Source: an uncultured Bacilli bacterium
Lineage (GTDB): Bacteria; Bacillota_I; Bacilli_A; RF39; UBA660
Reading direction: 5' to 3'
NCBI GenBank assembly: GCA_934167825.1
Contig: CAKPLY010000001.1
Coordinates: 5,508-69,507, forward strand
Length of the DNA: 64,000 nucleotides
Part shown: piece after piece, positions 1 through 64,000 of the stretch
Numbering within the stretch: position 1 is the stretch's first letter
How the letters are laid out: each line of letters opens with the position of its first letter
Made by a program: the position numbers and the translations under genes
Notes under the pieces: generated by a model
Told to the model about the DNA's origin: nothing
The model's database searches: none
Seen by the model: only the letters and a program-made list of their open reading frames with translations

Positions 1-1
1 T

Positions 2-1186
2 AAAGATATTATAAGTAGATTTGATGATTTTAATAAGGTTAATTCTAAGAAGTTAGAGAAGAGATATCAAATACATAGAAAGTTTCATGATAGTATTTAT
101 GAAGAGTTAGAGTTATTAAAGTATGATACTAATGGAAGAAGAATAATAGATGAGAATTTTATTACTATAGATGGATTAAATAGTTTATGTTTGGATGATG
201 CTATATGTATTAAGAAGAATAAAGATGGTAGTTTTTATAATTATGTTGCTATTAGTGATGTTGCGTCTTTTATTCCATATCAAAGTGAATTATATTATGA
301 GGGATTACATAGGGAAGAATCTTTATATTTAATGGATGATGTTATTAGTTTATATCCTAGTATTATTAGTAATAATTATTGTTCTTTACTTCCTAATAAG
401 AATAGAAATGTTATTATATATAAGATGTTTGTAGATCCATATTATAATGTAGATATGGATAGTTTAGAGATAATTAAGGGTGTTATTAAATCTAATTTAA
501 AGTTAGATTATGAAACTGCTAATCATGGTATGGGATTAGATAGTGAAGTAATAGAAATGTTAAATGATTTAGCACTTTTAAGTTTAAAGTTAAGAAGTGA
601 AAATAGTATAAAAGAAAAATATAGAAAGATAGAGAACTTAGTTAGAAATGATGCTAGATATCATCAAAGTTTTTATGTAGATACTTCTATTAGTGCAAAT
701 ATTATTCAAGAAGAGATGTTACTTGTTAATCATTTAGCACCACTATATTTTGAAAAAAGAGGATTAGTATATTTATATCGTAATCATCAGGTTAAGACAG
801 ATAAGTTTATAAATAATGAAATACATAGGTTATTTAATTTATCTCATGTTAGGGAAGATGTTATGAATTATGATAAGATATTTAGTTTACTTAAGGAATG
901 TTATTTAACTGCAGATTATTCTAGTGTTAACTATGGACATGTGGGATTAGGGTATGAATGTTATTCTCATTCTAGTGCTGCTGCTAGAAGAATAGCAGAT
1001 TATTATAATCAATATTTAACTTATGAACAAGTATTTAATAATAATATAAGTTTAAGTAATATTGATAGATTATTTGATGATGCTACTACGGTTGCAAGTA
1101 TTATAAATGATAGAAAGAAAGATAATGATAAATTTATTAGTGAATATAATAGTTTATATAGTAAGAAGTTAATTAGAAAGAAGTGA
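2..1186 (+). CDS. RNase II/R-family 3'-5' exoribonuclease, C-terminal part (5'-truncated by the window edge)
   Basis: The frame is open from position 2. RNB-domain motifs are present (IDGLNSLCLDDAICI; VAISDVASFIPY...L.EEGLHRE.SLYLMDDVISLYP). It lies upstream of miaB. Confidence 0.6.
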   Translation, partial: KDIISRFDDFNKVNSKKLEKRYQIHRKFHDSIYEELELLKYDTNGRRIIDENFITIDGLNSLCLDDAICIKKNKDGSFYNYVAISDVASFIPYQSELYYEGLHREESLYLMDDVISLYPSIISNNYCSLLPNKNRNVIIYKMFVDPYYNVDMDSLEIIKGVIKSNLKLDYETANHGMGLDSEVIEMLNDLALLSLKLRSENSIKEKYRKIENLVRNDARYHQSFYVDTSISANIIQEEMLLVNHLAPLYFEKRGLVYLYRNHQVKTDKFINNEIHRLFNLSHVREDVMNYDKIFSLLKECYLTADYSSVNYGHVGLGYECYSHSSAAARRIADYYNQYLTYEQVFNNNISLSNIDRLFDDATTVASIINDRKKDNDKFISEYNSLYSKKLIRKK

Positions 1187-2613
1187 TGTATATGAATTTA
1201 CCAGATTTAAAGGAAGCAAGAAAAAGAACAGGAAGTAAGACTATAATTAAGTATGATAGTTATAATATAGATTCAAAGTATGAAGATATGGGTAAGGGTA
1301 AGACTTATCATATTTTAACTTATGGTTGTCAAATGAATGTACATGATAGTGAGAATATTTCTGCGATTATGGAAGAATTAGGATATAAAAGAAATGATGA
1401 TATGGAAACAAGTGATGTTATTATATTAAATACTTGTGCGATTAGAGAAAATGCACATAATAAAGTAACTGGTATGCTTGGTAGGATTAAGCATTTAAAG
1501 GAAGAGAAAAGTGATATAGTTACTGTATTATGTGGATGTATGGCACAAGAAGAGGGAATATGTAATTTACTTAAGGATAAATATAAATGGGTTAATGTAG
1601 TTATGGGTACACATAATATTAATAAGTTACCAGAGTATTTATATAATTCTATTAATAATAATGAGTTAGAGATGGAAGTTTTTTCTTGTGAGGGAGAAGT
1701 AATAGAGAATTTACCTGTAAAAAGAGATTCTAAGTATAAAGCATGGGTTAATATTATGTATGGGTGTGATAAGTTTTGTACTTATTGTATAGTTCCTTAT
1801 ACTAGAGGTAAACAAAGAAGCAGGATGCCTGAGGATATAATTAAGGAAGTTTTAGAATTAGTTAATAATGGATATAAAGAAGTTACTTTACTTGGGCAAA
1901 ATGTTAATGCTTATGGTAAGGATTTAGGTATTAATTATGATATGAGTGATTTACTTTTAGATGTTAGTAAGACTAATATTGATAGAATTAGATTTGTTAC
2001 TAGTCATCCTTGGGATTTTACTGATAGAATGATTGAAGTTATTGCAAAGTGTGATAATATTATGCCATATATTCATTTGCCTATTCAGTCTGGAAGTAAT
2101 GAAATACTTAAGAAGATGGGTAGAAGATATACAGTAGAAGAATATAAAACTTTATTTAATAAGATAAAAGAATATATGCCTAATGCTAGTATATCTACGG
2201 ATATTATTGTAGGATTTCCTGGAGAGACAGAAAAAGATTTTAATGATACTTTAGATATTGTTAATGAACTTAAGTTTGATTTAGCGTATACTTTTATTTA
2301 TTCAAAAAGAGAAGGTACACCTGCTTCTAAAATGGAAGATAATGTAAGTGAAGAAGAAAAGAAGAATAGATTACATAAACTTAATGAACTAGTTAATAAG
2401 TATGCGAAAGAAAATAATATGAAATATTTAGGAAAAACTGTTAAGGTACTTCTTGAAGATAAGAGTGAGAAAGATGGATATTTAATGGGATATACTGATA
2501 CTATGAAGTTAGTTAATGTAAAAGCAGATAATTCTTATATAGGTAGTATTGTGGATGTTAAAATAGTAGATGTTAAGACATGGAGTTTAGATGGTGAACT
2601 AGAAAATGTTTAG
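1183..2613 (+). CDS. miaB: tRNA-i6A37 methylthiotransferase MiaB (radical SAM)
   Basis: N-terminal MTTase motifs, a radical-SAM CDKFCTYC cluster and a TRAM-like C-terminus; 476 aa. Confidence 0.85.
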   Translation: MMYMNLPDLKEARKRTGSKTIIKYDSYNIDSKYEDMGKGKTYHILTYGCQMNVHDSENISAIMEELGYKRNDDMETSDVIILNTCAIRENAHNKVTGMLGRIKHLKEEKSDIVTVLCGCMAQEEGICNLLKDKYKWVNVVMGTHNINKLPEYLYNSINNNELEMEVFSCEGEVIENLPVKRDSKYKAWVNIMYGCDKFCTYCIVPYTRGKQRSRMPEDIIKEVLELVNNGYKEVTLLGQNVNAYGKDLGINYDMSDLLLDVSKTNIDRIRFVTSHPWDFTDRMIEVIAKCDNIMPYIHLPIQSGSNEILKKMGRRYTVEEYKTLFNKIKEYMPNASISTDIIVGFPGETEKDFNDTLDIVNELKFDLAYTFIYSKREGTPASKMEDNVSEEEKKNRLHKLNELVNKYAKENNMKYLGKTVKVLLEDKSEKDGYLMGYTDTMKLVNVKADNSYIGSIVDVKIVDVKTWSLDGELENV

Positions 2614-2881
2614 TGTAAGTTCAATTGAAGATAGTTATTTATATAATGAATATAAAAATATATGTAGTATTATAAGTAATGATAAGGAAGTTAATGATTT
2701 ATTAAATGAAATAAAGAAGTTACAAAATAAGAGTGTATTTCTAGAATATAATAATGATTTAGAATTTCTTGAGGTAGAAAAAGAAATAGTTAGAAAAGTA
2801 GATGAACTTAATAATAATACTAATTATAAGAAGTATTTAGAAGAAATGAAAAGATATAATGAGTCATTATTAACTAAGTAA
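2606..2881 (+). CDS. YmcA/YlbF (RicA-like) family small regulator
   Basis: Small helical protein immediately downstream of miaB, as ymcA follows ymcB in Bacillus. Sequence similarity is weak. Confidence 0.4.
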   Translation: MFSVSSIEDSYLYNEYKNICSIISNDKEVNDLLNEIKKLQNKSVFLEYNNDLEFLEVEKEIVRKVDELNNNTNYKKYLEEMKRYNESLLTK

Positions 2882-2892
2882 AAGAGGGATAT

Positions 2893-3588
2893 ATGAGAGT
2901 AGGTATATTTGATTCTGGTATTGGGGGACTTACTGTACTTAATAAATTATCTAGTAAGTATAAGAATAATGATTATATATTTTTTGGGGATAGAATAAAT
3001 ATTCCTTATGGAGAAAAAAGTAAGAAAGAATTATTTGATTTATCTAGTAAGATAATAGACTTTTTAATAAGTAATGAAGTAGATATGATAGTAATAGCAT
3101 GTGGTACAGTAAGTTCTAATTGTTACAAAGAGTTACTAGATAAATATAAGAATATAAATATAGTAGATATTATAAGTCCTACGGTTAATTATATAAATAA
3201 TAAGAAAATAGATAATATACTTGTTATTGCAACTTCTAAAACAGTAGATTCACATATATTTAAGAATTTACTTAAAGATAAAAATGTATATGAGAAGGCT
3301 TGTCCTTTCTTAGTAGATATGATAGAAAATAATAAAGATATTAAATTAGAAGAATGTATAAATGATAAGAAATATGACTATGTACTTTTAGGATGTACAC
3401 ACTATCCACTTATTAAAGATATGATTAAGAATAAGACTATTGATTTAGGAGATATTATTTTTCTTGAAAGTAACAGTGGTACTGGTAGTATAAAGTTATA
3501 TTTTAGTAAGATAGATGATAATTTATTATACAATGTAAGTAAGATACTTGAAGATAAGAAGTATAGTATTAGTTTAAAAGTTTTGTAA
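2893..3588 (+). CDS. murI: glutamate racemase
   Basis: MRVGIFDSGIGGLTV N-terminus; the two Cys-containing active-site regions (ACGT..S; GCTHYP) are present. Confidence 0.85.
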   Translation: MRVGIFDSGIGGLTVLNKLSSKYKNNDYIFFGDRINIPYGEKSKKELFDLSSKIIDFLISNEVDMIVIACGTVSSNCYKELLDKYKNINIVDIISPTVNYINNKKIDNILVIATSKTVDSHIFKNLLKDKNVYEKACPFLVDMIENNKDIKLEECINDKKYDYVLLGCTHYPLIKDMIKNKTIDLGDIIFLESNSGTGSIKLYFSKIDDNLLYNVSKILEDKKYSISLKVL

Positions 3589-3591
3589 GAT

Positions 3592-3630
3592 ATAAAAATA
3601 GTTTCCTAGTTTTTGCTAGGAAATTTTTAA
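3592..3630 (+). terminator. intrinsic terminator after murI
   Basis: The stem tttcctag/ctaggaaa is followed by TTTTT. Confidence 0.6.
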
Positions 3631-3740
3631 TGTACTTGAAAATAACCTTAATTTAGTTAATTATCTTGCTTATTTATAAAAACATGTTATAATATAAACA
3701 CAAGCAAAAGAAATTAGGTAAGTTAAAGGAGAATTATATT

Positions 3741-4586
3741 ATGAATAAGAAATTAATTTCAATTGTTTTATCAACAATTATGACACTAAGTGGAGGGCAA
3801 GTTAAGAAAGATAATAAGAGTGAGTCTAAGTTATATAATGAAGATGAGTTTGTTAGTGAATTTAGTGTAAGTGATGAGGAAGTAAAGGGAAGTAATAAAG
3901 AAAGAGGTCTTATGGACTTAATAGTTAAGGCAGTAAATGTAGTATTAGAAGATAATAGTTTAACTGTTGGAGATTATATGATTTTAAAAAATATTATAGA
4001 AAGTGAGTATGCTAAAACTACTGATGTTAATAAATATGCTTATGTTAGTAGTGAAAGTACTACATTATCTAATGTATGTGAAGATTATATTGGGGATGTT
4101 AAGTTAGATAAATTCCAAAAGGTATATGTTTTATATGAAACTAATGGTTATAGTTATGCTTTATGTGAAAATGGAAGATATGGTTTTATTAAGAAAAGTG
4201 ATTTAACTACATTAGAAGATGAATACATAGAGGTAGATATTAGTGATCAAAAACTTTATTACTATGTAAATAATGAGTTAGTAGTAGAAACTCCAATTAT
4301 TACTGGATATGATAATAAACATGATACAAGACTTGGTAGTTTTCAAATATATGAAAAGACTAAAGGTCGTTATTTAGCAGGAGAAGACTATAGAGTTTGG
4401 GTTGATTATTGGATGCGTTTTGATAAAGGTATAGGACTACATGATGCTTCATGGAGACATGGTGTATTTGGCGGAGAAATATATAAGAAAAATGGAAGTC
4501 ATGGATGTGTAAATATGCCGAGTGATAAAGCAGCATATGTATATGAAAATGCTAAGATGAAAACTAGAGTGTTAGTACATAAATAA
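3741..4586 (+). CDS. L,D-transpeptidase (YkuD family) with N-terminal signal peptide
   Basis: Signal peptide present; the catalytic motif HGCVNM lies near the C-terminus within a YkuD domain. Confidence 0.7.
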   Translation: MNKKLISIVLSTIMTLSGGQVKKDNKSESKLYNEDEFVSEFSVSDEEVKGSNKERGLMDLIVKAVNVVLEDNSLTVGDYMILKNIIESEYAKTTDVNKYAYVSSESTTLSNVCEDYIGDVKLDKFQKVYVLYETNGYSYALCENGRYGFIKKSDLTTLEDEYIEVDISDQKLYYYVNNELVVETPIITGYDNKHDTRLGSFQIYEKTKGRYLAGEDYRVWVDYWMRFDKGIGLHDASWRHGVFGGEIYKKNGSHGCVNMPSDKAAYVYENAKMKTRVLVHK

Positions 4587-4692
4587 GAGGTAAGTAAAAT
4601 AAATAATTAACTTACTTTTTTAATATTTATGTTTAAAAATATGCTTAATTATGATATAATATTTTTTGATTTAGAGGAAGTGAACTAAAAAG

Positions 4693-5721
4693 ATGAAGAC
4701 TGATGATTTTGATTATTATTTGCCAGAGGAACTTATTGCACAAACACCGTTAGAGAAAAGGGATAGTTCTAGACTTATGGTATTAAATAGAGAAACTAAA
4801 GAAATTAAGCATGAGGTGTTTTCTAATATTACTTCTTATTTAAAGAGTGGGGATGTACTTGTACTTAACGATACTAAGGTAATACCTGCGAGACTTATTG
4901 GAGTAAAAGAAGAAACTAATGCTACTATAGAGATATTACTTTTAAAAGATATAGTGGATGATATTTGGGAATGTTTAGTTAAACCTGCAAAGAGGGTACA
5001 TGAAGGAACTATTATTTCTTTTGGGGATGGACTACTTAAAGCAAGGTGTATTAAAGTATTAGATGAGGGAATAAGACATTTTGAACTTATTTATGACGGG
5101 ATACTTTATGAAATACTTGATAAACTTGGTACTATGCCGCTTCCTCCATATATTAAAGAAACTTTAAGTGACCAAGATAGATACCAAACAGTGTATGCAA
5201 AAAACATAGGAAGTGCTGCTGCTCCAACGGCAGGCTTACATTTTACTAAAGAGTTATTAGAACGTATTAAAAGTATGGGAGTTACTATTTGTTATGTAAC
5301 ATTACATGTTGGACTTGGTACTTTTAGACCAGTTAATGTAAGCGATGTTAAGACACATAAGATGCATAGTGAGTTTTATATGATGACTAAAGAAGTAGCA
5401 GATATATTAAATGATGCTAAGAGTAAGGGAAGAAGAATAATTAGTGTTGGTACTACTACTACTAGAGTATTAGAGACTATTATGAGTAAATATGGTAAGT
5501 TTACGGAGTGTCAAGGGAATACTGATATATTTATATATCCAGGATATGTTTTTAAAGGAATAGATGCATTAATTACTAATTTTCATTTACCAAAGTCTAC
5601 GTTAATTATGTTAGTGTCTGCTTTAGCAGGTAAAGATTTAATACTAGATGCTTATAAGGTAGCAGTAGAAAATAAATATCGTTTCTTTTCTTTTGGAGAT
5701 GCAATGTTTATAACAAAATAA
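4693..5721 (+). CDS. queA: S-adenosylmethionine:tRNA ribosyltransferase-isomerase
   Basis: FDYxLPxELIAQ N-terminus, typical length and internal motifs. Confidence 0.85.
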
Positions 5722-5739
5722 TATATAGGAGGTACATTT

Positions 5740-7482
5740 ATGAATAATAATATATCCAATGAAATATTAAATAGAAGTGATATAGTAGAAGTAATAAGTA
5801 AGTATGTACCTTTATCTAAAAGAGGAAAGAATTATTTTGGACTATGTCCATTTCATGATGATCATAATGAGAGTATGAGTGTTAGTCCAGAAAAGCAAAT
5901 ATTTAAGTGTTTTGCCTGTGGGGAAAGTGGTAATGTATTTTCTTTTATTGCTAAATATAATAATATATCTTTTGGAGAAGCAATAAAACTTCTTGGGGAA
6001 GATTTAGGTATTTCAGTTTCTGGTACTTTAAAAAAAGAAGTTACTAAATATAAAGAGGATTATGATATATATGAGTTATCTACTAAGATATATCAAAATA
6101 ATTTAAATACTTCAAGTGGTAAGGGAGCAATGGAATACTTAGAAAAAAGGGGAATAACTAATGATGCAATAAAGAAGTTTAGGATAGGGGTATCACTTAG
6201 TAAGAGTATTTTAGTACCTTATTTGAAAGAAAAAAAGTATAGTGTTAGTAAATTAATTGATCTTGGAATAGCAAATGAGTATGAGAGAGATAAATTCCAG
6301 AATAGAATTATGTTTCCTTTGTTTGATTTAAAGGGTAATGTTGTTGCGTTTTCTGGTAGAATTTATAATACTGATAGTGAATCAAAATATATTAATACTA
6401 TGGAGACAGAGATATTTAAAAAGGGTGAGTTATTATATAATTATCATAATGCTAGAGATAATTTGAAGAAGACAGATTATGTTATAGTTATGGAAGGATT
6501 TATGGATGTTATAAGAGCAAGTATTGTAGGAATAGATAATTGTGTTGCTACAATGGGTACTGCTTTAACTAAAGAACATGTTAATCTTTTAAAGAAAATT
6601 ACTGATAATATAATACTTTGTTTTGATGGAGATAAGGCAGGAGAAAAGGCTACTATTTCTGCACTTAAGTTAATGGAAGAATTAAATATTACTCCAAAGA
6701 TAATTAGATTAAAAGAAAATTTAGACCCTGATGAGTACATAATAAAGTATGGTAAGGAAGCATTTGAATTAGAAATAGATAATGCAATTACACCACTAGA
6801 CTTTAAATTGAGGTTATATAAGAACGATAAGAAGTTAAATAATGAAGAGGATTTATCTAAATATTTAAATGAAGCACTTATGGAACTTACTAAGGAAAAA
6901 GATGAAATTTTAGTAGATTTGACAATTAAAAAATTAAGTTCTTTATATAATTCTAATTATGATATTTTAAAAAATACGTATAATAAGTTTCTTGCTAGTA
7001 AAAATAAAAAAGAAAAAGATTTACAAAATAACATATCCGTGATAAAATATACAAGCAAGGAAAGAAAACTAACACAATATAGAAAAGCAGAATATTATTT
7101 AATGTATTATATGTTACTTAGTGATATGGTAATAGATAAAGTTAATAATGAGGTTATTTATTTTATGGATGAGGACATAAAATATTTATCTAATGAAATA
7201 ATAAATTATAGGGATAAGTATGGTATAATTAATATATCTAGTTTTATAAGTTATGTTAATGATAAGGAAGAATTGAGAAACTTATTAAATGATATTATAT
7301 CTTTTGTGGATAAAGATGAGTTTGTAGAGGAAGAGATTGATGACTATATTAAAGTAATCAATAATAATTTAAAAAAGGATAGGATAAAATCTTTAGAGCA
7401 AGAGTTAAAGAATGAATATGATCCATTTAAAAAGGCAGATATATTAAGTAAAATCATGGAGATAAAAGGAGTGAAACTATGA
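5740..7482 (+). CDS. dnaG: DNA primase
   Basis: Zinc-ribbon [13 protein letters not shown]...CFACG, a Toprim domain (EGFMDVI, DGDKAG), and the dnaG-sigA operon context. Confidence 0.9.
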
Positions 7483-8576
7483 TAAACGAAATTAAACCAT
7501 TTGAAGAAAGAAAAAATGAGATAGTAAAGAAAGCAAAAGAAGTTGGATTTATTACTTATGAAATGCTTGCTAATGAACTTAAAGGATTAGATTTAGAAAG
7601 TGAACAACTAGATGAATTATATGATGCTTTTGTAAAAGAAGGAATAGAGATAGTAAGTGAAGATGATAATGCAGGAGAAGATGACGATGGTGGTGGAGAG
7701 TCTATCGAAGATATTTTAAAGGATTCTACTATTGCAAAGGAACTTACTGTAAGTGATCCTGTTAGAATGTATTTAAAAGAAATTGGTAAAATAAGTTTAT
7801 TATCACTTGAGGAAGAAACAAAACTTAGTGAAAGAATTGTAAATGGAGATGAGGAAGCTAAAAATATTTTAGCAGAATCTAATTTACGTTTAGTTGTATC
7901 TATTGCTAAAAGATATGTAGGTCGTGGAATGCTATTTTTAGACCTTATTCAAGAGGGAAATATTGGACTTATGAAAGCAGTTGAAAAGTTTGATGCTAAT
8001 AAGGGATATAAGTTTTCTACTTATGCTACATGGTGGATACGTCAAGCAATAACTCGTGCAATTGCGGATCAAGCAAGAACTATTAGAGTACCAGTACATA
8101 TGGTTGAAACTATTAATAAATTATCACGTTGTCAAAGACAACTTACTTTAGAGTTAAACCGTGAACCAACTGATGAAGAATTAGCAAAGAAAATGGGAAC
8201 TACTCCTGATAAAATCCGTGAAGTACTTAAAATTGCACAAGATCCAGTTAGTTTAGAAACTCCAATTGGAGAAGAAGATGATTCACATTTAGGAGATTTT
8301 GTTAAGGATGAAAGAAGTATGTCTCCAGAAGAGTATACAATTCATGAGATGTTAAAAGACGAGATAAGTGATGTATTACTTACTTTAACAGAAAGAGAAG
8401 AACAAGTATTAAGACTTAGATTTGGACTTGATGATGGAAGCTGTAAGACTTTAGAAGAAGTTGGACAGATGTTTGGAGTAACTAGAGAAAGAATTAGACA
8501 AATTGAAGCAAAAGCACTTAGAAAGTTACGTCATCCATCAAGAAGTAGAAAATTAAAGGATTTTATGAATGATTAA
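7479..8576 (+). CDS. sigA: RNA polymerase sigma-70 factor SigA/RpoD
   Basis: Regions 1.2-4 are present: [61 protein letters not shown]. Confidence 0.95.
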
Positions 8577-9237
8577 GTTATCTAATAGATTAAAAAAAAT
8601 AAGTGATTATGTAAGTGATAACGTATCTTTAGTAGATATTGGGTGTGATCATGCACTTTTAGATATATATTTATGTCAAAATAGAAAAAATATTAAGATT
8701 ATTGCTAGTGATATAAATGAGAATGCACTTAAGGGCGCAAGAAGTAATATAAAAAAAGAACATTTAGAAGACAAAATAGAAGTAAGATGTTCTAATGGAC
8801 TTGATAAGATAGAGAAGGATGAAATAGATACTATTGTAGTGTCTGGTATGGGTAGTCATACAATAATTGGAATATTTCATGCTAATTTAAGTAAGTTAAA
8901 GAATGTTAAAAGTATAATAATACAAAGTAATAATCATGAGTATTTTTTAAGAAAGAAAATGTGTGAGTTAGGGTATTATATAGAGGATGAATCTTTAGTA
9001 AAAGAGGGTAATATTATTTATACTATAATTTTATTTAAGAAGGGATATAGATATTATAGTTATAAGAGCAAGTTACTTGGTCCTATATTACTTAAAACAA
9101 ATAGTGATTTATTTAAAGAAAAATGTAGTAAAGAACTAGAGAAATTAAGATATATATATAGTGTAATACCTAAGAAAAACATAATTTATAAGTTAAAAAC
9201 TAAATATAAGATAAGAATGTTAGAAAGTATCAAATAG
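8569..9237 (+). CDS. trmK: tRNA (adenine22-N1)-methyltransferase TrmK
   Basis: [13 protein letters not shown] motif; sits downstream of sigA as yqfN/trmK does in Bacillus. Confidence 0.75.
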
Positions 9238-9257
9238 AGCTCTTTGATACTTTTTTT
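9226..9257 (+). terminator. intrinsic terminator of trmK (first copy of duplicated segment begins here)
   Basis: The 9-bp stem agtatcaaa/tttgatact is followed by T7. Confidence 0.7.
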
Positions 9258-9295
9258 AAGTTTTTTATGAACTTATGATATCTCACACTGAAAAT

Positions 9296-9320
9296 TTTTG
9301 CCACTAGTGGCACTTTTTTT
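9296..9320 (+). terminator. second intrinsic terminator; perfect palindrome gccactagtggc + T7
   Basis: Seen directly. An identical element recurs at 10754-10778. Confidence 0.6.
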
Positions 9321-9418
9321 CAATGGGACACTTGCTTTTTATGAGTAACTGTTGTATAATTATGTTAGAATTTTGATGTAAAGTTATAATATAAGAGATT
9401 TTAATAAATAAAGGAGAA

Positions 9419-10666
9419 ATGTTTATGAATATAATTAAAAGACAAAATTATTTAGATGAATTAATATCTGCACGTGAAAATAGATTGATAAAAGTGATTA
9501 CTGGAATAAGAAGATGTGGAAAGTCTTTTTTATTAGATCCTATATTTAAAAATTATTTGATTGAAGATGGTGTAAGTGATGATCATATTATTAAGTTAGA
9601 TTTAGATTTAATTGAAAATAGTAAATATAGAGAACCAATGGAATTGTTTAATTATGTAATGAATAAAGTAAAAGATAAAAACACTTATTATGTTTTACTT
9701 GATGAAATACAGTTGGTAAAAAATTTTGAGGAAGTATTAAATAGTTTTTTAAAAAAAGATAATTTAGATGTATATGTTACTGGTTCAAACTCGAAATTTT
9801 TATCTAGTGATATAATAACTGAATTTAGAGGTAGGAGTACTGAAATAAAAATTTATCCATTATCATTTAGTGAATTTATTGAACTTAAGCAAATTCCTAA
9901 AGAAGAAGCATGGAAAGAATATTCTTTGTATGGTGGACTTCCTCCGGTTGTACTTCAACAAAATGAAAAACAAAAAAGAGATTATTTGCTTAGTTTATTT
10001 GAAACTACATATTTAAAAGATATTGTTGAAAGAAACGAAGTTAAGAGAAAAGATGTTTTGGATGTTGTTGTAAATATTTTAGCATCTTCGGTAGGTTCTT
10101 TGACTAATCCATTAAATATTTATAATACATATACAAGTATTGGTGATAAAAGTATTTCTCTTAATACAATTACTTCTTATATTGAGTATTTAGAAAATGC
10201 TTTTCTTGTTAAAAAAGTAGAACGATATGATGTTAAAGGAAGAAAATATATTTCTACACCATTTAAATATTATTTTACTGATATAGGACTTAGAAATGTA
10301 AGATTAAATTTTAGGCAACAAGAGGAAAACCATATTATGGAAAATGTTATTTATAATGAATTATTAGTGAGGGGTTATAGTGTTGATGTTGGCGTTGTAG
10401 AATCAAAGAATAGTAATGGAAGAACTTATTATGAAATAGATTTTATATGCAATATGGCAAGTAATAGATATTATATACAATCTGCTTTAAATATAGATTC
10501 TAAGGAAAAAAATTACCAAGAGTCTAGACCATTAAATTGTGCTAATGATAATTTTAAAAAAATTATTGTGGTAAAAGATGATATAAATGCTTGGCATAAT
10601 GAAGATGGAATTTTAATTGTTGGAATAAAAGAATTTTTACTAAATAAAGATAGTTTAAATTTATAA
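9419..10666 (+). CDS. AAA-type ATPase of the DUF4143 family (ATP-binding protein); likely true start at 9425
   Basis: Walker A GIRRCGKS and DUF4143-like C-terminal region. The SD aaaggagaa is better spaced for the ATG at 9425. Confidence 0.65.
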   Translation: MFMNIIKRQNYLDELISARENRLIKVITGIRRCGKSFLLDPIFKNYLIEDGVSDDHIIKLDLDLIENSKYREPMELFNYVMNKVKDKNTYYVLLDEIQLVKNFEEVLNSFLKKDNLDVYVTGSNSKFLSSDIITEFRGRSTEIKIYPLSFSEFIELKQIPKEEAWKEYSLYGGLPPVVLQQNEKQKRDYLLSLFETTYLKDIVERNEVKRKDVLDVVVNILASSVGSLTNPLNIYNTYTSIGDKSISLNTITSYIEYLENAFLVKKVERYDVKGRKYISTPFKYYFTDIGLRNVRLNFRQQEENHIMENVIYNELLVRGYSVDVGVVESKNSNGRTYYEIDFICNMASNRYYIQSALNIDSKEKNYQESRPLNCANDNFKKIIVVKDDINAWHNEDGILIVGIKEFLLNKDSLNL

Positions 10667-10682
10667 ATTTTAATGGAAAGTT

Positions 10683-10715
10683 GTATCAGTTAGAAATTTA
10701 ATTGATACTTTTTTT
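10683..10715 (+). terminator. intrinsic terminator after the ATPase gene
   Basis: The stem gtatcagtt/aattgatac is followed by T7. Confidence 0.6.
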
Positions 10716-10753
10716 AGTTTTTTATGAACTTATGATGTTTTTTTCTTTAAAAT

Positions 10754-10778
10754 TTTTGCCACTAGTGGCACTTTTTTT
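10754..10778 (+). terminator. palindrome gccactagtggc + T7 (second copy)
   Basis: Identical to the element at 9296-9320. Confidence 0.6.
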
Positions 10779-10840
10779 CAGTGTAATATTTCTTTGTTGT
10801 AAATAATATTTATAATTAAATTAATATTTGTTGATTTTGT

Positions 10841-10876
10841 TTGACAATTACACTGAAAAATTATATAATTTCAGTG
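10841..10876 (+). promoter_or_regulatory. sigma-A promoter of uvrC (TTGACA-17-TATAAT) overlapped by an 8-bp inverted repeat CACTGAAA..TTTCAGTG
   Basis: Consensus hexamers with exact 17-bp spacing. The inverted repeat brackets the -10 hexamer. Confidence 0.6.
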
Positions 10877-10901
10877 TAATTTAAAAAGAAAAGGTGATAT
10901 T

Positions 10902-12674
10902 ATGATACAAAAAAGTATTTTAGATAAACTTAGTAAAGTACCTCATACACCAGGATGTTATCTTATGAAAAATAAAGATGGTGTAATAATATATGTTGGT
11001 AAGAGTAAGAATTTAAAGAATAGGTTAAGCTCTTACTTTCAAAGAACACATACTGGTAAGACTAAGAAGTTAGTGGAAGATATTTGTACTTTTGATTATA
11101 TAGTTACTAGTAGTGAGTTAGAGAGTTTACTTTTAGAAATAAATTTAATTAAGAAGTATGATCCTAAGTATAATATAATGCTAACAGATGATAAGAGTTA
11201 TCCATATATTGAACTTACTAATGATAAGATACCAAGACTATTAGTAGTTAGAAATCCTAAGATTAGTAAAAAGAATAACTTTATATTTGGACCATATCCT
11301 AATGTTACTTCTGCTAGAAAGACAGTGGAGTTATTAAATAGATTATATCCAATTAGAAAGTGTAAGAATATGGGTAAGGAAGTATGTTTGTATTATCATA
11401 TAAATGAATGTTTAGGATATTGTGTAAATAAAAATTTAGATAATGAAGTTAGTAAAATGAAAGAAGAGATTATATCTTTTTTAAATGGTAATGATAAGGT
11501 GGTTATAGATAATTTAAAGGAAAAGATGGAATATTATTCTAATAAATTAGATTTTGAGAAAGCTTTAGAATATAAGAATTTACTTAGTGATATATCTACT
11601 ACTCTTGAAAAGCAAAAAGTAGAGTTAGATGATAAGGTAAATAGGGATGTAATAGGGTATTTTTATAAAGATAATTATTTATCTATATCAATGCTTTTTA
11701 TTCGTGGAGGAAAATTACTTGATAAGAAGAGTGTGATATTTTCTTGTATTGAAGAGTATACTGAGGAATTATCTAATTATATATTTAAGTTTTATTATAA
11801 GCATGAGATTAGACCTAAAGAGGTATTGGTACGTGATATAGATAATAATTTATTTAATGAAGCATTTAATATTAAGTTTATAACTCCGGAGAAGGGTGCT
11901 AAGAAAAAGATGCTTGATCTTGCTTGCGATAATGCAAAGGTATTATATAATGAAAAGATTAGTTTAATGTTAGAACAAGAGGAGAGTTTAGATAATTCTA
12001 TGAAGGAACTTGCTAGTCTATTAGGATTAGATAAGGTAAGTAGAATAGAACTATTTGATAATTCAAATTTATTTGGTAGTTATAATGTATCTGGTATGGT
12101 TGTATTTATAAATGGTAGACCTTTGAAGAATGAATATAGAAAGTATAAGATAACTAATGATGTAAATGATGATTATGGTACAATGAGAGAGGTTATTTAT
12201 CGAAGATATTTTAAAGTGCTTATGGAAGGACTAGATAGACCTGATTTAATTTTAGTAGATGGAGGATTAGGACAGATAAATGTTTGTCTGGAAGTACTTA
12301 ATTCACTTAATTTAGATATACCTGTTGCAGGACTTAAAAAAGATGATAAACATAGTACTGATATGCTTTTAACTAGTAGTAAGGAAATACCACTTGATAA
12401 GAGAAGTCCTTTATTTTTACTTCTTACTAGAATGCAAGATGAAGTTCATAATTATACTATTAGTTATCATAAGAATATAAGAAGTAAAGGAACACTTGCA
12501 AGTATACTTGATAATATACCTAAGATTGGTGCGAAAAGAAAAGAAAAATTACTTAAGAAGTATAAAACTATTAGTGCGATGAAGAGTGCAAGTAATGAAG
12601 AATTAAGTGAGATATTACCTAAAAATATGATTGGTGATTTTAAAGAATACTTAAATAAGAATTATAATGATTAG
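10902..12674 (+). CDS. uvrC: excinuclease ABC subunit C
   Basis: GIY-YIG N-terminal domain (YLMKNKDGVIIYVGKSKNLKNRLSSYF), a UvrC central domain, and an RNase H-like/HhH C-terminus. Confidence 0.9.
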   Translation: MIQKSILDKLSKVPHTPGCYLMKNKDGVIIYVGKSKNLKNRLSSYFQRTHTGKTKKLVEDICTFDYIVTSSELESLLLEINLIKKYDPKYNIMLTDDKSYPYIELTNDKIPRLLVVRNPKISKKNNFIFGPYPNVTSARKTVELLNRLYPIRKCKNMGKEVCLYYHINECLGYCVNKNLDNEVSKMKEEIISFLNGNDKVVIDNLKEKMEYYSNKLDFEKALEYKNLLSDISTTLEKQKVELDDKVNRDVIGYFYKDNYLSISMLFIRGGKLLDKKSVIFSCIEEYTEELSNYIFKFYYKHEIRPKEVLVRDIDNNLFNEAFNIKFITPEKGAKKKMLDLACDNAKVLYNEKISLMLEQEESLDNSMKELASLLGLDKVSRIELFDNSNLFGSYNVSGMVVFINGRPLKNEYRKYKITNDVNDDYGTMREVIYRRYFKVLMEGLDRPDLILVDGGLGQINVCLEVLNSLNLDIPVAGLKKDDKHSTDMLLTSSKEIPLDKRSPLFLLLTRMQDEVHNYTISYHKNIRSKGTLASILDNIPKIGAKRKEKLLKKYKTISAMKSASNEELSEILPKNMIGDFKEYLNKNYND

Positions 12675-12773
12675 CTAAAATATTAGTTTTTTAAAAGTAA
12701 TTATAAAATTAAGATAAATATGTAGATTATAATTATTAAATGTGATAGAATATTTATAGAAGAGAGTGGTTAT

Positions 12774-13031
12774 ATGGATGGATATAAGAGTACAAAAGAA
12801 TTATTTGATAGTTTGATTCCAGCATTTAATGTTAAACTTAGGTTGATAGGAAAAGAATATTACTATATAACAAGAACTGATATATGGAATTATCTTAAGA
12901 TTAATAAGTGGGTATATGCGAATAATTTGCAGGTTAGTGATATGGTTGATGATATAATGATGGTAGATATAGATAAAGTAGATAAGTTTTTGAAAGAGCA
13001 TTTAAAAAAGAATGATAGAGATATGTTATAG
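12774..13031 (+). CDS. hypothetical small protein (85 aa)
   Basis: ORF with plausible codon usage; no recognisable motif. Confidence 0.35.
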   Translation: MDGYKSTKELFDSLIPAFNVKLRLIGKEYYYITRTDIWNYLKINKWVYANNLQVSDMVDDIMMVDIDKVDKFLKEHLKKNDRDML

Positions 13032-13126
13032 TTCATTGAAGATTTTTGACGTTTTGGTAAAAAATATTCAATGGAATTATTTGATAAGAATTTTTTAAGT
13101 TATATATAAGGAGTGAATGTTTAAAA

Positions 13127-13372
13127 ATGAATGAATTAAAAATAAATCGTATATATAAACACTTTAAAGGTAATTTATATTTAGTTGTAGATGTTGCAAT
13201 AAATAGTGAAACTGATGAAGAGATGGTAGTATATAGAGCATTATATGGAGATAATAAACTTTATGTTAGAAATAAGGATATGTTTTTAAGTGAAGTAGAC
13301 CATAAGAAATATCCAAATATAACAACTAAATATCGTTTTACATTGTGTGAGATAGAGAAGGAAGGATTGTAG
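13127..13372 (+). CDS. DUF1653-family small protein
   Basis: YKHFKGNLYLVV...VVYRALYGD pattern typical of DUF1653. Confidence 0.45.
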   Translation: MNELKINRIYKHFKGNLYLVVDVAINSETDEEMVVYRALYGDNKLYVRNKDMFLSEVDHKKYPNITTKYRFTLCEIEKEGL

Positions 13373-13374
13373 GA

Positions 13375-15660
13375 ATGAATATTAAAATGATTATGATAAT
13401 ACTAAGTATTATATTTATACTTATGTTAATATTGTTAGTATTAGGTAAAAAGAAAAAGATTAAAGCACTTTATGGTACAATTATGTGTCTTATTGTAATG
13501 ACTATGGGGGTATTATATGCTCCTAAACTTATGGATAAGATAAATTATGGATTAGATTTACAAGGGGGCTTTGAGGTATTGTATGAGGTTAGCCCTATAA
13601 CTGGTGAGTTAGACAAGGATATGGTATATAATACTTATAAGGCTTTACTTAAAAGAATAGATATATTAGGGGTTAGTGAACCTGAAATATTAATTGAAGG
13701 GGATAATAAGATAAGAGTTAGACTTGCTGGGGTAACTAATAAGGAAGAAGCAAAAAATATTTTATCTTCCACTGCGGTACTTACTTTTAGGGATACATCA
13801 AATAATGTTTTACTTACTTCAAGTGTATTATCTGGTAATGCTAAAGTATCAATGAATAATACTGGTAAGTATGTAATTAGTCTTCCTATTAAAGATACAT
13901 CAGCATTCTATAATGCTACTAAAAAAGTTAAAGATATGATGGATAATAGGATGGTTATATGGTTAGATTTTGAAGAGGGAAAAGATAACTTTAGAACTGA
14001 AGAAAAAAATTGTGGTAAAGATAATTCACATTGTTTAAGTGCGCCATATGTTAATGAAGCTTTTGCTAGTGATGTAGTAATTGAGGGTAACTTTACTAAA
14101 GAGTCTGCGACTAAGTTAGTAGAACTTATAAATTCTGGAGCACTTCCTACAAAACTTACAGAGTTATCTAGTAGAACAGTTCCAGCATCATTTGGTAGTA
14201 CTGCGCTTAATAAAACACTTTTTGCAGGTGTTTTAGGAATTATATTTGTACTTGTTATAATGATTATAAGATATAGATTTTCTGGACTTATTGCCTCTTT
14301 ATCACTTACTATTTATACAATAGGAAGCATGTATATATTTTATTTAATCGATGGAGTACTTACACTTCCTGGTATTGCTGCAATGCTTTTAGGTATTGGT
14401 ATGGCAGTGGATGCTACAATTATATGTTATGAAAGAATTAAAGAACAATTACGTATGGGAAGTACGTTATCTAAAGCGTATGATATTGGTAATAAGACAT
14501 CACTTTCTAGTATAATAGATTCTAATATTACTACGATAATAGTAGCAGTAATACTATTTATATTTGGTCAAAGTTCTGTTAAGGGATTTGCTACTATGTT
14601 AATTATTAATATACTTGCAACTATACTTATAATGGTATTTTTAAATAGATATATATTAAAATTATTTGTAAAAACTACATATTTTTCTAATAAACCTAAT
14701 TTATTTATTGGACTATCTAAGAGTAAAATTAAAGAAAGTAAGGAACTTGATATTCCATTTAAGAAGATTAATTTTATTAAGGCAGGTAGGGTTTATTCTA
14801 TTATTGTACTTGTAGTTTTAGTTCTTGCTGGTGTTACTACATATTTTACTAAGTTTAATTTAGGAGTAGATTTTACTGGTGGAACAAGTATAGAAATAGA
14901 TGGTAATGTAGATTTAACTAAAGATCTAGAAGAACTTAATTATACTTTAAAGGATAAGACTAATAATACATATACAATCGATGAAGTATTAGATAATGAT
15001 AGTATTACTAGTTTAAATAATAGTATTAAAGATAAATATAAGGTAGATGCAAATATTTATGTTGTTAGTGATGTAGTAAAGAAAGAATTAGTTAAGAATG
15101 CTGTTTATTCACTTATCTTGTCTTCGATAGCAATAGTTATATATGTAAGTATAAGATTTAAATTTAATTATGCTATTAGTGGTATTGTGGCACTTATTCA
15201 TGATATAGTACTTACAATATTATTCTTTGGAGTATTTAAAATAGAGATTGATTCGGTATTTATAGCTGCTATTCTTACTATTATTGGATATTCTATAAAT
15301 GATACTATTGTTACATTTGATATGATAAGAGAGATGTTAAAGAATAAGAAAGAGATTAAGAATATTAATGAATTAGATGAAGTAATTAATAATAGTATTA
15401 AGAGGGTATTTTCTAGAACTATATTAACTACTGTTACTACTATTGTTCCTGTAATATGTTTAATGATATTTGGAGCAAAAGAAATATTAAACTTTAATAT
15501 AGCTTTATTGGTAGGATTTATTCTTGGTGTATTATCTAGTATATTTATATCTAATTATTTATTTAGAAATTTAGAGTATAAGTCTATTACTAGACCTAAG
15601 AATGATGATGACGATGATGATGAATTAAAAGAGTATAAAGTAAGAGGAATTAATTGTTAG
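13375..15660 (+). CDS. secDF: protein translocase subunit SecDF (fused)
   Basis: SecD periplasmic domain plus two 6-TM SecD/SecF modules (LDLQGGFEVLYEV; GVDFTGGTSIEIDG). Confidence 0.85.
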   Translation: MNIKMIMIILSIIFILMLILLVLGKKKKIKALYGTIMCLIVMTMGVLYAPKLMDKINYGLDLQGGFEVLYEVSPITGELDKDMVYNTYKALLKRIDILGVSEPEILIEGDNKIRVRLAGVTNKEEAKNILSSTAVLTFRDTSNNVLLTSSVLSGNAKVSMNNTGKYVISLPIKDTSAFYNATKKVKDMMDNRMVIWLDFEEGKDNFRTEEKNCGKDNSHCLSAPYVNEAFASDVVIEGNFTKESATKLVELINSGALPTKLTELSSRTVPASFGSTALNKTLFAGVLGIIFVLVIMIIRYRFSGLIASLSLTIYTIGSMYIFYLIDGVLTLPGIAAMLLGIGMAVDATIICYERIKEQLRMGSTLSKAYDIGNKTSLSSIIDSNITTIIVAVILFIFGQSSVKGFATMLIINILATILIMVFLNRYILKLFVKTTYFSNKPNLFIGLSKSKIKESKELDIPFKKINFIKAGRVYSIIVLVVLVLAGVTTYFTKFNLGVDFTGGTSIEIDGNVDLTKDLEELNYTLKDKTNNTYTIDEVLDNDSITSLNNSIKDKYKVDANIYVVSDVVKKELVKNAVYSLILSSIAIVIYVSIRFKFNYAISGIVALIHDIVLTILFFGVFKIEIDSVFIAAILTIIGYSINDTIVTFDMIREMLKNKKEIKNINELDEVINNSIKRVFSRTILTTVTTIVPVICLMIFGAKEILNFNIALLVGFILGVLSSIFISNYLFRNLEYKSITRPKNDDDDDDELKEYKVRGINC

Positions 15661-15724
15661 TTCTTCTTTTTTTATGATTATTGTAGTATACTATATATAA
15701 ATAAAAATTGTTGGAGGAGTTTAT

Positions 15725-16210
15725 ATGAAAATAATTGAATATCAAGATAAGTATTTAGATATGGTTAAAGATTTATTGGTGGAGTTAGAAGAACATATAC
15801 TTTCTATTGATAAAGATAAGTTGGATCAATTACATTCATTATATAGAGATAAGATGGCTATATTAGATTTAGAAGAAGTAAATAAAAATAGTGGTAAGTG
15901 TTATTTAGCAGTAGAAGATAATATGGTACTTGGAGTAATTATGGGTATTATAATACCTTATGAAGAATATGACTATTTAGATTATAAATGTCCTAAAAGT
16001 GGAGAAGTAACTGAGTTAGTAGTTGCAAAAACTGCAAGAGGTAAAGGCGTAGGTAATAAGTTAATGAATAAAATGGAAGAATATTTTAAAAGTGTTAACT
16101 GTGAATATGTATTTATTGATGTTTTTGCATATAATGATGGTGCAATTAAATTCTATAGTAATTTAGGATATCATCCTAGAATGTATAGAGATGTCAAAAA
16201 GTTAAAGTAA
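15725..16210 (+). CDS. GNAT-family N-acetyltransferase
   Basis: Acetyl-CoA motif A region ARGKGVGNKLMNKME. Confidence 0.55.
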   Translation: MKIIEYQDKYLDMVKDLLVELEEHILSIDKDKLDQLHSLYRDKMAILDLEEVNKNSGKCYLAVEDNMVLGVIMGIIIPYEEYDYLDYKCPKSGEVTELVVAKTARGKGVGNKLMNKMEEYFKSVNCEYVFIDVFAYNDGAIKFYSNLGYHPRMYRDVKKLK

Positions 16211-16212
16211 GA

Positions 16213-16245
16213 AAAATTCTAGTATTTTTTGCTAGATTTTTTTTG
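16213..16245 (+). terminator. intrinsic terminator after GNAT gene
   Basis: The stem tctag..ctaga is followed by T8. Confidence 0.6.
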
Positions 16246-16334
16246 CTAACATTTTTACCAAACAAATGTTTGAAAATTGTTGACGTAGATATGTTACTAT
16301 GATAGAATTGACTTATGCTTGAAACAAATGCTGT

Positions 16335-16589
16335 ATGCGTGGAAAAAAAGAAGGTAGCCAACTGACTACAATTTGTAGTCAGTTGAAAATGCTTGCACCA
16401 GATGGAAAAATTAGACTAAGTGATGCAATGAATACTAAAAATATATTTAGACTTATTGAGTCTGTGCCTAGTCCTAAGGCTGAGCCTATGAAACTTTGGT
16501 TAGCAAATCTTGGTAAAGAAAGAATTGATGAAGTAAAGGAGGTATATAATGAAAGAAAGGAAATTAGAAACAATTTTAAATTTATTTGA
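16335..16589 (+). pseudogene. truncated tandem duplicate of the distal half of the Bro-N domain of the downstream gene
   Basis: LKMLAPDGKIRLSDA..FRLIESVPSPKAEPMKLWLANLGKERIDEV parallels residues about 70-125 of the 16549-17400 product; it lacks the N-terminal half. Confidence 0.5.
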
Positions 16590-17400
16590 AGGAAAAGAAA
16601 TAAGAAGTACATGGAATAGTGAAGAGGAAGAATACTATTTTAGTGTAGTTGATGTTATTGGAGCATTAACGGAAAGTTCTAGAGCAAGAAAGTATTGGAA
16701 TGATTTAAAATTTAGATTAACTAATGAAGGAAGTGAGTTGTCCGATAAAATCGGACAACTGAAAATGCAATCTGAAGATGGCAAGTATTACAATACAGAT
16801 GTATTAGATACTAAAGGAATTCTAAGACTTGTACAAAGCGTACCTAGTAAAAAAGCGGAACCATTTAAACTTTGGTTAGCAAATCTTGGTAAAGAAAGAA
16901 TTGATGAAGTATTTGATCCTGAGGTTGCTATTAATCGTGCAGTAGATTACTATAAAAAAAGAGGATATACTAATGAATGGATTAAAGCAAGATTAGATGG
17001 TATTGTTGATAGAAAGAAATTAACAGATGTATGGAAAGATAATGGTATTACATCTAATTATGAATATGGAATATTAACAAATGAAATATATAAAGAATGG
17101 TCAGGTATGAGTGCTAATGAATATAAGGCTTATAAAGGGTTAAGGAAAGAATCTTTAAGAGATAATATGACTGATGTAGAAGTTGCTTTAACAAATCTTG
17201 GAGAAATAGCAACTAGAGAACTTGCTAAAAAGCATAAACCATACGGGTTAAAACAAAATAAAAAAATTGCAAAGATGGGTGGTAATACTGCTAAGGTTGC
17301 AAGAATGGATTTAGAAAATAAGTTAAATGAATCAGTAATAACAAGTGATAATAAATTAGATTATAAATATTTAGATAATGCTAAAATAGAAAATAAATAA
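16549..17400 (+). CDS. Bro-N domain protein (DinD / phage antirepressor-like)
   Basis: N-terminal Bro-N motifs (FSVVDVIGAL.., ILRLVQSVPSKKAEPFKLWLA); 283 aa, close to the length of DinD. Confidence 0.6.
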   Translation: MKERKLETILNLFEGKEIRSTWNSEEEEYYFSVVDVIGALTESSRARKYWNDLKFRLTNEGSELSDKIGQLKMQSEDGKYYNTDVLDTKGILRLVQSVPSKKAEPFKLWLANLGKERIDEVFDPEVAINRAVDYYKKRGYTNEWIKARLDGIVDRKKLTDVWKDNGITSNYEYGILTNEIYKEWSGMSANEYKAYKGLRKESLRDNMTDVEVALTNLGEIATRELAKKHKPYGLKQNKKIAKMGGNTAKVARMDLENKLNESVITSDNKLDYKYLDNAKIENK

Positions 17401-17425
17401 TTTATGAATAATTTTTTCGTAGTAC

Positions 17426-17454
17426 TTGAAAATCATAAAAAATTATGATATTAT
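17426..17454 (+). promoter_or_regulatory. sigma-A promoter TTGAAA-17-TATTAT driving the leader ORF and surface-protein paralog 1
   Basis: Hexamers and 17-bp spacer seen directly. The region is near-identical to 61822-61850. Confidence 0.6.
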
Positions 17455-17528
17455 TTAGATGTATGTTAAAGATATGTGAATTAAAAAGATCCCAAATAAT
17501 TCGCAAATTTTAGAAAGGAGCCATCACT

Positions 17529-17594
17529 ATGAATAGAATAAATTTTGTAATTTATAACATTTATGCTATCGGGGGGGGGGCAATTAACATCTAA
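17529..17594 (+). CDS. 21-codon leader ORF (MNRINFVIYNIYAIGGGAINI) containing a G10 homopolymer (17571-17580)
   Basis: SD AGGAG 8 nt upstream. Conserved at 61909-61974 with an identical G10 tract and C-terminal half. Confidence 0.55.
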   Translation: MNRINFVIYNIYAIGGGAINI

Positions 17595-17618
17595 TAACAA
17601 TATAATAATTGAAAGTAA

Positions 17619-17669
17619 AACTATAGATAAAATATCTAGAAATAGATAATTTTTGTCTATAGTTTTTTC
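17619..17669 (+). terminator. intrinsic terminator between leader ORF and paralog 1 (long stem with inner UAUCUA-GAAA-UAGAUA hairpin, then T6)
   Basis: Outer arm ctatagataaaa pairs with ttttgtctatag (one G-U wobble). GAAA tetraloop. Followed by a U-run. Confidence 0.65.
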
Positions 17670-17693
17670 ATGTGTAAAAAGGAGTTTTAAAAA

Positions 17694-19796
17694 ATGAAAA
17701 GAGTAGTAAATTTTGTAGACAAGAAAGAATTAATAATAATAACAATACTTACATTTTTAATTGCACTAACAGGACTATTCGCAACGTATGCAATAGATAC
17801 TAGTTTAAGTTATAATGATACCACAGAGTATGATATGTCACTTAGTTTTGATTTATCAGCATCTACAAATAAACAAGTAACAATACCTGCAGGTAAAACA
17901 AAATTTTTTGATATAGATGTTAAAAATAGTAACAGTGGTACAATACAATATGGTATTGCATACTCTATGGTTACACCTTCAACATTACCTAATGGAGTAA
18001 CCATTGCTAAGTCTTGGAAAAGTGCAAATCCTCCAACTGGATTAATTAATGCAAACGCTACTTTGCCAGTAACAATAGCAGTAGAAAACACATCATCTAC
18101 AGATATTACAATATCTTTATCTATAATAAATGGATATGAAAAAGGTGGAGATTTAATTTTACCTAGCGGTAAAACTTTGATAACTGGTGAATTTGATGCA
18201 ACACCACCTGTAGAACCAAATGCGCCAGCATTAACAGATGCATTAATACCAATATTATATGAAAGAGATAGTATAATAATGAAAGCAGATTCAAAGGGAG
18301 ATGGAGTTACTGCTACCTGTGATAACTTAGGGGACTTAAATTTTGATGGAAGAATTGATGATAAAGATGTAAGTGCATTTTTGCCTGTTTTTCGAGACGG
18401 TTTTACTTTTCCTAATGTTGTAAAAGTATGTGCAGATGTTGATGGTGATGGTTTTGTTACAGAGGATGATATGAGGTTAATTAAAAATTATTATTATGGA
18501 GATGTGACTACTTTTCCAAAGGGTGAGCCATTGAGTACAGTAACTGGAACTGTATATATTACACCATGGTATGATTATGATAATAAACAATGGGCAAATG
18601 CAGTACTTGTAAGTGAGGCAAATAGACAGAAATATATATCCGCTGAACCTGGAACTGAAATTGCCGAAGAAGATATCCTAGCATTCTATGTATGGATACC
18701 AAGATACAAATATAAAGTATGGAATATAAATAAAGTAATAGGAACACAAAGTTATAACGCAGAAACTGCTGGTATAGATATAGTTTTTGAGGAAGGTACA
18801 AATTCTACTGGTACAATTAGTTGTACATATAGTTATGCAGCACCATCAAGTACCGCGGGAAGTCCAAACGAAACATGTACAGGAAGTAATGGGGACTATT
18901 ACACTCATCCAGCATTTACCTTTGGTAATCAAGAACTAACAGGATTTTGGATGGGAAAATTTGAACTATCAAGTAGTAATCCTACGACAGGTACTTCATA
19001 TGGTGGAGGAGAAACTACAACACTAACACCAAGAATATTACCAAATGTAACATCATGGAGATATAATACAGTATCTAACTATTGGAAAGTAATATATGAT
19101 ATGCAAACAAGTAATAATATATATGGACTTCCAACATCAAGAACAAATACTGATTCACATATGCTTACTAATATGGAGTGGGGAGCAGTAGCATATCTAA
19201 CTAATTCTAAATATGGAAGATGTACAAATGGAAGTTGTACAGAGGTATCAATGAATGGTTACGGAGAATATAGTAGATCTACAACTATGACAGGATGTGG
19301 TCCAATATCAAGTGGAAGTACAAGTTATGGAACAACATGTAATGCATATAATACAGAATTAGGGCAATTAGCTTCTACAACAGGTAATATTACGGGAGTA
19401 TATGATATGTCAGGAGGAGCATATGACTGTGTAATGGGTAATATGTCAAGGTGGAATGGAACATCATATACATATTATGAAAGAAGTGCGGGAACTAACT
19501 TTACATATAGTACAAATACTGCAAAATACCTAATACCATATGCATATGGAACAACAAGTAATAATCAAACAGCATATAATAGAGGAAGACTAGGAGATGC
19601 AACTGGTGAAATAGTAACATCTTCAGGTAATGGTTGGTATAATGACTTCGCAGGTTTTCCTAACACTGCCGGTTCTTGGTTTCGTCGCGGCGACGATTTC
19701 GCCGGTAGTAATGATGGTCTCTTCTGTTTCCTCAGCGGTGATGGCGCTAGTGACAGCAATTCTTCGGGGCGCGCCGTTTTATCCATAGCAACTTAG
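17694..19796 (+). CDS. large secreted/surface protein paralog 1: N-terminal signal anchor, internal dockerin type I repeat pair, C-terminal about 400-aa domain shared with paralog 2
   Basis: Hydrophobic N-terminus. Dockerin repeats DLNFDGRIDDKDVSAFL / DVDGDGFVTEDDMRLIKNYYYG. About 70% identity to the 62072-63955 product over the shared parts. Confidence 0.7.
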   Translation: MKRVVNFVDKKELIIITILTFLIALTGLFATYAIDTSLSYNDTTEYDMSLSFDLSASTNKQVTIPAGKTKFFDIDVKNSNSGTIQYGIAYSMVTPSTLPNGVTIAKSWKSANPPTGLINANATLPVTIAVENTSSTDITISLSIINGYEKGGDLILPSGKTLITGEFDATPPVEPNAPALTDALIPILYERDSIIMKADSKGDGVTATCDNLGDLNFDGRIDDKDVSAFLPVFRDGFTFPNVVKVCADVDGDGFVTEDDMRLIKNYYYGDVTTFPKGEPLSTVTGTVYITPWYDYDNKQWANAVLVSEANRQKYISAEPGTEIAEEDILAFYVWIPRYKYKVWNINKVIGTQSYNAETAGIDIVFEEGTNSTGTISCTYSYAAPSSTAGSPNETCTGSNGDYYTHPAFTFGNQELTGFWMGKFELSSSNPTTGTSYGGGETTTLTPRILPNVTSWRYNTVSNYWKVIYDMQTSNNIYGLPTSRTNTDSHMLTNMEWGAVAYLTNSKYGRCTNGSCTEVSMNGYGEYSRSTTMTGCGPISSGSTSYGTTCNAYNTELGQLASTTGNITGVYDMSGGAYDCVMGNMSRWNGTSYTYYERSAGTNFTYSTNTAKYLIPYAYGTTSNNQTAYNRGRLGDATGEIVTSSGNGWYNDFAGFPNTAGSWFRRGDDFAGSNDGLFCFLSGDGASDSNSSGRAVLSIAT

Positions 19797-19895
19797 TCAC
19801 TTAAGTATATAAAATTAATACTAGTAGATTAATTATACAATACTTATAGTTGATAATATCTACTAGTTTTGTTATACTTATATAGAGGTTATGTT

Positions 19896-20693
19896 ATGGA
19901 ATTTAAGAAAGTATACGTAGAAGTTACTAATAGTTGTAATTTAAGTTGTGATTTTTGTATTAAGAATGATAGAAAGATTAAGTTTATAAATAAAGATGAA
20001 TTTGAAATAGTGTTAGATAAGTTAAAAGATGTTACTAAGTATTTATATTTTCATGTACTTGGGGAACCTTTGATGCATCCTGATATTAATTATTTAATAG
20101 ATAGAGCTAGTAATGTAGGATATAAAGTTAATATTACTACTAATGGGTATTTGATAGATAGAATTAAAGATAATAAGAATATTAGACAGTTAAATATTTC
20201 TTTACATAGTTATAATACTAAATATAATATAGATATAGATGAGTATTTAAGTAATATAGTAAGAGTAGTAGATAATTTAGTTAAGGAAGGTACTATTATT
20301 AATTATAGATTATGGGTAGATTATAAATATAATGATTATATATGTAAGTATTTAAGTAAGTATTATGATGTAGAAATAGATGGTAGTAGTAAAAAGATAA
20401 GTAATAATATTTATATAGATAAAGATAGTTCTTTTATATGGCCTGATTTAAATAATAATTATTATAATTCTAACGGAAGATGTTACGGACTTATTACTCA
20501 TTTTGGTATATTAGTAGATGGTACTATAATACCTTGTTGTTTAGATAGTAAGGGTATAATTAATCTTGGTAATATATATAAAGATAATATTAAAGATGTT
20601 ATGGAAAGTGATAGGGTTAAGGATATGATTAGGGGTTTTAAAAATAATAAAAAGTGTGAAGAATTGTGTAAACATTGTAAATTTTTAGATTAA
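19896..20693 (+). CDS. radical SAM enzyme with C-terminal SPASM/twitch domain (putative peptide-modifying maturase)
   Basis: CNLSCDFC (CxxxCxxC) at the N-terminus. SPASM-like GTIIPCCLDSKGIINLGNIY...ESDRV plus C-terminal CEELCKHC. SD agagg precedes the ATG at 19896 (ORF track start 19869). Confidence 0.65.
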   Translation: MEFKKVYVEVTNSCNLSCDFCIKNDRKIKFINKDEFEIVLDKLKDVTKYLYFHVLGEPLMHPDINYLIDRASNVGYKVNITTNGYLIDRIKDNKNIRQLNISLHSYNTKYNIDIDEYLSNIVRVVDNLVKEGTIINYRLWVDYKYNDYICKYLSKYYDVEIDGSSKKISNNIYIDKDSSFIWPDLNNNYYNSNGRCYGLITHFGILVDGTIIPCCLDSKGIINLGNIYKDNIKDVMESDRVKDMIRGFKNNKKCEELCKHCKFLD

Positions 20694-20750
20694 TTTATTT
20701 TAAATATTATTATTTTATGATATTATATTTATAAGGGATAGAGTGATAAT

Positions 20751-21911
20751 ATGAGAAAAACGTTATCTAAGTGTGATAAAATATTATTAGTTATTATTAT
20801 AGTATTTTTAATATTTGGTTCTATTATGGTACTTAGTGCTTCTTCGATGGAATCATATATGAGATATAGTAAGAGTCCATATTATTATTTCTTTAAGCAT
20901 ATTATATTTGTTGTGGTGGGACTTTTTATATATTTTGTGTTACATTTTATTCCTACGAAAGTTTATAAGAAGTTATATATATTTTTTATGATTATTCCTT
21001 ATGTTATGATGATAGGACTTATTATATATGGTAAGAGTGCTAGAGAGGCAGTTAGTTGGTTTAAGATAGGTCCTTTTAGTATACAACCTAGTGAGTTTGC
21101 TAAAGTATTTACTATAATATATTTAGCAGGACATTATGATAAATATAAAGACAATTTAACTAGTCAATGGACGATATTTAGACCACTTTTAGTAGTTGTA
21201 GTACTTGCTTCACTTATTGCGTTACAACCTGATTTAGGTACATCTTTGATACTTGTTATTATGACTATTATGGTGTTTTATGCAGTTCCTATATCAAAAG
21301 AAAAAAGAAAGTATTTTAATAGAATATTTATTGGAGGTATATTACTTGTTGTACTTTTGCTTATTAGTACTAAGGGTACAATACTTAGAGATTATCAAAT
21401 AAAGAGACTATATAGTTTTATATATAATCCGTGTGAAAGATACCAAGATGAAGAGGGGTACCAACTATGTAATAGTTATATTGCTTTTTATAATGGCGGT
21501 GTTACAGGTAAGGGAGTAGGAGAGTCTACACAAAAATATTTATATTTACCAGATTCATATACTGACTTTATATTTCCTATTATAATTGAAGAATGGGGAA
21601 TGATTGTAGGGGTAGTAATAATACTAGGATATGGTATAGTCTTGTTTAGGATATTTAAGATTGCTAAAAGAGCAAGAAACTTGGGTAATGGACTTATTGC
21701 GTATGGTGTATTTTCGTATATATTTGTACATATTGCAGTTAATTTAATTGGAGTTATGGGACTTGGTCCACTTACTGGAGTACCTTTACCATTTTTAAGT
21801 TATGGAGGAAGTTATACTTGGAGTGTGTTTATTGCACTTGGGATACTACAAAGGGTATGTATAGAAAATAATAAGAGTATAATTAAGAATAATATGATTA
21901 AAGGATCTTGA
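20751..21911 (+). CDS. SEDS-family peptidoglycan glycosyltransferase (FtsW/RodA/SpoVE)
   Basis: 10-TM topology; conserved PDLGT and LPFLSYGGS motifs. Confidence 0.8.
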   Translation: MRKTLSKCDKILLVIIIVFLIFGSIMVLSASSMESYMRYSKSPYYYFFKHIIFVVVGLFIYFVLHFIPTKVYKKLYIFFMIIPYVMMIGLIIYGKSAREAVSWFKIGPFSIQPSEFAKVFTIIYLAGHYDKYKDNLTSQWTIFRPLLVVVVLASLIALQPDLGTSLILVIMTIMVFYAVPISKEKRKYFNRIFIGGILLVVLLLISTKGTILRDYQIKRLYSFIYNPCERYQDEEGYQLCNSYIAFYNGGVTGKGVGESTQKYLYLPDSYTDFIFPIIIEEWGMIVGVVIILGYGIVLFRIFKIAKRARNLGNGLIAYGVFSYIFVHIAVNLIGVMGLGPLTGVPLPFLSYGGSYTWSVFIALGILQRVCIENNKSIIKNNMIKGS

Positions 21912-21996
21912 TGATTCTTTTTTCTTTTTCTATTTACAAATTTGTTAATACTTGGTATTATAGATATTAATTAGAAAATATATATGGGGGTAAGAT

Positions 21997-22677
21997 ATGA
22001 GATTTAATGATATTTTAAAAGAAGAGAAACCTAGAGAGAGATTAGTTAAATATGGAGTAGAAAATTTGTCTAATGAGGAACTTTTAGCAATTATTTTAAA
22101 GACTGGTAGTAAGAAATATAATGTTAAGGAAGTAGCAAGTAATATATTATCTAGTTATGGAGATGTTAAGAACTTAAAAGATGTTAGAATTAATAATTTA
22201 ACTAAGATAGATGGAATAGGTAAGGTTAAGGCAATAGAGTTAATTGCTGCGATTGAACTTGGAAGAAGAGTATATTATGAAGAAGACTATAAAGATATGG
22301 TAACTCTTACTAATCCTAAAGTTATTATTAGGTATTTTAATAAGTTATTTAAGGGAGAAAATCAAGAGTGTTTTTATGTAGTATATTTAGATTCAAAGAA
22401 TAAGTATATAGATAAGAAACTTGTATTTAAGGGTATTTTAAATAAGAGTTTAATTCATCCTAGAGATATATTTAAGGAAGCATATTTACTTTCTGCATGT
22501 AATTTTATATGTATACATAATCATCCATCTGGAGATGCAACACCTAGTATGGAGGATATAAATGTTACTAAGATGCTAAGTGAGATAGGTAAGTTACATG
22601 GTATTAGACTTCTTGATCATATAATTATTGGTAATAATAATTATTATAGTTTTTATGAAGACAATAATTTAAATTAG
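21997..22677 (+). CDS. radC: RadC-like JAB/MPN domain protein (UPF0758)
   Basis: HhH N-terminal region and the JAMM motif HNHPSGDATPS. Confidence 0.8.
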   Translation: MRFNDILKEEKPRERLVKYGVENLSNEELLAIILKTGSKKYNVKEVASNILSSYGDVKNLKDVRINNLTKIDGIGKVKAIELIAAIELGRRVYYEEDYKDMVTLTNPKVIIRYFNKLFKGENQECFYVVYLDSKNKYIDKKLVFKGILNKSLIHPRDIFKEAYLLSACNFICIHNHPSGDATPSMEDINVTKMLSEIGKLHGIRLLDHIIIGNNNYYSFYEDNNLN

Positions 22678-22743
22678 TAGATAAATTAATTTACAAAGAG
22701 TAATAAATGTGATAAAATTATCTTAAGAATAGGAATGGTTGTT

Positions 22744-25161
22744 ATGAAGAAATTAAATAATAAGGGTTATATGTTAATAGAAGTAATACTAGCATCTGTT
22801 ATTGCTTTTGTTATGGCATATTTTTTAATAGATATAACTATAAAGTTAATTAATAAGAATAATGATTATTATGTTGAAGGAACACTTTTAGCAGATAGAA
22901 ATATTATTACTAAAGAGATAATGGATGATGTTAATTCTAGAAATTTAGTTATGATTACTCAAAATAATAGTAAGAATTATACTTTTACTTTTGATGATGG
23001 AGAAAGTGTAGTTAAAAAGGATTTAATTTTTAGTGATGATAATGTTATTACTTATGGAGATTATAGTAAGAAATTAAATGATTTATTAACTTTTGGAGAT
23101 GTAGAGATTACTTATGATGAAAGAAATAAGATACTTACTTTTAAAGTTCCTGCGTATACTAATTATTCTACATTTAATTATGGGTTTAATTTTGTTATTC
23201 CTTATAAAGAGAATTTTGATATAGAATTACCTGGTAATTGTAGTGCTATTAAGGTTATATATGATGGTGTTACTAAGATATATGAAAATACTGCTAGTTT
23301 AGATTATGATACTTCAAATACTTATAAGGTTATGTTATCATCAGGTAGTTATGTAATTGATGCATATGGAGCGCAAGGTGCAAATAGTAGTGATAATACT
23401 TATACTGGTGGTAAGGGTGGTTTTGTAAGTGGAAAGATTACTTTTAATGGAAATACTACTTTAGATGTAAAGTTAGGTGGACAAGGTGGTTTTAATGGGG
23501 GTGGAGCTTCAACTGGTAGTGGATCTTTTAATGGTGGAGGTTCTACTACTGTTTATTTAGGAAGTAACAAACTTATTAGTGCTGCTGGAGGTGGCGGTGC
23601 ATCAGTAAATGGTAATGGTGAAGATGGTGGAACTGGGGACGCTACTGGAGGAAATAATGGTTCTAATGGTGGCGGAGGTTCTGGGAAGAATGAAGATGTA
23701 TCAACTGGAGAAGACTGTGACTGTAATGGAGATGATAACTGTTCATATACTGCGATGGGTGGACCTAAAGGGACTCAAGATTGGTGTTACTGTTCAGTAG
23801 AAATAGGTGTAAATAATTCAGCTCCAAGTGGATATAGTTGTGGTAGTGCAGATAAATATGGAATGAAAACTTGTGAAAAAGACTTTGCTGCTAGTTGTGA
23901 TAGAAATTATACTACTGTTAGTAGTGGCGGTAAGGGAGGAACAAGTGTTGTTAGTAGTAACTTTAGTGCTTCTAGTAAAAGAAGCGGGGTTAATATTGGT
24001 AATGGAAAATTTACTATAACTTGTACTAATTGCAGTGATTCACCAAAGACAGATAGTAATTCTTGTCCTAGTATAGTAGTTACGGATAGTATTTTAAATG
24101 AAAATAAAGTATTAAATAATATTACTTATGATTATGTAAATTCTGGTAGGCAAGAACTTACTTTAGAGTCTGGAAACTATATTTTAGAAGTATGGGGAGC
24201 ACAAGGTGGTAATTCTGTTAGAGGAAAAGGCGGATATGGTGGATACTCAAAGGGGACTTTAAATTTAGTTAGTACTACAAATGTGTTTGTATATGTTGGA
24301 GGTCAACCTTCTAAATATACAGGTGGATTTAATGGTGGGGGAAATGCTAATGGAGATAATAAAGATTATGTTAATGCTGCTGGAGGTGGAGCTAGTGATA
24401 TAAGACTAGGTACAGATTCTTTGTTTGCAAGAGTTATTGTTGCAGGAGGAGGCGGAGGAGCAGGTTACTATTATAATGGTGGTGCTGGAGGGGGTACTAC
24501 TGGAGAAAATGGTAAAAATCAAGGCGATTCTGCTTATAGTAGCACTCCTCCAGGAGAAGGTGGAACAGCAACTTCTGGTGGAAATAGTTACTATGGATAT
24601 GATAGTTTATTTGGAGATAAATATTTAGATAAGACAGGAAGTTATGGTGATATTGCAGGCTTTGGTGTAGGAGCAGGCTATAACTCGAAGAAAAGCACTG
24701 CTTACCGTGTAGGAGGCGGTGGTGGTTGGTACGGAGGTGGATACTCTAGTAATACCGGTGGTGGCGGTGGAAGTGGATATGTATATACCTCTTCAACAGA
24801 AGATGCTTACCCTAGCGGTTGTCTACTTAATTCAAACTATTATTTAACTGATACTTCAATGTCTAATGGAGAAAACCGTGGAGATGGTAGGGTTACTATA
24901 ACTACATTAGATAGATATGATTATAAAATACCTAGGATACTTGGACTTAGTGATTTAACTATTAATAAGGGAGACTTAGTAAATTTAAATACTGATATTA
25001 GTTATAAGTGTGAAAGTGATAGTCCAAATGGATGTACATATATTGGAGTTAAGTTTATTGATACTTCGATAATAGAAAAAGGAACATACTATTTATGTTA
25101 TGTAATTAAGAGTTCTAAGGGTATAGAATATAGTTATATTAGAAAACTTATAGTAAAATAA
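22744..25161 (+). CDS. giant prepilin-type (type IV pilin-like) glycine-rich protein with two tandem Gly-rich beta-domains
   Basis: Leader MKKLNNKG then YMLIEV (Gly -1, Glu +5, hydrophobic helix). Internal duplication (SGSYVIDAYGAQGANS.. and SGNYILEVWGAQGGNS..). SD aggaa precedes the ATG at 22744. Confidence 0.6.
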   Translation: MKKLNNKGYMLIEVILASVIAFVMAYFLIDITIKLINKNNDYYVEGTLLADRNIITKEIMDDVNSRNLVMITQNNSKNYTFTFDDGESVVKKDLIFSDDNVITYGDYSKKLNDLLTFGDVEITYDERNKILTFKVPAYTNYSTFNYGFNFVIPYKENFDIELPGNCSAIKVIYDGVTKIYENTASLDYDTSNTYKVMLSSGSYVIDAYGAQGANSSDNTYTGGKGGFVSGKITFNGNTTLDVKLGGQGGFNGGGASTGSGSFNGGGSTTVYLGSNKLISAAGGGGASVNGNGEDGGTGDATGGNNGSNGGGGSGKNEDVSTGEDCDCNGDDNCSYTAMGGPKGTQDWCYCSVEIGVNNSAPSGYSCGSADKYGMKTCEKDFAASCDRNYTTVSSGGKGGTSVVSSNFSASSKRSGVNIGNGKFTITCTNCSDSPKTDSNSCPSIVVTDSILNENKVLNNITYDYVNSGRQELTLESGNYILEVWGAQGGNSVRGKGGYGGYSKGTLNLVSTTNVFVYVGGQPSKYTGGFNGGGNANGDNKDYVNAAGGGASDIRLGTDSLFARVIVAGGGGGAGYYYNGGAGGGTTGENGKNQGDSAYSSTPPGEGGTATSGGNSYYGYDSLFGDKYLDKTGSYGDIAGFGVGAGYNSKKSTAYRVGGGGGWYGGGYSSNTGGGGGSGYVYTSSTEDAYPSGCLLNSNYYLTDTSMSNGENRGDGRVTITTLDRYDYKIPRILGLSDLTINKGDLVNLNTDISYKCESDSPNGCTYIGVKFIDTSIIEKGTYYLCYVIKSSKGIEYSYIRKLIVK

Positions 25162-25225
25162 TTAAAAATAATTGCTTAAAATAAAAATATATGATAGAAT
25201 GTAATTAAGGTATGGAGGATGAAAG

Positions 25226-25447
25226 ATGAGACTAAAATTAAATAACAAAGGTCAAACTTTAGTTGAATATGTACTAATTATATCTTTAATAACTGCAGTT
25301 GCAATAGGTCTTGTTAAAATATTTGGAGGATACTTACAAGATGCTATTACTAAGACGGGATGCCAAATAAGTGGTAAGGAATACGTTGAAGGTGCAAAAG
25401 TAGGGGAAGGTTATTGTAAGGGTGATGAAGGGAAATTATCTAGTTAG
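25226..25447 (+). CDS. Flp/Fap-type small pilin
   Basis: Leader MRLKLNNKG then QTLVEYVLI: G-x4-EY Flp motif plus hydrophobic helix. Strong SD ggagg. Confidence 0.55.
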   Translation: MRLKLNNKGQTLVEYVLIISLITAVAIGLVKIFGGYLQDAITKTGCQISGKEYVEGAKVGEGYCKGDEGKLSS

Positions 25448-25490
25448 ATAGTTTCTTTTTTATATATAAAAACTAGAAATATTAATATTT

Positions 25491-26321
25491 CTAGTTTTTG
25501 TTAATTCTATAGAAATTTATTTTTGGGGGGTTAAACAGTCTAAAGTTTACTCTACTTACTCCAATACCACTTGATATATACATTTTTGTACCATTTATAT
25601 TATAGTATTCTTCATAGTATTTAGTGGCATTTTTAGGTAAGAATGATTTTTTTAGGATAGGTATATTTACTTGACCATTATGGGAATGTCCTGATAGTAA
25701 TAGATTAGCATTTATACTTCTTAAATCACTTGCATAATCTGGTTCATGAAATAAAAGTATTTTATAGATATCTTCATTTACTATCATTTTTGATATATCG
25801 TCATCTGTAAAGTTTCCAGTACTTATTCCTCCAAGATATAATTTATTATTATTTTTACTATATATTATATCTACTTCGTTATTTAATAGTTTAAAGTTAG
25901 ATTCATTATAAATTCTATTTAATGTATCAATATCTATAGCATAATCGTGATTACCAATAACAGCGTATTTACCATATTTATAGTTTATGCTATTTAAGAA
26001 ATTTTTTAGTATAGTTATATCATCATCAGTAATATTACTATCTTTATCTATTAAGTCTCCAGTAAAAACTACGATGTCAGGATTAAGTAAATTTATTTCT
26101 TTAGATAATTTATTTAAATATTTTTCTGTTATTACTCTTTTATAATGGGTATCACTTATATGTACTATTTTTAGTCCATCAAAGTCATCGTTAATTTTAT
26201 TATCTATTATGGGTATTTCTTTAGTTACTAATCTATTTGTTTCAATGTATCTAGCATATAAGAGAGTTGATGTTACAATTATTATTACTAGTAAGATAAA
26301 TTTAATTATAAACTTCTTCAT
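25491..26321 (-). CDS. calcineurin-like metallophosphoesterase (YkuE-like), N-terminal signal/TM
   Basis: Metal-binding motifs GDLID, GNHD, GHSH. Confidence 0.75.
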   Translation of the reverse strand: MKKFIIKFILLVIIIVTSTLLYARYIETNRLVTKEIPIIDNKINDDFDGLKIVHISDTHYKRVITEKYLNKLSKEINLLNPDIVVFTGDLIDKDSNITDDDITILKNFLNSINYKYGKYAVIGNHDYAIDIDTLNRIYNESNFKLLNNEVDIIYSKNNNKLYLGGISTGNFTDDDISKMIVNEDIYKILLFHEPDYASDLRSINANLLLSGHSHNGQVNIPILKKSFLPKNATKYYEEYYNINGTKMYISSGIGVSRVNFRLFNPPKINFYRINKN

Positions 26322-27001
26322 ATATTCATACCTATTAGTAATAGTATTAGAGTAATTGTATTATGTATTTGATGCATTACTATTGTTTGATATATATTAT
26401 TTGTTTTATAGTAAGTATAGGCAAATGCTATACCTAGACTACTATAGGGAATAAGATATAGAAATTTAATTAGTCCTGGAGTACTCATTATATGAAGATA
26501 ACCAAATATTAATCCACTTGCTAGGATATATAACCATTTATTATTTATTACTTCCCTTATGCTTTTTCTAAATAATAATTCTTCGGCGAATGGAGCATAA
26601 ATTGAGATACTTAGAAACATAAGAAATGGACTAGTTTGTATATATGTTCTTACTGTGTCTTCATTAGTAGATATACCATTTTTAAATAATACATTAATTA
26701 GTATGTTACTTACAATCATGACTGCTAGACCTACTAGGTAATATTTTAGGGATGTTTCTATGTTTTTAGAGAAATTCTTAAAGAATGGTTTAAAGTCTTT
26801 TTTTAATGTTTTGTAGTAACATAATCCTATAATAAATAGAAATGTAAAGTCACAAAGTAGAGAATATACTACAGTATCCATATTAGTAAAGGTATTTACA
26901 TCTATTTTAAAGAGTAATATAGGTATTGCACTAATTGTAAAAAATAGTGTAAAAAGAAGTATTGTTTTAATTAAACTTTTTGTTTTTTCTTGTAATTTCA
27001 T
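26318..27001 (-). CDS. CPBP (CAAX/Abi) family intramembrane metalloprotease
   Basis: FAEELLFRK motif and downstream FGYLH; multi-TM. Confidence 0.7.
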   Translation of the reverse strand: MKLQEKTKSLIKTILLFTLFFTISAIPILLFKIDVNTFTNMDTVVYSLLCDFTFLFIIGLCYYKTLKKDFKPFFKNFSKNIETSLKYYLVGLAVMIVSNILINVLFKNGISTNEDTVRTYIQTSPFLMFLSISIYAPFAEELLFRKSIREVINNKWLYILASGLIFGYLHIMSTPGLIKFLYLIPYSSLGIAFAYTYYKTNNIYQTIVMHQIHNTITLILLLIGMNI

Positions 27002-27161
27002 TTTTTTATCACCAATATTAGTATATCATAAAAATTAGTTTTAATATATATCTTTTTAAATAGTGTTTACATAAAATTAGGAAGTTAGTAAAAAAATAAG
27101 TGTTTACTATTTAAAAATTTGTCATATTTTGTTATAATTGTATTAAGGTGGTAAAAAGGAT

Positions 27162-29207
27162 ATGAATAATAGATTTAAATATATATTGTTTTTAGTAATT
27201 AGTTTATTTATATATAGTAATAATGTTTATGCGAAAGAGGGTTATATATCTTGTCAAGATGCTTCGATTGGACTTAATTTAAGAGATAATGTAAATGGTA
27301 ATGTAGTTAATTGGGTAGCGTGTGGTAATACTCTTGATGTTATTGATACTAATAGTGGTAGTACAAGTGGGGTATGTGATAAGTGGTATAAGATTAATTA
27401 TAAGAGTGAAGAATACTTTGCTTGTGGAGACTATATAACTTTAAGGGAAGAATTAACTGAAGAAGAAATTACTGATTATAGAAAGTATTTAAAAGATAAA
27501 GGATTTCCTGATAGTTATATTGAAGGATTAGTTAGTTTACATGAGAAACACCCTAAATGGAAGTTTGAAGTATTTAATGCTGATATAGAGTTTGGAAGCA
27601 TGGTAGAAATAGAAAATAATAAAAATGGTAAGAGTTTACTTTGGGATAGCAATGGTAGTTTTGATGGCTATAAATCATTAGAGAGTTGGAGTTATGATTA
27701 TTTAACAAATATATTTAATAGGAATTATTCTGGTGGAGGTGCAAACTGGTATGCTGCTAGTTTTAATACAATAGCGTATTATATGGATCCTAGAAATTTC
27801 TTTAATGAAAAACAAATATTTATGTTTGAGACTTTGGGTTATAATTCTAAAATTCATTTAAAAAGTGGTGTAGAAGCAATGCTTAAAGGAACTTTTATGG
27901 ATGGCAAATTAGCAGATACAGAAAATAATATTAGTTATGCTGATGCTTTTATGGATTCAGCGAAGAAGAATAATGTAAGTCCTTATGTACTTGTTTCTAG
28001 AGTAATACAAGAAGTTGGGGCACAAGGCAGTACTATTGTTAGTGGAACAGTAAGTGGATATGAAGGGTATTATAATTTTTATAATATTGGTGCTACTGGA
28101 GATCAAAGTCAAATTATTATTAATGGACTTAAACATGCTAAGGAAATGGGATGGGATAGTCCTTATAAAGCAATAGTAGGTGGTGCGTCTTTCTTAAGTG
28201 ATGATTATATTGATGAGGGACAAGATACTTTATATTTACAAAAATGGGATTTATTTGGGCCTTTATTTGGTAGACATCAATATCAACAGAATATACAAGC
28301 ACCAAGTACTGAAAGTATAAAAGCCTATAGTGGTTATAATAATACAGGGTTACTTGATAGTGAGATAGTATTTTCTATACCGGTATTTAAAAATAATTCA
28401 ATACCAACTTCTACTAAGTTAGATAATCCTGGGAATCCTAATAATTATTTAAAGAGTTTAAAAGTTAATGATATATATTTATTTGAAAGTGCTACACATG
28501 ATGTTAGTTTTGATTTAGAGTTTGATGAAGAAGTTACTTCGGTAAATATTAGTGCTACTAAGGTAAGTTCTAAATCTAGCATAAGTGGAATCGGTAGTGT
28601 TGCTTTAACTGGAGAAAAACAAAGTATTGTAGTTACTGTTGTTGCAGAAAATGGATCTGCTAGAGATTATGTTATTAATATAAAAAGAAATTTAACTCCA
28701 GTAAATCCAGATCCAACACCAGATCCTACGCCTGATCCTGAACCTGAGCCAGCACCAGAGCCTGTTTTAGAAAAAGAAATAAGTGAGATACTTAATTTAT
28801 TAGAAATAAAACATAATGATAATTATATATATGGATTTGATGTTAATACAAATATTGATAGTATAGTTAAAAAAATAAGTGAAGCATATAATTATGTAAG
28901 TGCTAGTGGAGTAGATAAAGATAACAATGTTAAAAGTAATAAGATTATATTTTCCGGAGACAAGATAGTTATTAAAACTTCTAAGGAAGAAAAGACATAT
29001 ACTATAGTTATTAGAGGGGATGTTAATGGTGATGGTAAGATTAGTGCAGTAGATTATGTATTTATAAAGAATCATATTATGAATACAAATAAATTAAGTA
29101 GTGATGGACTTATTTTTGCAGATGTAAATAAAGATGGCAAGGTAAGTGCGGTAGATTATGTACTTATAAAGAATCATATTATGAATACAAATAAAATTAC
29201 ACAATAA
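27162..29207 (+). CDS. secreted cell-wall hydrolase: SH3b domain, glucosaminidase-like domain, cadherin-like beta-sandwich, Pro/Thr/Asp/Glu linker, C-terminal dockerin type I pair
   Basis: Signal peptide. SH3b (GLNLRDNVNGNVV..WYKINY). YADAFMDSAKKNNVSPYVLVSRVIQEVG (glucosaminidase-like). PDPTPDPTPDPEPEPAPEP linker. GDVNGDGKISAVDYVFIKNHIMN / ADVNKDGKVSAVDYVLIKNHIMN. Confidence 0.7.
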   Translation: MNNRFKYILFLVISLFIYSNNVYAKEGYISCQDASIGLNLRDNVNGNVVNWVACGNTLDVIDTNSGSTSGVCDKWYKINYKSEEYFACGDYITLREELTEEEITDYRKYLKDKGFPDSYIEGLVSLHEKHPKWKFEVFNADIEFGSMVEIENNKNGKSLLWDSNGSFDGYKSLESWSYDYLTNIFNRNYSGGGANWYAASFNTIAYYMDPRNFFNEKQIFMFETLGYNSKIHLKSGVEAMLKGTFMDGKLADTENNISYADAFMDSAKKNNVSPYVLVSRVIQEVGAQGSTIVSGTVSGYEGYYNFYNIGATGDQSQIIINGLKHAKEMGWDSPYKAIVGGASFLSDDYIDEGQDTLYLQKWDLFGPLFGRHQYQQNIQAPSTESIKAYSGYNNTGLLDSEIVFSIPVFKNNSIPTSTKLDNPGNPNNYLKSLKVNDIYLFESATHDVSFDLEFDEEVTSVNISATKVSSKSSISGIGSVALTGEKQSIVVTVVAENGSARDYVINIKRNLTPVNPDPTPDPTPDPEPEPAPEPVLEKEISEILNLLEIKHNDNYIYGFDVNTNIDSIVKKISEAYNYVSASGVDKDNNVKSNKIIFSGDKIVIKTSKEEKTYTIVIRGDVNGDGKISAVDYVFIKNHIMNTNKLSSDGLIFADVNKDGKVSAVDYVLIKNHIMNTNKITQ

Positions 29208-29221
29208 TTAAGGAGGAATTT

Positions 29222-30529
29222 ATGAAAAAGATATTTAATTATATAATGTTTTCAGTGTTTATGTTTGTTATGTTTACTACAAATATACAAGCATATAGTT
29301 ATGAAATTACCAGTAAATCAATATATGCTGGGGAGTATGTAACTTTAACTATTGATGCATCAAATGACATTGGTAAGTTTGATATTACTTCTTCTAATAC
29401 AAATATAATTACAATAGAAAGCGGTAGTAGGTGGTTAGAAAAAGAAAGAGCAACTTTTAAGGTCGTTGCAAAAAAGGCAGGAAGTGCAAATATTACTATT
29501 ACTCCAACTGATGTTTCTACTAGTGAAGGCAAAGAAGTTACTAATCCTAAGGTTATTTCTATTACTGTTACTAATAAACCTGCACCACAAAAACCAGTAC
29601 AAACTCCAAAGTCTAGTAATAATTATTTAACTAGTTTAACTGTTGATGATTATTCTTTAGATAGTGATTTTGATAAAGAAAAGTTAGAGTATAGTGTTAC
29701 AGTAAAACCATTTACTAAAAGTATTAAGATTAATGCTCAAAAAGAAAATGATAAGGCTAATGTAAGTGGAGTTGGAGAAGTTAATTTAAATGATGGTGAT
29801 AATAAGTTTTCTATAGTAGTAACTGCAGAAAATAATGTTAAGAGAACATACGTACTTAATGTAAATGTACCTGTTTTAAAGGATATTGAAGTAGAAGTAG
29901 ATAATAAAAAGTATACTATTGTAAGAGAAGAAGGCAAGCTAGATTTAATCGAAGGATATACAAAGAAAAATATTAGTATAGATAATGAAGAAGATGTATT
30001 ATCATTTTATAGTGATGTTACTAAGTTTCAGTTAGTTATTTTAAAAGATAATGATGGAAATATGGATTATTATATATATGATAATGGTAAGTATACTAAA
30101 TATAAAGAGTATGATTTTTCTTCTGTTAGGATATGTATACTTGATAATAATAATATAGATAAAGATAAGTATTTAAAGACAGATCTTACTATTGGGGAAG
30201 ATAAGATTAATGCATATAAGTTAAAACTAAAAAGTAAGAGTAATACTACTTATGCACTTGATGATAAGTATTTAGATTATTATATAATATATGGAATTAA
30301 TGTTAAGACTGGTAATAAGGGATATTATTTATATGATAGAAAAGAGAATAGTGCAATAAGATATGATGAGGGATTACTTATAAATGAAGTGAGTACTGTA
30401 AGTAATAATGATAATTATAAGACATACTTTTATATATCTTTGATGGTATTTGGAGTAGTTATATTAACTATTGGTATTGTACTTATTGTTAAGGGTAGAA
30501 AAAACAAGAATAAAATTAATTTTAAGTAA
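29222..30529 (+). CDS. surface protein with cadherin-like beta-sandwich domain and C-terminal transmembrane anchor
   Basis: Signal peptide. NYLTSLTVDDYSL..YSVTV..VSGVGEVNLNDGDNKFSIVVTAENNVKRTYVLNVN. C-terminal TM plus KGRKNKNK. Confidence 0.6.
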   Translation: MKKIFNYIMFSVFMFVMFTTNIQAYSYEITSKSIYAGEYVTLTIDASNDIGKFDITSSNTNIITIESGSRWLEKERATFKVVAKKAGSANITITPTDVSTSEGKEVTNPKVISITVTNKPAPQKPVQTPKSSNNYLTSLTVDDYSLDSDFDKEKLEYSVTVKPFTKSIKINAQKENDKANVSGVGEVNLNDGDNKFSIVVTAENNVKRTYVLNVNVPVLKDIEVEVDNKKYTIVREEGKLDLIEGYTKKNISIDNEEDVLSFYSDVTKFQLVILKDNDGNMDYYIYDNGKYTKYKEYDFSSVRICILDNNNIDKDKYLKTDLTIGEDKINAYKLKLKSKSNTTYALDDKYLDYYIIYGINVKTGNKGYYLYDRKENSAIRYDEGLLINEVSTVSNNDNYKTYFYISLMVFGVVILTIGIVLIVKGRKNKNKINFK

Positions 30530-30557
30530 TATAATATAGTATCATTACTAGTATATG

Positions 30558-30595
30558 AAAAGAAAAAGAGCAAGTGTTTGCTTTTTTTCTTTGAT
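30558..30595. terminator. bidirectional terminator (AGCAA-gtgt-TTGCT flanked by A- and T-runs)
   Basis: Seen directly between the convergent genes. Confidence 0.5.
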
Positions 30596-30610
30596 AGTAT
30601 ATATAAAAAG

Positions 30611-30641
30611 AAAAGTACTTATATTTAAGTACTTTTCTTAT
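30611..30641. terminator. hairpin aagaaaagtactt/aagtacttttctt with flanking runs (terminator for minus-strand transcripts)
   Basis: Perfect 13-bp inverted repeat. Confidence 0.5.
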
Positions 30642-30746
30642 ATAAAGAGATTGACACACACATACTAATAACAAGCATTGGTGAATAACTTTTTAATTTC
30701 AAATTTTAATAATTTGAAATAAATTAGGATGTGAAATATTTATCTC
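30642..30746 (-). ncRNA. candidate small RNA: minus-strand TTGACA-17-TATCAT promoter (30754-30782) to the terminator at 30611-30641, with no ORF between
   Basis: Consensus promoter hexamers on the minus strand, terminator hairpin plus U-run, no SD-preceded ORF. Inference only. Confidence 0.3.
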
Positions 30747-30854
30747 AGTTATAATGATATCATATTATTTTTACTTTGTCAAATGTTTTTGTCGAAAATT
30801 TTTATTTTTTGTCAAAAAAGTGTGCGAGATGTAGAAAAATAGTGTAATTTTAGT

Positions 30855-33800
30855 TTATTTTTCTTTTACTAATTTTTTCGGCTCTTCAATTTTGATATTA
30901 CTTTGTTCTAATGTTTCGATGTAACTTGTTACACTGCTATTTAGTACGTTTATTGTACCTTTAGCGTTATAAAAGTCATTTAATTTATCTAAAGTAATTT
31001 TTGCGTCATCAGCATTTTTATATAATAATGCTTTGAATAAATCCATAACATCTTTGGATAACTCAATGGTTCTTTTTTCATTTTCGATTCCTTGTCCTAT
31101 TAATAGTTCTGATCCTATTAATGGTAATAAGTCATCTCTTGCAGTTTCTAAAGCATTAATAGTAAGAAAGTGATTTACTATCATTTGATTTAATTTTACT
31201 AGTTCTTGATTTAATAGTTGGTTTGATGTAATAAATCTTTCTTTTTTGTTTTTTACTATTTGTAGTTGTGAAGAAACATCAAGATAATTTGAATATTCAA
31301 ATGGATTTGATGGATCAATAGTTTGTAATTTGTTTTCTAGTAATTTTATCATATCTATAGTTTTTAATAGAAATTCATAATTCTTTTTTGAATATTCACT
31401 TATATATTTTTTTAACTTATCGTAAGTAAGTAATTCTTTGGATAATAATTCTATGTTTTTTGATATTGCGTCTTTTAAAATATGGAAATTTTCTATTTTA
31501 ATATTTGATTCTTTTTCTCCGGATTCAACACTAAAGAGACTACTAAAAAATCCTTTTTTCTTTTCTTCAGGTTGATAACACTTGTTAACTAATTCATTAA
31601 TTGTTTCAACTGATTTTTCTGTACTATCACTATCAATTAATTTTTGTTGTTCTTGGTTTATGGTTTTAAAGTGACTTGTTAGAATGTTACCATAATTAAC
31701 TATATTAATTGTGCTTGTTAAATCTATTGAAGATACTTCGATGTTTTGCAAACTTTTAATACATTCACTTAATGTAGGTATATATTCTTTGCCTGTAATT
31801 ATTTCTTTTTGTAATATACTATAGTTTTCATCACTTAAATTACTGATGATTTTTAAGATTTTACTATTGTTTACTTCATTACTAAATAGTTTCTTTATAA
31901 TACTAGAAATAGAATAATCTTTTTCTTCAAGATATTTTTGGTAATTTAATCCTAATCTATAAGATGTTTCAGTACTTTTTATATTAGGGTTAGTAATATT
32001 TAAATACTCTAGTATTCTTTCTTTAGTTATATTATATTTTTTTAATGTCTTTGCTATAAATACTATATTATTATTTTTATCATCATCTATTTCTATAGTG
32101 TTATATGTATCAAAGAATGCTAAAATTAAAGATAGTTTTTCTTTGTCTAAATCTGTAATATTTGGTATTTTTTCTATTATAGTATTATATTTTATTGCAT
32201 TTGTTAAATATTCTTTGCTTAAACTAGAATTAGTATTTCTTAGCAAACTTTCACATCTTTGTTTAGTAGAATAATTTTCATATTGAGTATCTAGATCGTT
32301 AAAATCTTCATAGTTTTTTGATATATGATGTAAGAATCTTATTAGATATGTTCCATCATATAATTCTTTATTAAAAATATTTCTAAATATATGATATGGT
32401 GTTAAATCTTTTCTTTCTACTGAAATGTTATAACCTTTGAAAATGTAATCTAAGTAATTGTTGTATAATATTTCATTGAAATCTTTATCATTTGTTACAA
32501 CACTAGAAAAATACTGTTTATCATTTATAAGTCCTTTTTCTTTAAGAAAATCTTGTAATGATTTGTCATTTAATGTTGCATATAATATTGCAGCAACTTT
32601 TTTGTCTTCAGGACTTAAATTATTTAAAATTTTTTCTAATTCGGCATCTTGTTTTGCGATACATTTTAAATAATTAATTGTACTTGGTTTTAAATCAGTA
32701 TATAATTCTTTATATATAAAGTCTTGATGTTCTTGCTGTTTTCTTTCAGTGAATTCTTTTAATTCTTTAGTAATATCATCAATCTTTTTATCTTTTGATA
32801 AATCATTAAAGATGTTTTCTAGAACTAGACTATTACCGTTATTAAAAGTAATTTTATTTTCTTTTTGATTTATAGTTGTTGATTCATAAACACTTTTTAC
32901 TTTACTGAAACTAACTTTAGTACTTTCTAGTTCTTCTTTAGTGATATTGATACCTAGAAGATTAAATATTTTATCATAAGTTATGTCATGTTCTTCATAG
33001 AAGTTATATAAAGATTTGTTAGTAAATAGGTATGCTAAAGATATTATATCGTTATTATTCTTTAGATATTTTGTATTATCTTTCTTTTTACTTAGTATAA
33101 GAGTGTATGCTTTAGTTAAGTTAATTAAGACATTTTTGTCATTGTCAGTTATATTTTGCTCTTTTAGAAAATCATTTATTTTTATTTGTTCATCTCTTTC
33201 ATCAAGTAAGTCTAGGATATTATCTTTATATAAGTTATAACTTGATAGGATAGTTTCTACTATAGTACTATTTGTGGCATTTCTATTAAATAGAGTAGCA
33301 AATAATTCTCTAGTGGGATCTAATTTTATATTCTTTAAGCATTCTATATATGGTTGATAATATTTTTTTATTACAAGATAATTAGGTTTTAATGTAAGGT
33401 TAGATAAAACATCGTTGTATTTGGAAATTAATGATGTATCTATTTTTAATTTATTAATCATTTCTTTTATGTTGCTATCTTTACTTGTAAGAAAACTCAT
33501 AAATAATGATAATGCTGCAATGTCTTCTTTAGAGTTACAATTTGCAAAACAATTTTTTAAACTTGATAATTTTTCTTTATCATTATTTTCAGGATTAATA
33601 TATGCATTATATATTGAAGAAGCAGTTTCAATTAAATTTACGACATTTATTTGAATATTAGAAAATACTTCTTTTTTTAAATCGTTTTTAATTTTACTTT
33701 TTTCTTCCTCAATTATTTTCTCTATATTTAAATTATTATATTCTTCTTGTGTTATAAAATATTTATGAAAATAAAAGCTGCCATCCCTATATATTTCTGG

Positions 33801-34241
33801 ATCAAAAGTTGTGCTGTCTTTGTAAATGTTGTTAATTATGTCTAATGTAGTAAGTCCATAGTAATCTTCGACATTATTATATATTTGAAAATAATTTTTA
33901 TATGTATTAAAGGTTTCTTTTAGATTGTTTTTTTCAATATTTATTATTGTTTCCTTATATGATATTTCGACGTCATTGCGATCAACAAATTTTCCTTTTG
34001 CTAATTCTCTTGCGATATATTGATAATTATTTTTGCCATATAGTGCTTCAATAAACATTACGATTTCTTTTAAAAAAGTACTACCAATTATATATTTATA
34101 AATATATTGATCTAATTTAACGACGATATACAAATCTGAATTATAAGTTCGTAAGTGATATAGATATTTTAAAACTGTGTTTACATATGTTTTTGTTTCT
34201 TTTGGTATTATTTCCATAAATTCTTCATAACTTATATTCAT
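30855..34241 (-). CDS. large (1128 aa) Lys/Asn/Glu/Ile-rich predicted helical protein of unknown function
   Basis: Long ORF with native codon usage, strong SD agaggggg, promoter TTGACA-17-TATCAT. No recognisable catalytic motif. Confidence 0.6.
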   Translation of the reverse strand: MNISYEEFMEIIPKETKTYVNTVLKYLYHLRTYNSDLYIVVKLDQYIYKYIIGSTFLKEIVMFIEALYGKNNYQYIARELAKGKFVDRNDVEISYKETIINIEKNNLKETFNTYKNYFQIYNNVEDYYGLTTLDIINNIYKDSTTFDPEIYRDGSFYFHKYFITQEEYNNLNIEKIIEEEKSKIKNDLKKEVFSNIQINVVNLIETASSIYNAYINPENNDKEKLSSLKNCFANCNSKEDIAALSLFMSFLTSKDSNIKEMINKLKIDTSLISKYNDVLSNLTLKPNYLVIKKYYQPYIECLKNIKLDPTRELFATLFNRNATNSTIVETILSSYNLYKDNILDLLDERDEQIKINDFLKEQNITDNDKNVLINLTKAYTLILSKKKDNTKYLKNNNDIISLAYLFTNKSLYNFYEEHDITYDKIFNLLGINITKEELESTKVSFSKVKSVYESTTINQKENKITFNNGNSLVLENIFNDLSKDKKIDDITKELKEFTERKQQEHQDFIYKELYTDLKPSTINYLKCIAKQDAELEKILNNLSPEDKKVAAILYATLNDKSLQDFLKEKGLINDKQYFSSVVTNDKDFNEILYNNYLDYIFKGYNISVERKDLTPYHIFRNIFNKELYDGTYLIRFLHHISKNYEDFNDLDTQYENYSTKQRCESLLRNTNSSLSKEYLTNAIKYNTIIEKIPNITDLDKEKLSLILAFFDTYNTIEIDDDKNNNIVFIAKTLKKYNITKERILEYLNITNPNIKSTETSYRLGLNYQKYLEEKDYSISSIIKKLFSNEVNNSKILKIISNLSDENYSILQKEIITGKEYIPTLSECIKSLQNIEVSSIDLTSTINIVNYGNILTSHFKTINQEQQKLIDSDSTEKSVETINELVNKCYQPEEKKKGFFSSLFSVESGEKESNIKIENFHILKDAISKNIELLSKELLTYDKLKKYISEYSKKNYEFLLKTIDMIKLLENKLQTIDPSNPFEYSNYLDVSSQLQIVKNKKERFITSNQLLNQELVKLNQMIVNHFLTINALETARDDLLPLIGSELLIGQGIENEKRTIELSKDVMDLFKALLYKNADDAKITLDKLNDFYNAKGTINVLNSSVTSYIETLEQSNIKIEEPKKLVKEK

Positions 34242-34282
34242 ATTAAATTCCCCCTCTTTGATGGCATATATGATAGCATTTT

Positions 34283-34298
34283 TTTACTCTTTTGTCAA
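34283..34298. promoter_or_regulatory. perfect palindrome TTTGTCAAATTTGACA overlapping the -35 of the 30855-34241 gene promoter
   Basis: Seen directly. TGTCAAA-like motifs recur downstream at 30776-30830. Confidence 0.4.
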
Positions 34299-34364
34299 AT
34301 TTGACATAAAAAAATAGTACTTAAATCTAGTTAACTGGATTTAGGTACTATTAAGATATTTAGT

Positions 34365-34970
34365 TTATTTGCCAAAGAATAATTTTTTGATATATTTATC
34401 TTCATTAATAGTTATATTTATGTTAGTGATAATATTAAGTTTATCTAATAAATTATTATCTATATCTAGGTTATATTTTATTATATCATTATATTCTTTT
34501 TTTAATATAGGGGTATCTTTAAGAAGATAGTCTATTTCTTTTAGAGAGTTATAGTTAAAAGTAATATCTATGTTATATCCTTTGATTAGGGGTACTATTA
34601 TGGCATTATTAAGAGTAGTAGTAACAGACTTAGTGTATGCTCGTACTAAGCCTCCAATGCCTAGTTTTATACCTCCAAAGTATCTAGTAGTTATTACTAA
34701 TATATTATTTAAGTTCTTTTCTGTTAGAACGTTAAGCATAGGTTTTCCTGCAGTATTTGAGGGTTCATTATCATCACTACATTTAATATTATTTCCTAAG
34801 ATATAGGCATATGTGTTATGTGTAGCGTCATTATATTTATTTTTTATTAATTCTAACTTATCTTTTATATCTATTAAACTTTCTACATAATAGATATTAG
34901 TTATAAACTTAGAGTTTTTAATTATAATAGTACTTTCTATATCATCTTTAATAGTATACATTTTGTTCAC
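34365..34970 (-). CDS. YigZ/IMPACT family protein (UPF0029)
   Basis: NTAGKPMLNVL and TRYFGGIKLGIGGLVRAY signature. Confidence 0.75.
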   Translation of the reverse strand: MNKMYTIKDDIESTIIIKNSKFITNIYYVESLIDIKDKLELIKNKYNDATHNTYAYILGNNIKCSDDNEPSNTAGKPMLNVLTEKNLNNILVITTRYFGGIKLGIGGLVRAYTKSVTTTLNNAIIVPLIKGYNIDITFNYNSLKEIDYLLKDTPILKKEYNDIIKYNLDIDNNLLDKLNIITNINITINEDKYIKKLFFGK

Positions 34971-35080
34971 CTAGATATATTTTAACATAAAAAGTAAAAT
35001 TAGTTAACTAGATGTTTAATTTGTTTACATAAGAAGTGTTTTAATATATAATTATTTATGTAAGATAAGTAGGTGATGAT

Positions 35081-35944
35081 ATGGATATAGATAGTTATTT
35101 AGATTATTTAAGGTGTGTTAAGAAGTATTCTAGTAATACAGTAAATTCATATAATGAAGATATAACAGAATATATAAGTGTTATTAATAAAGATATAAAA
35201 AAAGTATGCGAAGAAGATATAAAGAAATATTTAGAATATTTATATAACAAGAATATTAGTAAGAGTAGTATATCTAGGAAGTTAAGTAGTGTAAGAGGGT
35301 TATATAATTATTTATATACTAATAATAAGATAGATACTAATATATTTAGTGATATACATAATCCTAAAAAAAATAAGACATTACCTAATTTTTTAACAGA
35401 TAAGGAAGTTAGTATGCTTCTTGATTTAAAGATAGATAGTATATATTTTTCTAGAAATAGTTTGATTATAGAGTTATTTTATTCTACAGGGATAAGAGTT
35501 AGTGAGTTAGTTAATATAACACTAGAAGATATTAATATGCATGATAAGACTATTAAGATATTAGGTAAGGGTAGTAAAGAAAGAATAGTGTATTTTGGGA
35601 AGTATTGTTTTGATAAGTTAAATAAATATATTAATGATGAAAGAAGACTATTTGATAAGTATAATAGTAAGTATTTAATACTAAATAAGAATGGTAATAA
35701 GATTACTACTAGACAGATAGAGAATATTATTAATTATTATACTTTTAGGTGTGGATTAAATAAGAAGATAAGTCCTCATGTACTTAGACATACTTTTGCT
35801 ACTAGTATGTTAAATAATGGGGCAGATATAGTTAGTGTTAAAGAGTATTTAGGACATGAAAGTATTAGTACTACTAGTATTTATACACATGTTACTAATG
35901 AAAAGATTAGGGATGTATATAATAATTGTCATCCAAGAAGTTAG
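35081..35944 (+). CDS. tyrosine site-specific recombinase (XerC/XerD-like)
   Basis: SAM-like N-domain. Catalytic R..HxxR..Y (HVLRHTFATSMLNNGADIVSVKEYLGHESISTTSIYTHV). Confidence 0.75.
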   Translation: MDIDSYLDYLRCVKKYSSNTVNSYNEDITEYISVINKDIKKVCEEDIKKYLEYLYNKNISKSSISRKLSSVRGLYNYLYTNNKIDTNIFSDIHNPKKNKTLPNFLTDKEVSMLLDLKIDSIYFSRNSLIIELFYSTGIRVSELVNITLEDINMHDKTIKILGKGSKERIVYFGKYCFDKLNKYINDERRLFDKYNSKYLILNKNGNKITTRQIENIINYYTFRCGLNKKISPHVLRHTFATSMLNNGADIVSVKEYLGHESISTTSIYTHVTNEKIRDVYNNCHPRS

Positions 35945-35959
35945 GAAGGTATATGAAGT

Positions 35960-36562
35960 ATGAAAGAAGCTAAGTTATATTTTAAGTATGGGGTTATGAG
36001 TTCTGGTAAGACTAGAGATTTACAGATGAATTATCACTCTAATATGGAAGATGGGAAGAGTGTTATAATTATGAAACCTAAGATTGATACAAAGGGAGAA
36101 GAATGTATTAAATCAAGAGATAATCAATCTAATAAGGTAGATTATTTGATAGGTAAAGAGGATAATATATATATTCTTATTACTAAGTATATATTAGAAA
36201 ATAATTTAGATGTTATTTTAGTAGATGAAGCGCAGTTTTTAAGTAGTAAACAAATAGATGAGTTAAGTGATATTGTAGATTATTTGAATATAGATGTTAT
36301 ATGTTATGGAATAAGAGTAGATTTTCTAAGTAATTGTTTTAACGGTGGAATTAGATTGTTTGAAATTGCGGATGTTAGGGAAGAACTTACTAAAAAGTGT
36401 GTTTGTGGTAATATTGCAACTTGTAATATAAGATTTGATAAAGATAATATACCTACGTTTACGGGAGATAAAATAGCAATAGATGGGGAAAGTTATACTT
36501 ATAAGACAATGTGTAGGAAATGTGCGAAAACATTAAGAAAGAGATATAATAATAAAAATTAA
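35960..36562 (+). CDS. tdk: thymidine kinase
   Basis: P-loop GVMSSGKT, DEAQF, C-terminal zinc ribbon CxxC..CxxC. Confidence 0.85.
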   Translation: MKEAKLYFKYGVMSSGKTRDLQMNYHSNMEDGKSVIIMKPKIDTKGEECIKSRDNQSNKVDYLIGKEDNIYILITKYILENNLDVILVDEAQFLSSKQIDELSDIVDYLNIDVICYGIRVDFLSNCFNGGIRLFEIADVREELTKKCVCGNIATCNIRFDKDNIPTFTGDKIAIDGESYTYKTMCRKCAKTLRKRYNNKN

Positions 36563-36645
36563 TAAAATAAGAGATTTATATTTCTTTTTAATATAATTTA
36601 TTGTATAATAATTATATGTAAATAAGAATAGGAAGGGAAGTATTT

Positions 36646-38958
36646 ATGAATAATTTAACAAGTTACTATGTAAAAAAAGAAAGTGATCCAAATACTTTAA
36701 AAGAAAATATTATAATGGGTAAAAATTATAGAATATCTGTTTTAACTGATAGGCTTGTTAGGTTAGAATATTCTAGTAGTGGTGTATTTGAAGATAGAGC
36801 AAGTACTAATGTTATATTTAGAAATTTTCCTAGATGTTTATTTGTGGTTAATGAAAGTGATACGTTACTTCAAATTAGTACTAAATACTTTGTACTTTCT
36901 TATGTTAAGAATAAGAGCTTTATAAGTAGTAAGTTAACCCCAGGGAATAATTTAAAGATACTGCTTAAGGATACAGAAAAGACTTGGTATTATGGTCATC
37001 CTGAAGCAAGGAATTTTGGGGGACTTAAATATTCGTTGGATGATTTTACAGGTAAGTTAGAGTTAGATAAGGGGTTATATTCTACGGATGGATTTTGTGT
37101 ACTTGATGACTCAAATACTTTGGTTATTAATAATAATACTATGGAAGAGAGAGCTAAGGGTAATTTAGATATATATGTATTTATGTATAAGAGAGATTTT
37201 GGACTATGCTTAAAAGATTACTTCGATTTAACAGGCTATCCTTCTTTTATACCTAGATATACTTTAGGTAACTGGTGGTATAAGAATGAAGTATATACTA
37301 ATAAAGATATAATGAAAATAGTTAAGGAATTTAAAAATAATGAGATACCACTTTCTGTTATTATGTTAGGAAATTATTGGAACAGGGAAAATAGTTATGT
37401 TGTTAATGATAAATTACTTGATATTAATAGTCTTGTTAGTAGTTTGCATAAAAGTAATATAAGATTAGGACTTACTATTGATCCTACGATAAAAAGCGTG
37501 GATAATAAATTTAGTTTGATTCCTTTATCTAATGAAAAAATAGATATATATATTAATAAGATAATACATGAACTTGATAAGATGGGGATAGATTTATATT
37601 CAATAGATTATAATAATAAGAATGATTTAAATACTTTACATTTACTTAATCACTATAGTTATGTAGATATGATAGTTAATCAAAATAAAAGAGGGGTTAT
37701 TCTTTCTAGAAATAGTAAGATTGCTCCCCAGAGATATCCAATTATATTTACTGGTAAGACAATAGTAGATTATAATACGTTAAATAGTTTACCAGAATAT
37801 ACACTGAGTGCTGCGAATAATGGAGTTAGTTTTGTTGCTCATGCTATTGGAGGGTATTATAAGGGAATAGAACAAGAAGAGTTATATATGAGATATATTC
37901 AGTATGCTACATTTAGTCCTTTTCTTATTTTATCTAGTGATAAGGGTAAGTATTATAAGAGAGAACCTTGGAAATGGAATGCTTTAAGATTATCTGTAAT
38001 TAAATATTATATGCAGTTAAGATATAAGTTAATACCATATATATATACAGAAAGTTATAATTATTATAGTAAGTGTATACCTTTAACGCAACCTTTATAT
38101 TATAAATATAGTGCTATATATGATGAACCGTTATATAAGAATGAATATTATTTTGGTAGTGAGATGCTTATTTGTCCTATTACTAAGAAGAAGAATTTGT
38201 TAATTAATAGGGTAGTACAAAGAATATTTGTTCCTAGTGGGTTATGGTTTGATTTTAAGACTGGTAAGAAATATCCTGGGGATAAGTATTATATGTGTTT
38301 TTATAAGGATGATGAATACCCTGTGTTATGTAAAAGTGGTAGTATAATACCATTATCATTAGATTATACAGTAGATAATCCTAGTAATTTAGAGGTAGTT
38401 ATATTTCCTCTTAGTAGTAATACTTATACAATGTATGAAGATGATGGAGTAAGTAATAATTATAAGAATAGAGAATGTTTACTTACTAAGTTTAGTTATA
38501 TATATCAAAAAGATAATTATACTTTAAATATACTTAGTAGTGGTAAATATAGTTTGATGGAAAAAAGAAATTATAAGATTAGATTTAAAAATACTATTAA
38601 TATTACGGAGGTTAATGTTAAAGTTAATAATAAGTTTTATGATGCTAAAATTAGTTATGATAGAGATGATTTTATAATAGATATAAATGATGTTAATACT
38701 AGTTATGAACTTAGTATAAATTTAGTAGGTAAAGATATAGAATTAGATGTAGTACAACTTATTAATGAAGATATTAGGGGTATATTAAATGATTTAGAGA
38801 TAGAGACTAGTTTAAAAGAAAGAATAGATAGTATATTATTTAGTGATTTATCTATTAGAAAGAAAAGAATAGAAATAAAGAAGTTAAAGAAGTATAAATT
38901 AGAACCTAAATTTATAAATATGTTTATTAAATTACTTGAATATATAAGTAATGTATAG
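36646..38958 (+). CDS. glycoside hydrolase family 31-like protein (divergent catalytic motifs)
   Basis: GH31-type region RGVILSRNSKIAPQRYPIIFTGK (compare the G..L.R....G.QRY..HWTGDN signature). No canonical WIDMNE; the nearest is GIDLYSIDYNN. Confidence 0.5.
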   Translation: MNNLTSYYVKKESDPNTLKENIIMGKNYRISVLTDRLVRLEYSSSGVFEDRASTNVIFRNFPRCLFVVNESDTLLQISTKYFVLSYVKNKSFISSKLTPGNNLKILLKDTEKTWYYGHPEARNFGGLKYSLDDFTGKLELDKGLYSTDGFCVLDDSNTLVINNNTMEERAKGNLDIYVFMYKRDFGLCLKDYFDLTGYPSFIPRYTLGNWWYKNEVYTNKDIMKIVKEFKNNEIPLSVIMLGNYWNRENSYVVNDKLLDINSLVSSLHKSNIRLGLTIDPTIKSVDNKFSLIPLSNEKIDIYINKIIHELDKMGIDLYSIDYNNKNDLNTLHLLNHYSYVDMIVNQNKRGVILSRNSKIAPQRYPIIFTGKTIVDYNTLNSLPEYTLSAANNGVSFVAHAIGGYYKGIEQEELYMRYIQYATFSPFLILSSDKGKYYKREPWKWNALRLSVIKYYMQLRYKLIPYIYTESYNYYSKCIPLTQPLYYKYSAIYDEPLYKNEYYFGSEMLICPITKKKNLLINRVVQRIFVPSGLWFDFKTGKKYPGDKYYMCFYKDDEYPVLCKSGSIIPLSLDYTVDNPSNLEVVIFPLSSNTYTMYEDDGVSNNYKNRECLLTKFSYIYQKDNYTLNILSSGKYSLMEKRNYKIRFKNTINITEVNVKVNNKFYDAKISYDRDDFIIDINDVNTSYELSINLVGKDIELDVVQLINEDIRGILNDLEIETSLKERIDSILFSDLSIRKKRIEIKKLKKYKLEPKFINMFIKLLEYISNV

Positions 38959-39027
38959 TATAATAATCATTAAATTTATTAATAATTATATATCTTTTAT
39001 TAAAAAGTGTGAAAGGAAGAATATGTT

Positions 39028-39393
39028 ATGTTAGATAATTTATATATTAGAATATTATTAGAATACTTAATTGTATTTAGCGTAGTATTTATTATTAATT
39101 ATATATTTATAATAAGAGGAAGTAAGAAATTAAATAAGAAGAAGATTCCTTTAGAACTTATGTATTTAAATAAGTTATATAATTTAGATATAGATAAAAT
39201 TAATTATAAGAAATTTATGTATATATCTAGTTTAGTAAATACTTTTATAGTAAGTACAGTATATATAATTATTAATTATTTATTAGATAATATAATATTG
39301 CAGGTAATAATAGGGATAGTATTACTTATATTACTTATTATTATTTGTTATGGTATAATGGGTAGATGTTATATGAAGAAAGAAGGTAAATAA
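39028..39393 (+). CDS. small integral membrane protein (121 aa)
   Basis: Three hydrophobic segments, SD-preceded. No assigned family. Confidence 0.4.
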   Translation: MLDNLYIRILLEYLIVFSVVFIINYIFIIRGSKKLNKKKIPLELMYLNKLYNLDIDKINYKKFMYISSLVNTFIVSTVYIIINYLLDNIILQVIIGIVLLILLIIICYGIMGRCYMKKEGK

Positions 39394-39395
39394 TT

Positions 39396-41807
39396 ATGGA
39401 CTACAAAAAGATAGAAGAGAAATGGCAAAAATATTGGTTAGATAATGAGAGTTTTAAGGCGATAACAGGAAGTGATAAGAAACCCTATTATGTATTAGTA
39501 GAATTTCCTTATCCATCAGGAAGTGGACTTCATGTTGGACATGTTAGAAGTTATACTGCACAAGATGCACTTGCTAGGATGAAGAGAATGCAGGGATATA
39601 ATGTTTTATATCCAATGGGATGGGATGCTTTTGGTGCTCCTGCAGAACAATATGCAATTAAAAATCATATTCATCCAAAAGAAGCGGTAAAAGAAAATAT
39701 TAGGACATTTAAAAGACAAATGATGACTTTAGGATTTTCTTTTGACTGGAGTCGTGAATTTTCTACTACAGATCCAGAGTATTATAAATGGACTCAATGG
39801 CAATTTTTACAATTTTATAAACATGGTATGGCATATAAAGCAAAGACTTTAGTTAATTGGTGTGATAATTGTAAGACTGTACTATCAAATGAAGATTCTG
39901 CAGGGGGAGTATGTGAAAGATGTGGAAATAAGGTAGTACAAAAAGAAAAGAGCCAATGGATGCTTAAGATGAGTAGTTATGCTGAAGATTTACTTAAGGG
40001 ACTAGATGATACTAATTTTAAAGATAAAGTTAAGTTAGGGCAAATAAACTGGATAGGTAAATCATCTGGTGTAGAAGTGAGTGTTGATATAGTTGGTGGA
40101 GGTAAATTTAGTATATTTACTACTTGTATTGAAACTATATATGGTATAACATTCTTTGTTATTGCTCCAGATGGGGAACTTGTACAAGAATTGATGCCTA
40201 GAATAGAAAATAAAGAAGAAGTACTTAAGTATATAGAAGAATCCAAAAAGAAATCTAATATGGATAGAACTGAACTTAATAAAGGTAAGAGTGGATGTAT
40301 TTTAAAGGGTATTAAAGCAATTAATCCTGTTAATGGTAGGGAAGTTTCAGTATTTTTGGGAGACTTTGTTCTTGGTAGTTATGGAACAGGTGCGGTAATG
40401 GCAGTACCTAGTCATGATGAAAGAGACTTTATGTATGCAAAAGAACATAATATTCCTATGATACAAGTAATTGATGGACAAGATACTAGTGAGCATGCTT
40501 TTGAGAAACAAGATTATTTAGGTAAGGGATGTAAATTAATTAATAGTGAAGAATTTACTGGTATGGATGTAATGGACGCAAAACGTGAGATTACTAAGAA
40601 ATTAGTATCTATGGGTATAGCAAAAGAAGTTACTAATTATAAGATGAGAGATTGGATTTTTTCAAGACAAAGATTTTGGGGAGAACCAATACCTATGGTA
40701 TATTGTGAAAAATGTGGTTATGTACCTATACCTGAAGAAGAATTACCACTTCTACTACCAGATGTTGCAGAGTATGAACCTACAGATAATGGAGAAAGTC
40801 CACTTGCTAAAATTACTTCTTGGGTAAATACTAAATGTCCTTGTTGTGGTAGTGCTGCAAAAAGAGAAACAGATACAATGCCTAACTGGGCAGGATCAAG
40901 TTGGTATTTTTTAAGATTTATGGATCCACATAATGATAAGTGTTTTGCAAGTATGGATGCGATGAAATATTGGGATAAAGTTGATTGGTACAATGGTGGT
41001 ATGGAACATACTGCAAGACACTTGCTTTACGCTAGATTTTGGGTACAATTTTTGTACAATATAGGGCTTGTTCCTAAAAAAGAAATGATTTGGACTAGAG
41101 TAAGTCATGGTATGGTACTTGGTGCAAATAATGAAAAGATGAGTAAGAGTAAAGGCAATGTAATAAATCCTGATGATGTAGTAAGTGAATTTAGTGCAGA
41201 TATTTTAAGAGTTTATGAAATGTTTATGGGAGACTATGAACAAGATGTACCTTGGAGTACTGAATCACTTAAGGGTTGTAAGAGATTTATAGAAAAAGTT
41301 ATAAGACTTAAAGATAAAGTAGTAGATAATGATAATTACTCAAAAGATTTAGAAGTGATTATTAATAAAACTATTAAAAAGGTAGAAAATGATATTATTA
41401 ATCAAGGATATAATACTGCTGTATCTGCACTTATGATTCTTGCAAATAGTTATGATAGTAAGAATGAAATAACTAAAAAAGATTATAATTTACTTTTAAC
41501 ACTTCTTAATCCTATTGCACCACATATTACTGAAGAATTAAATGAAATGATTGAATATAAACCTATATGTGAAAGTGTATGGCCAGTATATGATGAAGAA
41601 AAAACTATAGATAATTCTATAGAAATAGGAGTACAAGTAAATGGTAAACTTAGAAGTTCTATTGTTATAAATAAAGATGATTCTAAGGAAGAAATAGAAA
41701 AGAAAGCATTAAATGATGCTAATATAATTAAGAATATTATAGATAAAGAAATAGTTAAAGTAATTGTAGTACCAGGAAGAATAGTTAATATAGTTATAAA
41801 GGGATAG
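39396..41807 (+). CDS. leuS: leucyl-tRNA synthetase
   Basis: HVGHVRSYT (HIGH), KMSKSKGN, CP1 editing domain, zinc knuckles; 803 aa. Confidence 0.95.
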   Translation: MDYKKIEEKWQKYWLDNESFKAITGSDKKPYYVLVEFPYPSGSGLHVGHVRSYTAQDALARMKRMQGYNVLYPMGWDAFGAPAEQYAIKNHIHPKEAVKENIRTFKRQMMTLGFSFDWSREFSTTDPEYYKWTQWQFLQFYKHGMAYKAKTLVNWCDNCKTVLSNEDSAGGVCERCGNKVVQKEKSQWMLKMSSYAEDLLKGLDDTNFKDKVKLGQINWIGKSSGVEVSVDIVGGGKFSIFTTCIETIYGITFFVIAPDGELVQELMPRIENKEEVLKYIEESKKKSNMDRTELNKGKSGCILKGIKAINPVNGREVSVFLGDFVLGSYGTGAVMAVPSHDERDFMYAKEHNIPMIQVIDGQDTSEHAFEKQDYLGKGCKLINSEEFTGMDVMDAKREITKKLVSMGIAKEVTNYKMRDWIFSRQRFWGEPIPMVYCEKCGYVPIPEEELPLLLPDVAEYEPTDNGESPLAKITSWVNTKCPCCGSAAKRETDTMPNWAGSSWYFLRFMDPHNDKCFASMDAMKYWDKVDWYNGGMEHTARHLLYARFWVQFLYNIGLVPKKEMIWTRVSHGMVLGANNEKMSKSKGNVINPDDVVSEFSADILRVYEMFMGDYEQDVPWSTESLKGCKRFIEKVIRLKDKVVDNDNYSKDLEVIINKTIKKVENDIINQGYNTAVSALMILANSYDSKNEITKKDYNLLLTLLNPIAPHITEELNEMIEYKPICESVWPVYDEEKTIDNSIEIGVQVNGKLRSSIVINKDDSKEEIEKKALNDANIIKNIIDKEIVKVIVVPGRIVNIVIKG

Positions 41808-41850
41808 TGTTTAGCTATTTCTTTTTAATTATTAGACAAATAAATAAGGA

Positions 41851-42702
41851 ATGTACTTTATTTTAGTATATATTTATGGTAGAATTAATAACAAGAAAAG
41901 GATGTGTGTAAATTTGAAGAAATTTAGAAAGAAATTAAAGGGACTTGATTTTAAGAATAATAAGTATCCTACAATATTATATTTTACTTTAAGAATATTA
42001 GTAATTTTTCTTATGATATATAATATTACTCAAGGAAGATACGAGAATGCTTTTACTTGTTTGTTAGTACTTTTTTTACTACTTCTTCCTTTTATAATGG
42101 AAGAAAAGATAAAGTTAGAATTTTCTTCTTCTTTAGAGATAGTAATACTTTTATTTATCTTTTGTGCTGAAATTTTAGGAGAAGTAAATGCTTGGTATCA
42201 AAGAATACCTAATTTTGATACTTTAATGCATACTATTACGGGATTTATAATGGGTGCAGTAGGATTTTCATTAGTTAATATGGTTAATAATAGTGAAAGA
42301 GCAGGTATTAAGTTAAATCATAAATATTTACTTGTAGCATCTTTTTGTTTTTCTATGACTATTGGTGTTTTGTGGGAGTTTTTTGAGTTTGGAGTAGATC
42401 AAATATTTCATGCTGATATGCAAAAAGATACTTATGTAAGTGAAGTAAATTCTGTTATGTTTGATGAAACAAGAAAAAACAAGGTAGTTAATGTTAAAAT
42501 AGATAGTGTTATAGTTAATGGAGAAGTTTGGCCAGGTTATTTGGATATTGGTCTTATTGATACTATGAAGGATTTGATTGTTAACGCTATTGGGGCAATT
42601 ACTTTTTCTGTAATTGGATATATTACTATTTCTAAGAATAATGGTGAAGCAGAAAAACTAATTGTAATAAAAAAGAAAGATGACATTAGAGTTATTGGAT
42701 AA
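41851..42702 (+). CDS. integral membrane protein, YjdF/DUF2238-like (start uncertain, possibly 41902)
   Basis: Multi-TM; WEFFEFGVDQIFHADMQ region. Confidence 0.4.
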   Translation: MYFILVYIYGRINNKKRMCVNLKKFRKKLKGLDFKNNKYPTILYFTLRILVIFLMIYNITQGRYENAFTCLLVLFLLLLPFIMEEKIKLEFSSSLEIVILLFIFCAEILGEVNAWYQRIPNFDTLMHTITGFIMGAVGFSLVNMVNNSERAGIKLNHKYLLVASFCFSMTIGVLWEFFEFGVDQIFHADMQKDTYVSEVNSVMFDETRKNKVVNVKIDSVIVNGEVWPGYLDIGLIDTMKDLIVNAIGAITFSVIGYITISKNNGEAEKLIVIKKKDDIRVIG

Positions 42703-42754
42703 AAAGAAAAAGAGATTCATAAAATTGAATTTCTTTTACATTATATAAAGATAT

Positions 42755-42844
42755 AAAGAAAAAGAACTTTATTATAAAAGTACTTCATCTTTTTGCTATC
42801 ATTTTATTACTTTCTACCTTGCTAGTATTAGCGATAAAAAAATG
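42755..42844 (+). pseudogene. start-less remnant of the 30-aa hydrophobic peptide gene (KKKNFIIKVLHLFAIILLLSTLLVLAIKK*)
   Basis: About 70% identical in-frame to the 43128-43220 product, but the ATG and SD are lost (atataa-agaaaaag versus gaggaggtagatataATGaag). Confidence 0.5.
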
Positions 42845-42954
42845 ATACCTTAATTCAAACATTTTGAATTAAAAGCCGCAAATTCAATTTTGAGGTAGAC
42901 ATTCAATATGCCAAAATCAAATGTCCTCACTTTTGTAAGTATCGTTTTACTTAC
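42834..42954 (-). ncRNA. candidate antisense/small RNA 1 (minus strand): promoter TTGACA-17-TATTAT at 42961-42989, hairpins, terminator hairpin ttaattcaaa/tttgaattaa + U-run
   Basis: Consensus hexamers on the minus strand. Structured modules conserved with sRNA 2 through compensatory changes. Inference; not verified by expression data. Confidence 0.4.
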
Positions 42955-43032
42955 ATATTAATAATAACATAAAATGTATGTTTTGTCAAAGAGAAATGCA
43001 AAAAAAATATAGCAAAAAATTGCTACTGTTCG

Positions 43033-43061
43033 CTTGTTTTTACTAGTGTTTTAGAGTATAA
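43033..43061 (+). promoter_or_regulatory. putative promoter of the peptide mRNA (TTGTTT-17-TATAAT)
   Basis: Good -10 TATAAT at 43046-43051; weak -35. Confidence 0.35.
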
Positions 43062-43127
43062 TGTATATAGGAACATTTGATGTGAGTGTCGCCTCCATTC
43101 TTTCAAAAAAGAGAGGAGGTAGATATA

Positions 43128-43220
43128 ATGAAGACAAAGACTTTTATTATAAAAGTTTTAAAGCTTTTATGCACTCTTCTTCTATTATCAACCTTATTGG
43201 TCTTGGTAATAAAAAAATAG
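43128..43220 (+). CDS. 30-aa hydrophobic peptide MKTKTFIIKVLKLLCTLLLLSTLLVLVIKK: candidate type I toxin
   Basis: Strong SD GAGGAGG 8 nt upstream. Anti-SD CCTCC hairpin at 43092-43096. Single TM helix with KK tail. Convergent sRNA overlapping the 3' end. Too short for the ORF track. Confidence 0.5.
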   Translation: MKTKTFIIKVLKLLCTLLLLSTLLVLVIKK

Positions 43221-43330
43221 ACACTCAATCGTTAATGAATGAGTGTCGTTAACAAATCATTTTGAGGCGACATTCACTTACGTAATTAAATGTTCCTCTT
43301 TTTTTATTATATGCAAGAGTTCTTGCTTAC
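43212..43330 (-). ncRNA. candidate antitoxin small RNA 2 (minus strand): promoter TTGACA-17-TATTAT at 43337-43365, terminator GACACTCA hairpin + U7 abutting the peptide stop
   Basis: Perfect consensus hexamers with a 17-bp spacer on the minus strand. Hairpin gacactca..tgagtgtc then tattttttt on the minus strand. Inference. Confidence 0.45.
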
Positions 43331-43396
43331 ATACTAATAATAACATAAAATGTATGTTTTGTCAAAAGATTTTTTCAAAAATTTATATGAATTCAA

Positions 43397-43425
43397 TTGA
43401 CAAAAAACTAAAAATTTTGTATATT
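43397..43425 (+). promoter_or_regulatory. sigma-A promoter TTGACA-17-TATATT for the downstream leader/membrane gene
   Basis: Hexamers seen directly. Confidence 0.55.
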
Positions 43426-43447
43426 ATAAGTGCATAAGAAGTTATGT

Positions 43448-43554
43448 AAAAAAGCGGTGAACCCAGCCGATAAATCGGGACTTAAAAAGCGGTGAACCCA
43501 GCCATTAAATTGGGACTTGAAAAAGCGGTGAACCCGGCCATGAAACTGGGACTT
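43448..43554 (+). repeat. three tandem 36-nt direct repeats (AAAAAGCGGTGAACCCRGCC-N7-YYGGGACTT) in the 5' leader
   Basis: The period is exactly 36 nt. Each unit has a small hairpin with variable loops and compensatory stems. Confidence 0.7.
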
Positions 43555-43560
43555 AAAAAA

Positions 43561-43590
43561 GACGGCTAGAGTCTAATGCTCTAGTCTTTT
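43561..43590 (+). terminator. leader terminator/attenuator hairpin (gacggctagag..ctctagtc + TTTT) just upstream of the SD
   Basis: 8-bp stem with a T-run, 20 nt before the ATG at 43613. Confidence 0.5.
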
Positions 43591-43612
43591 ATATAGAAGG
43601 GATGATAATATT

Positions 43613-44455
43613 ATGAAAGATATAATTATAGATACATTAATTGATACTTTAAAACTAGTACCATTTCTATTTATAGCATTTTTAATACTAGAATTATTTG
43701 AGCATAAATTTAGTAAAAAAACTATTAAAGTAGTAGAAAAGTCTGGTAAATATGGTCCAATACTTGGAGGATTACTTGGTGCAATACCACAATGTGGTTT
43801 TTCTGTTATTGCTACTAATTTATATGTAAGTAGAATTATTACACTTGGAACTTTGATTAGTATATATTTATCTACTAGTGATGAAATGATACCAGTATTA
43901 ATTAGTCAAGATGCTAGTATTAGTTTAATACTTAAGATACTTTTAATTAAAGTACTTATTGGTATTTTTTGTGGAGTGATAATAGATTTAGTATTAAGAA
44001 AAAAAGAAAATTTAAAGAAAGATTATAGTTTATGTGAAGAAGAACATTGCCACTGTGAAAATAATATATTTTTATCTTCACTTAAACATACGATTAATAT
44101 AATTATCTTTATATTAGTTATTAATTTTATGCTTAATTTATGCTTCTATTATTTAGGAGAAGATTATATATCTAAGATACTTCTTAAGGATAGTATATTT
44201 GGTTCATTTGCATCTTGTTTAATTGGTCTTATTCCTAATTGTGGTGCAAGTGTAATGCTTAGTCAATTATATTTAGGTAATGCTATTAGTTTTGGTAGTT
44301 TAATTGGAGGACTATTAACTGGTAGTGGTGTAAGTTTATTAGTATTATTTAAAACTAATAAAGATATAAAAGAAAATTTAAAAATAATATTTATTTTATA
44401 TTCAATTGGAGTACTAAGTGGTATTCTTATAGAATTAATTGGAAAGGTCTTTTAA
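43613..44455 (+). CDS. integral membrane protein with two homologous halves, each carrying IPxCG(F/A)SV; putative permease
   Basis: Internal repeat IPQCGFSVIATNLY / IPNCGASVMLSQLY; 8-10 TM. Family not assigned. Confidence 0.55.
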   Translation: MKDIIIDTLIDTLKLVPFLFIAFLILELFEHKFSKKTIKVVEKSGKYGPILGGLLGAIPQCGFSVIATNLYVSRIITLGTLISIYLSTSDEMIPVLISQDASISLILKILLIKVLIGIFCGVIIDLVLRKKENLKKDYSLCEEEHCHCENNIFLSSLKHTINIIIFILVINFMLNLCFYYLGEDYISKILLKDSIFGSFASCLIGLIPNCGASVMLSQLYLGNAISFGSLIGGLLTGSGVSLLVLFKTNKDIKENLKIIFILYSIGVLSGILIELIGKVF

Positions 44456-44542
44456 ACAAAGTTCTAACTTGATGTTTACTAATGCCTTTACAAATCCTTA
44501 ATTTAATAATATAATAGACTTGTAAGGGAGTAAGTAGGATGT

Positions 44543-45430
44543 ATGAGTAAGAAAGTTATAGTGATAACAGGACCTACTGGTGTAGGTAAGACTAAGATGT
44601 CTGTTAGTATTGCAAAGTTATTAGATGGAGAAATAATAAATTGTGATAGTATGCAGATATATAAAGGATTAAATATAGGTACTGCGAAGATTAAAGAAGA
44701 AGAAAAAGAAGGTATACCTCATTATTTATTTGATATAAAAAATGTTAATGAAGATTATTCTATATATGATTATCAAATAGATGCTAGAAAAGTAATAGAT
44801 GATATACTTAGTAGAGGTAAGACTCCAATATTAGTGGGGGGTACAGGACTTTATATTAAAAGTGCTATATATGATTATAAATTAAATGAAGAGAAAAGTA
44901 ATAATGATTATGAAGATTATACTAAAGAAGAATTATATGATATGTTAGTGAAGATAGATCCTAAAATTAAGATAGATAAGGATAACAAAAGAAGATTAGT
45001 TAGGGCATTAAATTATTATATAGAAAATGGTAAAATGATAAGTAGTAATAAAACTAATGAGTTAGTATATGATACTATATTTGTTGGACTTACTACTGAA
45101 AGAAGTAAGTTATATTCTATTATTAATTCTAGAGTGGATAAGATGATAGATGAAGGGCTTATCAAGGAAGTTAAATCTTTCTTTGATAATAAGATACATA
45201 CTAAGCCTTTGGTAAATGGAATTGGATATAAGGAATTATATGGATACTTTGATGATAAATTAACGTTAGGTGAAAGTGTTGATTTAATTAAATCTAATAG
45301 TAGGCATTATGCAAAAAGACAATATACTTTTCTTCGTAATCAACTTGATGTAAAGTGGTTTAATGTAGACTTTGAAAATTTTTCAAATACTATAAGGGAT
45401 GTATATGATTATATAGAGAGTAAAACGTAA
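44543..45430 (+). CDS. miaA: tRNA dimethylallyltransferase
   Basis: P-loop GPTGVGKT and the characteristic DSMQIYKGLNIGTAK. Confidence 0.9.
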   Translation: MSKKVIVITGPTGVGKTKMSVSIAKLLDGEIINCDSMQIYKGLNIGTAKIKEEEKEGIPHYLFDIKNVNEDYSIYDYQIDARKVIDDILSRGKTPILVGGTGLYIKSAIYDYKLNEEKSNNDYEDYTKEELYDMLVKIDPKIKIDKDNKRRLVRALNYYIENGKMISSNKTNELVYDTIFVGLTTERSKLYSIINSRVDKMIDEGLIKEVKSFFDNKIHTKPLVNGIGYKELYGYFDDKLTLGESVDLIKSNSRHYAKRQYTFLRNQLDVKWFNVDFENFSNTIRDVYDYIESKT

Positions 45431-45729
45431 AATACAAACAAAAGTTTGTATTTTTTAATTAATTTCATTGACATAAACAAGTGTTTGTGTTATTCTTATA
45501 TTGTAGGAAGGGTGATAAGTATGAAATTAATTAAAAATAATAAAGGAGCAATAATATTTTATCTAATTATAATCGTTACGGGATTATTATTAAAGGTTAG
45601 TAATGATAATTATATAATGGATAAAGAAAGTAATAATACTTTTACCTATAATGATTCTTTAAATTAATACATTAGATATAGTGTATTTTTTTATTTTATG
45701 TTATAATTAGATAGAAAGAAGTTGATAAG

Positions 45730-46008
45730 ATGGAACTTAAGAATTGTCCTAATTGTAAAGAAAGAATTAGTGTTAAGGATATACAATGTCCTTATTGTAA
45801 ATATATAGATGATAAAAGATATAAAAAAGAGAATGATAAGTTAAAAAAGAAGAAAATGATGGAGATAAGAGATAAGAAATTACTTAAGAAGAAGTTAAAT
45901 ACTAGTAAGAAAAAGAAACAAAGAGAAGCGTTTTTAATGTATAGTATATCTACTGTTTGTATAATAGTATGTATAATTATATATATAGTACTTAGGGTAA
46001 TTAAATGA
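45730..46008 (+). CDS. small zinc-ribbon protein with C-terminal TM helix
   Basis: CPNCKERI...CPYCKY, a Lys-rich linker, then a hydrophobic tail. Confidence 0.45.
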   Translation: MELKNCPNCKERISVKDIQCPYCKYIDDKRYKKENDKLKKKKMMEIRDKKLLKKKLNTSKKKKQREAFLMYSISTVCIIVCIIIYIVLRVIK

Positions 46009-46091
46009 CAATAAAGATTAAACTAGAAATATATATACATTTTTTTAGTTTTTTGGTATAATATTTACTAGAAAAGGAAGATTTGATTTAG

Positions 46092-47171
46092 ATGAGAGTA
46101 ATTATTTCTGCGGGTGGTACTGGTGGTCATATATATCCAGCACTTGCTATAATTAATAAGATTAAGAAAGAAGATAAGACAGCAGAGTTTTTATATATTG
46201 GTACAGATAATAGGATGGAGAAAGATTTAATACCATCATTTAATATACCATATGAACAGTTACATGTTACAGGGCTAGATAGAAAAAATATTTTAAATAA
46301 TTTTAAGACTATTAATAATTTGTTTGTAGCAATAAAAAAGTGTAAAAAAATAATTAAGAATTTTAAACCTGATATAGTAATAGGTTGTGGTGGTTATGTT
46401 ACAGTTCCTGTTATTATTAGTGCTAGTAAATTAAAAGTTAAGACTATTATTCATGAACAAAATAGTGTTGTAGGACTTGCTAATAAAATTCTTAGCAAAT
46501 ATGTTGATAAAGTTATGGTTAGTTTTCCAGAGAGTGTTAATTTATTTAAGAAAGATAAAGCAGTGCTTACAGGTAATCCTTGTAGTTCTAATGCTGTTAG
46601 TTTAAAGAAACAAGATATAGAGGAATATAAATTGTCTAATGATAAAGATACTGTACTTATTGTTATGGGAAGTTTGGGTAGTAAAACAATAAATGATATG
46701 ATATACGATAATTTAAATATATTTAAAGATAAGAATTATCAAGTATTATTTGTAACAGGTAATTCATATTATGAAAAGTTAGATAAAGTAAAAGAATATG
46801 ATAATGTTAAGGTAGTACCATTTATTTATGAACTTCCTAGAGTTATGAAGAGTGCTAGTTTAATGGTATCTAGAAGTGGTGCAAGTACTATAGCAGAAAT
46901 TGAAGCAGTAAATATTCCTACAATATTTATACCTAGTCCTTATGTTACTAATAATCATCAGTATAAGAATGCTGTGTCTTTAGTAAATAAAGATGCTGGA
47001 GTATTAATTGAAGAAAAAGATTTAACTATAGATAAACTAATTAGTAATATAGATAATTTATTGTTAGATAAGAAAAGGTATAGTGTAATAAAGAAGAATT
47101 TAAAAGATATAGGGATTAAAGATAGTGATGATAGAGTATATAAAGTAATAAAGGAAGTAACTAAGGAATGA
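46092..47171 (+). CDS. murG: undecaprenyldiphospho-muramoylpentapeptide beta-N-acetylglucosaminyltransferase
   Basis: ISAGGTGGHIYPALAI N-terminus and the GT28 C-terminal domain. Confidence 0.9.
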   Translation: MRVIISAGGTGGHIYPALAIINKIKKEDKTAEFLYIGTDNRMEKDLIPSFNIPYEQLHVTGLDRKNILNNFKTINNLFVAIKKCKKIIKNFKPDIVIGCGGYVTVPVIISASKLKVKTIIHEQNSVVGLANKILSKYVDKVMVSFPESVNLFKKDKAVLTGNPCSSNAVSLKKQDIEEYKLSNDKDTVLIVMGSLGSKTINDMIYDNLNIFKDKNYQVLFVTGNSYYEKLDKVKEYDNVKVVPFIYELPRVMKSASLMVSRSGASTIAEIEAVNIPTIFIPSPYVTNNHQYKNAVSLVNKDAGVLIEEKDLTIDKLISNIDNLLLDKKRYSVIKKNLKDIGIKDSDDRVYKVIKEVTKE

Positions 47172-48046
47172 ATTTGTTTGATAATTATGAGATATATAAA
47201 GATATAAATATAAAGAAATATAATACTTATAGGTTAGATGTTATAGTTAAATATTTAATATTTGTAAGAAATATTAATGAGCTTGTAAGTTTAATTAAGA
47301 TAATAAAATCTAATAATATTAAGTATGTTGTTTTAGGTAATGGAAGTAATGTAATATTTAAAGATAGTTATTATGATGGTGTAGTAATTAAGTTGGATAA
47401 GTTAAATAATATAGAAATTAATGATAATATAGTTAAAGTAGAATCTGGAGTAAGTTTAATTAAGTTATCTAGTTTATGTATAGATAATAACTTAAAAGGA
47501 TTAGAATTTGCATATGGAATACCAGGACTTGTTGGAGCATCTACAGCGATGAATGCTGGGGCGTATAATAAAGATATGGCTAGTGTTATAAAAGAAGTTA
47601 AGGTATTAGATAGAGATTTAAATATAGTTACTATGAGTAATAAAGAGTTAAACTTTAAATATAGAGATTCTTTTTTAAAACATAATAAAGATTATATATG
47701 TTTAGAAGTTACTATGGAGTTAGAAAGAGGAGAAAAAGATACTAGTTTAAGTTTAGTGGAAGAAAGAAGAATAAGAAGAATGGAAAGTCAACCACTAGAA
47801 TATCCTAGTGCAGGAAGTGTATTTAGAAATCCTACTAATATGCATGCTGGAGCGTTGATCGAAGAATGTGGACTTAAAGGATATAGTATTAATGGAGCAA
47901 CTGTAAGCAAAAAACATGCTAACTTTATTATAAATACTGGGGGATGTACAGGAAAAGATATAATAGAATTAATTAATTTAATAAAATGTAAGGTATATGA
48001 AAAATATAATGTTAATTTAATATTAGAACAAGAAATTATAGAATAA
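47168..48046 (+). CDS. murB: UDP-N-acetylenolpyruvoylglucosamine reductase
   Basis: FAD-binding domain (VVLGNGSNV) and C-terminal MurB domain (SAGSVFRNP). Confidence 0.85.
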   Translation: MNLFDNYEIYKDINIKKYNTYRLDVIVKYLIFVRNINELVSLIKIIKSNNIKYVVLGNGSNVIFKDSYYDGVVIKLDKLNNIEINDNIVKVESGVSLIKLSSLCIDNNLKGLEFAYGIPGLVGASTAMNAGAYNKDMASVIKEVKVLDRDLNIVTMSNKELNFKYRDSFLKHNKDYICLEVTMELERGEKDTSLSLVEERRIRRMESQPLEYPSAGSVFRNPTNMHAGALIEECGLKGYSINGATVSKKHANFIINTGGCTGKDIIELINLIKCKVYEKYNVNLILEQEIIE

Positions 48047-48062
48047 AGAGGAGTTTTAAGAA

Positions 48063-48749
48063 ATGACTGAGGCAAAAAAGATAAGAGTAAAGGTAAAAAG
48101 AAGAAAACTAAAACTTAAGAATATATTTTTAGCACTTTTAATAGTTATATTATTTAGTGGTTTAGTATATTTATTTATTAATATAAAGATAAAGAATATA
48201 TATGTAATAGATAATAAAATAGTTAGTGATAAAGAAATAATTTATGCCTCAAAATTAAATGATTATCCACCACTACTTAAGATTAGTAAAAAGAAAATTA
48301 AGAATTCAGTTATTTCTAATATTCCATATATAAAAGATATTACTATAAGGAAGTATCCATTTAAGGTATATATTTATGTTATAGAGCATAAAGTAATAGC
48401 ATTATATAATGATAAGGTTTTATTAGATAATGGTAGTTTAGTAGACAATACTTATGATTTAAGAGATTATCCAATACTTATTAGTGATATATCTATAGTT
48501 AAGGATAATTTTATATATTATTTTAATAAGGTAGATAATGATATAATTACTAAGATATCACAGATAGAATATGTACCAAATGATGTAGATAAAGAGAGAT
48601 TTTTACTATATATGAATGATGGTAATAGTGTATATATTACACTTACTAAGATAGATAAGTTAAATAAGTATATGAAGATTATTAGTACTTTAGATGGTAA
48701 GAATGGAATAATATATTTAGACTCAGGAGATTATATAGAATTAAAATAA
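48063..48749 (+). CDS. divIB: cell division protein DivIB/FtsQ
   Basis: Basic N-terminus, single TM, POTRA-like region; position after murB. Confidence 0.65.
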   Translation: MTEAKKIRVKVKRRKLKLKNIFLALLIVILFSGLVYLFINIKIKNIYVIDNKIVSDKEIIYASKLNDYPPLLKISKKKIKNSVISNIPYIKDITIRKYPFKVYIYVIEHKVIALYNDKVLLDNGSLVDNTYDLRDYPILISDISIVKDNFIYYFNKVDNDIITKISQIEYVPNDVDKERFLLYMNDGNSVYITLTKIDKLNKYMKIISTLDGKNGIIYLDSGDYIELK

Positions 48750-48827
48750 AGAAATTATTATAAAGTACTTTCTTTTTTTTTATAGTTTTGATATAATTAG
48801 ATATGTAGAGTAACGAAAGGAGTATAT

Positions 48828-49406
48828 ATGAAAAGGGTATTAGGAGATAATAAACGTTCATTAATTACTATTTTTGGTGTTGTTTTACTGATAGTTATTG
48901 TTGCTGGAGTTACTTATGCTTTATTTGAAGCAAATGCTAATAAGGAAGATGCAGTTTCTGGAGATACTTGTTTTTCTATTAAGTACACTAAGGGGCAAAA
49001 TATAAGTGGAGAATTAGAAATGGGTGCAAGTTATACTACTGGTAAGAGTACAGATATAGTTATTGGTTTAGATAATTCAAGTAGTAATGCTAATAGATGT
49101 AGTAATATTATTGGTAAGGGAACGATATATTTAACTACTACTAGTTCTAATTTAGACTATACTAAAACTAATATTCCTTTAAGATATAGTGTTGTTGTAG
49201 GGTCTACAGTTAAAGCAACTGGTGCAATTAATGGAACAGAAAATCAAGTATTATATGAAAACTTTGATGTTACTGCGACTAGTGTTACATATAAGGTGTA
49301 CATTTGGTATGATCAAAGTAAAGATGATATTAATGATTTTAGCGATATAACATTTGCTGGATATATACATGCAAGTGTAGTAGGTAAATCTACAATAACA
49401 AGTTAA
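48828..49406 (+). CDS. membrane-anchored Ser/Thr-rich beta-rich protein (192 aa), unknown function
   Basis: N-terminal TM anchor. No motif recognised. Confidence 0.4.
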   Translation: MKRVLGDNKRSLITIFGVVLLIVIVAGVTYALFEANANKEDAVSGDTCFSIKYTKGQNISGELEMGASYTTGKSTDIVIGLDNSSSNANRCSNIIGKGTIYLTTTSSNLDYTKTNIPLRYSVVVGSTVKATGAINGTENQVLYENFDVTATSVTYKVYIWYDQSKDDINDFSDITFAGYIHASVVGKSTITS

Positions 49407-49433
49407 TAGATAATAAGAAAGTGGGTAATATAT

Positions 49434-50393
49434 ATGACAAATATTAATGTTGAAGTTGGAGAGTTAATGAGACTTAGTTCTAGAAGTGAAGAATTAAATA
49501 GTGATATATCAAGTACTTTTAATGGAATAAATAATGTGCTTGATAACATATCTGGAATAGTTAGATCTGATACTCTAACAGGTGCTAATGATATACAAAA
49601 AGATGGGGTTAATACCTTAATGGTAAGAATAGATGAAAACTTAAGAAATATTAAGATATTCTTAGATAATCAAATTAAGAATTATACTGTGTCAGTAGAA
49701 GATGCACTTAATTCTTTGAATACACTTATTGCAGCGATAAATGGTGCTTATGGAGCAAATAGTGGAAAGAGTTATACTAGTTTTACTGCTAATAAATCTA
49801 CAAGTGATAATGTTAGTGTAGAGTCTAGTGTTCAAGGTAAGAAGGTAGAAACTAATTCTTCAACTACATCTACAGAAAAGAATTATACAGTTAGTAGTAC
49901 ACCTTATAATGCTAATACTAGTATAAATGCTGTTAATCCGGATGCTAAAACTTCTAGTGATAATATGAATAAAAATCTTGATGCTCTTGGTACATGGGAT
50001 AATGTATCTGGTACATATGATTTCTTCAAAGAAAAGGGGTTAACTGATGAACAAATTGCAGGTATTATGGGTAATGCATACGCTGAAAGTAAATTTAAGC
50101 TCGATGCAAAAAATCCTAATTCTTCTGCAACAGGTATATTTCAATGGTTGAATGGTAGACAACCTAGTGATTGGAGTTTAAATGGACAACTTGAACATGC
50201 TTGGAATGAAATAGCAAATACTAGATATAATGGTAAAGTAATAAGCAAGTTACAAGAATGTACTACTCCTAGTGATGCTGCTTATTCTTTTGCAAAGTGG
50301 TTCGAAGGATATACTGAAAATGTTTCAACGAGACAAAGTTATGCTGAAGCGTTTTATGACTATATAAAAGATAGAAATGGTGTTAAAGGTTAA
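49434..50393 (+). CDS. two-domain protein: N-terminal about 105-aa helical (WXG100/LXG-like) domain + C-terminal phage-tail-lysozyme-like peptidoglycan hydrolase domain
   Basis: C-terminal AGIMGNAYAESKF...ATGIFQWLNGRQ...QLEHAWNEI...AYSFAKWFEGY matches the phage tail tip lysozyme pattern (GN..AESG..GI.QW.G.R). The N-domain is paralogous to the 50415-50750 product. Confidence 0.55.
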   Translation: MTNINVEVGELMRLSSRSEELNSDISSTFNGINNVLDNISGIVRSDTLTGANDIQKDGVNTLMVRIDENLRNIKIFLDNQIKNYTVSVEDALNSLNTLIAAINGAYGANSGKSYTSFTANKSTSDNVSVESSVQGKKVETNSSTTSTEKNYTVSSTPYNANTSINAVNPDAKTSSDNMNKNLDALGTWDNVSGTYDFFKEKGLTDEQIAGIMGNAYAESKFKLDAKNPNSSATGIFQWLNGRQPSDWSLNGQLEHAWNEIANTRYNGKVISKLQECTTPSDAAYSFAKWFEGYTENVSTRQSYAEAFYDYIKDRNGVKG

Positions 50394-50414
50394 TAAAAAT
50401 AAGGTAGGTGGAAT

Positions 50415-50750
50415 ATGGCAAATATTAATGTTGAAATTGGAGAGCTAATAAGACTTAGTTCTAGGAGTGAAGATATTAATAGTGATATTAAGAGTACTTT
50501 TAATGGGATAAATAATGTACTTGATAATATAACTAGTATAGTTAGATCTGATACTTTAACGGGTGCTAATCAAATGCAAAAAGAAAATGTTAATTCTTTA
50601 ATGACAAGTATTGATAGTAATTTAAATAATATTAAGATGTTTTTAGATAATCAAATTAAGAATTATACAGTTTCAGTAGATGATGCATTAGATTCATTAA
50701 ATAGATTAATTATGTCAATTAATTCAGCGTATGGTGGTATTAATAATTAA
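50415..50750 (+). CDS. standalone paralog of the N-terminal helical domain of the 49434-50393 product (111 aa)
   Basis: About 75% identity over 105 aa (MANINVEIGELIRLSSRSEDINSDIKSTFNGINNVLDN...). Confidence 0.6.
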   Translation: MANINVEIGELIRLSSRSEDINSDIKSTFNGINNVLDNITSIVRSDTLTGANQMQKENVNSLMTSIDSNLNNIKMFLDNQIKNYTVSVDDALDSLNRLIMSINSAYGGINN

Positions 50751-50767
50751 AAATAGTTATATAGTAC

Positions 50768-50796
50768 TTGCAATATAGAAAAACGTGTGATATTAT
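50768..50796 (+). promoter_or_regulatory. sigma-A promoter TTGCAA-17-TATTAT
   Basis: Seen directly. Confidence 0.55.
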
Positions 50797-50835
50797 ATTT
50801 ACAAAACTTATAAAAGATTAAGTAAGTTAATATTT

Positions 50836-51000
50836 ATTTTATAGAGAGTTTGTGGGTGGTGAAAGCAAATAATAAAGTTAACTGAATGCTACTTTTAGAT
50901 ATGTGTAGTAATAACTACCGGATGATTCCGTTATAAAAAATAAGTAAAAATAAGGTGGTACCACGATTAATAATCGTCCTTTGTGTGTGCCATCTTTTTA
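50836..51000 (+). ncRNA. T-box riboswitch leader, alanine specifier (GCU), controlling the P-loop gene + alaS
   Basis: Stem I AGAGAG..GGTGA (K-turn). Specifier GCUA at about 50886. Conserved T-box AAGGTGGTACCACG at 50952-50965. Downstream hairpin plus U-run. Confidence 0.65.
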
Positions 51001-51028
51001 TATTAAATAAAGAAGGAGAGATAAAATT

Positions 51029-51580
51029 ATGAACAAATTAATAGCAATAGTAGGAATGTGTGGAAGTGGAAAAAGCGTAGCGTGTGACAAGTTAGTTAGT
51101 ATGGGGTATAACAAAATATACTTTGGAGGAGTTACAATGGATTGTCTTAAGGAAAAGGGACTTGAAATTAACCCTGAAAATGAGAAAATGATGCGAGAGA
51201 AGTTACGTGAAGATTTAGGTATGGGAGCATTTGCGATAATTCTTTTACCTAAGATTGAAGAAGCGGTAAAAAAGGGAGATACTGTACTAGATGGTGTATA
51301 TTCTTATGATGAAGTAAAAATATTAAAAGATAAATTTGCTAATCTTAAGATAGTTGCAGTAGTATGTGATAAAAAGACAAGATATGGAAGATTAAAGGTA
51401 AGAAGTATTAGACCACTTACAGAAGAAGAAGCAGAGAAAAGAGATGTTAGTGAGGTAGAAAATATTAAGAAGGCTCCTCCAATTGCTTTAGCAGATTATT
51501 ATATAGATAATAATGGTACAGTGGAAGAATATAATAAGAGAATACTTGAAATACTTGATGATATAGGAAGTGATAAATAA
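51029..51580 (+). CDS. P-loop NTPase / putative nucleotide kinase-like protein
   Basis: Walker A GMCGSGKS; 183 aa. Co-transcribed with alaS behind the T-box. Confidence 0.45.
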   Translation: MNKLIAIVGMCGSGKSVACDKLVSMGYNKIYFGGVTMDCLKEKGLEINPENEKMMREKLREDLGMGAFAIILLPKIEEAVKKGDTVLDGVYSYDEVKILKDKFANLKIVAVVCDKKTRYGRLKVRSIRPLTEEEAEKRDVSEVENIKKAPPIALADYYIDNNGTVEEYNKRILEILDDIGSDK

Positions 51581-54270
51581 TGAAGAAATTAACTGGGGAA
51601 GAGATAATTAATACATTTTTAAATTATTTTAAGGAACATGGGCATAAGGTTATAGAATCTGCACCACTAATACCTAAGGATGATCCTAGTGTTTTATGGA
51701 TTAATGCTGGTGTTACACCTTTAAAAAAATATTTTGATGGTAGTGTTGTTCCAGAAAATAGAAGGATGGTTGGAGTACAAAAATGTATAAGAACGGGAGA
51801 TATTGAAAGTGTTGGTAAGACTGCAAGACATCATACTTTCTTTCAAATGTTAGGTAACTTTAGTGTAGGAGATTATTTTAAGGATGAAGCAATTAGTATG
51901 TCATATGAGTTATTAACTAGTCCTAAATATTTTGGGTTTGATAAAGATAAACTATATGTTACAGTGTATCCAACTGATGAAGAAGCTTATAATAAATGGT
52001 TAAGTCTTGGAGTAGATAAATCGCATATAATAAAACTAGAAAATAATTTTTGGGAGATAGGTGAAGGACCTAGTGGACCAGATAGTGAGATATTTTATGA
52101 TCGTGGAGAAAAATACGATAAGGATAATCTAGGTATTAAATTACTTCAAGAGGAAATAGAAAATGATAGGTATATAGAGATATGGAATAATGTATTTAGT
52201 CAATATAATGCTGTTATGGGTGTACCAAGAAGTGAATATAAGGAACTTCCTAGTAAGAATATAGATACTGGTATGGGAGTAGAGAGAATGGCATGTATTA
52301 TGCAAGAAGTAGAAACTAACTATGAAACAGATTTATTTATTCCTATAATTAAGAAAATAGAAGAGATATCTATGAGAGAATATCATGGAGATATGGAGTT
52401 TAAAGTTATAGCAGATCATATTAGAACACTAGTATTTGCCTTAAGTGATGGTGCAACATTCTCTAACTATGGAAGAGGTTATGTACTTAGAAGACTTCTT
52501 AGAAGAAGCGTTAGAATGGGTAAGAAGTTAGGAATAAGTAAGAATTTCTTAAGTGATTTGGTAGATACTGTTGTTAGTATTTATGTTACTACATATAGAA
52601 ATTTAAGTAATAATATAAAAGAAATAAAAGATGTTATTACTAAGGAAGAAGAATTATTTAAACGTACTTTACTTTCTGGAGAGAAAAGGTTAGAAGAACT
52701 TCTTAATAGTGATGATAAGGTTATTAGTGGACTTGATGCATATAAGTTATATGATACTTATGGATTTCCTGTTGAGTTAACTATAGAGATTGCTTTAGAA
52801 AAAGGTAAGACTGTAGATAAAGATGGATTTGATAAGTATATGGAAGAAGGAAAAATTTTAGCAAGAAATAATAGAAAAGAAGATAGTAGTATGCATATAC
52901 AAAATGAGTTATTACTTAACTACAAGAAAGATAGCGATTTTGTTGGGTATAACTACTTAGAGTGTGCTAGTACTATTATTGATATTATTAAAGATAATAC
53001 TTTTGTTAATGAACTTAATGATTTTGGGTATATAGTACTTGATAAGACACCTTTTTATGCTACTAGCGGGGGACAAATATATGATACTGGTACTATAACT
53101 GAAAGAGGAGTATTAGCAGAAGTTACTGAGGTAGTTAAGGCTCCTAATAAACAACATTTAATGTATGTTCATGTTAAAAATGGTAGTTTAAAAGTAGGAG
53201 ACGTTGTTACTTCTTCAGTAGATAAATCAAGAAGATTTAATATTATGAAGAATCATAGTAGTGTTCATTTACTTCAAAAGACATTACAAGAATTACTTTC
53301 TTCAAACGTACATCAGGCAGGTTCTAGTGTTACAGAAGATAGTTTTAGATTTGACTTTATATATCAAGGTAAACTTAGTGATGAATTAATACTTGATGTT
53401 GAAAAAAGAGTTAATGAAAGAGTTAATGAAGGGGTAGATACTAAGATAGAGACAATGAGTTTAGAAGAAGCAACTAAAAAGAATGCTATGGCTTTATTTG
53501 AAGATAAATATGGTAGTGTTGTTAGAGTTGTTACTTTAGGAGATTCTGTTGAACTTTGTGCAGGAACTCATGTTAAGAATACTAAAGATATTAAAAGGAT
53601 TGCTATATTATCTGTAGAAAATAAGGGAAGTAATACTTATAGAATTACTGGTGCTACTGATAAGTTTATAGGTAAGATGTTATCTATAGAGATTAAACCA
53701 TATAGAGATGAGATTACTAAATTATTAGAAAAAGCTAAAAGGATTATGGTTGACGCTAAAGAACTTGGAATAGAATTAGAGTTTGATTTTAGTGTTGATT
53801 TTGATGAATTAGATAGTTATAAAGATGTTATTGATATTAAAAATAATCTTAATACTTTAAAAGATAAAGTTAAAGAATTAGAAAAGTTATATAATGAAAA
53901 GAAAGTATTAACTAGTATTAAGGATTTGAGTGCATTTACTGATAGTAAAATAATGATTAATGATGTTAATACTATTGTAGCAATTACTGATAATTATGAA
54001 GGTAATATACTAAAACAAATAACTGATGAGTTAGCAAATAAATATGATAAGTACTTTATATTACTTGCAAACACTAAAGGTAATAATGTAAACTTTATAT
54101 GTAAGAGTAATTATGATAAGGTAAATGTTGGTTCTGTTATTAGAGAACTTAGTCAAAAATGTCTTGGCAATGGTGGAGGAAATAAAAACTTTGCACAAGG
54201 TGGAGGAACAGATATTACAAATCTTGGTGCTAACTTACAAGATATTAAAGAGTATTTAAGAAATTTATAA
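51580..54270 (+). CDS. alaS: alanyl-tRNA synthetase
   Basis: HHTFFQMLGNFS class II signature, editing domain, and a C-terminal DHHA1-like region with GGGNKNFAQGGG. Confidence 0.95.
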   Translation: MKKLTGEEIINTFLNYFKEHGHKVIESAPLIPKDDPSVLWINAGVTPLKKYFDGSVVPENRRMVGVQKCIRTGDIESVGKTARHHTFFQMLGNFSVGDYFKDEAISMSYELLTSPKYFGFDKDKLYVTVYPTDEEAYNKWLSLGVDKSHIIKLENNFWEIGEGPSGPDSEIFYDRGEKYDKDNLGIKLLQEEIENDRYIEIWNNVFSQYNAVMGVPRSEYKELPSKNIDTGMGVERMACIMQEVETNYETDLFIPIIKKIEEISMREYHGDMEFKVIADHIRTLVFALSDGATFSNYGRGYVLRRLLRRSVRMGKKLGISKNFLSDLVDTVVSIYVTTYRNLSNNIKEIKDVITKEEELFKRTLLSGEKRLEELLNSDDKVISGLDAYKLYDTYGFPVELTIEIALEKGKTVDKDGFDKYMEEGKILARNNRKEDSSMHIQNELLLNYKKDSDFVGYNYLECASTIIDIIKDNTFVNELNDFGYIVLDKTPFYATSGGQIYDTGTITERGVLAEVTEVVKAPNKQHLMYVHVKNGSLKVGDVVTSSVDKSRRFNIMKNHSSVHLLQKTLQELLSSNVHQAGSSVTEDSFRFDFIYQGKLSDELILDVEKRVNERVNEGVDTKIETMSLEEATKKNAMALFEDKYGSVVRVVTLGDSVELCAGTHVKNTKDIKRIAILSVENKGSNTYRITGATDKFIGKMLSIEIKPYRDEITKLLEKAKRIMVDAKELGIELEFDFSVDFDELDSYKDVIDIKNNLNTLKDKVKELEKLYNEKKVLTSIKDLSAFTDSKIMINDVNTIVAITDNYEGNILKQITDELANKYDKYFILLANTKGNNVNFICKSNYDKVNVGSVIRELSQKCLGNGGGNKNFAQGGGTDITNLGANLQDIKEYLRNL

Positions 54271-54391
54271 TTAATGATAAAGTAGATATTTATGTCTACT
54301 TTTACTTTGGTATAGTGGTGTTTTCTTACTTATATTTGTTGATTTTATGCATAATCTATTGTATAATATAGTTAAAGAAGGTAGGTTTTAT

Positions 54392-56368
54392 ATGTCTAAA
54401 TTAAATGAAAACAAAATTAAAGATATTATTAGTGTGTTATCTTTAGATATGATAGATAATGCAGGTAGTGGTCATCCAGGTATAGCGCTTAGTATTTCAC
54501 CAATTTTATATACTTTATTTACTCATATATTAAATGTTGATAATGAAAAAACTGATTTTCCAAATAGAGATAGATTTGTTTTATCTTCGGGGCATGGTTC
54601 TTCAGCATTATATTCTGCACTTTCTATTTGTTATAATACTTATGATATAAACGATCTTAAGACTTATAGAAGAATAAATAGTGTATGTAAGGGACATCCT
54701 GAACTAGATATAGAACATAGAATTGAAACTACTACGGGAATGTTAGGACAAGGTATTGCTAATGCTGTTGGTATGGCGATTGCAGAAAAGTATTTAAGTG
54801 CTAAATTTAATAGTAAGAAGAATATATTATTTGATTATAAAGTATATTGTTTATGTGGTGAAGGAGACTTAATGGAAGGAATAAGTTATGAAGCAACTTC
54901 ACTTGCAGGTAGTTTGAATTTAGATAACTTAGTAATTATATATGATGCAAATAATATTACAATGGACGGAGATATTACTAATACTTTTAACGAGAGTGTT
55001 ATTGAGCGTTTTGAAGCAATGGAGTTTGAAGTACTTGAAGTAAAAGATGGTAATAATATAAAAGAGTTAAAGAATGTCTTAGAAAAAGCAAGTAAGAGTA
55101 AGAAGCCTGTTTTAGTAGGAGTAAATACTGTATTAGGTAGATATTCAAAATATGAAAATACAAGTAAAGTACATTCAGGACCACTTGATAAAGATGATTT
55201 AACTAATATTAAAGAGAAGTTAAAGTTACCATTAGAATCTTTTACATATGATAAAGATGAAGTAGAAGTTTTAAGAAATTATATAAAAGAAAGAAATGCT
55301 GCAAGATATAGTAAATGGTATTTAGAGTATGAAAAATATAAAGATACTCATACTGATGAAGAAGTAGAAGTATTAGATAATGTAATTCGTGGAGAAGATA
55401 TAATACTACAATTAGATAAGGTAGTAGATACTTCAAAGTTATTTGTGGATAAGACTATGAGAGATATTAATTATCAAATTATGAATGTAATAAATGCTTT
55501 TGTTCCTTTATTTATGGGTGGATCTGCAGATATGGTTAGTTCTACTAAAACATATTTAAAACATCAAGGCGATTTTACTAAAGATAATTATATTGGTAAG
55601 AATATTGCTTTTGGAGTAAGAGAACATGCTATGGGTGGAATACTTAATGGTATGGCTTTATCTAATTTAAGAGTGTTTGGGTCAACTCATTTAGCATTTT
55701 CTAATTATATGATACCTACTATTAGATGTTCTGCAATGATGAATTTACCAGTTACTTATATATTTACTCATGATAATTTTACTATAGGAAGTGATGGTGT
55801 TACTCATCAACCTATTGAACAGTTAACAATGTTACGTAGTATTCCTAATTTAACAGTATATAGACCTGCGGATTATAAGGAACTTATAGGAAGCTGGAAC
55901 TTGATATTAACAAGTGGTAAACCTAGTGTTTTAGTGCTTCCTAAAGAACACACTGATACTTTAGAACATACTAGTATTAAGGGTGTTAAGTATGGTGGGT
56001 ATATTGTTAGTGAAGTTAAGAGTAAGTTAGATTTAATACTTTTATCTTCTGGGGAAGAATTATCACTTGCGATGAAATTAAAAGATGAACTTCTTAAAAG
56101 TTTTATTGAAGCAAGAGTAGTAAGTGTTCCTAATTTAAATATATTTATAAAACAAGAAAAAGGTTATATTGAACAAGTTTTACCTAAAGGATATAAAAAG
56201 ATGGTATTAGAGTTTTCTAATGATCCTAATTATTTTAGATTTGTAAATAAGGATGAAGATTTTATTGGTGTTAATAAATATTTAAAGAGTGGTACTAAAG
56301 AAGAATTAATGAAAGAATATGAGTTTGATATACCAAGTTTAGTTATAAAGATAAAGAATAGTTTATAA
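54392..56368 (+). CDS. tkt: transketolase
   Basis: TPP-binding GSGHPG, GEGDLMEG, and Pyr and C-terminal domains. SD gaaggtagg precedes the ATG at 54392 (ORF track start 54347 is less likely). Confidence 0.9.
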   Translation: MSKLNENKIKDIISVLSLDMIDNAGSGHPGIALSISPILYTLFTHILNVDNEKTDFPNRDRFVLSSGHGSSALYSALSICYNTYDINDLKTYRRINSVCKGHPELDIEHRIETTTGMLGQGIANAVGMAIAEKYLSAKFNSKKNILFDYKVYCLCGEGDLMEGISYEATSLAGSLNLDNLVIIYDANNITMDGDITNTFNESVIERFEAMEFEVLEVKDGNNIKELKNVLEKASKSKKPVLVGVNTVLGRYSKYENTSKVHSGPLDKDDLTNIKEKLKLPLESFTYDKDEVEVLRNYIKERNAARYSKWYLEYEKYKDTHTDEEVEVLDNVIRGEDIILQLDKVVDTSKLFVDKTMRDINYQIMNVINAFVPLFMGGSADMVSSTKTYLKHQGDFTKDNYIGKNIAFGVREHAMGGILNGMALSNLRVFGSTHLAFSNYMIPTIRCSAMMNLPVTYIFTHDNFTIGSDGVTHQPIEQLTMLRSIPNLTVYRPADYKELIGSWNLILTSGKPSVLVLPKEHTDTLEHTSIKGVKYGGYIVSEVKSKLDLILLSSGEELSLAMKLKDELLKSFIEARVVSVPNLNIFIKQEKGYIEQVLPKGYKKMVLEFSNDPNYFRFVNKDEDFIGVNKYLKSGTKEELMKEYEFDIPSLVIKIKNSL

Positions 56369-56418
56369 TTCGACATAATACTATATATAAATACTCTATA
56401 ATTAATAGTGGTGATATT

Positions 56419-56865
56419 ATGAGAGTATATTATGTATTTAAAATAAACAATTACTTTTCTTATATTTATAAAAATAAGCCATATAAACTATATAAGATGC
56501 TTGAAGAAATATTCCATGTAAAGGAATATGATATGGTACTTACTTATAAGATGTATGAACAGGTTGCAAAGACATTTAATAAGGAAGAAATAAATAAGTA
56601 TTTAAAGAATATATATAGCGATAGTAAATATTATTTATATAACAAGAGTATTCATATTTATAGTGATTATTATGAATACTCTAAGTTAGTTATAAATAAC
56701 TCTAATCTTAAGATTAAGACTAATATTAATAATTCTATATTCTTTAAGGATATAAATAATTATTGTGATAATATATTTATATGTGATTTTAATAATAAGG
56801 ATTATTTTTGGTTAGATAAGGTAATAAAAAAAGATGAATGTAAGAAAGAGGAAGTAGTAAGATAG
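56419..56865 (+). CDS. SirA-like (YneE/DUF2522) protein; start possibly 56497
   Basis: Weak similarity to Bacillus SirA (YYxF.I.., DYFWLD). The tkt-yneE-yneF synteny supports it. Confidence 0.35.
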   Translation: MRVYYVFKINNYFSYIYKNKPYKLYKMLEEIFHVKEYDMVLTYKMYEQVAKTFNKEEINKYLKNIYSDSKYYLYNKSIHIYSDYYEYSKLVINNSNLKIKTNINNSIFFKDINNYCDNIFICDFNNKDYFWLDKVIKKDECKKEEVVR

Positions 56866-57018
56866 ATGTGTTAATTTATAAAAAAGAATAGACAATAAGA
56901 AGAAAATTTAGTAAAATAAATATTAGTAGTTAAAAAAATAATTAAAAATTAGTATATAAGAAATTCTTACATACTTTACGTATAATGGAATATAAAAAGT
57001 GTTATGGAGGTAATTTAA

Positions 57019-57759
57019 GTGGAAGTAGCAAGAGTAAAACAAGCGTTAATAGAACAAAGAAAAATAAATTTATCAGGTAATTTATATCATAAGACACAAC
57101 TTGATTTTGCTTATAATACTAATCATATCGAGGGTTCTACTATAACACCTGATGAAACTGCTAGTATATATGATACAGGAACTATTTTAACTAGTGAGAA
57201 TAAAATTATTGTTTTAAAAGATGCCACAGAAACAAAAAATCATTTTACTTTATTTAAATATATGCTAGATACAATAGATGAAAAACTAAATGAAGATATG
57301 ATAAAGAAATTTCATTTTATTTTAAAAGATGGAACTTTAACGGATGAAGAAAAAGTATGGTTTAATGTTGGAGAATATAAAAAGATAAAGAATTTTGTAG
57401 GTAATATTACAACTTCTTTACCAAGTGAAGTATCAAAAGATATGATGGAATTATTAAAGTGGTATGATAGTATAGATAAAAAGACTATTTTAGATATAAT
57501 AGAGTTTCATGTAAGATTTGAAATGATACATCCTTTTCAAGATGGAAATGGTAGAGTTGGTAGAATGATAATGTTTAGAGAATGTTTATATAATGATATA
57601 ATGCCTTTCTTCATTGAAGAGAGAAACAAAGAGTTTTATATACGTGGTATAAAGGAATATCAAAATAATAATGATAAAAATTATTTAATAGATACATGTT
57701 TAAATAGTCAAGATAATTATGAAAAGATGGTTAATTATTTTCTTTTAGAAGATAAATAA
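57019..57759 (+). CDS. fic: Fic-family protein (AMPylase/Doc-like)
   Basis: Fic motif HPFQDGNGRVGR. Confidence 0.85.
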   Translation: MEVARVKQALIEQRKINLSGNLYHKTQLDFAYNTNHIEGSTITPDETASIYDTGTILTSENKIIVLKDATETKNHFTLFKYMLDTIDEKLNEDMIKKFHFILKDGTLTDEEKVWFNVGEYKKIKNFVGNITTSLPSEVSKDMMELLKWYDSIDKKTILDIIEFHVRFEMIHPFQDGNGRVGRMIMFRECLYNDIMPFFIEERNKEFYIRGIKEYQNNNDKNYLIDTCLNSQDNYEKMVNYFLLEDK

Positions 57760-57787
57760 ACTATATTATGCAAGGAGGTAAACTTTT

Positions 57788-58804
57788 ATGCAAACATTAC
57801 AAATAAAAAACTCAACAGCAGAATTTTTGATATTTTCAAAACAAAATAAAGAAAAGACAATAGAAGTACTTGTTGATGATGAATCAGTTTGGCTTAGTCA
57901 AAAATTAATGGCTGAACTTTTTGGGACAACAAGAAATAATATAACAATGCATCTTAATAATATTTTTCGTGAAGAATTAAATGAAAATTCAGTATGTAAG
58001 GATTCCTTACATACTGCTAGTGATGGCAAGAGTTATAAAACAAAATATTATAATTTAGATGCTATTATTGCAGTTGGATTTAAAGTCAATAGTAAAAGGG
58101 CAATAGATTTTAGATTATGGGCTATTAATGTTTTAAAACAATATTCAGTTAAGGGTTATGTATTAGATAAAGAGAGATTAAAAAATGGTTCTTTTCTTGA
58201 TGAAAATTATTTTAACGAATTATTACAAGAAATTAGAGAAATAAGAATTAGTGAAAGAAATTTTTATCAAAAGATTACTGATATATATGCAACAAGTTTA
58301 GACTATAATTCACAATCACCATTAACACAAGAATTTTTTAAAACAGTTCAAAATAAAATGCACTATGCTACTCATGGAAATACTGCAGCAGAGGTTATAA
58401 TGAATCGTGCAGATTATAAAAAAACTCATATGGGATTAACAAGTTGGAAAAATGCTCCTGATGGCAAAATAATTGCTGCCGATGTTGTAGTTGCAAAAAA
58501 CTATTTAACTAAAGAAGAACTTAAATCATTAGAAAGAATCGTCACAATGTATTTGGATTATGCCGAAGATCAAGCTGAAAGACATATTCCAATGACTATG
58601 GAAGATTGGAAAAATAGACTTGATGTATTCTTACAATTTAATGAAAGGGATGTATTAAATAATCCAGGTAAAATATCTCATAAGGTAGCAGAGAGTTTTG
58701 CATTATCTCAATTTGAGAAATATAGAATTATTCAAGATAAACTATTTGAATCTGATTTTGATAAATTTATGATTGAAATGAAAAAAGATGATATTAATAA
58801 TTAA
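57788..58804 (+). CDS. RhuM-family virulence-associated protein
   Basis: N-terminal SEFLIF..E..IEV..D.ESVWLSQKLMAELF pattern typical of RhuM; commonly paired with Fic. Confidence 0.65.
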   Translation: MQTLQIKNSTAEFLIFSKQNKEKTIEVLVDDESVWLSQKLMAELFGTTRNNITMHLNNIFREELNENSVCKDSLHTASDGKSYKTKYYNLDAIIAVGFKVNSKRAIDFRLWAINVLKQYSVKGYVLDKERLKNGSFLDENYFNELLQEIREIRISERNFYQKITDIYATSLDYNSQSPLTQEFFKTVQNKMHYATHGNTAAEVIMNRADYKKTHMGLTSWKNAPDGKIIAADVVVAKNYLTKEELKSLERIVTMYLDYAEDQAERHIPMTMEDWKNRLDVFLQFNERDVLNNPGKISHKVAESFALSQFEKYRIIQDKLFESDFDKFMIEMKKDDINN

Positions 58805-58889
58805 AAATAAATTTGAGTTTATAGATATCTCACTATAAAAAATCTAAATACAAAATATAAATAAAATATATTATATAAGGAGGTAAAAT

Positions 58890-59099
58890 ATGATTTGGGA
58901 TATATTATATTTAGTTGGGGGATTAATTGTAGGATTTGTTATTGGATTTATAGTAGCAAGAAACTACATGAAGAAATACTTAAAGAAGAATCCTCCAATT
59001 AATGAACAGATGATTAAGACTATGATGAGTTCTATGGGTAGAACTCCTACACAAAAACAAGTTAATCAAATGATGAAACAAATGAATAAATATATGTAA
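58890..59099 (+). CDS. yneF: YneF/UPF0154 small membrane protein
   Basis: GGLIVGFVIGFIVARNYMKKYLKKNPPINE..MMSSMGR signature. Confidence 0.75.
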   Translation: MIWDILYLVGGLIVGFVIGFIVARNYMKKYLKKNPPINEQMIKTMMSSMGRTPTQKQVNQMMKQMNKYM

Positions 59100-59102
59100 T
59101 AC

Positions 59103-59135
59103 TTACCATAAGGGTAAGTATTTTACATATACATT
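59103..59135 (+). terminator. terminator hairpin acttacc..ggtaagt + T-run
   Basis: Seen directly. Confidence 0.55.
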
Positions 59136-59167
59136 AAGAAATATTAGATATTTTTTAGAAAGTTTTT

Positions 59168-59288
59168 AAAAGTACTTGCAATATTTCTTAATTTAGTGTA
59201 TTATTAATATGTTCCTATTTCTTGGTACTTCGTACCTCTTACGAGTACTAGGAAGTAAGGTGTAAAATTATTTAAGGAGGAATATAAA
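59168..59288 (+). promoter_or_regulatory. rpsO promoter (TTGCAA-17-TATTAT) and structured 5' leader (hairpins ggtac-ttc-gtacc etc.), consistent with S15 autoregulation
   Basis: Promoter hexamers plus nested inverted repeats before the SD. Confidence 0.45.
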
Positions 59289-59558
59289 ATGGCATTATCA
59301 AAAGAATTAAAAGCTAAGATAGTTAAAGAAAATGCAAGAGATGAAAAAGATACAGGAAGTCCTGAAGTTCAAATTGCACTTTTAACTGCAGAAATTAATG
59401 CTTTAACAGAACATCTTAAGAATAATAAACAAGATAAACATTCTAAACGTGGACTTTTAATTAAAGTTGGAAAAAGAAGAAGTTTATTAAATTATTTACT
59501 TGAAAATGATGTTAAGAGATATAGAGCAATTGTTTCTAAACTTGGATTAAGAAAATAA
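59289..59558 (+). CDS. rpsO: 30S ribosomal protein S15
   Basis: 89 aa; [15 protein letters not shown]...[10 protein letters not shown]. Confidence 0.95.
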
Positions 59559-59625
59559 TTATAATATTTAAAAAAGTAGGCACTTATTTTTAAGTGTCTT
59601 TAAATTTATAAAAAAGGAGTAAAGA

Positions 59626-61794
59626 ATGAATAAAGAAATATTTAAATTAAATTTTAGGGGAAAAGAAATAACTGTAGAAAATGGACAACTTGCTAAACAA
59701 GCTGATGGTGCAGTACTTGTAAGATATGGAGATACTCAAGTTCTTGCGGCATCTGTAATGAGTAAGAATGCTTCTACTGCAGATTTCTTCCCACTTACAA
59801 TAAACTACTTAGAAAAACTATATTCAGTAGGTAAAATACCTGGAGGATTTATTAAAAGAGAAGGAAGACCTACAGAACAAGCAACTTTAGCATCTCGTTT
59901 AATAGATAGACCTATTAGACCATTATTTGCTGAAGGATTTAGAAATGAAGTACAAGTAGTTGCTATGCCTTTATCAGTAGATCAAGATTCTACTGTAGAA
60001 ATGACTGCACTTTTCGCATCAAGTTTAGCACTAATGATTAGTGATATTCCTTTTGATGGACCAGTAGCAGGAGTAGTAGTAGGAAGAATTGATGGTAACT
60101 TTGTAATTAATCCTAGTGCTAGCGAGTTAGAAAATAGTGATATAATCTTATCAGTTGCAGGAACTAAAGATGCAATTAATATGGTTGAATCTGGAAGTAA
60201 AGAAGTAAGCGAAGAAGATATGGTTGATGCTTTAATGTTTGGTCACGAAGCAATCAAAGAACTATGTTTATTTGAAGAAGAAATAACTAAAAAGATAGGT
60301 AAAGAAAAAATAGCAGTAGAACTTAAGACATTAGATAAAGAGTTAGTTAGTGAAGTTGAAGAGTTTGCTAGAGAAAAGATGTTAAATGCTATTCAAATTA
60401 AAGATAAGTTAGAAAAATATGCTGCAATAGATAAGGTAAAAGAAGATACTGTATTAGAATTTTCTAATAGATATGAAGGTAATGAAGAAGTTGAGGCAAT
60501 ACTTAAAGATGTTAAAACTATTACAGATAATATTGAAGCAAACGAAGTTAGAAGACTCATTACTGAAGAACATATAAGACCTGATGGTAGACAAATGGAT
60601 GAAATAAGGGATTTATCTGCAGAAGTTGATTTACTAGCAAGAACTCATGGTTCAGCATTATTTACTCGTGGACAAACTCAAGTTCTTTCTATTACTACTT
60701 TAGGTGCTTTAGGAGAGCATCAAATTCTTGATGGACTAGGTATAGAAGATGAAAAGAGATTTATGCATCACTATAACTTCCCAGCATTCTCAGTTGGAGA
60801 AACTGGAAGATATGGTAGTCCTGGAAGAAGAGAAATAGGACATGGTGCACTTGGAGAACGTGCTTTATCACAAGTAATACCAAGTGAAGAAGAATTCCCA
60901 TATACTATTAGAGTAGTAAGTGAGGTATTAGAAAGTAATGGTTCATCTTCACAAGCATCTATTTGTGCTGGTTGTATGAGTTTAATGGCTGCAGGTGTAC
61001 CTATTAAAAGACCAGTTGCAGGTATTGCTATGGGACTAATTACAAAGGATGATAAATATACTATTTTAACTGATATTCAAGGACTTGAAGATCACATGGG
61101 AGATATGGACTTTAAAGTAGCAGGAACAAGAAATGGTATTTGTGCATTGCAAATGGATATAAAAATTAAAGGTGTAACTAAAGAGATATTAAGTGAAGCA
61201 TTAGCGCAAGCTAAGAAGGCAAGATATCAAATACTTGATGTTATGGAAAAAGCAATTCCTGAACCTAGAAAAGAATTATCTAAGTATGCTCCAAAGATTG
61301 AAACATTAAGAATTAATCCAGATAAGATTAAAGATGTTATTGGTCGTGGAGGAGAAATGATTACTAAGATTATCTTAGAATGTAGTAATGTAACAAGTGT
61401 TAATGATAAAAATGCTGTTAAGGTAGATCTTGAAGATGATGGTAGAGTACTTATCTATCATAATGATAAAGAAATTATAGAAAAAACTAAAAAGATGATT
61501 GAAGATGTTGCAAGAGAAGTAGAGTTTGGTAAAGTATATAATGTTAAAGTTGTTGATATTACTGACTTTGGTGCTTTTGTAGAACTTTGGCCAGGTTGTG
61601 AAGGATTAATACATATATCACAACTTGATACTAAGAGAGTAGAAAAAGTAAGTGATGTAGTAAAAGTTGGAGACGAATTACTTGCTGTTGCTACTGGATA
61701 TGATAAAAAAGGTAAGTTAAATCTTTCTAGAAAAGAATTACTTAAAGAATCTAATACTCCAAAAGAAGAAAAAAAGACTGAAAGTGAAAATTAA
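59626..61794 (+). CDS. pnp: polynucleotide phosphorylase
   Basis: Two RNase PH domains, KH and S1 domains, and an acidic C-terminal tail. Confidence 0.95.
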
Positions 61795-61821
61795 TTTTTT
61801 ACTTTTTTTCTTTTAAATCTA

Positions 61822-61850
61822 TTGATAAAACACTAAAGTTATGATATTAT
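61822..61850 (+). promoter_or_regulatory. sigma-A promoter TTGATA-17-TATTAT (copy 2 of the leader control region)
   Basis: The spacer and -10 context match those at 17426-17454. Confidence 0.6.
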
Positions 61851-61908
61851 TTAGATGTATGTTAAAGATATGTGAATTATCACAGATTCTAGAAAGGAGC
61901 CCCTCATC

Positions 61909-61974
61909 ATGAATAAATTAAATTTTATGAATTATAACATTTATGCTATCGGGGGGGGGGCAATTAACATATAA
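61909..61974 (+). CDS. 21-codon leader ORF copy 2 (MNKLNFMNYNIYAIGGGAINI) with G10 tract at 61951-61960
   Basis: Same SD, G10 tract and C-terminal 12 codons as at 17529-17594. Confidence 0.55.
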   Translation: MNKLNFMNYNIYAIGGGAINI

Positions 61975-62000
61975 AAATAATATATTAACAAAGAATATAA

Positions 62001-62049
62001 CTATAGATAAAATATCTAGAAATAGATAGTTTTTGTCTATAGTTTTTTT
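62001..62049 (+). terminator. intrinsic terminator copy 2 (same nested hairpin, T7)
   Basis: Near-identical to 17619-17669. Confidence 0.65.
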
Positions 62050-62071
62050 GTGTAAAAAGGAGTTTTAAATA

Positions 62072-63955
62072 ATGAAAAAAGTAATAAATTTTGTAGACAA
62101 GAAAGAATTAATAATAATAACAATACTTACATTTTTAATTGCACTTACAGGACTATTTGCAACGTATGCAATAGATACTAGTTTAAGTTATAATGACACC
62201 ACAGAGTATGATATGTCACTTAATTTTGATTTATCTGCATCTACGAATAAACAAGTAACAATCCAAGCAGGCAAAACAAAATTCTTTGATATAGATGTTA
62301 AAAATAGTAATAATGGTACAATAAAGTATGGTATTGCATACTCTATGGTTACTCCATCAATTTTACCTGATGGAGTAACTATTGCGAAGTCCTGGAAAAG
62401 CGCAAATCCTACAACTGGATTAATTAACGCAAATGTTACATTACCAGTAACTATCGCCGTAGAAAACACGTCATCAACAGATATCACAATATCATTATCT
62501 ATAATAAATGGATATGAAAAAGGTGGAGATTTGATTGTACCTACTAGTAAAACTTTGATAACTGGTGTATATAGAGTAGGGCCACCTCCAGAACCAAATA
62601 CTCCTGTATTAACAGATGCTTTAATACCTGTTACTTACAATGATTCTACTTCAACTTGGGTGAAGGCAGATTCGACAAACAATAATAATTCGTGGTATAA
62701 CTATAAAAACAAAATATGGGCAAATGCAGTATTAGTATCATCTACAAATCGTAGTACATACCAGTCTGCAAGTGCAGGAACAACTATAGCAGACGTAGAT
62801 ATCTTAGCATTTTATGTATGGATACCAAGATATAAATATAAAGTATGGAATAAAGATAAAATAATGGGTACACAAAGTTATAATGCACAAACTGAAGGTA
62901 TAGATATAGTTTTTGAAGAAGATATTGATTCTACTGGTACAATAAGTTGTACATATAGTTATGAAGCACCATCAAATACTGCAGGAAGTCCAAATGAAAC
63001 TTGTGCAGGAAGTAATGGAAATTACTATACTCATCCAGCGTTTACTTTTGGTGATCAAGAGCTAACAGGATTTTGGATGGGAAAGTTTGAATTGTCTAGT
63101 AGTGATCCTGCGACTGGTTCATCATATGGTGGATCATATAGTACTACACTAACTCCAAGAATATTACCAAATGTAACATCATGGAGATATAATAATTTAT
63201 CAAGTTATTGGAAAGTAATATATGATATGCAAGTAAGTAATAATATATATGGACTACCAACCTCAAGAACAAATACCGATTCACATATGCTTACTAATAT
63301 GGAGTGGGGAGCAGTAGCATATCTAACTAATTCAAAATATGGAAGATGTACAAATGGAAGTTGTACAGAAGTATCAATTAATGGTGCATGGGATAATAGT
63401 GATGGTGGTTCTAACTATTATACGTATTATACAACAAAAACTGGTTGTGGTCCAATATCAAGTGGAAGTACAAGTTCTGGAACAACATGTAATGCATATA
63501 ATACAACATTAGGACAAATGGCATCCACTACAGGTAATGTATATGGAATATATGATATGTCCGGAGGTTCAGATGAATTAGTGATGGGTAATATATCAAG
63601 TGAAAGTGGAATATCGTATACATATAATGCAGGTTACACAGGTTCTTACTTTACATATAGTACAGATACAGCAAAATATCTAATACCATATGCATACGGA
63701 ACAACAAGAAATGACCAAACAGCATATAATAGAGGAAGACTAGGAGATGCAACAAGTGAAGTAGTATCTAGAGCAAGTTATGGATGGTATAGTGATAGTG
63801 CTAATTTCCCTTTTAGTAGTGAGTCGTGGTTTAAACGTGGAGGCACTTTTTATTATGATTCTGGTATAACTGGAATTTTTACTTTTACTGCAGAAGGTGG
63901 TGCTGAGGGATTTGAACATTATTCAACCCGTGCTGCTCTCTCTATAGCAAACTAA
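62072..63955 (+). CDS. large secreted/surface protein paralog 2 (no dockerin insert)
   Basis: The first 160 aa are nearly identical to paralog 1, and the C-terminal domain is shared (YVWIPRYKYKVWN, THPAFTFG.QELTGFWMGKFELSSS, MLTNMEWGAVAYLTNSKYG); ends RAALSIAN. Confidence 0.7.
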   Translation: MKKVINFVDKKELIIITILTFLIALTGLFATYAIDTSLSYNDTTEYDMSLNFDLSASTNKQVTIQAGKTKFFDIDVKNSNNGTIKYGIAYSMVTPSILPDGVTIAKSWKSANPTTGLINANVTLPVTIAVENTSSTDITISLSIINGYEKGGDLIVPTSKTLITGVYRVGPPPEPNTPVLTDALIPVTYNDSTSTWVKADSTNNNNSWYNYKNKIWANAVLVSSTNRSTYQSASAGTTIADVDILAFYVWIPRYKYKVWNKDKIMGTQSYNAQTEGIDIVFEEDIDSTGTISCTYSYEAPSNTAGSPNETCAGSNGNYYTHPAFTFGDQELTGFWMGKFELSSSDPATGSSYGGSYSTTLTPRILPNVTSWRYNNLSSYWKVIYDMQVSNNIYGLPTSRTNTDSHMLTNMEWGAVAYLTNSKYGRCTNGSCTEVSINGAWDNSDGGSNYYTYYTTKTGCGPISSGSTSSGTTCNAYNTTLGQMASTTGNVYGIYDMSGGSDELVMGNISSESGISYTYNAGYTGSYFTYSTDTAKYLIPYAYGTTRNDQTAYNRGRLGDATSEVVSRASYGWYSDSANFPFSSESWFKRGGTFYYDSGITGIFTFTAEGGAEGFEHYSTRAALSIAN

Positions 63956-64000
63956 CACATTAGGACTTATACTTTTATGTATAGTCTCTTTCTTTTATTA

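Follow-up and report, generated by a model that had tools for sequence, protein, structure and literature searches.

Introduction

Classical homopolymer phase variation is exemplified by the poly-G/C tracts of Campylobacter and Neisseria, the poly-A tracts of the Mycoplasma vlp genes and the poly-G tracts of the Treponema tpr genes. A variable G-repeat is also present in the 5'-UTR of tlpB of Helicobacter pylori, where it is paired by the sRNA RepG with a translational output. The closest described system to the locus studied here is that of Streptococcus gallolyticus pil1/pil3, an "attenuation-like" phase switch based on GCAGA repeats which has been proven experimentally (Danne et al., 2014, PLoS Pathog; PMC3894217). 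In this bacterium, expression is low when the leader stop is 28 nt or more away from the terminator, on its upstream side (PMC3894217).

The locus under study is contained in a 64-kb stretch of DNA from an uncultured Bacilli bacterium, hereafter the window, and consists of a leader ORF bearing a G10 tract, followed by a terminator and a surface-protein gene. We propose, with a probability of roughly 75%, that the G10 leader and the terminator would act together as a cis-acting, heritable and stochastic ON/OFF switch for this gene. An earlier note on the same DNA had considered this combination as not known as a described mechanism; however, the same logic is the one proven in S. gallolyticus pil1/pil3 (Danne et al., 2014; PMC3894217).

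Results

The first copy of the cassette and its gene occupy positions 17426-19796 of the window, with all their elements on the forward strand. The promoter (17426-17454) is composed of TTGAAA (17426-17431), a 17-nt spacer and TATTAT (17449-17454), the latter being a −10 box of the extended type with TG at 17446-17447. The 5'-UTR motif CCAAATAATTCGCAA, recognized by comparison of the cassettes among which it is conserved, is located at 17492-17506, and it is followed by the leader SD AAGGAG (17515-17520) with the C-rich spacer CCATCACT, both spanning 17515-17528. In the G10 state, which is the short one, the leader ORF (17529-17594) starts with the ATG at 17529, has 21 codons and encodes MNRINFVIYNIYAIGGGAINI before its stop codon. 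The variable element is the G10 homopolymer at 17571-17580, which lies in this separate ORF, between the promoter and the main ATG, 114 nt ahead of the latter. The intrinsic terminator identified by folding (17619-17669) is separated from the leader stop by 24 nt; it is formed by a hairpin of about 20 bp at 17619-17664 and a run of T6 reaching 17669. The energy of this hairpin is −18.1 kcal/mol (z = −6.1), and none of 200 shuffled sequences folded equally well. Finally, the main gene (17680-19796) has its own SD, AGGAG (17680-17684), and its ATG at 17694, and encodes a surface protein of 700 aa. The earlier note had described the promoter, the SD-preceded leader ORF of 21 codons with its G10 tract, the strong terminator 24 nt downstream and the separate SD and ATG of the main gene, and every one of these elements is present as it had reported.

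The window contains a second copy of the cassette at 61822-62074, about 90% identical to the first one from the −10 box onward and also on the forward strand. Its promoter (61822-61850) consists of TTGATA, a 17-nt spacer and TG-n-TATTAT. The leader SD, the C-rich spacer CCCCTCATC and the 21-codon leader ORF (61909-61974), again in the G10 state, extend over 61894-61974, with the tract at 61951-61960, and the terminator hairpin with its T7 tail is found at 61999-62049 (−18.1 kcal/mol, z = −5.6). The read-in frame of this copy, i.e., the frame that enters the hairpin, ends at the TAG at 62027-62029. Downstream, at 62057-63955, there are an SD and a gene encoding a 627-aa paralog with 77% identity to the protein of the first copy. 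The occurrences of the motif CCAAATAATTCGCAA, at times in tandem, are restricted to cassettes and lie 64-94 nt before the tract; this second copy lacks the motif.

The terminators of the cassettes presented in silico stems of 18-20 bp, energies from −15 to −18.5 kcal/mol and tails of T6-7. When the 64-kb window was scanned with a custom procedure for hairpins followed by a T run, the two leader hairpins ranked first in stability, and in the same genome the T-box preceding alaS has a leader terminator of similar strength. The stems are AU-rich and hold only 3-4 G-C pairs, which was counted against the main reading. A simple terminator scan missed the hairpin of the first copy because it demands at least three G-C pairs in a short stem. 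In addition, the hairpins showed no compensatory double changes when covariation was examined, and the search for an antiterminator, carried out with conserved and single folds, did not reveal any conserved alternative structure overlapping the 5' arm of the terminator. The only repeated codons in the leader are three GGG codons, which are made by the tract itself, and an effect of Gly-tRNA through them is conceivable. The covariance models of Rfam 15 gave no match to the leader at the gathering score, and the permissive search (E ≤1, positions 17400-17720) gave none either, except for a chance match of 16 bits. The T tract and the SD of the main gene are only 10-20 nt apart, too little to accommodate a promoter.

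The behavior of the reading frames that had been claimed for the first copy was exactly reproduced. Tracts of G9 or G12 (one G fewer or two more) lead the leader ORF, then extending over 17529-17649 in window numbering, to the TAA at 17647-17649, within the 3' arm of the inner stem, and tracts of G11 or G8 lead to an early stop at GGC AAT TAA. For studying the conservation of this property, 28 cassettes from gut metagenomes and MAGs were considered: 24 initial ones plus L102, L103, L109, and L111. The pattern used in the metagenome search demanded at least 8 G and an exact core of 14 nt, so the invariance of this core and the minimum tract length are given by construction; the frame geometry was not part of the pattern. 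Exactly one of the three frames enters the hairpin in 28/28 cassettes, ending at the same AGA-TAA/TAG in the inner 3' arm. In all of them the other two frames stop 2-19 nt past the tract, which is 24-43 nt upstream of the base of the hairpin. The earlier note had raised the question of whether homologs keep both the G tract and the frame that runs into the hairpin, and the answer is affirmative for the 28 cassettes, the presence of at least 8 G being set by the search. This geometry holds across two diverged leader subfamilies and one outlier; over 20 distinct sequences the read-in frame contained 0 stops, and the other two contained 5-8 and 2-6, respectively.

A leader SD and ATG were present in 24/24 cassettes tested, with the tract 33-61 nt past the ATG, and 20 of 21 had a TTGnnn-17-TAT(C/T)AT promoter with TG located 35-160 nt before this ATG. 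Promoter-like matches are frequent in AT-rich DNA, and the evidence on cassette promoters is taken as supportive only.

The full geometry arose in 9-17% of the shuffling trials per sequence and is not very improbable for a single sequence; across the three lineages, shuffles gave a value of about 0.002 if these are assumed to be independent. Within the subfamilies, approximately one sixth of the single substitutions would break the geometry, and at least 17 and at least 25 substitution events have been tolerated without doing so (p ~0.045 and ~0.011, respectively). Substitutions in the read-in frame are distributed evenly over the codon positions and are mostly nonsynonymous (142 vs. 26 synonymous and 150 vs. 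36), indicating that the conserved property is the openness of the frame and not the peptide. In addition, the leader peptides show no relationship between the two subfamilies outside the part whose sequence is dictated by the hairpin.

Only two G runs of at least 8 nt occur in the 64-kb window, those at 17571-17580 and 61951-61960. They represent six overlapping long-G windows against 0.05 expected from shuffles, none of which reached six, confirming the extreme improbability that had been attributed to a G10 run in low-GC DNA. Differences in repeat number at the same locus were determined by comparing assemblies between samples. The locus of the first copy is G10 in the window and G9, i.e., in the read-in class, in ENA ERZ27287232 (L102); the alignment of both comprises 5104 nt with 1 SNP and 1 gap, and the 39-aa read-in leader ORF of the G9 form was annotated by the gene caller in L102. 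The locus of the second copy was also G10 in ERZ28614049 (L109). Three additional same-locus pairs differ in tract length: L085 (G9) and L092 (G10), with 0 mismatches over 247 nt, L081 (G10) and L095 (G8), and L086 (G9) and L089 (G10). G10 is the most frequent length among the cassettes, all three frame classes occur, and the read-in state is found in 9/28, near one third. A search based only on the outer stem found no cassettes with short or interrupted tracts. Length differences of homopolymers between assemblies could be due in part to sequencing or assembly errors.

The 700-aa protein of the first copy has an N-terminal membrane anchor, a dockerin insert and a conserved C-terminal domain of about 400 aa. 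Sequence searches of the regulated protein in Pfam, NCBIfam, and PDB recovered only this dockerin insert and sub-threshold noise, and, with an alignment of 40 sequences, AlphaFold2 gave no usable fold for the conserved C-terminal domain (pLDDT 31.9). No match was obtained when both window proteins and P0034 were looked up by exact sequence, and the near-identical P0001 and P0015 were used instead; further look-ups, of P0041, P0005, and P0084, led to genes of the family without any cassette. The main ORFs are intact in every tract state. In related MAGs, homologs of these genes have tracts of G8-G13 at two classical positions, the 5' coding region and the −35/−10 spacer, all of them on the gene strand (27/27). 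For the coding-region tracts (L017-L060), one length class opens an ORF of 500-1040 aa, and both ON and OFF states were observed; the promoter-spacer tracts are found in relatives L072-L079. Together with the leader attenuator, the promoter spacer and the coding region make three different places in which poly-G is present within a single gene family.

Discussion

According to the proposed switch, transcription from the dedicated promoter would give a transcript starting with a short translated leader ORF that bears the poly-G, and slipped-strand mispairing at replication, which the observed polymorphism of the tract suggests, would change this by at least one G. The leader ribosome would stop early in two of the three length classes, and the hairpin and U tract could form behind the RNA polymerase; the terminated transcript would end upstream of the surface-protein gene, giving the OFF state, and both window copies (G10) would be in this class. 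In the third class (G9 or G12 in the window copies) the ribosome would pass the 5' arm and the loop and stop in the inner 3' arm. Its presence in the hairpin would block folding, allowing the polymerase to read through and the gene to be translated from its own SD and ATG (ON). The ON/OFF polarity is assigned by analogy with the S. gallolyticus pil1 switch, and both the efficiency of termination and the coupling of ribosome and polymerase are presumed. Some Firmicutes couple transcription and translation weakly, as in the runaway transcription of B. subtilis. Weak coupling in the host would weaken ribosome-mediated antitermination, although antitermination works in S. gallolyticus. The mechanism advanced in the earlier note, in which tract length sets the frame and one frame melts the terminator, is supported by every comparative test run, namely the geometry in 28/28 cassettes, the polymorphic tracts, the lack of constraint on the peptide and the classical tracts of the relatives. 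Its designation as a translational attenuator has been corrected to transcription attenuation mediated by translation.

Among other explanations, a phase-variable tract could act not through the frame but through RNA pairing tuned by its length, either with a C/U-rich spacer in cis or with an sRNA in trans, altering leader translation or mRNA fate. Every cassette has a C-rich spacer between SD and ATG, with a C fraction of 0.46 across cassettes vs. 0.01 in main-gene spacers and 0.086 in the strand, and both RNAalifold and single folds (z ~−2) predict that it pairs with the G tract, the duplex energy being −12 to −16 kcal/mol. However, the spacer of the first window copy is weaker (−6.6 kcal/mol), the change from G9 to G10 would modify the pairing energy little, and pairing does not account for one open and two early-closed frames over 20 distinct sequences. 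We regard this explanation as unlikely, and RNA pairing could be an added layer instead of an alternative. A similarly low probability is given to a tract essentially fixed in the DNA, at which non-heritable slippage of the RNA polymerase, or a +1 shift of ribosomes at rare GGG codons, would bring a constant share of ribosomes into the read-in frame and make the element a constitutive dimmer. Slippage is known to occur on runs of 9-10 identical bases, GGG is expected to be a rare codon at about 26% GC and G10 is the commonest length. Nevertheless, otherwise identical loci differ in tract length between samples, with all three frame classes represented, and the same family has promoter-spacer tracts, where only a change at the DNA level can act. 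Both phenomena, slippage of this type and a heritable switch, may coexist.

It is even less probable that the long leader (39-42 aa) is a phase-variable small protein with the hairpin as its terminator and the downstream gene independent. The gene caller did annotate the 39-aa ORF in L102, and ordinary genes can end near or inside terminator stems. However, the read-in frame shows no third-position bias and nonsynonymous differences dominate, the peptides of the subfamilies are unrelated outside the part fixed by the hairpin, and the downstream gene, with its SD 10-20 nt from the T tract, lacks a promoter of its own; the small-protein reading was rejected on the substitution pattern. Finally, the G tracts and their length differences might be considered sequencing or assembly artefacts, since errors are frequent in homopolymers and many contigs are broken close to cassettes. 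This is highly improbable, given that dozens of independent assemblies and species present the tracts at homologous functional sites, in every case on the gene strand and within a conserved context.

The C-rich, tract-pairing spacer is left unexplained by the simple frame model. A broader interpretation, which we consider doubtful, is that the cassette would be a portable and self-contained phase-variation module (promoter, leader, G tract, and terminator), spread by recombination before many paralogs and giving combinatorial surface variation in an uncultured human-gut lineage, to which the C-rich, anti-SD-like spacer would add a second, previously undescribed layer in the form of a kinetic gate. 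The spacer would pair with the G tract located about 50 nt later, shutting the leader start site soon after its transcription. Only a ribosome loaded directly behind the RNA polymerase would then take part in the termination decision, and antitermination could work.

If the heritable switch functions as proposed, the combination of leader peptide and terminator, so far known only in S. gallolyticus pili, would not be a curiosity of one species but a convergently evolved design, workable with the simplest possible repeat. An abundant and poorly known uncultured lineage of the human gut would also gain a large set of surface proteins that could each be switched independently, and the surface proteins displayed determine host-microbe and phage-microbe interactions. 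The annotation of MAGs is also affected because homologs with a coding-region tract can resemble frameshifted pseudogenes. Moreover, the frame rule provides a sequence signature for finding further switches of this type.

Regarding known systems, the cassettes share with classical homopolymer phase variation the variable element, the presumed slipped-strand mechanism and the surface-protein targets. They differ in that the window tract is in a separate upstream ORF and would act via a terminator, with the structural ORF intact when OFF. The RepG-tlpB pair similarly involves an mRNA leader with a G homopolymer of variable length and a C/U-rich partner, whose pairing in the cassettes is predicted. 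However, RepG acts in trans and the C-rich partner of the cassettes is in cis, and the conservation of the frame points to a leader-peptide mechanism. In Clostridioides difficile, the cwpV and flgB switches (PMC5386303) likewise exert phase-variable control on a surface or motility operon. Its transcription starts at a constitutive promoter and is terminated prematurely within the leader, but these switches depend on the inversion of DNA at specific sites, and neither the slippage of a repeat nor the translation of a leader is involved. The proposed steric blocking of a terminator by a ribosome close behind the RNA polymerase recalls E. coli pyrBI, in which attenuation operates with no antiterminator hairpin, and, loosely, trp and his (PMC3894217). 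Unlike in these operons, the input would be a heritable change in DNA length that sets the frame and not the supply of nucleotides or aminoacyl-tRNA, and unlike in trp and his, no conserved 2:3 antiterminator structure was found in the cassettes.

Literature searches for the combination of homopolymer, uORF and attenuator found nothing. The greatest similarity is with S. gallolyticus pil1/pil3, which also has a promoter, an SD-ATG leader ORF with a simple-sequence repeat, a stem-loop terminator and a gene for a surface structure (PMC3894217). The terminator energies are close (−18.7 kcal/mol in pil1/pil3 and −18.1 in the window), and in both systems out-of-frame repeat changes lengthen the leader, which then stops in or near the terminator, and short leaders stop well upstream of it (at least 28 nt in pil1/pil3 and at least 24 nt in the cassettes). 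About one third of the states are ON in both, the ON state of the cassettes being assigned by analogy. However, the repeat is a G homopolymer instead of 13-22 GCAGA pentamers and the leader sequences are unrelated; therefore, the window element is an analogue and not a homologous member of the pil1 switch. Unlike pil1/pil3, the cassettes are present in many copies per genome and before different genes, serve a mosaic multigene family of non-pilus surface proteins, have the conserved C-rich spacer predicted to pair with the tract, and belong to uncultured low-GC gut Bacilli, labelled as "Tenericutes." The pil1/pil3 switch is supported by experiments, and that of the cassettes is predicted from sequence. 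On this comparison, the cassette most likely represents an independent homopolymer variant of the pil1-type switch, modular and multi-copy, in uncultured low-GC gut Bacilli.

Anatomy of the leader cassettes

The region 17426-17696 (copy 1) had been described in an earlier note as a promoter, a leader ORF bearing a G tract, a terminator and a surface-protein gene, and this description matched the sequence exactly. The promoter is formed by TTGAAA (17426-17431), a spacer of 17 nt and TATTAT (17449-17454), with an extended -10 TG before the -10 box. A leader SD sequence, AAGGAG (17515-17520), precedes an ORF of 21 codons (17529-17594, ATG at 17529; product MNRINFVIYNIYAIGGGAINI*) in which the G10 tract lies at 17571-17580. 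The hairpin (17619-17664, followed by a T6 tail) starts 24 nt past the leader stop, and its fold of -18.1 kcal/mol (z = -6.1) was equalled by none of 200 shuffles. The main gene has its own SD, begins at ATG 17694 and encodes 700 aa. Mean GC across the window is about 26%, and the cassette strand is strongly skewed (G>C). Runs of at least 8 G were found twice in the window, against about 0.05 expected. The second one belongs to a paralogous copy of the entire arrangement (copy 2, 61822-62074), about 90% identical to copy 1 from the -10 box onward, whose main gene encodes a 627-aa paralog with 77% identity to the copy 1 protein.

The hairpins of the cassettes collected here and in metagenomes (14 sequence variants) comprise 18-20 bp, with energies of -15 to -18.5 kcal/mol, followed by T6-7, and were missed by a simple terminator scan because of their AU-rich stems. 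A custom scan of the window gave 11 hairpin-plus-T5 sites at -10 kcal/mol or stronger; the two leader hairpins ranked strongest and most of the others were located 8-14 nt past ORF ends. Another site (50953-50995, -16.4 kcal/mol) terminates a T-box leader 5' of alaS (50809-50995; RF00230, E = 4e-20, 89.1 bits, just missing the gathering score of 93 and absent from the default Rfam output), behind which an AAA-domain ORF and the alanyl-tRNA synthetase occupy 51029-54270. Attenuation at leader terminators this strong is thus demonstrably in use in this genome. The gap between the T tract and the main SD is just 10-20 nt and, as a consequence, the structural gene would lack its own promoter and rely on read-through. 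Folding of the cassette leaders predicted no competing antiterminator structure, so any effect of the ribosome must be steric. In the pyrBI leader the effect of the ribosome is also steric.

Conservation of the frame rule

Metagenomes were scanned with the pattern G8-N{35,65}-ATCTAGAAATAGAT, which contains no information on frame, outer stem, T tract, SD or promoter. Of the 22 loci obtained, 20 were real, L084 and L101 being chance matches, and cassettes of L102, L103, L109 and L111 were added through protein-based look-ups. The total of 28 cassettes comprises two diverged leader subfamilies and a decayed outlier (L094). Since the pattern fixed the 14-nt core and at least eight G, core invariance and the lower bound of tract length arise by construction. 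In all 28 cassettes only one of the three frames enters the hairpin, ending at a common AGA-TAA/TAG in the inner 3' arm, and both other frames stop 2-19 nt past the tract, that is, 24-43 nt short of the hairpin base. The tract length class that opens this frame (the read-in state) is G9 or G12 in the window copies, and one-base indels 5' or 3' of the tract shift it to another length in L088, L091, L097, L096a and L094.

The full geometry appeared in 9-17% of shuffles, a chance rate that cannot be neglected for one AT-rich sequence; across three lineages it falls to about 0.002, if these are independent. Among 20 distinct sequences, the read-in frame contained 0 stops and the other two 5-8 and 2-6. 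Within each subfamily about one sixth of single substitutions would destroy the geometry, and at least 17 and at least 25 substitution events, respectively, have preserved it (rough p of 0.045 and 0.011). The substitutions are even over codon positions and mostly nonsynonymous (142 nonsynonymous vs 26 synonymous, and 150 vs 36), which argues against a functional small protein encoded by the leader. Judging from this pattern, it is the openness of the frame that is conserved and not a peptide.

A small AU-rich hairpin, C(C)TTATAAAATAAG(G), is conserved between tract and terminator (+17 to +33 past the tract) in subfamily 2 (e.g., L081, L014 and L093) and missing from the window's subfamily. It might make the polymerase pause, or be no more than conserved sequence.

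Tract length polymorphism

Otherwise matching loci from different samples differed in tract length. L085 (G9) and L092 (G10) showed 0 mismatches over 247 nt, L081 (G10) and L095 (G8) one mismatch over 688 nt, and L086 (G9) and L089 (G10) were near-identical. Most directly, the copy 1 locus itself was found in ENA ERZ27287232 (L102), where 5104 nt aligned with one SNP and one gap, the gap being the tract: G9, the read-in state, against G10 in the window. The resulting 39-aa leader ORF had been annotated there by the gene caller. The copy 2 locus was G10 in an independent sample too (L109). The read-in state was present in 9 of the 28 cassettes, near the one third expected under unselected slippage, and a search with the outer stem only over all loci collected found no cassettes with short or interrupted tracts.

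The terminator T tail differed by one T between L086 and L089 and is a candidate for a second homopolymer of variable length, if a minor one. In addition, metagenome contigs end within 100-220 nt of the cassette in L080, L082, L085, L092, L095, L097 and L099, as would fit an assembly that breaks where an element is multi-copy or heterogeneous in length.

Poly-G tracts in the protein family

An N-terminal membrane anchor and, at the C-terminus, a conserved domain of about 400 aa are present in the products of both main genes, and the copy 1 product also has a dockerin insert. The C-terminal domain had no match in Pfam, NCBIfam or PDB searches, and AlphaFold gave no usable model of it (pLDDT 32). 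The family has 2950 homologs at E < 1e-20, 0 of them named. In 79 protein-selected loci (438 kb, 23-32% GC), from species-representative MAGs titled uncultured Bacilli, Tenericutes, Mycoplasma or Clostridiales, many paralogs per genome were present. These loci contain 27 G runs of length 8-13, all 27 on the gene strand and all 27 at the 5' side of family genes.

Three architectures were distinguished. In architecture A (the window copies and L014) a tract-bearing leader ORF is followed by a hairpin terminator and a separate SD/ATG. In architecture B the tract (G9-G13) lies in the structural gene itself, within its first 6-21 codons, near 2250-2790 in L017, L027, L035, L038, L039, L040, L045, L056 and L060 and at 1100-1660 in L053 and L059; only one length class gives an ORF of 500-1040 aa, the other two giving 11-30 aa. 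As assembled, 5 of these loci are ON and 6 OFF, so that an annotation would list 6 of the 11 genes as truncated or as pseudogenes. In architecture C the tract (G8-G10; L072:436, 2525 and 6355, L076:15 and 1603, L077:2431, L078:2431 and L079:68) is placed between a TTGAC(A/T)-like or TTGATT -35 and the -10, as in TTGATT-(3+G9+5 = 17 nt)-TATAAT, and sets promoter spacers of 16-20 nt. B and C are both textbook modes of homopolymer phase variation and, given their presence in homologs, the tracts of architecture A are very likely phase-variation tracts as well. The 5' UTR of promoter-spacer-type genes carries CTCTAGAAATAGAG (L072:462-475), close to ATCTAGAAATAGAT of the leader-cassette inner hairpin, which hints at shared ancestry of the 5' regions.

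Cassette surroundings

A radical-SAM/SPASM gene (19869-20693) adjoins the 3' end of the copy 1 surface-protein gene, which encodes conserved Cys motifs (CTNGSCTEV, GCGP...TTCNAY). The radical-SAM/SPASM protein is a possible maturase, and the copy 2 surface-protein gene (L109) is not followed by a gene of this kind. Directly 5' of the copy 1 cassette lies a gene for a Bro-N domain protein, phage-associated and antirepressor-like (16549-17400). At 30000-34000 GC drops to 0.215-0.229, with GC skew near 0 and negative AT skew, suggesting an opposite-strand gene block or an inserted island.

The 5'-UTR motif CCAAATAATTCGCAA is confined to cassettes, 64-94 nt 5' of the tract (window 17492-17506; L081, L085, L086, L088, L089, L093, L095, L098 and L099). 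It occurs twice in some of them, with a 25-nt pitch, and is missing from window copy 2. Possible roles are those of an operator or of a site for recombination. L111 (ERZ4560347) corresponds to window 61800-63955, the same chromosomal site directly 3' of pnp in a related strain. Its gene is of the dockerin type, copy 1-like (protein P0003), behind a near-identical yet mosaic cassette, which suggests that recombination shuffles structural genes behind cassettes.

Proposed mechanism and comparison with a known switch

In the mechanism that we infer, slippage would change the tract length and this would fix the leader reading frame. In two length classes the ribosome would be released at least 24 nt 5' of the hairpin, the terminator would form efficiently and the gene would be OFF, the putative state of both window copies at G10. 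In the third class a ribosome coupled to the polymerase would translate the 5' arm and loop up to the stop in the inner 3' arm, and its footprint of about 30 nt would block the hairpin for as long as the polymerase is on the U tract, making read-in ON the probable polarity. The comparative evidence backs this reading, first put forward in the earlier note, and we give it a probability of about 0.75.

The SD-ATG spacer of the leader (17521-17528 in copy 1 and 61900-61908 in copy 2) is strikingly C-rich and anti-SD-like in every cassette (C fraction of 0.46 vs 0.01 in main-gene spacers and 0.086 on the strand). Its predicted pairing with the G tract, enclosing the leader start, reaches -12 to -16 kcal/mol, but -6.6 in copy 1. 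As a speculation, the spacer might restrict leader translation to the first ribosome, the one coupled to the polymerase, or mask the SD-like G run.

The combination of tract and attenuator had been considered undescribed, but it was already reported for pil1 and pil3 of S. gallolyticus (Danne et al., 2014; PMC3894217). There, GCAGA repeats in the leader-peptide gene alter leader length; longer leaders, which stop in or near a stem-loop terminator of -18.7 kcal/mol, give more transcription 3' of it, and those stopping at least 28 nt 5' of the terminator give low expression. The effect was examined using delta-term, ATG* and 3-STOP mutants and chloramphenicol (PMC3894217). A non-exhaustive literature search yielded reports of neither a homopolymer version of this switch nor this lineage. 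Feature for feature, the window element follows the same logic, although it is non-homologous, uses a mononucleotide tract and belongs to a different lineage. Finally, whereas pil1 and pil3 control a pilus operon, the cargo here is a mosaic multigene family, and the element is a modular cassette present in many copies per genome before different genes.

Follow-up and report, generated by a model that had tools for sequence, protein, structure and literature searches.

Two pilin genes lie side by side on the forward strand of the window, that is, the whole 64-kb stretch of DNA analysed here. The upstream gene (22744-25161) encodes a protein of 805 aa that starts MKKLNNKG|YMLIEVILASVIAF, and the downstream one (25226-25447) a protein of 73 aa that starts MRLKLNNKG|QTLVEYVLIISLI; in both products, ...KLNNKG is followed by xxLxE and a hydrophobic helix. 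An earlier sequence-only reading of this DNA had singled out the near-identical class III leaders, which both the sequence and our homolog alignments bear out, and had correctly named the flanking genes, radC (21997-22677) and a metallophosphoesterase gene on the minus strand (25491-26321). The following features were mapped at the locus:

22744-25161, plus strand: modular type IV pilin gene, 805 aa (pilin module, GRD1, GRD2 and Ig-like domain), defined by its open reading frame and PF12810.
22744-22767, plus strand: leader peptide MKKLNNKG, with the predicted prepilin-peptidase cut after Gly8.
22744-23238, plus strand: pilin module, aa 1-165, predicted to form an N-terminal alpha-helix followed by a small beta-sheet (AlphaFold2); stand-alone homologs end here.
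23287-24021, plus strand: glycine-rich domain 1 (GRD1), aa 182-426, the first PF12810 stretch, repeated in GRD2.
24115-24903, plus strand: glycine-rich domain 2 (GRD2), aa 458-720, with the full TNF-like plus glycine-rich (TG) fold of ALK/LTK type.
24094-24723, plus strand: hypervariable, recombined segment of GRD2, aa 451-660, as compared with sister strain L177.
24913-25158, plus strand: C-terminal beta-sandwich (Ig-like) domain, aa 724-805, from model strands with pLDDT 71-83.
25172-25200, plus strand: candidate flp promoter TTGCTT-17 nt-TAGAAT, with TG 1 base upstream of the second hexamer, picked by eye with low confidence.
25214-25219, plus strand: flp ribosome-binding site GGAGGA, 6 nt 5' of the start codon, from the sequence.
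25226-25447, plus strand: flp, encoding a 73-aa Flp/Tad (type IVc) prepilin, from the Flp motif G/xxxxEY and its tad-operon orthologs.
25467-25500, no strand assigned: 15-bp perfect AT-rich hairpin with U-runs on either side (fold -13.2 kcal/mol, z = -3.2).

Public gene calls place the start of the large gene at 22744, and an in-frame ATG lies 9 nt upstream, at 22735. Its product corresponds to P0001 (100% identity), and the identical protein is found on 6 public contigs. The candidate flp promoter scores under the threshold in a consensus scan. The hairpin 3' of flp likely serves as a bidirectional terminator for this gene and the convergent metallophosphoesterase gene; no terminator, nor any structure comparable to this hairpin, was found between the large gene and flp. 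The same order, that is, the GRD-pilin gene followed directly by flp, occurs here, in the syntenic strain L177, and in L003 and L004, the L003 pair having a different upstream gene (efp), so that the adjacency is found in three or more genomic contexts or species. Further species have flp at a distance of ~70-930 bp from genes for GFxxxE pilins (L038, L042, L048, L075, L079). A prophage cargo was rejected as the origin of the pair, which is syntenic chromosomal DNA from radC to the metallophosphoesterase gene in two strains.

We scanned the 64 kb for further prepilins with a six-frame regular expression (G-x4-E plus a hydrophobic stretch). Besides the two pilin gene starts, it returned two in-frame artefacts within the large gene and three unrelated leaderless matches, and thus no further pilin-like gene start in the window. 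A peptide with a KNNKG leader at 45521-45667 was discarded as a pilin because it lacks Glu+5 and has a single weak relative. The KLN(N/K/R)KG leader is common to Flp, TadE2, GFxxxE pilins and the GRD-pilin family.

The 73-aa protein is, as judged from its sequence relationships, a genuine Flp (Tad, type IVc) pilin. Its leader, MRLKLNNKG (25226-25252), is followed by a predicted mature protein starting QTLVEY..., which displays the KG|QTLVEYVLIISLITAVAIGLV junction, the G/xxxxEY motif and the hydrophobic helix of Flp, and its 73-aa precursor falls in the 50-80 aa range. N6, G9, Q10, T11, L12, V13, E14 and Y15 are invariant in 28 homologs, which argues against a chance resemblance of the leader. 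Pfam profiles gave a weak Class_IIIsignal match (E 4.8e-4) and 18.4 bits to Flp_Fap (PF04964; E 1.9e-3), under the 32.2 gathering cut-off, and many Flp orthologs carry a precomputed PF04964 match. A profile of 28 family members matched Caulobacter crescentus PilA (8u1k, E 1.9e-6) and the Flp family pilin of 8u2b (E 1.1e-5), in register from mature residue 2, and the protein shares G/xxxxEY and the hydrophobic N-terminal helix with these Tad pilins. The sequence-only reading was therefore right in calling it an Flp pilin, on the strength of the tad-operon orthologs and the 8u1k/8u2b profile matches, but it is not the minimal one that was proposed: its mature form of ~64 aa is extended at the C-terminus by a conserved stretch that holds an invariant Cys pair (Cys46-Cys64, conserved in the family) and a GD motif, whereas the solved Tad pilins have 45 aa and no two-Cys loop.

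The 805-aa protein likewise has a class III signal peptide, MKKLNNKG|YMLIEVILASVIAFVMAYFLI, and its mature form is predicted to begin YMLIE, with Glu at +5. Since N5, N6, K7, G8, Y9, M10, L11 and E13 are invariant among 27 homologs of this N-terminus, its leader is not a chance resemblance either. The AlphaFold2 model of the pilin module (mean pLDDT 78.7) places a helix at residues 6-64 and strands at 68-161, and 120 homologs of 135-200 aa consist of this module standing alone. One of these orthologs, P0355, is encoded last in a trio of pilin genes (KGFTLIE-KGFMMAE-KGYMLVE), after a ComGC-like pilin that is TIGR02532-positive and one that is ComGD-like; flp is absent nearby. Against NCBIfam, the module yielded only a weak ComGE match (E 0.013); it also has weak similarity to ComGD. 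It matched neither PF07963 N_methyl nor TIGR02532 (Pfam E<=0.01; NCBIfam E<=0.1), while TIGR02532 does recognise neighbouring pilins in the lineage. Such a match is a detection signature and not a mechanistic requirement. Foldseek retrieved no significant pilin from the PDB, the best hit being PilB of Streptococcus sanguinis (7ba2, probability 0.69, E 0.2); phmmer found no match of the large protein among PDB sequences, and a profile of the module against the PDB gave only noise. On the weak ComGE and ComGD similarity, the module belongs to a Com/T4P-like minor-pilin family rather than to TadE/F, and the pair hence represents two pilin classes.

Beyond the pilin module, the large protein carries two tandem glycine-rich domains of ALK type, as had been read from the letters and is now established by a Pfam match to PF12810 ALK_LTK_GRD in two stretches (E 2.1e-55, 188.8 bits against a cut-off of 24.5) and by an internal repeat (aa 182-426 versus 458-720, 29% identical, E 1e-28). 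In GRD1, an acidic, Cys-rich insert (aa ~290-441) takes the place of the second half; the model has moderate confidence over aa 193-290 and low confidence within the insert. GRD2 is covered over profile positions 2-243 of 243 (aa 471-722), and its model is mostly above pLDDT 90. Structure prediction, which the sequence-only reading had recommended as a check, placed GRD2 with ALK/LTK (7nx3, 7nx1 and 7lrz; Foldseek E ~1e-6, probability 1.00), with 21 ALK/LTK chains at E <=1.6e-4. Unlike the ALK/LTK TG domain, to which sequence identity is 14-19%, the domains described here occur in a bacterial/phage context, with no kinase and no ALKAL-type ligand, and are arranged in tandem, the first having the Cys-rich insert. 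The Ig-like domain gave weak Foldseek matches to Big_3 and Rib (TM ~0.5, target-normalised; E 0.16-0.3).

The nearest relatives of the glycine-rich domains are prophage tail-fibre proteins. This phage link is based on the genomic context of P0107, a leaderless GRD homolog encoded in a prophage between tail-fibre genes and an endolysin, and on a fold search of BFVD, which returned 64 viral structure matches (best 5e-29), some of them named tail fibre, minor tail protein or virion structural protein. A tblastn search of 50,697 phage genomes with the large protein as query gave no match, for which the low-complexity filter may be the cause. Phage GRD proteins (P0107 and a ~900-aa family starting MSNIKTGDILNFDYTG) share the tandem GRD arrangement and 37-50% local identity; in contrast to the GRD-pilin, which sits in a conserved chromosomal pair with flp, those of prophages are located in the tail-fibre/lysis module and have neither a class III leader nor a pilin module. 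Because GRD and Ig modules are otherwise used by prophage tail fibres, the GRD and Ig-like domains most likely bind a ligand; we know of no ligand for any bacterial or phage GRD.

GRD2 is a recombined hypervariable cassette between sister strains. Compared with L177 in blocks of 50 aa, identity is 36-76% in aa 451-650 and 88-100% in the other blocks; the Ig-like domain is ~97% identical overall between strains, and the genes neighbouring the pair are 96-99.6% identical to those of L177. Synonymous divergence reaches a dS of 0.65 in the variable segment versus 0.08-0.17 in its flanks, a value that fits allele replacement and not targeted mutagenesis. A diversity-generating retroelement was rejected on this high dS and on the lack of a reverse transcriptase in the window.

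None of the 46 ORFs >=100 aa in the window matched a T2SSE ATPase, a T2SSF platform or an A24 peptidase in Pfam searches, in agreement with the earlier claim that the window lacks pilus machinery. Neither tad, pil or com machinery nor an A24 peptidase was found when the 64 kb were extended by ~5.6 kb upstream from another assembly (L178, with the same genes), a stretch that holds housekeeping genes only. A search of hydrophobic ORFs for the A24 peptidase motif (G-x-G-D-x-K) in 2.4 Mb of related loci was also negative, with a regular expression too crude for this to mean absence.

Flp orthologs (70-73% identity) head complete flp-tadE-tadE/G-tadZ-tadA-tadB-tadC operons in five related genomes. 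At L031 and L035, flp is followed directly by genes for TadE (PF07811, E 1e-10 to 9e-13), a Tad/TadE-like protein, AAA_31 (TadZ), T2SSE (E ~1e-62) and two T2SSF proteins; flp heads tad genes likewise in L047, L059 and L065, as well as in L095-L097, L116, L120 and L168. At the species level, tad genes are absent from the surroundings of 75 of 80 flp loci (up to 10 kb to either side, as far as the contig reaches), and conversely flp is missing from 59 of 66 metagenomic tad loci with tadE upstream of tadZ (TadA 68-84% identical to the query). These tad operons carry two TadE-like minor pilins of their own, and no homolog of the pilin module was found in the tad loci examined; at L140, a gene for an 840-aa surface protein lies directly 5' of tadE. 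As far as these gene neighbourhoods tell, the unlinked state of tad and flp is the usual one in this lineage of uncultured gut Bacilli. The proposal of an orphan cargo locus is thus supported at the level of the lineage, in that relatives as a rule have tad operons that lack flp and flp genes that lack tad. Detachment of flp from the tad operon has been described as very rare, and separately encoded tadV is recognised (PMC6668835).

With its pilin module (aa 1-165), two PF12810 domains and Ig-like domain, the large protein fits the definition of modular pilins in PMC8179133, in which a linker joins the pilin module to a domain that is not peculiar to type IV pili. By genetic association, it adjoins flp, has a stand-alone ortholog in a pilin trio and is unlinked from machinery genes. 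The sequence-only reading had called it an unusually large pilin-like protein; such pilins are a known class, the modular pilins, with catalogued pilin-PF12810 architectures.

We consider it reasonably likely that the locus is a two-gene cassette made up of an Flp major subunit and a modular GRD minor pilin that acts as tip adhesin, with the machinery elsewhere; the pair probably specifies a filament and its adhesin, built by machinery encoded outside the locus. Both precursors would enter the membrane through their class III signal peptides, and a prepilin peptidase encoded elsewhere would cut both behind the Gly that ends their shared KLNNKG leader. The two proteins would then be assembled by a type IV filament machine, also encoded elsewhere; in the lineage, this machine would be the flp-less tadE-tadE/G-tadZ-tadA-tadB-tadC operon, which we infer to be present in the source genome. 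Co-assembly of Flp and the 805-aa protein in one filament would place the bulky GRD pilin at its tip as an adhesin, and strain-specific binding may stem from the recombining GRD2 cassette. A bolder version, which we hold as doubtful, has one Tad machine and one peptidase serving all pilin classes, with the Flp filament capped by a Com/T4a-type modular GRD pilin. If true, this would be a hybrid pilus that combines pilin classes and exchanges its tip specificity by recombining with the GRD pool of prophages.

The two proteins might instead belong to two filaments, Flp to a Tad pilus and the GRD-pilin to a Com-/T4P-like filament of GFxxxE pilins, and be neighbours through shared regulation or drift. 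This is possible, if rather unlikely in our view. It would account for the stand-alone ortholog of the module within a ComGC-like/ComGD-like trio away from flp, and for the tad operons having TadE-like minor pilins of their own and never the module; pilin genes are also generally scattered in the lineage. Yet the GRD-pilin-flp adjacency recurs in at least three contexts or species, flp recurs beside GFxxxE pilins too, and a terminator is absent between the two genes. Moreover, no PilB-/ComGA-type ATPase was found in the related loci examined, which sample local neighbourhoods.

That the large protein enters no filament at all, its N-terminal helix simply holding a glycine-rich adhesin at the cell surface, seems improbable. 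The machinery not seen nearby, the failure of the N-terminus to match N_methyl profiles and a fold search without a significant pilin match are what such an anchor would lead one to expect, but a plain anchor needs neither the invariant Gly-1 and Glu+5 nor a leader identical to that of bona fide lineage pilins, and its homologs are stand-alone proteins of pilin size (135-200 aa), one of them in a three-gene pilin cluster. Least probable, we believe, are relics, that is, genes decaying or put to a non-pilus use after loss of the machinery, even though most flp loci have no tad genes and none turned up in the window and the ~5.6 kb upstream. Purifying selection acts on the orphan flp genes (dN/dS 0.07-0.27 across species; 100% identical between strains), several strains and species have an intact 805-aa ORF, and flp-less tad operons abound in the same lineage.

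Described modular pilins include S. sanguinis PilB (pilin plus vWA) and PilC (pilin plus lectin), and a tip-adhesin role has been proposed for the class (Raynaud et al. 2021, PMC8179133). Dataset S1 of that work lists IPR012902-PF12810 in 2 proteins, IPR012902-PF12810 x3 in 1 protein and PF12810-containing PilY1; the pilin plus PF12810 architecture is hence already catalogued there, and uncharacterised. By contrast with PilB and PilC, the modules grafted here are two GRD/TG domains and an Ig-like domain, the IPR012902/N_methyl signature does not pick up the pilin module (Tyr at +1, YMLIE), and the gene is paired with flp and not placed in a pil operon.

Both the Flp and the modular GRD pilin are of kinds already described, and no concept is overturned: modular pilins have been documented before, and so have orphan pilin genes and the sharing of prepilin peptidases. 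A monoderm gut commensal, Bifidobacterium breve, uses its Tad pilus as a gut colonisation factor and has tadV apart from the tad locus, with flp within it; to our knowledge, no GRD modular pilin is known from this species. The host lineage of the pair consists of abundant uncultured low-GC gut Bacilli, labelled by depositors Tenericutes, Mycoplasmatota, CAG:302, CAG:321 and similar, and at least 176 species-level genomes encode the strongly conserved Flp pilin. The combination of a conserved Flp with a strain-variable adhesin candidate built from domains of phage receptor-binding type offers a clue to how these bacteria may attach to the host, to fibre or to other microbes. It also provides a natural case for how a Tad system works with its major pilin gene unlinked from the machinery, and for what bacterial and phage ALK-type glycine-rich domains bind.

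The window is an AT-rich piece of chromosome (GC ~25%) with Firmicutes-type housekeeping genes (dnaG, sigA, uvrC, secDF, ftsW/rodA, radC, leuS, murG, murB, alaS and pnp), and it carries two adjacent pilin-like genes (slashes mark the predicted cleavage point):

22744-25161, plus strand: gene of the GRD-pilin, 805 aa, N-terminus MKKLNNKG/YMLIEVILASVIAF
25226-25447, plus strand: flp, 73 aa, N-terminus MRLKLNNKG/QTLVEYVLIISLI

The spacer between them spans 64 bases, and a GGAGGA ribosome-binding site precedes flp. The sequence-only reading had described two pilin-like genes with nearly the same leader and no assembly machinery nearby. ORFs and leaders bore out this description. A six-frame scan for G-x4-E plus a hydrophobic stretch revealed no further gene beginning like a pilin anywhere in the 64 kb, and none of the 46 window ORFs of 100 aa or more matched a secretion ATPase, platform protein or prepilin peptidase in Pfam. 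A 48-aa peptide encoded at 45521-45667 (MKLIKNNKGAIIFYLIIIVTGLL...) also has a pilin-like KNNKG leader, followed by Tyr instead of Glu at +5; its sole relative found is weak (locus L021, 58% over 24 aa), and the peptide is more probably a small membrane protein than a pilin.

The 73-aa protein is a genuine Tad-system Flp pilin. Searched alone against Pfam, it yielded only sub-threshold matches (Class_IIIsignal, E 5e-4; Flp_Fap, E 2e-3). Its family comprises >600 very tightly conserved clusters; identities in the 120 listed range over 72-100%, and N6, G9-Y15, G34-G35-Y36, D39, T42-K43, C46, C64 and G66-D67 are invariant. The family profile matched the solved Tad pilins 8u1k (PilA, E 2e-6) and 8u2b (Flp family type IVb pilin, E 1e-5), in register from mature residue 2. 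Whereas these solved pilins are 45 aa long, the window Flp is longer by ~20 residues at its C-terminal end, an extension that bears an invariant Cys pair. Orphan flp genes are under purifying selection (dN/dS 0.07-0.27 against eleven relatives), and two strains that differ in the neighbouring genes have a 100% identical flp.

The 805-aa protein belongs to the modular type IV pilins. A search with its pilin module (residues 1-165) returned at least 120 stand-alone matches of 118-201 aa (mostly 135-200 aa), which share the leader and whose C-terminal end coincides with that of the module. In two relatives (L011 and L012), the module ortholog P0355 is the last gene of a contiguous pilin trio:

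gene 1: KGFTLIE, 115 aa, TIGR02532-positive, ComGC-like
gene 2: KGFMMAE, 149 aa, weakly ComGD-like
gene 3 (P0355): KGYMLVE, 135 aa, weakly ComGE-like

AlphaFold2 modelling of the module from the family alignment predicted a beta-sheet after a helix at 6-64 (mean pLDDT 78.7), a modelled shape that would fit the pilin 'lollipop'. Foldseek comparison of the module with the PDB retrieved nothing significant, the best pilin being the Streptococcus sanguinis modular pilin PilB (7ba2, probability 0.69). Downstream, residues 182-426 (GRD1) and 458-720 (GRD2) each carry an ALK/LTK glycine-rich domain (Pfam PF12810, E 2.1e-55 in two stretches; internal repeat, E 1e-28). The GRD2 model, with pLDDT mostly >90, matched ALK/LTK TG-domain structures (E ~1e-6, probability 1.00), and GRD1 bears an acidic, Cys-rich insert modelled at low confidence. 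Residues 724-805 form a C-terminal beta-sandwich weakly resembling Big_3 and Rib domains. Another kind of large pilin (579 aa, GFxxxE, MKEKRGFTLIELLAV, TIGR02532-positive) is encoded in a related species (L033, 5486-7225).

With each GTDB species represented by a single genome, a scan uncovered Flp relatives at 176 loci, the best 80 of which all come from uncultured gut MAGs labelled by their depositors mostly as Bacilli/Tenericutes, but also as Clostridium sp. CAG:302, CAG:762, CAG:914, Firmicutes CAG:321, Erysipelotrichaceae and others. Among these 80, flp is the first operon gene in five (L031, L035, L047, L059 and L065), where it is followed by TadE (PF07811), a Tad/TadE-like gene, an AAA_31 ParA-like gene (TadZ), T2SSE and two T2SSF genes, the T2SSE ATPase being TadA (E ~1e-62) and the T2SSF pair TadB and TadC. 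The remaining 75 are solitary, showing no tad gene within up to 10 kb on either side as far as the contig reaches, and lie in varied housekeeping settings, such as 3' of murG-murB-ftsQ or between sirA and spoIIGA-sigE. Searching metagenome contigs with a TadA alignment yielded at least 80 tad operons (TadA 68-84% identical), and 59 of the 66 loci holding tadE upstream of tadZ start with tadE and show no upstream flp. An flp-less tad operon with flp elsewhere is thus the normal layout of the lineage, and the isolation of the window flp is typical of it; in the sequence-only reading, the pair had looked like an orphan cargo locus. Judging from these relatives, tad genes and a peptidase would be present in this genome. 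Scattered Tad loci have been termed 'very rare', and tadV possibly a 'loner' (Denise et al. 2019, PMC6668835). At one tad locus (L140), an 840-aa surface-protein gene with a membrane anchor lies immediately 5' of tadE.

The gene pair itself is conserved: flp lies directly 3' of the GRD-pilin gene in the window, in the sister strain (L177) and at L003 (P0090) and L004 (P0080), and at L003 the gene upstream is efp, not radC. The spacer contains no terminator-like structure, and a 15-bp hairpin flanked by U-runs lies 3' of flp; a weak promoter-like TTGCTT-17-TAGAAT, read by eye in the spacer, is not supported by promoter scanning. In other species, ordinary GFxxxE pilin genes have flp at a distance of ~70-930 bp (L038, L042, L048, L075 and L079), or flp lies 2.8 kb downstream of the 579-aa GFxxxE pilin gene (L033). 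The leader KLN(N/K/R)KG is common to all pilin classes of the lineage, namely Flp, the second TadE-like protein (MNKLNNKG/QVLVTF), GFxxxE pilins and the GRD-pilin family, which would fit a single prepilin peptidase acting on all of these classes; such sharing is documented in other systems (PMC6668835).

Only six of the 120 listed whole-protein homologs have the pilin leader (P0001-3, P0009, P0080 and P0090), the rest being mostly ~900 aa, leaderless, with N-terminus MSNIKTGDILNFDYTG. The leaderless P0107 is encoded in a prophage, between a gene weakly matching Mtd_N and Phage_fiber_rpt and a GH25/CHAP endolysin, and the GRD model matched 64 viral predicted structures at E <=1e-3 (best 5e-29), some named tail fibre, minor tail protein or virion structural protein. 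Therefore, the pilin is fused to a host-recognition module of phages from the same habitat. The prophage tail and lysis region at L175 and L176 (1-18600) encodes an 879-aa leaderless double-GRD protein after a gene with weak Mtd_N and Phage_fiber_rpt matches, with a 451-aa gene weakly matching radical-SAM between the fibre genes and endolysin. Two of the GRD homologs (P0082 and P0099) have a ...STYALFT leader in place of the pilin leader, which, together with the latter and the leaderless phage proteins, makes at least three export routes for the module; a similar N-terminus (...IVAGVTYALFEANANK), recalling SipW/TasA-type signal peptides, occurs in a 192-aa window protein (48828-49406).

Comparison with the syntenic sister strain revealed neighbouring proteins 96-99.6% identical and an identical Flp, with the large protein at 88%. 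Its divergence falls almost entirely in GRD2 residues 451-660 (50-aa blocks 36-76% identical), where dS reaches 0.65 against 0.08-0.17 in the flanks. This pattern indicates that recombination replaced the GRD2 cassette, which is what one would expect of a surface that is exposed and determines specificity. Near the flp of a related genome (L008, 3806-5005), an RVT_1 reverse transcriptase beside a DUF859 protein in a prophage tail region may represent a diversity-generating retroelement; the window holds nothing comparable.

Just 3' of the pilin pair, 27162-29207 and 29222-30529 encode two surface proteins whose domains are a cadherin-like beta-sandwich and dockerin type I, and this second pair is found again in related genomes (L005-L007). 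Paralogous large secreted proteins of 700 and 627 aa (17694-19796 and 62072-63955) have the N-terminus MKxVxNFVDKKELIIITILTFLIALTGLFATYAIDTS in common, as well as a conserved C-terminal region (YYTHPAFTFG...GFWMGKFE); the former also has a dockerin and is missing from the sister strain. That strain, syntenic in other respects, also lacks the gene of an Asn/Lys-rich protein of 1128 aa that matches nothing in Pfam (30855-34241, minus strand), hence a strain-specific insertion, which adjoins an xerC/D-like integrase gene (35081-35944). In the window, a protein with a phage-tail-lysozyme domain precedes a 111-aa helical protein (49434-50750); this set, and the 187-aa helical and 571-aa proteins upstream of a stand-alone pilin-module gene (L013, 5122-7781), may be toxin-like cassettes related to secretion.

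These data show what the two proteins are, together with their modelled or matched folds, the conserved processing motif and gene pairing, the split tad/flp layout and the selection patterns. We propose that an unlinked A24 peptidase would cut both precursors after the Gly of KLNNKG, and that an unlinked TadZ/A/B/C machine would polymerise Flp. The bulky GRD-pilin would enter the filament tip, by the argument made for modular pilins (PMC8179133), with GRD2 providing putative strain-specific adhesion. The main alternative is that the GRD-pilin sits not on the Flp filament but on a separate Com/T4P-like filament of GFxxxE pilins; its pilin module is of the Com/T4P-like class, and tad operons possess TadE-like minor pilins of their own.

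Flp/Tad pilins, unlinked prepilin peptidases, multi-locus systems and pilin-PF12810 architectures are already known, the last from a modular-pilin catalogue listing IPR012902-PF12810 (two proteins), IPR012902-PF12810 x3 (one protein) and a PilY1 bearing PF12810 (PMC8179133). Since each component type has been described, the locus adds members to known kinds. Some of its features are distinctive: the N_methyl signature does not detect the pilin module, the cargo of tandem GRDs plus an Ig-like domain is shared with prophage tail fibres, the GRD2 cassette recombines, and the gene is conservatively paired with that of an Flp both detached and extended, in a gut lineage that is widespread and uncultured.

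Follow-up and report, generated by a model that had tools for sequence, protein, structure and literature searches.

[quoted passage not shown] The genome is AT-rich (26.6% GC) and of the uncultured gut Bacilli/"Tenericutes" type. In each cassette a gene for a 30-residue membrane peptide on the plus strand is opposed by a convergent gene for an antisense small RNA (sRNA) on the minus strand (Table 1). The assignment is that of a candidate and is read from the sequence; the word "toxin" is used by analogy, from architecture and composition, and the toxicity of the peptide is presumed. An nhmmer scan across the whole 64-kb window found units A and B only.

Table 1. Coordinates of the two cassettes and of their predicted parts (positions are those of the window).
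Feature	Position	Strand	Remarks
Unit A	42753-42993		Same cassette as unit B, truncated precisely at the initiation codon, where ATG has become ATA
Toxin remnant, unit A	42753-42845	+	ATA for ATG, then KKKNFIIKVLHLFAIILLLSTLLVLAIKK*
Predicted sRNA-A	42833-42954	-	~122 nt; aligns to unit B
sRNA-A promoter	42961-42989	-	TTGACA-17-TATTAT, TG-extended
Unit B	about 43027-43365		Intact cassette
Putative toxin-mRNA promoter, unit B	43027-43062	+	From sequence and recurrence in homologs
Conserved upstream block TGTTCGCTTGTTT	43027-43039	+	Includes weak -35 TTGTTT at 43034-39
mRNA -10 TATAAT	43057-43062	+	TTGTTT-17-TATAAT; predicted TSS about 43069
5'UTR, unit B	43069-43127	+	Structured; 5' arm of long-distance pairing 43069-43095
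Anti-SD CCTCC	43092-43096	+	Inside the 5'UTR of unit B
SD GGAGG	43115-43119	+	8 nt 5' of ATG
Peptide ORF, unit B	43128-43220	+	30 aa: MKTKTFIIKVLKLLCTLLLLSTLLVLVIKK
Hairpin internal to ORF, ACUUUUAUUAUAAAAGU	43140-43156	+	Codons 5-10
Predicted antitoxin sRNA-B	43208-43330	-	~123 nt
Post-stop hairpin GACACTCA-N12-TGAGTGTC	43220-43247		Arms 43220-27/43240-47
3'UTR end, unit B	43264-43305	+	GAGGCGACATTCAC (43264-77) and ATTAAATGTTCCT (43285-97), which pair with the 5'UTR as 3' arms of a 27-bp helix
Local alternative hairpin	43264-43298, then T7 43299-305	+	Would be the mRNA terminator
sRNA-B promoter	43337-43365	-	-35 TTGACA (43365-60), 17-nt spacer, TG-extended -10 TATTAT (43342-37)

Are there other units of this kind? 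The search for relatives that the preliminary description had proposed was run, and at least about 158 units of like architecture were found, in 119 genome stretches and in metagenome contigs. The genome scan gave at least 119 stretches with related units; nhmmer returned at least 170 matches at E <= 1e-3, of which at least 152 at E < 1e-10, in the 119 genome-scan loci. Five homologs of the peptide came from metagenomes, and the whole architecture is common to their loci. Nearly all hosts are MAGs of uncultured gut Bacilli/"Tenericutes", and the genes around the units are unrelated from one locus to another. The tandem duplication claimed for the present locus also recurs: two or more units are found in 26 of 125 loci, all in the same orientation and many only 56-134 nt apart. 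The repeated promoter block is also where contigs of independent assemblies end. That the architecture is beyond chance is indicated both by the ~158 related units built alike elsewhere and by the folding z-scores, computed against shuffled sequences, of the ~237-nt mRNA of unit B (-8.1), of sRNA-B (-5.3) and of sRNA-A (-4.3).

The ORF that had been put forward as a toxin candidate in unit B is in place, with its SD and the upstream CCTCC. Its peptide has a Lys-rich N-terminus, a single hydrophobic span (~20 residues) and a KK tail; a short ORF (about 20-60 aa) for a hydrophobic membrane-spanning peptide is what the type I class has, and it is found here. Among 124 full-length units, 106 carry an ORF of 27-35 aa, exactly 30 aa long in 79, and 45 distinct peptides were counted; the family consensus is MKTKTFIIKVLKLIAIILLLSTLLVLAIKK. 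In divergent subtypes the K-rich N-terminus, the hydrophobic core and the basic tail are retained on the same RNA scaffold. The view that the ORF is coding is strengthened by conservation of the SD and by the 30-aa units: all 68 keep frame 0 open, whereas the two alternative frames are open in 0/68 and 6/68. A longer ORF of 44 aa with a GTG start at 43086 was rejected, the homologs placing the true start at the ATG at 43128. Note that codons 5-10 also form a hairpin, and that in homologs the synonymous sites of its stem are nearly fixed while third positions in the loop and the flanks vary. As for the mRNA promoter, a TATAAT-like -10 ends 6 nt 5' of an AGGAAC motif in 69 of 103 homolog units, TTGTTT is the most frequent -35, and the upstream TGTTCGCTTGTTT is seen repeatedly.

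On the opposite strand, the TTGACA-17-TATTAT promoter first noticed in the preliminary description was found again and is TG-extended as well. Its convergent position is conserved across homologs: 82 of 91 reach at least 9/12 with their minus-strand promoter and 86 of 91 have the TG extension, against scores of mostly 7-8 for a plus-strand control. Within the promoter region, no alignment column is invariant except the TG and, in the -10, T1, A2 and T6. A convergent RNA of roughly 120 nt had been expected, which agrees with the predicted ~123 nt of sRNA-B, made up of a 5' hairpin (43313-26), a middle hairpin complementary to the one that would terminate the mRNA, and a terminator hairpin followed by U7. 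The last of these is the post-stop hairpin, which on the minus strand forms an intrinsic terminator; its U7 is the complement of 43211-17, that is, of the AAA AAA codons for the last two lysines of the peptide. The terminator thus overlaps the end of the ORF rather than abutting the toxin stop, a point on which the first reading has to be amended. The consensus structure of the sRNA contains compensatory changes. The terminator and middle hairpins covary across units and pair better on the minus strand, with 7-9% A·C on the plus strand (equal to G·U on the minus) against 1-2% plus-strand G·U, in keeping with the terminator proposed for that strand. The co-folding that had been suggested was also carried out: sRNA-B and the mRNA overlap at about 43208-43305 with perfect complementarity over ~98 nt, and the duplex is predicted at -155.9 kcal/mol. 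At the level of sequence, a putative, separately transcribed antisense RNA gene with extended complementarity (98 nt), a feature of the class, is therefore present.

The mRNA itself seems to be closed from end to end. Two inverted repeats, 43082-95/43264-77 (14 nt, 93% complementary) and 43069-81/43285-97 (13 nt), would let the 27 nt at its start pair with the ~35 nt at its end. In the homologs these 5'UTR:3'UTR helices are 83% and 94% paired, and the long-distance pairing is within the MFE structure of 75 of 81 homolog mRNAs. Two positions that are unpaired in the local hairpins have changed on both sides, columns 40/269 (UA 20, GC 10) and 41/268 (AU 18, UG 10, CG 9). Much of the covariation in the family lies between two or three subtypes, so that independent events are fewer than the cell counts suggest. 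Overall, local hairpins match the data almost as well as the long-distance pairing. The helices contain G·U in 17% of plus-strand cells against 3% for A·C, and one position is G·U in 41 of 42 sequences. Because these G·U pairs work only on the plus-strand RNA, the inverted repeat appears to be selected as RNA, not as DNA. The 5'-3' pairing first proposed is thus supported, with covariation and plus-strand G·U on its side, but its GAGGCGACA lies at 43264-72 and not at 43274-82. There is also a third pairing: the 5'UTR octamer UGAGUGUC (43083-90) can pair either with GACAUUCA, in the closing helix, or with GACACUCA just past the stop, in the 5' arm of the post-stop hairpin, and this last pairing is 98.7% conserved.

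Does this pairing govern access of the ribosome? An SD/anti-SD switch had been suggested, and the CCTCC and the SD are indeed present. However, folding of the full-length mRNA gives the SD a mean probability of being unpaired of 0.06, and blocking the 3'UTR gives 0.02, low values in both states. Since the SD is predicted to be sequestered in both states, a translational switch is not backed by thermodynamics, and the proposed switch is weakly supported.

Unit A repeats the sRNA module of unit B, as had been claimed. The two units align from the start codon on and share a 44-nt promoter block with 95% identity, its two copies lying 376 nt apart. The compensatory change noted between their 5' hairpins was likewise recovered: TGTAAGT/ACTTACA (42934-55) in unit A corresponds to GCAAG/CTTGC in unit B. 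The middle hairpin of sRNA-A lies within 42892-42928, and in its terminator-like hairpin (42848-75) the U7 tract is 5 nt away from the stem. By its sequence, unit A is truncated at the 5' end, with all that precedes codon 1 gone, and is apparently a dead toxin copy with a complete sRNA gene. The remnant lacks its own SD, 5'UTR and promoter while the sRNA gene is intact; it begins 51 nt past the stop of an upstream DUF2238-like gene, and the nhmmer match spans HMM positions 66-301 only. It is in frame as first described, with coordinates corrected from 42755-42844 to 42756-42845 (ATA 42753, AAG 42756, TGA 42843-45). The sequence of unit A is the same in an independent assembly (L248), and a search for strain variants turned up only an identical contig. 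A few other 5'-truncated units, for example at loci L014 and L069, also keep the sRNA gene. sRNA-A is still partly complementary to the mRNA of unit B (-56.1 kcal/mol against -36.4 +/- 4.7 for shuffles).

Next to the two units, at 43449-43559, is what is left of a different TA system, a type III antitoxin array that is ToxI-like and orphan. A reading of this repeat as a triple riboswitch or protein-binding leader was discarded, its fold z being -0.85 and its homologs being a ToxI-like array.

Does the family belong to any known system? A scan of 41500-44500 against Rfam at E <= 10 gave noise only (snoR116, HAV_CRE and BsrG, the last at 14.7 bits against a gathering score of 55, E = 2), and neither RatA nor an SR RNA was matched. 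Both peptides were without a match in Pfam and NCBIfam at E <= 10, the toxin families included, among them the models of Fst/RNAII, Ldr, Hok, Ibs and TisB. Five subtype peptides searched against PHROGs at E <= 1 hit no family save one weak match (E 0.33) to a family of unknown function. With blastn, unit B had no match in the phage and plasmid collections, and so corresponds to no module known from either. In the literature, nothing was found on the peptide motif, nor on RF39 together with type I TA.

The likeness to txpA/ratA and bsrG/SR4 drawn in the preliminary description thus holds for the architecture, but not for membership of either family, which neither Rfam nor Pfam indicates. In txpA/RatA, from the skin element of B. 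subtilis, the toxin has 59 aa and the antisense RNA, of about 220 nt, drives RNase III-dependent decay of the toxin mRNA; the convergent antisense RNA and the 3' overlap are shared with our units, while no Rfam or Pfam match connects them. In bsrG/SR4, from the SPbeta prophage of Bacillus subtilis (relatives bsrE/SR5, bsrH and yonT/SR6), the two RNAs overlap by roughly 120 nt, and SR4 is said, in work of Jahn and Brantl of 2013, to trigger decay of the duplex and, by binding at the 3' end, to alter the structure around the SD. By analogy, duplex-triggered decay and 3'-end binding that reshapes the SD region may be proposed here. As in that system, the antitoxin promoter outdoes the toxin promoter and the SD lies within a helix. 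Unlike bsrG, the peptide has 30 aa, begins with an invariant MKTKTFIIKV and ends in a KK tail, without sequence or structure homology, and the mRNA is closed by a 27-bp 5'-3' helix; no helix of this type is known for bsrG. The hosts here belong to an uncultured lineage, and the locus lies between chromosomal genes, not in a prophage. Common to both is an mRNA for a hydrophobic peptide whose 3' end overlaps that of a convergent sRNA (PMC8594479), and according to T1TAdb the Gram-positive type I families carry the antisense RNA 3', partly overlapping the mRNA (PMC8594479).

Other systems offer resemblances of function or layout. In hok/Sok (plasmid R1; Franch, Gultyaev and Gerdes 1997, cited in PMC8594479) and in aapA1/IsoA1 (Helicobacter pylori; PMC6733600), pairing between distant 5' and 3' regions locks the full-length toxin mRNA, which is stable but untranslated and has alternative or metastable pairings. 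The 27-bp closing helix would work like that of hok, a comparison of mechanism and not of membership, and there is no homology to HOK_GEF (Pfam, E <= 10). In these two Gram-negative systems the antisense partner is directed against the 5' or translation-initiation region of a 3'-processed mRNA, whereas the sRNA here complements the 3'UTR and would compete with the 5'UTR for the same sequence. Firmicute peptides of ~30 aa, as here, occur in fst/RNAII (par of pAD1) and SprA1/SprA1AS, whose convergent RNAs have a terminator region in common and whose SD is sequestered in a 5' helix. Those systems have functional pairing outside the overlap (PMC8594479). Such extra pairing is not supported for unit B, where sRNA-B against the 5'UTR outside the overlap reaches -29.7 against -22.5 +/- 3.8 for shuffles, which is not better; nor was there a match to Fst_toxin (Pfam) or Fst-antitoxin (Rfam). 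Finally, the ldr/Rdl, ibs/Sib and zor/orz systems of E. coli are multi-copy or tandem intergenic direct repeats, some of them degenerate. The same-orientation arrays found here are similar, but the peptides and the antisense geometry differ and those hosts are Gram-negative.

Must the peptide be a toxin at all? It could be a harmless regulator or subunit in the membrane, as other bacterial membrane peptides of about 30 aa are, with its level tuned by the cis-antisense sRNA. This would suit a peptide without toxin-family match, and purifying selection in most copies (106/124 intact). We consider it unlikely. The units have no obligatory partner or operon (251 neighbouring ORFs fall into 162 clusters), they are multi-copy, with tandem arrays and several paralogous subtypes per genome, and copies with frameshifts, lost stops or truncations recur. 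Moreover, the SD is predicted to be almost wholly sequestered, and the antisense gene has a far stronger promoter than the mRNA. The lack of a fixed partner, multiple copies, degenerate copies, a sequestered SD and a strong antisense promoter together are the usual signature of type I TA and not of small proteins with housekeeping roles.

Conservation of the frame, the SD and the start codon also speaks against a selfish or structural intergenic repeat (MITE-like, or a bidirectional terminator/insulator) in which the ORF and the "sRNA" are incidental. Such a repeat would explain the 27-nt inverted repeat flanking the ORF, the terminator-like hairpins facing both directions in each unit, and the fact that units are repetitive, intergenic and assembly-breaking. 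Yet conservation passes the inverted repeat on both sides and reaches the two promoters, the excess of G·U over A·C marks pairs functional on the plus-strand RNA only, and no transposase was seen beside the units, which makes the repeat quite improbable. It is more improbable still that the cassette serves chiefly to make the minus-strand RNA, as a trans-acting sRNA with targets elsewhere whose overlap with the peptide mRNA is secondary. The sRNA gene does outlive the toxin part in unit A, L014 and L069, and sRNA-A still pairs partly with the mRNA of unit B (-56 vs -36 +/- 5 kcal/mol for shuffles). However, the sequence of the sRNA varies by subtype and tracks the cognate 3'UTR, as that of a cis-antisense RNA would, whereas a trans seed would be conserved; and the pairing of sRNA-B with the 5'UTR does not exceed that of shuffled sequences.

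How might a type I TA system of this architecture work? The modest TTGTTT-17-TATAAT promoter would make the mRNA for the presumed toxin. Its CCUCC would hold the SD in a hairpin, with a small hairpin right after the start codon; given these and the 5'-3' helix, the mRNA should be a compact and stable molecule that is poorly translated. The strong TG-extended consensus promoter would yield abundant sRNA of ~123 nt, which would pair with the 3'UTR, first contact probably being made through complementary hairpin loops. The duplex would oust the 5'UTR from the 3'UTR and offer a long double strand for RNase III-type cleavage, and the toxin mRNA, its protective closed ends gone, would decay. In subtype-1 members, including unit B, the freed CCUCC may also close on the SD. 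If the supply of sRNA fell, the stable mRNA would be translated and the peptide might harm the membrane.

A bolder version, which we find possible but doubtful, is that the sRNA mimics the 5'UTR of the toxin mRNA, within a three-state switch, to which the two alternative partners of the octamer UGAGUGUC would contribute, that ties mRNA stability and ribosome access to the level of antitoxin and also has a dual-coding layer. Being antisense to the 3'UTR, which is itself complementary to the 5'UTR, the sRNA carries the AGGAACAUUU...GUGAAUGUCGCCUC of the 5'UTR. It should outcompete the 5'UTR, because its own match to the 3'UTR is perfect and that of the 5'UTR runs through conserved G·U wobbles. 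The dual coding is seen in the KK tail codons, which are the U-tract of the sRNA terminator, and in codons 5-10, which are the mRNA hairpin.

Type I TA systems elude homology searches and are thought to be narrowly distributed (PMC12390103). If real, the cassette would be a new and abundant type I TA family, found in at least 119 species-level genomes from a host group without genetics, the uncultured gut Bacilli/"Tenericutes" with small genomes. Natural covariation on both strands already backs the RNA architecture and so provides a ready structural model. The units are also a marker repeat that accounts for assembly breaks in these MAGs. Besides, with two type I units and an orphan type III antitoxin within 900 bp, the locus illustrates how AT-rich intergenic DNA can be packed with TA remnants. 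If the proposed reading is true, these bacteria may possess in it a compact RNA-controlled kill switch or regulatory device.

The gap between the DUF2238-like gene and the ArsP_2 gene is 910 bp long, in an AT-rich window (26.6% GC), and holds two cassettes. In the intact one, unit B, a 30-aa candidate toxin ORF faces a convergent minus-strand antitoxin sRNA gene (sRNA-B); the elements named for it in the preliminary description, namely ORF, Shine-Dalgarno (SD) site, CCTCC, hairpin with T7 and minus-strand promoter, are all present in the sequence. The 3' box GAGGCGACA and the toxin remnant of unit A, the second cassette, were also found, at coordinates that are corrected in the table. A repeat finder showed that the ORF of unit B is flanked by two inverted repeats. 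It was also seen that the block TGTTCGCTTGTTT, within which part of the toxin promoter's weak -35 falls, recurs before many units (e.g. on the homologous stretches L011, L018, L019, L022 and L024). Its conservation exceeds the need of a -35 alone, and it could be an operator for some regulator or an UP-like element.

Features of the intergenic region and its flanking genes
Feature	Position	Strand	Remark
DUF2238-like membrane protein gene	41851-42702		flanks gap
Unit A toxin remnant	42756-42845		corrected frame
sRNA-A promoter, perfect	42989-61	-	
Block TGTTCGCTTGTTT	43027-43039		
Unit B mRNA promoter TTGTTT-17-TATAAT	43034-62	+	predicted mRNA start ~43069
Inverted repeat 1	43082-95 with 43264-77		14 nt, 93%
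Inverted repeat 2	43069-81 with 43285-97		13 nt, 92%
Octamer UGAGUGUC with GACACUCA	43083-43090 with 43220-43227		5'UTR with post-stop
Unit B anti-SD CCTCC	43092-96		
Unit B SD GGAGG	43115-19		8 nt upstream of ATG at 43128
Unit B ORF, 30 aa	ATG 43128, stop TAG 43218-20	+	
Hairpin of codons 5-10	43140-43156		7 bp
Lys codons and stop	43211-43220		
Post-stop hairpin GACACTCA/TGAGTGTC	43220-47		T7 next on minus strand
3' box GAGGCGACA	43264-72		corrected
sRNA-B promoter, TG-extended TTGACA-17-TATTAT	43365-43337	-	
Element with repeat array	43397-43586		own promoter and terminator
Three tandem repeats	43449-43559		35-36 nt each
ArsP_2/arsenic-efflux-family gene	43613-44455		flanks gap, other side

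Is the unit conserved elsewhere? The 44-aa GTG-extended ORF of unit B, used as query in a protein search, matched five peptides, each starting MKTKTFIIKVL. Their contigs differ in gene context and share the 5'UTR, SD, post-stop hairpin, 3' box, sRNA 5' hairpin and, at the same position, the minus-strand promoter. A degenerate DNA pattern covering codons 1-10 matched at least 119 stretches of species-representative genomes; among the matches listed, nearly all are gut MAGs labelled uncultured Bacilli, Tenericutes or Mycoplasma sp. An nhmmer search gave 170 hits at E <= 1e-3, and the 152 hits at E < 1e-10 are located in 119 genome-scan loci. The same RNA scaffold carries several peptide subtypes: ...LLLSTLLVLAIKK, ...LFLLIIMIVVIKK, a 31-aa form ending LVLTFKIK, a 34-aa form and more distant ones such as MKKKDLLISFLILIIILLIVSLMILCIKK. 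A few units (L013, L023, L075, L079, L081, L018) come from contigs that were placed in MAGs of Bacteroides, Phocaeicola, Muribaculaceae or Cyanobacteria; since they are near-identical to Bacilli copies, this looks like bin contamination and not genuine spread.

The 251 ORFs nearest to the units fall into 162 clusters, the largest of which (11, 11 and 9 members) represent one syntenic clade with one unit in each of several consecutive intergenic gaps. In one MAG clade (L029, L035, L048, L054, L122, L126), 3-4 units of differing peptide subtypes stand in a syntenic cluster, in consecutive gaps, in the same orientation and ~70 nt from the adjacent genes. At least two units occur within 8 kb at 26/125 loci; all 34 adjacent pairs share their orientation, and many are separated by 56-134 nt. 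On L053 (4794-5001), an otherwise normal unit is followed by three head-to-tail repeats of a ~78-nt stretch, which corresponds to the ORF end and post-stop region (HMM positions 132-210). The repeat of the unit fragments assemblies of these genomes. The two sRNA promoters have a 44-nt block in common, and it is within this block that two independent Logan contigs from the same strain break off, one ending at 42990 (L248) and the other starting at ~43337 (L001). Many MAG contigs likewise terminate within units.

The ORF itself bears the marks of a coding sequence. Frame 0 is open in 68/68 of the 30-aa units, the other two frames in 0/68 and 6/68, and an ORF of 27-35 aa is retained in 106 of 124 full-length scaffolds (79 exactly 30 aa long, 75 ending IKK), while about ten copies are disrupted by frameshift, early stop or lost stop. 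Pairwise comparison of codons 11-30 counted 7631 synonymous and 12347 non-synonymous differences, and the non-synonymous changes inspected in the hydrophobic core mostly interchange L, I, V, F and M. In unit B and its homologs the C-terminal Lys codons (AAA AAA) and the stop are the complement of the sRNA terminator U-tract, so the KK tail may be shaped by the antisense terminator as much as by peptide function; the terminator stem begins with the G of the TAG stop.

The antisense side is conserved as well. In the 85-nt segment where it is expected, the best minus-strand promoter reaches a score of 9/12 or more in 82/91 units and carries the TG extension in 86/91, while the plus-strand reading of that segment, used as control, scores mostly 7-8. 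The only invariant columns of the sRNA promoter region in a 42-sequence alignment are T1, A2 and T6 of the -10 and the TG dinucleotide. RNAalifold predicts the middle and terminator hairpins on the minus strand, with compensatory changes in 8/16 pairs, and the sRNA 5' hairpin alternates among GCAAG/CTTGC, GAAG/CTTC, ATGAG/CTCAT and GTAAA/TTTAC. On the plus strand, 1-2% of cells in the post-stop and 3' hairpins are G·U and 7-9% are A·C; this A·C excess reads as minus-strand G·U, and thus these hairpins are better formed in the sRNA.

In the 5'-3' helix of the mRNA the bias is the opposite one. The predicted 237-nt transcript of unit B (mRNA-B) folds at -77.4 kcal/mol (z = -8.1) and is closed by a 27-bp 5'-3' helix, and 75/81 homologs show an equivalent closure in their MFE structures; the two halves of the helix are 83% and 94% paired in the alignment. 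The flanking pair might be a mere DNA inverted repeat, but in this helix the plus strand has 17% G·U vs 3% A·C, one G·U being present in 41/42 sequences, and this reading was rejected; the selection is at the RNA level, on the mRNA strand. The alignment is likewise compatible with local hairpins at the 5' and 3' ends (81% and 91% paired), and the 3' hairpin is likely the mRNA terminator. Both-side changes occur at columns 13/300, 40/269, 41/268 and 43/266. The alternative local hairpins leave columns 40/41 and 268/269 without a partner, so the changes there speak specifically for long-distance pairing. A third pairing, between the 5'UTR octamer and its post-stop partner, holds in 98.7% of alignment cells with a few compensatory changes (e.g. 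L025), and is in competition with the terminator hairpin as well as the closing helix. The mRNA thus holds at least three conserved, mutually exclusive pairings. It should be noticed that a large share of the covariation falls between subtypes, which makes independent events fewer than the cell counts.

How might translation be controlled? CCUC(C) 5' of the SD is nearly invariant. The proposed SD/anti-SD switch agrees with the direction of the predicted change, the mean P(unpaired) of the SD falling from 0.06 in full-length mRNAs to 0.02 when the 3'UTR is blocked as a mimic of sRNA binding; the effect is small, the SD is predicted paired in both states, and the switch is taken as hypothetical. 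Codons 5-10 (ACU UUU AUU AUA AAA GUU, the same codons in all homologs) form a hairpin in whose stem third positions are almost fixed (codon 5 ACT and codon 6 TTT in 90/91, codon 9 AAA in 86/91), while the loop codon 7 (ATT 53, ATA 28, ATC 10) and the third base of flanking codons 3 and 10 vary freely. This supports the hairpin and points to an RNA-structure constraint within the ORF, which probably explains the invariant TFIIKV and probably forms a further barrier to initiation.

The two units align over the stretch that begins at the start codon, ATA in unit A, and ends with the sRNA promoter. The family profile HMM matched unit B at positions 4-305 and unit A at 66-301 only, thus unit A is without exactly the 5'UTR, SD and promoter. 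About ten codons differ synonymously by eye, two-base Leu changes included, and the units, 73 nt apart, are old paralogs, each with its own history as coding sequence, and did not arise by recent duplication; the HMM found no further copies in the 64 kb. The predicted sRNA-A (122 nt) folds well (z = -4.3 vs shuffles), with 5 nt between terminator stem and U-tract. Because partial pairing with mRNA-B is still possible (-56 vs -36 +/- 5 kcal/mol for shuffles), sRNA-A might serve as a spare, weaker antitoxin.

Taken at the sequence level, there are two convergent transcription units with a strong antisense and a weak sense promoter, a toxin mRNA predicted to be closed with its SD sequestered, and a perfect 98-nt overlap of mRNA-B and sRNA-B (-155.9 kcal/mol). 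The sRNA would pair with the 3'UTR, outcompeting the 5'UTR whose pairing contains G·U, and so would open the closed mRNA and make an RNase III substrate that leads to mRNA decay, which is the mode of action of RatA and SR4; loss of the sRNA would allow a membrane-damaging peptide to be translated. The 5'-3' lock resembles those of hok and aapA1. The units are laid out like the Gram-positive type I loci of T1TAdb, whose antisense RNA lies on the 3' side and overlaps part of the mRNA (PMC8594479). Neither the peptide nor the RNA matched a known family in Rfam, Pfam, NCBIfam or PHROGs, and nothing similar to unit B was found in phage and plasmid collections, nor to the module in the searchable literature. 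Since Firmicutes and Tenericutes have yielded type I systems before (PMC12390103), the units would be a new family within an established class. We are highly confident that they form a conserved peptide/antisense-RNA module, and fairly confident that this is a functional toxin-antitoxin pair.

Beside the two units lie three tandem repeats (AAAAAGCGGTGAACCCAGCC..GGGACTT) with their own TTGACA-17-TATATT promoter and an intrinsic terminator. The array has no Rfam hit. On each of the metagenome contigs L165 and L207, a ToxN_toxin gene (PF13958, E = 2e-47 and 2e-45) follows a near-identical triple array and a terminator, which identifies the array as a ToxI/antiQ-like type III antitoxin. It is an orphan in front of the ArsP_2 gene, since that is the next gene here and tblastn found no ToxN homolog in the window (best E = 2.1). 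The intergenic region is a small graveyard of TA modules.

Follow-up and report, generated by a model that had tools for sequence, protein, structure and literature searches.

A Family of Helical Hairpins Joined to Exchangeable Wall Hydrolases in Uncultured Bacilli: Candidate Targeting Modules for Type VII-Like Export

Introduction

How does an enzyme that is predicted to cut the cell wall reach its substrate when it carries neither a signal peptide nor a membrane segment? This question is raised by a tightly spaced block of three genes in a 64-kb stretch of DNA from an uncultured Bacilli bacterium, the whole of which is called the window here. An earlier note on this DNA had read the block as an effector-like locus, and its three open reading frames are found where it placed them, with products of 192, 319 and 111 aa. 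The features of the block are the following:

48828..49406, + strand: gene of a 192-aa membrane-anchored protein, which opens the tightly spaced three-gene block
49434..50393, + strand: gene of the 319-aa fusion protein (family-A hairpin, disordered linker, Phage_lysozyme2)
49434..49757, + strand: N-module (family A), residues 1-108, helix-turn-helix hairpin
49758..49955, + strand: linker, Ser/Thr/Asn-rich, of low model confidence, about residues 109-174
49930..50390, + strand: exchangeable catalytic cassette, about residues 166-319, delimited by blastn breakpoints and base-level alignment
50415..50750, + strand: gene of a free-standing family-A hairpin of 111 aa, paralog of the N-module

Gene Arrangement

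Gaps of 78, 27 and 21 bp separate the genes of the block (48828-50750) and their neighbours. The ATG of the 319-aa gene is preceded by a Shine-Dalgarno-like sequence, and a ribosome-binding site, AGGTGG, lies 5' of the 111-aa gene. On the 5' side of the block, Pfam recognizes the genes of MurG, MurB and a POTRA_1 FtsQ/DivIB protein. The flanking genes murG, murB, ftsQ and alaS are core genes conserved between strains, the GC content of the locus does not depart from that of its surroundings, and extension leftward beyond the window gave housekeeping genes only. Neither Rfam at the gathering threshold nor a tRNA scan returned matches in the 64-kb window, and a scan for promoter and terminator consensus sequences, which is uninformative in such AT-rich DNA, found 25 sites where 28 were expected.

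The first protein of the block had been described as membrane-anchored and of no assigned function, which agrees with a clear N-terminal transmembrane helix at residues 15-33 (19-residue Kyte-Doolittle mean of 2.75) and with the lack of any family match in Pfam, NCBIfam and PHROG. Kinship with the other signal-anchored proteins of the genome was considered and ruled out, as BLAST similarity to them stops at the anchor.

Hairpin Modules

The earlier note had proposed a helical N-terminal module of about 105 aa, and the AlphaFold model of the 319-aa protein indeed shows helices at residues 2-48 and 53-110 that form a hairpin. The 111-aa product repeats this module with 83 of 108 residues identical (77%, close to the 75% first estimated; BLASTP E=9e-57) and about 80% identity at the nucleotide level, so that, by sequence comparison, the paralogy of both is far beyond chance. 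Its own AF2 model (pLDDT 86.5) has helices at residues 8-42 and 46-106. When this hairpin was compared with the PDB by Foldseek, Esx/WXG100 proteins were 13 of the 14 best matches, for example 4lws (probability 1.00, TM 0.76/0.84, rmsd 1.8 Å), and the LXG-Lap structure 8gmh was also present. The fold argument is nevertheless weak, because the fold is simple, all E-values are at least 0.06 and viral hairpins with unrelated function score similarly to the Esx matches.

The turn of the family-A hairpin reads S45-x-x-L48-T-x-A-N52. As had been noticed, W-x-G is absent from the module, and there is no Trp in the turn. Helix 2 bears a conserved stripe, F76-x3-Q80-x3-Y84. A YxxxD/E motif starting at Y84 was considered and rejected, since Asn or Val occupies position +4 and the acidic residues stand at +5 and +6. 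The FxxxD motif is also absent from family A, in which Q80 stands where Lap1 has D.

The likeness to WXG100/LXG-type domains suggested in the earlier note has thus stood in part. The structural matches to Esx and LXG-Lap proteins speak for it, but the HMM searches, several of which the note itself had proposed, do not recognize the module: it obtains 15.1 bits with PF06013 (WXG100) against a curated cutoff of 27.3, and 15.3 bits with TIGR03930 against 44.85. These weak alignments extend over almost the full profile (E 0.016-0.028), and the best member of family A reaches E=0.0022 with WXG100. Searches of family A with LXG (PF04740), TIGR04197 and DUF3958 gave no match, PF04740 having been followed to E<=1 for the window proteins and E<=0.1 for the relatives. 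A profile of the full-length family matched only generic coiled coils among PDB sequences (designed coiled coils, apolipoprotein and similar).

An exhaustive HMMER search defined family A as about 45 cluster representatives. The module occupies residues 1-108 except in one protein (P0080), where it is offset by about 20 residues, and in a spurious repeat protein; the alignment of 111 columns is almost free of indels. About half of the representatives are free-standing hairpins of 102-116 aa; the others are fused to a C-terminal domain. The partners that Pfam identified are Phage_lysozyme2 (four cases), Hydrolase_2 (four), GH24 (two), M23, SLT, NlpC/P60 and GDSL, each of which is predicted to be directed at the wall, and no match to a Pfam nuclease, ADP-ribosyltransferase or pore-former was found among the fused domains. 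As far as sequence can tell, the hairpin is a previously undescribed family, unrecognized by Pfam, NCBIfam or PHROGs. A word-indexed search with the family-A profile found almost only conspecific sequences, and a genome scan with the single protein found three MAG loci, which bear the labels 'uncultured Bacilli' or 'Tenericutes'. Of two metagenome scans, the first found no loci and the second found three, including a phage tape-measure gene.

In a second family of hairpins, family B, the turn holds an invariant Trp. This family comes closer to the known profiles, with E=5.8e-5 and 23.7 bits for WXG100, still below the cutoff of 27.3, and E 5.4e-5 for TIGR03930. The family-B profile gives weak full-length matches to EsxA/ESAT-6-like PDB sequences (E 0.07-0.5) that are not significant. 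Both families are neighbours at five loci (L012, L014, L017, L022 and L025), arranged as B-A-B triads or B-A pairs, and two family-B proteins, of 105 and 152 aa, are encoded at a second locus, apparently in the same genome as the block studied here. No common origin of families A and B can be demonstrated, since their comparison by hhalign gave a non-significant probability of 12.6%.

Catalytic Domain and Linker

The hairpin is followed by the Ser/Thr-rich linker that the earlier note had pointed out, which AlphaFold models as a disordered, Ser/Thr/Asn-rich segment with pLDDT <50 at residues 106-173, and which has a 12-aa indel between strains. The phage-tail-lysozyme-like character of the C-terminal domain is borne out by the HMM search: residues 191-310 (50004-50363 of the window) match PF18013, Phage_lysozyme2, with E=4e-21 and 76.1 bits against a cutoff of 28.2. 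Structural matches include goose-type lysozyme and lytic transglycosylase (probability 0.91-0.93), and the Glu-Ser pair E218-S219 is invariant in 11 relatives. A predicted activity as muramidase or lytic transglycosylase of the Phage_lysozyme2 type is therefore supported. The domain is 33-35% identical to tail lysins and tape-measure lysin domains of Bacillus and Staphylococcus phages, and matches to PHROG tail families are confined to the linker and C-domain, from residue 100 onward, with exclusion of the hairpin.

No hydrophobic segment was found in the 319-aa or the 111-aa protein, the maximum 19-residue Kyte-Doolittle means being 0.84 and 0.57. A wall hydrolase that conserves its catalytic Glu-Ser pair and has neither signal peptide nor transmembrane segment needs some non-Sec route or some form of release.

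Exchange of the Cassette between Strains

Comparison with conspecific strains shows that a segment of about 460 bp (about 49930-50390) is swapped, and only this segment, within flanks that are 97-98% identical. The slot holds Phage_lysozyme2 in this strain and a SleB-like Hydrolase_2 domain in most conspecific strains. The left recombination junction falls in the linker, directly after 'EKNYTVSSTPYN'. The N-module keeps a nucleotide identity of 98.8-100% in five of six related strain loci and of 96.0% in the sixth (L001), whichever C-domain is attached. The catalytic domain is thus a cassette on a disordered linker, exchanged by recombination between strains.

The neighbours of the cassette do not follow the swap. 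The 111-aa gene is kept in every strain, with 103 of 111 residues identical between the Phage_lysozyme2 and the Hydrolase_2 form of the locus, and it is therefore not an immunity gene; likewise, the 192-aa protein is identical at 189 of 192 positions in strains bearing the other hydrolase domain and so is not a domain-specific immunity protein. The earlier comparison with polymorphic effector loci that encode a cognate small partner can hence be kept for the swapped C-domain and the small helical partner genes, and a locus that is polymorphic in this sense is supported by the alignments. It has to be dropped for the partner itself: the 111-aa protein is a second targeting-type hairpin and not a cognate immunity partner.

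A further arrangement is found at a related locus (L005), where the same lysozyme domain is carried on a B-type module within a tandem array in which three genes combine one N-module with three different C-domains. These hydrolase genes are about 40 bp apart, with no genes between them.

How the Hydrolases May Be Delivered

We think that WXG100-like targeting modules deliver these signal-less wall hydrolases via a type VII-like route, and we give this reading a probability of about one half. The fused hairpin would pack in the cytoplasm alongside free hairpins, which may be the 111-aa family-A paralog, the Trp-bearing family-B hairpins or both, forming an Esx-like helical bundle comparable to the EsxA-EsxB or LXG-Lap complexes. 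This bundle would constitute the export signal, in which the Trp turn of family B might stand in for WxG and the F76-x3-Q80-x3-Y84 stripe of family A for the export arm (YxxxD/E or FxxxD). A type VII-like machine, encoded elsewhere, would then move the hydrolase across the membrane for cutting the glycan strands of the wall. We infer bundle formation, with the 111-aa hairpin as a partner in the bundle before export, as well as the type VII-like export and its target. As for this target, we lean slightly to the producer's own wall over that of rivals, because the genes adjoin cell-wall and division genes and immunity genes are lacking.

In T7SSb, WXG100-like hairpins of ~100 aa that lack WxG are known as export factors of larger substrates, and the export signal has two parts, a WxG turn and an aromatic export arm (PMC10765036, PMC9600955). 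With WXG100/Esx proteins (PF06013, TIGR03930) the hairpins share the length of about 100 residues, the helix-turn-helix fold, the adjacent paralogous or partner genes, the best structural matches and the weak HMM alignments over nearly the full profile, the turn Trp being found on partner family B. Unlike them, family A has no W-x-G and scores far below the curated cutoffs, no EssC-type ATPase is linked to it in the loci scanned, and the hairpin serves also as the N-terminal handle of enzymes. The LXG-Lap systems of T7SSb (PMC9600955, PMC10801868, PMC10765036) resemble the locus in their N-terminal helical targeting domain, recombining variable C-domain and small helical neighbours. The aromatic stripe on helix 2 of family A is nearly at the position of residues F77/D81 in helix 2 of LapD1, although it reads F-x3-Q-x3-Y in place of the FxxxD export motif that Lap1 has late in helix 2 (PMC9600955). 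Further differences are the length of the module (about 108 aa compared to about 200 for LXG), the lack of PF04740, TIGR04197 and DUF3958 matches, the absence of immunity genes at the family-A locus, and the identified cargo, which consists of wall hydrolases instead of nucleases, NADases or membrane toxins.

Another point of comparison is EssH, a CHAP-domain hydrolase needed for type VII secretion in S. aureus (PMC13059805, PMC13492133). It is also a peptidoglycan hydrolase with a functional link to type VII export, and bears on passage through the thick wall, but its catalytic fold is different and its gene belongs to the T7SS locus. EssH is not known to be fused to a WXG-like module.

The earlier note had seen no secretion-machinery gene in the window, and for type VII secretion this stands: no type VII component (EssC-like multi-P-loop ORF, EsaA, EssB or YukD) was found in the 64 kb, in which a general SecDF gene lies at 13375-15660. 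Nor did these genes occur in other loci that together span about 325 kb, are partly redundant and comprise at least 10 neighbourhoods, which makes about 389 kb in total, and a literature search on T7SSb in Erysipelotrichales-like taxa found no paper. A canonical T7SS may be missing from these lineages, in which case the A and B hairpins would be an unrecognized dedicated system for the delivery or addressing of peptidoglycan hydrolases that diversifies by cassette exchange. Esx-like bundles would bring a set of wall-cutting enzymes to a specific site, for example the septum, the wall of the mother cell or the spore surface, or through an unknown channel, with the genes wired beside those of wall synthesis and division. 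We hold this possibility as tentative, and on balance unlikely.

The absence of T7SS genes from the sequence scanned would also suit hydrolases that are linked to sporulation and never secreted, being made in the mother cell and released at its lysis or assembled on the spore, with the fused hairpin serving for assembly or targeting and the free ones as structural or regulatory partners. CwlJ or CwlC of Bacillus subtilis are models for such enzymes, and signal-less wall hydrolases are known in spore formers without any secretion system. The lack of a signal peptide in the 319-aa hydrolase and the SleB/CwlJ-type Hydrolase_2 domain as the commonest allele at the locus fit this explanation, and enzymes of differing bond specificity under one address would suit a destination that all of them share, for example the spore. 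The genomic contexts fit too: SpoVA, a SpoIIAA-like STAS protein and a sigma factor are encoded directly 3' of the second locus, SpoIIM, Cse60 and SpoIIR occur in A/B neighbourhoods elsewhere, and all neighbourhoods with a diagnostic gene (SpoVA, SpoIIM, SpoIIR, Cse60) point to spore formers. However, such adjacency may be plain synteny, and the window locus lies beside murG, murB, ftsQ and alaS. The near-threshold WXG100 matches of family B and the Esx-dominated structural list point instead to proteins of T7SS type, the swapping of cassettes between strains and polymorphic genes in tandem are more characteristic of effectors that are exported, and no coat or germination protein family was matched in Pfam or NCBIfam. 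We consider this explanation unlikely, though serious.

The repeated proximity of the loci to murG-murB-ftsQ, ftsA-ftsZ, an FtsW/RodA-like gene and glmM, together with a helical coiled coil followed by a wall hydrolase and varied catalytic domains that include M23 and NlpC/P60, brings to mind autolysins controlled by the divisome, of the PcsB/CwlO/EnvC/RipC kind, in which the coiled-coil N-domain inhibits the enzyme until an FtsEX-like membrane partner activates it at the septum. Known members of that class bear Sec signal peptides, which the 319-aa protein does not; FtsE and FtsX families are absent from the Pfam-annotated neighbourhoods; free hairpin paralogs and Trp-bearing partners have no counterpart there; and the module is a short single hairpin of 105 aa at the extreme N-terminus in place of a long coiled coil. 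This makes such a control quite improbable.

A classical toxin-immunity pair against rivals, in which the 111-aa protein would confer cognate immunity or neutralize the toxin, would account for the replacement of the C-terminal domain between strains and for a small gene directly 3' of the hydrolase gene. We find it very improbable in view of the 111-aa gene, which has its kin in the targeting module and in no inhibitor and is unchanged in kind across the swap, of the array at L005 with nothing between its hydrolase genes, and of the fused C-domains, none of which Pfam assigns to the nucleases, ADP-ribosyltransferases or pore-formers. Finally, a prophage remnant, that is, a domesticated phage tail lysin or endolysin whose N-terminal helical region would also be phage-derived, is hardly credible despite the PF18013 domain, its goose-lysozyme/lytic-transglycosylase-like fold and tail-family matches shared with phage lysins, given that the N-module is unmatched in 50,697 phage and 72,556 plasmid records and an IMG/VR scan, that the PHROG matches leave out the hairpin, and that the chromosomal core-gene flanks hold no phage genes and have the same GC content.

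Conclusions and Perspectives

The way in which T7SSb substrates pass through the thick Gram-positive wall is an open question in the field (PMC13492133). If the type VII-like reading is true, Esx-like export handles would be apparently dedicated to wall-cutting enzymes, and the substrates themselves would be wall cutters, which bears directly on this question. The locus offers for such work a natural, cleanly delimited domain-swap junction and a short new targeting module. For little-known gut Bacilli, this kind of export would be a possible route to remodel their own wall or to lyse their neighbours. Should their genomes be devoid of a T7SS, we think that autolysins would be addressed there by a hitherto unknown system, of which the hairpins would be the mark.

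Gene Block and Exchangeable Domain

The three open reading frames described in the earlier note were confirmed at their coordinates, and the region is organized as follows:

48828–49406 (+), 192-aa protein
49434–50393 (+), 319-aa protein, N-module fused to a Phage_lysozyme2 domain
50415–50750 (+), 111-aa free-standing N-module paralog
50809–50984 (+), T-box leader (RF00230), GCU (Ala) specifier
51029–51580, AAA_18 kinase-like gene
51580–54270, alaS

The phage-tail-lysozyme-like C-domain claimed for the 319-aa protein was borne out by Pfam (Phage_lysozyme2, residues 191–310, E = 4e-21, 76.1 bits versus a cutoff of 28.2), and among solved structures it comes closest to goose-type lysozymes and lytic transglycosylases. 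The free paralog, put earlier at about 75% identity, matches the 319-aa N-terminus at 83 of 108 positions (77%, E = 9e-57). AlphaFold predicts two long helices (2–48 and 53–110), as expected for the helical N-module, followed by a low-confidence linker (106–173) and a confident C-domain. No hydrophobic segment was found in the 319-aa or the 111-aa protein; the 192-aa product, already thought to be membrane-anchored, has a single N-terminal membrane helix and no family match in Pfam, NCBIfam or PHROG.

MurG, MurB and a POTRA FtsQ/DivIB protein are encoded upstream, and intergenic gaps of 78, 27 and 21 bp point to a single transcription unit. It is bounded downstream by the T-box leader, which opens the next unit (the AAA_18 gene and alaS) and which, scoring just under the Rfam cutoff (89.1 bits versus a gathering score of 93, E = 3e-20), was missed by the whole-window gathering-threshold scan. 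At 48750–48827, an AT-rich inverted repeat (AAAGAAA...TTTCTTT) with a T-run follows ftsQ, and beyond it lie a TATAAT-like box and an AAAGGAG ribosome-binding site; because of these elements the block may have its own promoter, which a promoter consensus scan did not confirm.

Other gut-sample contigs share this neighbourhood at 97–98% nucleotide identity, and there the fusion product is 300 aa long and joins this N-module and linker to a SleB-like Hydrolase_2 domain. Identity breaks at about 49930, right after the linker sequence EKNYTVSSTPYN, and returns at about 50390, where the stop codon and the ribosome-binding site for the following gene lie; the catalytic domain forms a cassette. Of the 21 conspecific clusters, 19 carry Hydrolase_2, making it the commoner allele. 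Whichever domain follows, the fused N-module retains 98.8–100% nucleotide identity in all but one of six related strain loci (96.0% there), and the free copy 95–100%. The paralogous copies remain about 80% identical to each other, with differences clustered in codons 53–76. Three free 111-aa variants from other strains (P0033, P0036, P0047) are mosaic, their first ~50 residues matching the fused and not the free copy, which suggests occasional gene conversion between the paralogs.

Large surface-type proteins are encoded at 17694–19796, 62072–63955 and 22735–25161 of the window and at 1927–5049 of strain L002; two have nearly identical signal-anchor N-termini, one of them with a dockerin. An 808-aa surface-type protein joins a prepilin-like N-terminus (KGYMLIEV) to an ALK_LTK glycine-rich domain (E = 2e-55), and an ALK_LTK_GRD domain and a dockerin occur together in a 1040-aa gene that L002 has and the window lacks. 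At 57019–58804 a Fic-domain gene precedes a gene of the RhuM family; as L002 lacks the RhuM gene, this is a small strain-variable island. The largest unannotated gene of the window, a 1128-aa ORF at 30855–34241 (−), has no Pfam or NCBIfam match.

Two Hairpin Families

An exhaustive HMMER search with the 111-aa protein against 1.84 billion representatives collected the N-module family (family A) as 45 clusters, in nearly all of which the module spans residues 1–108 (except for one member shifted by ~20 residues and a spurious repeat protein). Free-standing modules of 102–116 aa make up about half, the others being fused to 110–300 further residues. The alignment of 37 members is nearly indel-free over 111 columns, with Q80 and Y84 invariant and E10, L48, F76 and L98 nearly so. 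Pfam assigns the fused domains to Phage_lysozyme2, Hydrolase_2, GH24 lysozyme, Peptidase_M23, SLT, NlpC/P60 and GDSL esterase, leaving some without assignment; every identified partner acts on the wall, and no Pfam nuclease, ADP-ribosyltransferase or pore-former matched among the fusions. No Pfam, NCBIfam or PHROG model attains its cutoff on the N-module, which stands as a separate family.

Next to family A genes, related MAG and metagenome loci carry ~96–106-aa genes of a second hairpin family, B, whose turn has an invariant Trp (NWxNE, FWNEG, MWNGD). Family B gives the best WXG100 matches of the study, below curated cutoffs (PF06013, E = 5.8e-5, 23.7 bits versus 27.3; TIGR03930, E = 5.4e-5), and has no demonstrable relationship to family A. 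The arrangements include:

L012 and L017, B–A–B triads
L014, B, A, A–Hydrolase_2 and B between infB and rbfA; second A–lysozyme gene after glmM
L022, A–lysozyme, B, A
L025, a 98-aa gene, then A
L005, 5432–7978, tandem genes of 275, 274 and 269 aa with a nearly identical Trp-bearing N-module and three different C-domains

The L005 genes lie ~40 bp apart with no genes in between; one carries Phage_lysozyme2, fused here to a B-type module, and the other two C-domains have no Pfam assignment. The genes infB and rbfA, normally adjacent, are split in L014 by the hairpin/hydrolase cluster at 3287–5881. Outside the window, a triad of B (105 aa), A (111 aa) and B (152 aa) follows ftsA-ftsZ-mscS at ~9680–10800 of L015–L018; this locus is probably part of the genome of the window's species. 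After the triad comes a C-terminally anchored 360-aa protein with a signal peptide, followed by genes for a SpoIIAA-like STAS protein, a sigma factor and SpoVA; L017 additionally carries an inserted 855-aa surface protein immediately upstream.

Proposed Route of Delivery

With a deeper alignment, AlphaFold gives a confident N-module hairpin (pLDDT 86.5), and Esx/WXG100 proteins account for 13 of the 14 top PDB matches, among them B. anthracis EsxB, CFP-10/ESAT-6 and T. curvata EsxA–EsxB (TM 0.76/0.84), with Geobacillus and S. aureus EsxA and the TelA-LXG/LapA3/LapA4 complex further down, all at Foldseek E-values of at least 0.06 and with unrelated viral hairpins scoring alike. Family A profiles retrieve only generic coiled coils from the PDB. 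The WXG100/LXG likeness proposed earlier holds for fold matches and architecture and fails on scores (~15 bits for WXG100, below cutoffs). The hairpin cannot be shown to belong to the WXG100, LXG or Lap families, although in its architecture and genetics it behaves as they do.

WXG100-like hairpins without WxG have been described as export factors that form bundles with the helical part of larger T7SSb substrates, recognition using a WxG turn on one partner and an aromatic export arm on the other, YxxxD/E or, in Lap1, FxxxD at F77/D81 (PMC10765036, PMC9600955). The F76-x3-Q80-x3-Y84 stripe of family A sits where Lap1 carries this arm, with the Trp turn coming from family B; the likeness is a resemblance and no match, since family A has Q in place of D and no acidic residue at +4 from Y84. 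In agreement with the earlier remark that the window has no secretion-machinery gene, neither an EssC-like ORF nor any further T7SS core gene was found in the window and fetched neighbourhoods (~389 kb in total, including redundancy).

We think that the best-supported mechanism, with roughly even odds, is that WXG100-like helical handles and free partner hairpins would deliver modular signal-less wall hydrolases by a type VII-like route; the earlier observation is confirmed and its interpretation partly supported. The strongest rival is a sporulation-linked, non-secreted hydrolase: the lineages carry SpoVA, SpoIIM, SpoIIR and Cse60, the common allele has a SleB/CwlJ-type domain, and mother-cell hydrolases lacking a signal peptide are known from Bacillus. 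A phage source would account for the C-domain only; the N-module was not found in phage, plasmid and IMG/VR collections, and core genes flank the block. An FtsEX-type autolysin would require a signal peptide and partner genes; the protein has no signal peptide, and the Pfam-annotated neighbourhoods showed no FtsE or FtsX family. As for the proposed polymorphic effector locus, the C-domain is indeed exchanged between strains, but a toxin–immunity pair is contradicted by tandem arrays without immunity genes and by the constancy of the 111-aa (103/111) and 192-aa (189/192) genes across the swap, so that neither encodes a domain-specific immunity protein.

Likely Target

In a 2012 survey of polymorphic toxins, domains that act on the wall appear under T6SS, PVC or TcdB/TcaC, not T7SS (PMC3482391). 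In five loci hydrolase genes of this type adjoin glmM, following it directly (L005, L009, L014, L023, L026); the window locus lies beside murG-murB-ftsQ, the second locus beside ftsA-ftsZ, and L012 beside an FtsW/RodA-like gene. Such wall and division neighbours, recurring in different lineages, together with the missing immunity genes, lean toward a hydrolase acting on the producer's own wall, and the strain-level cassette exchange leans toward a role in conflict.
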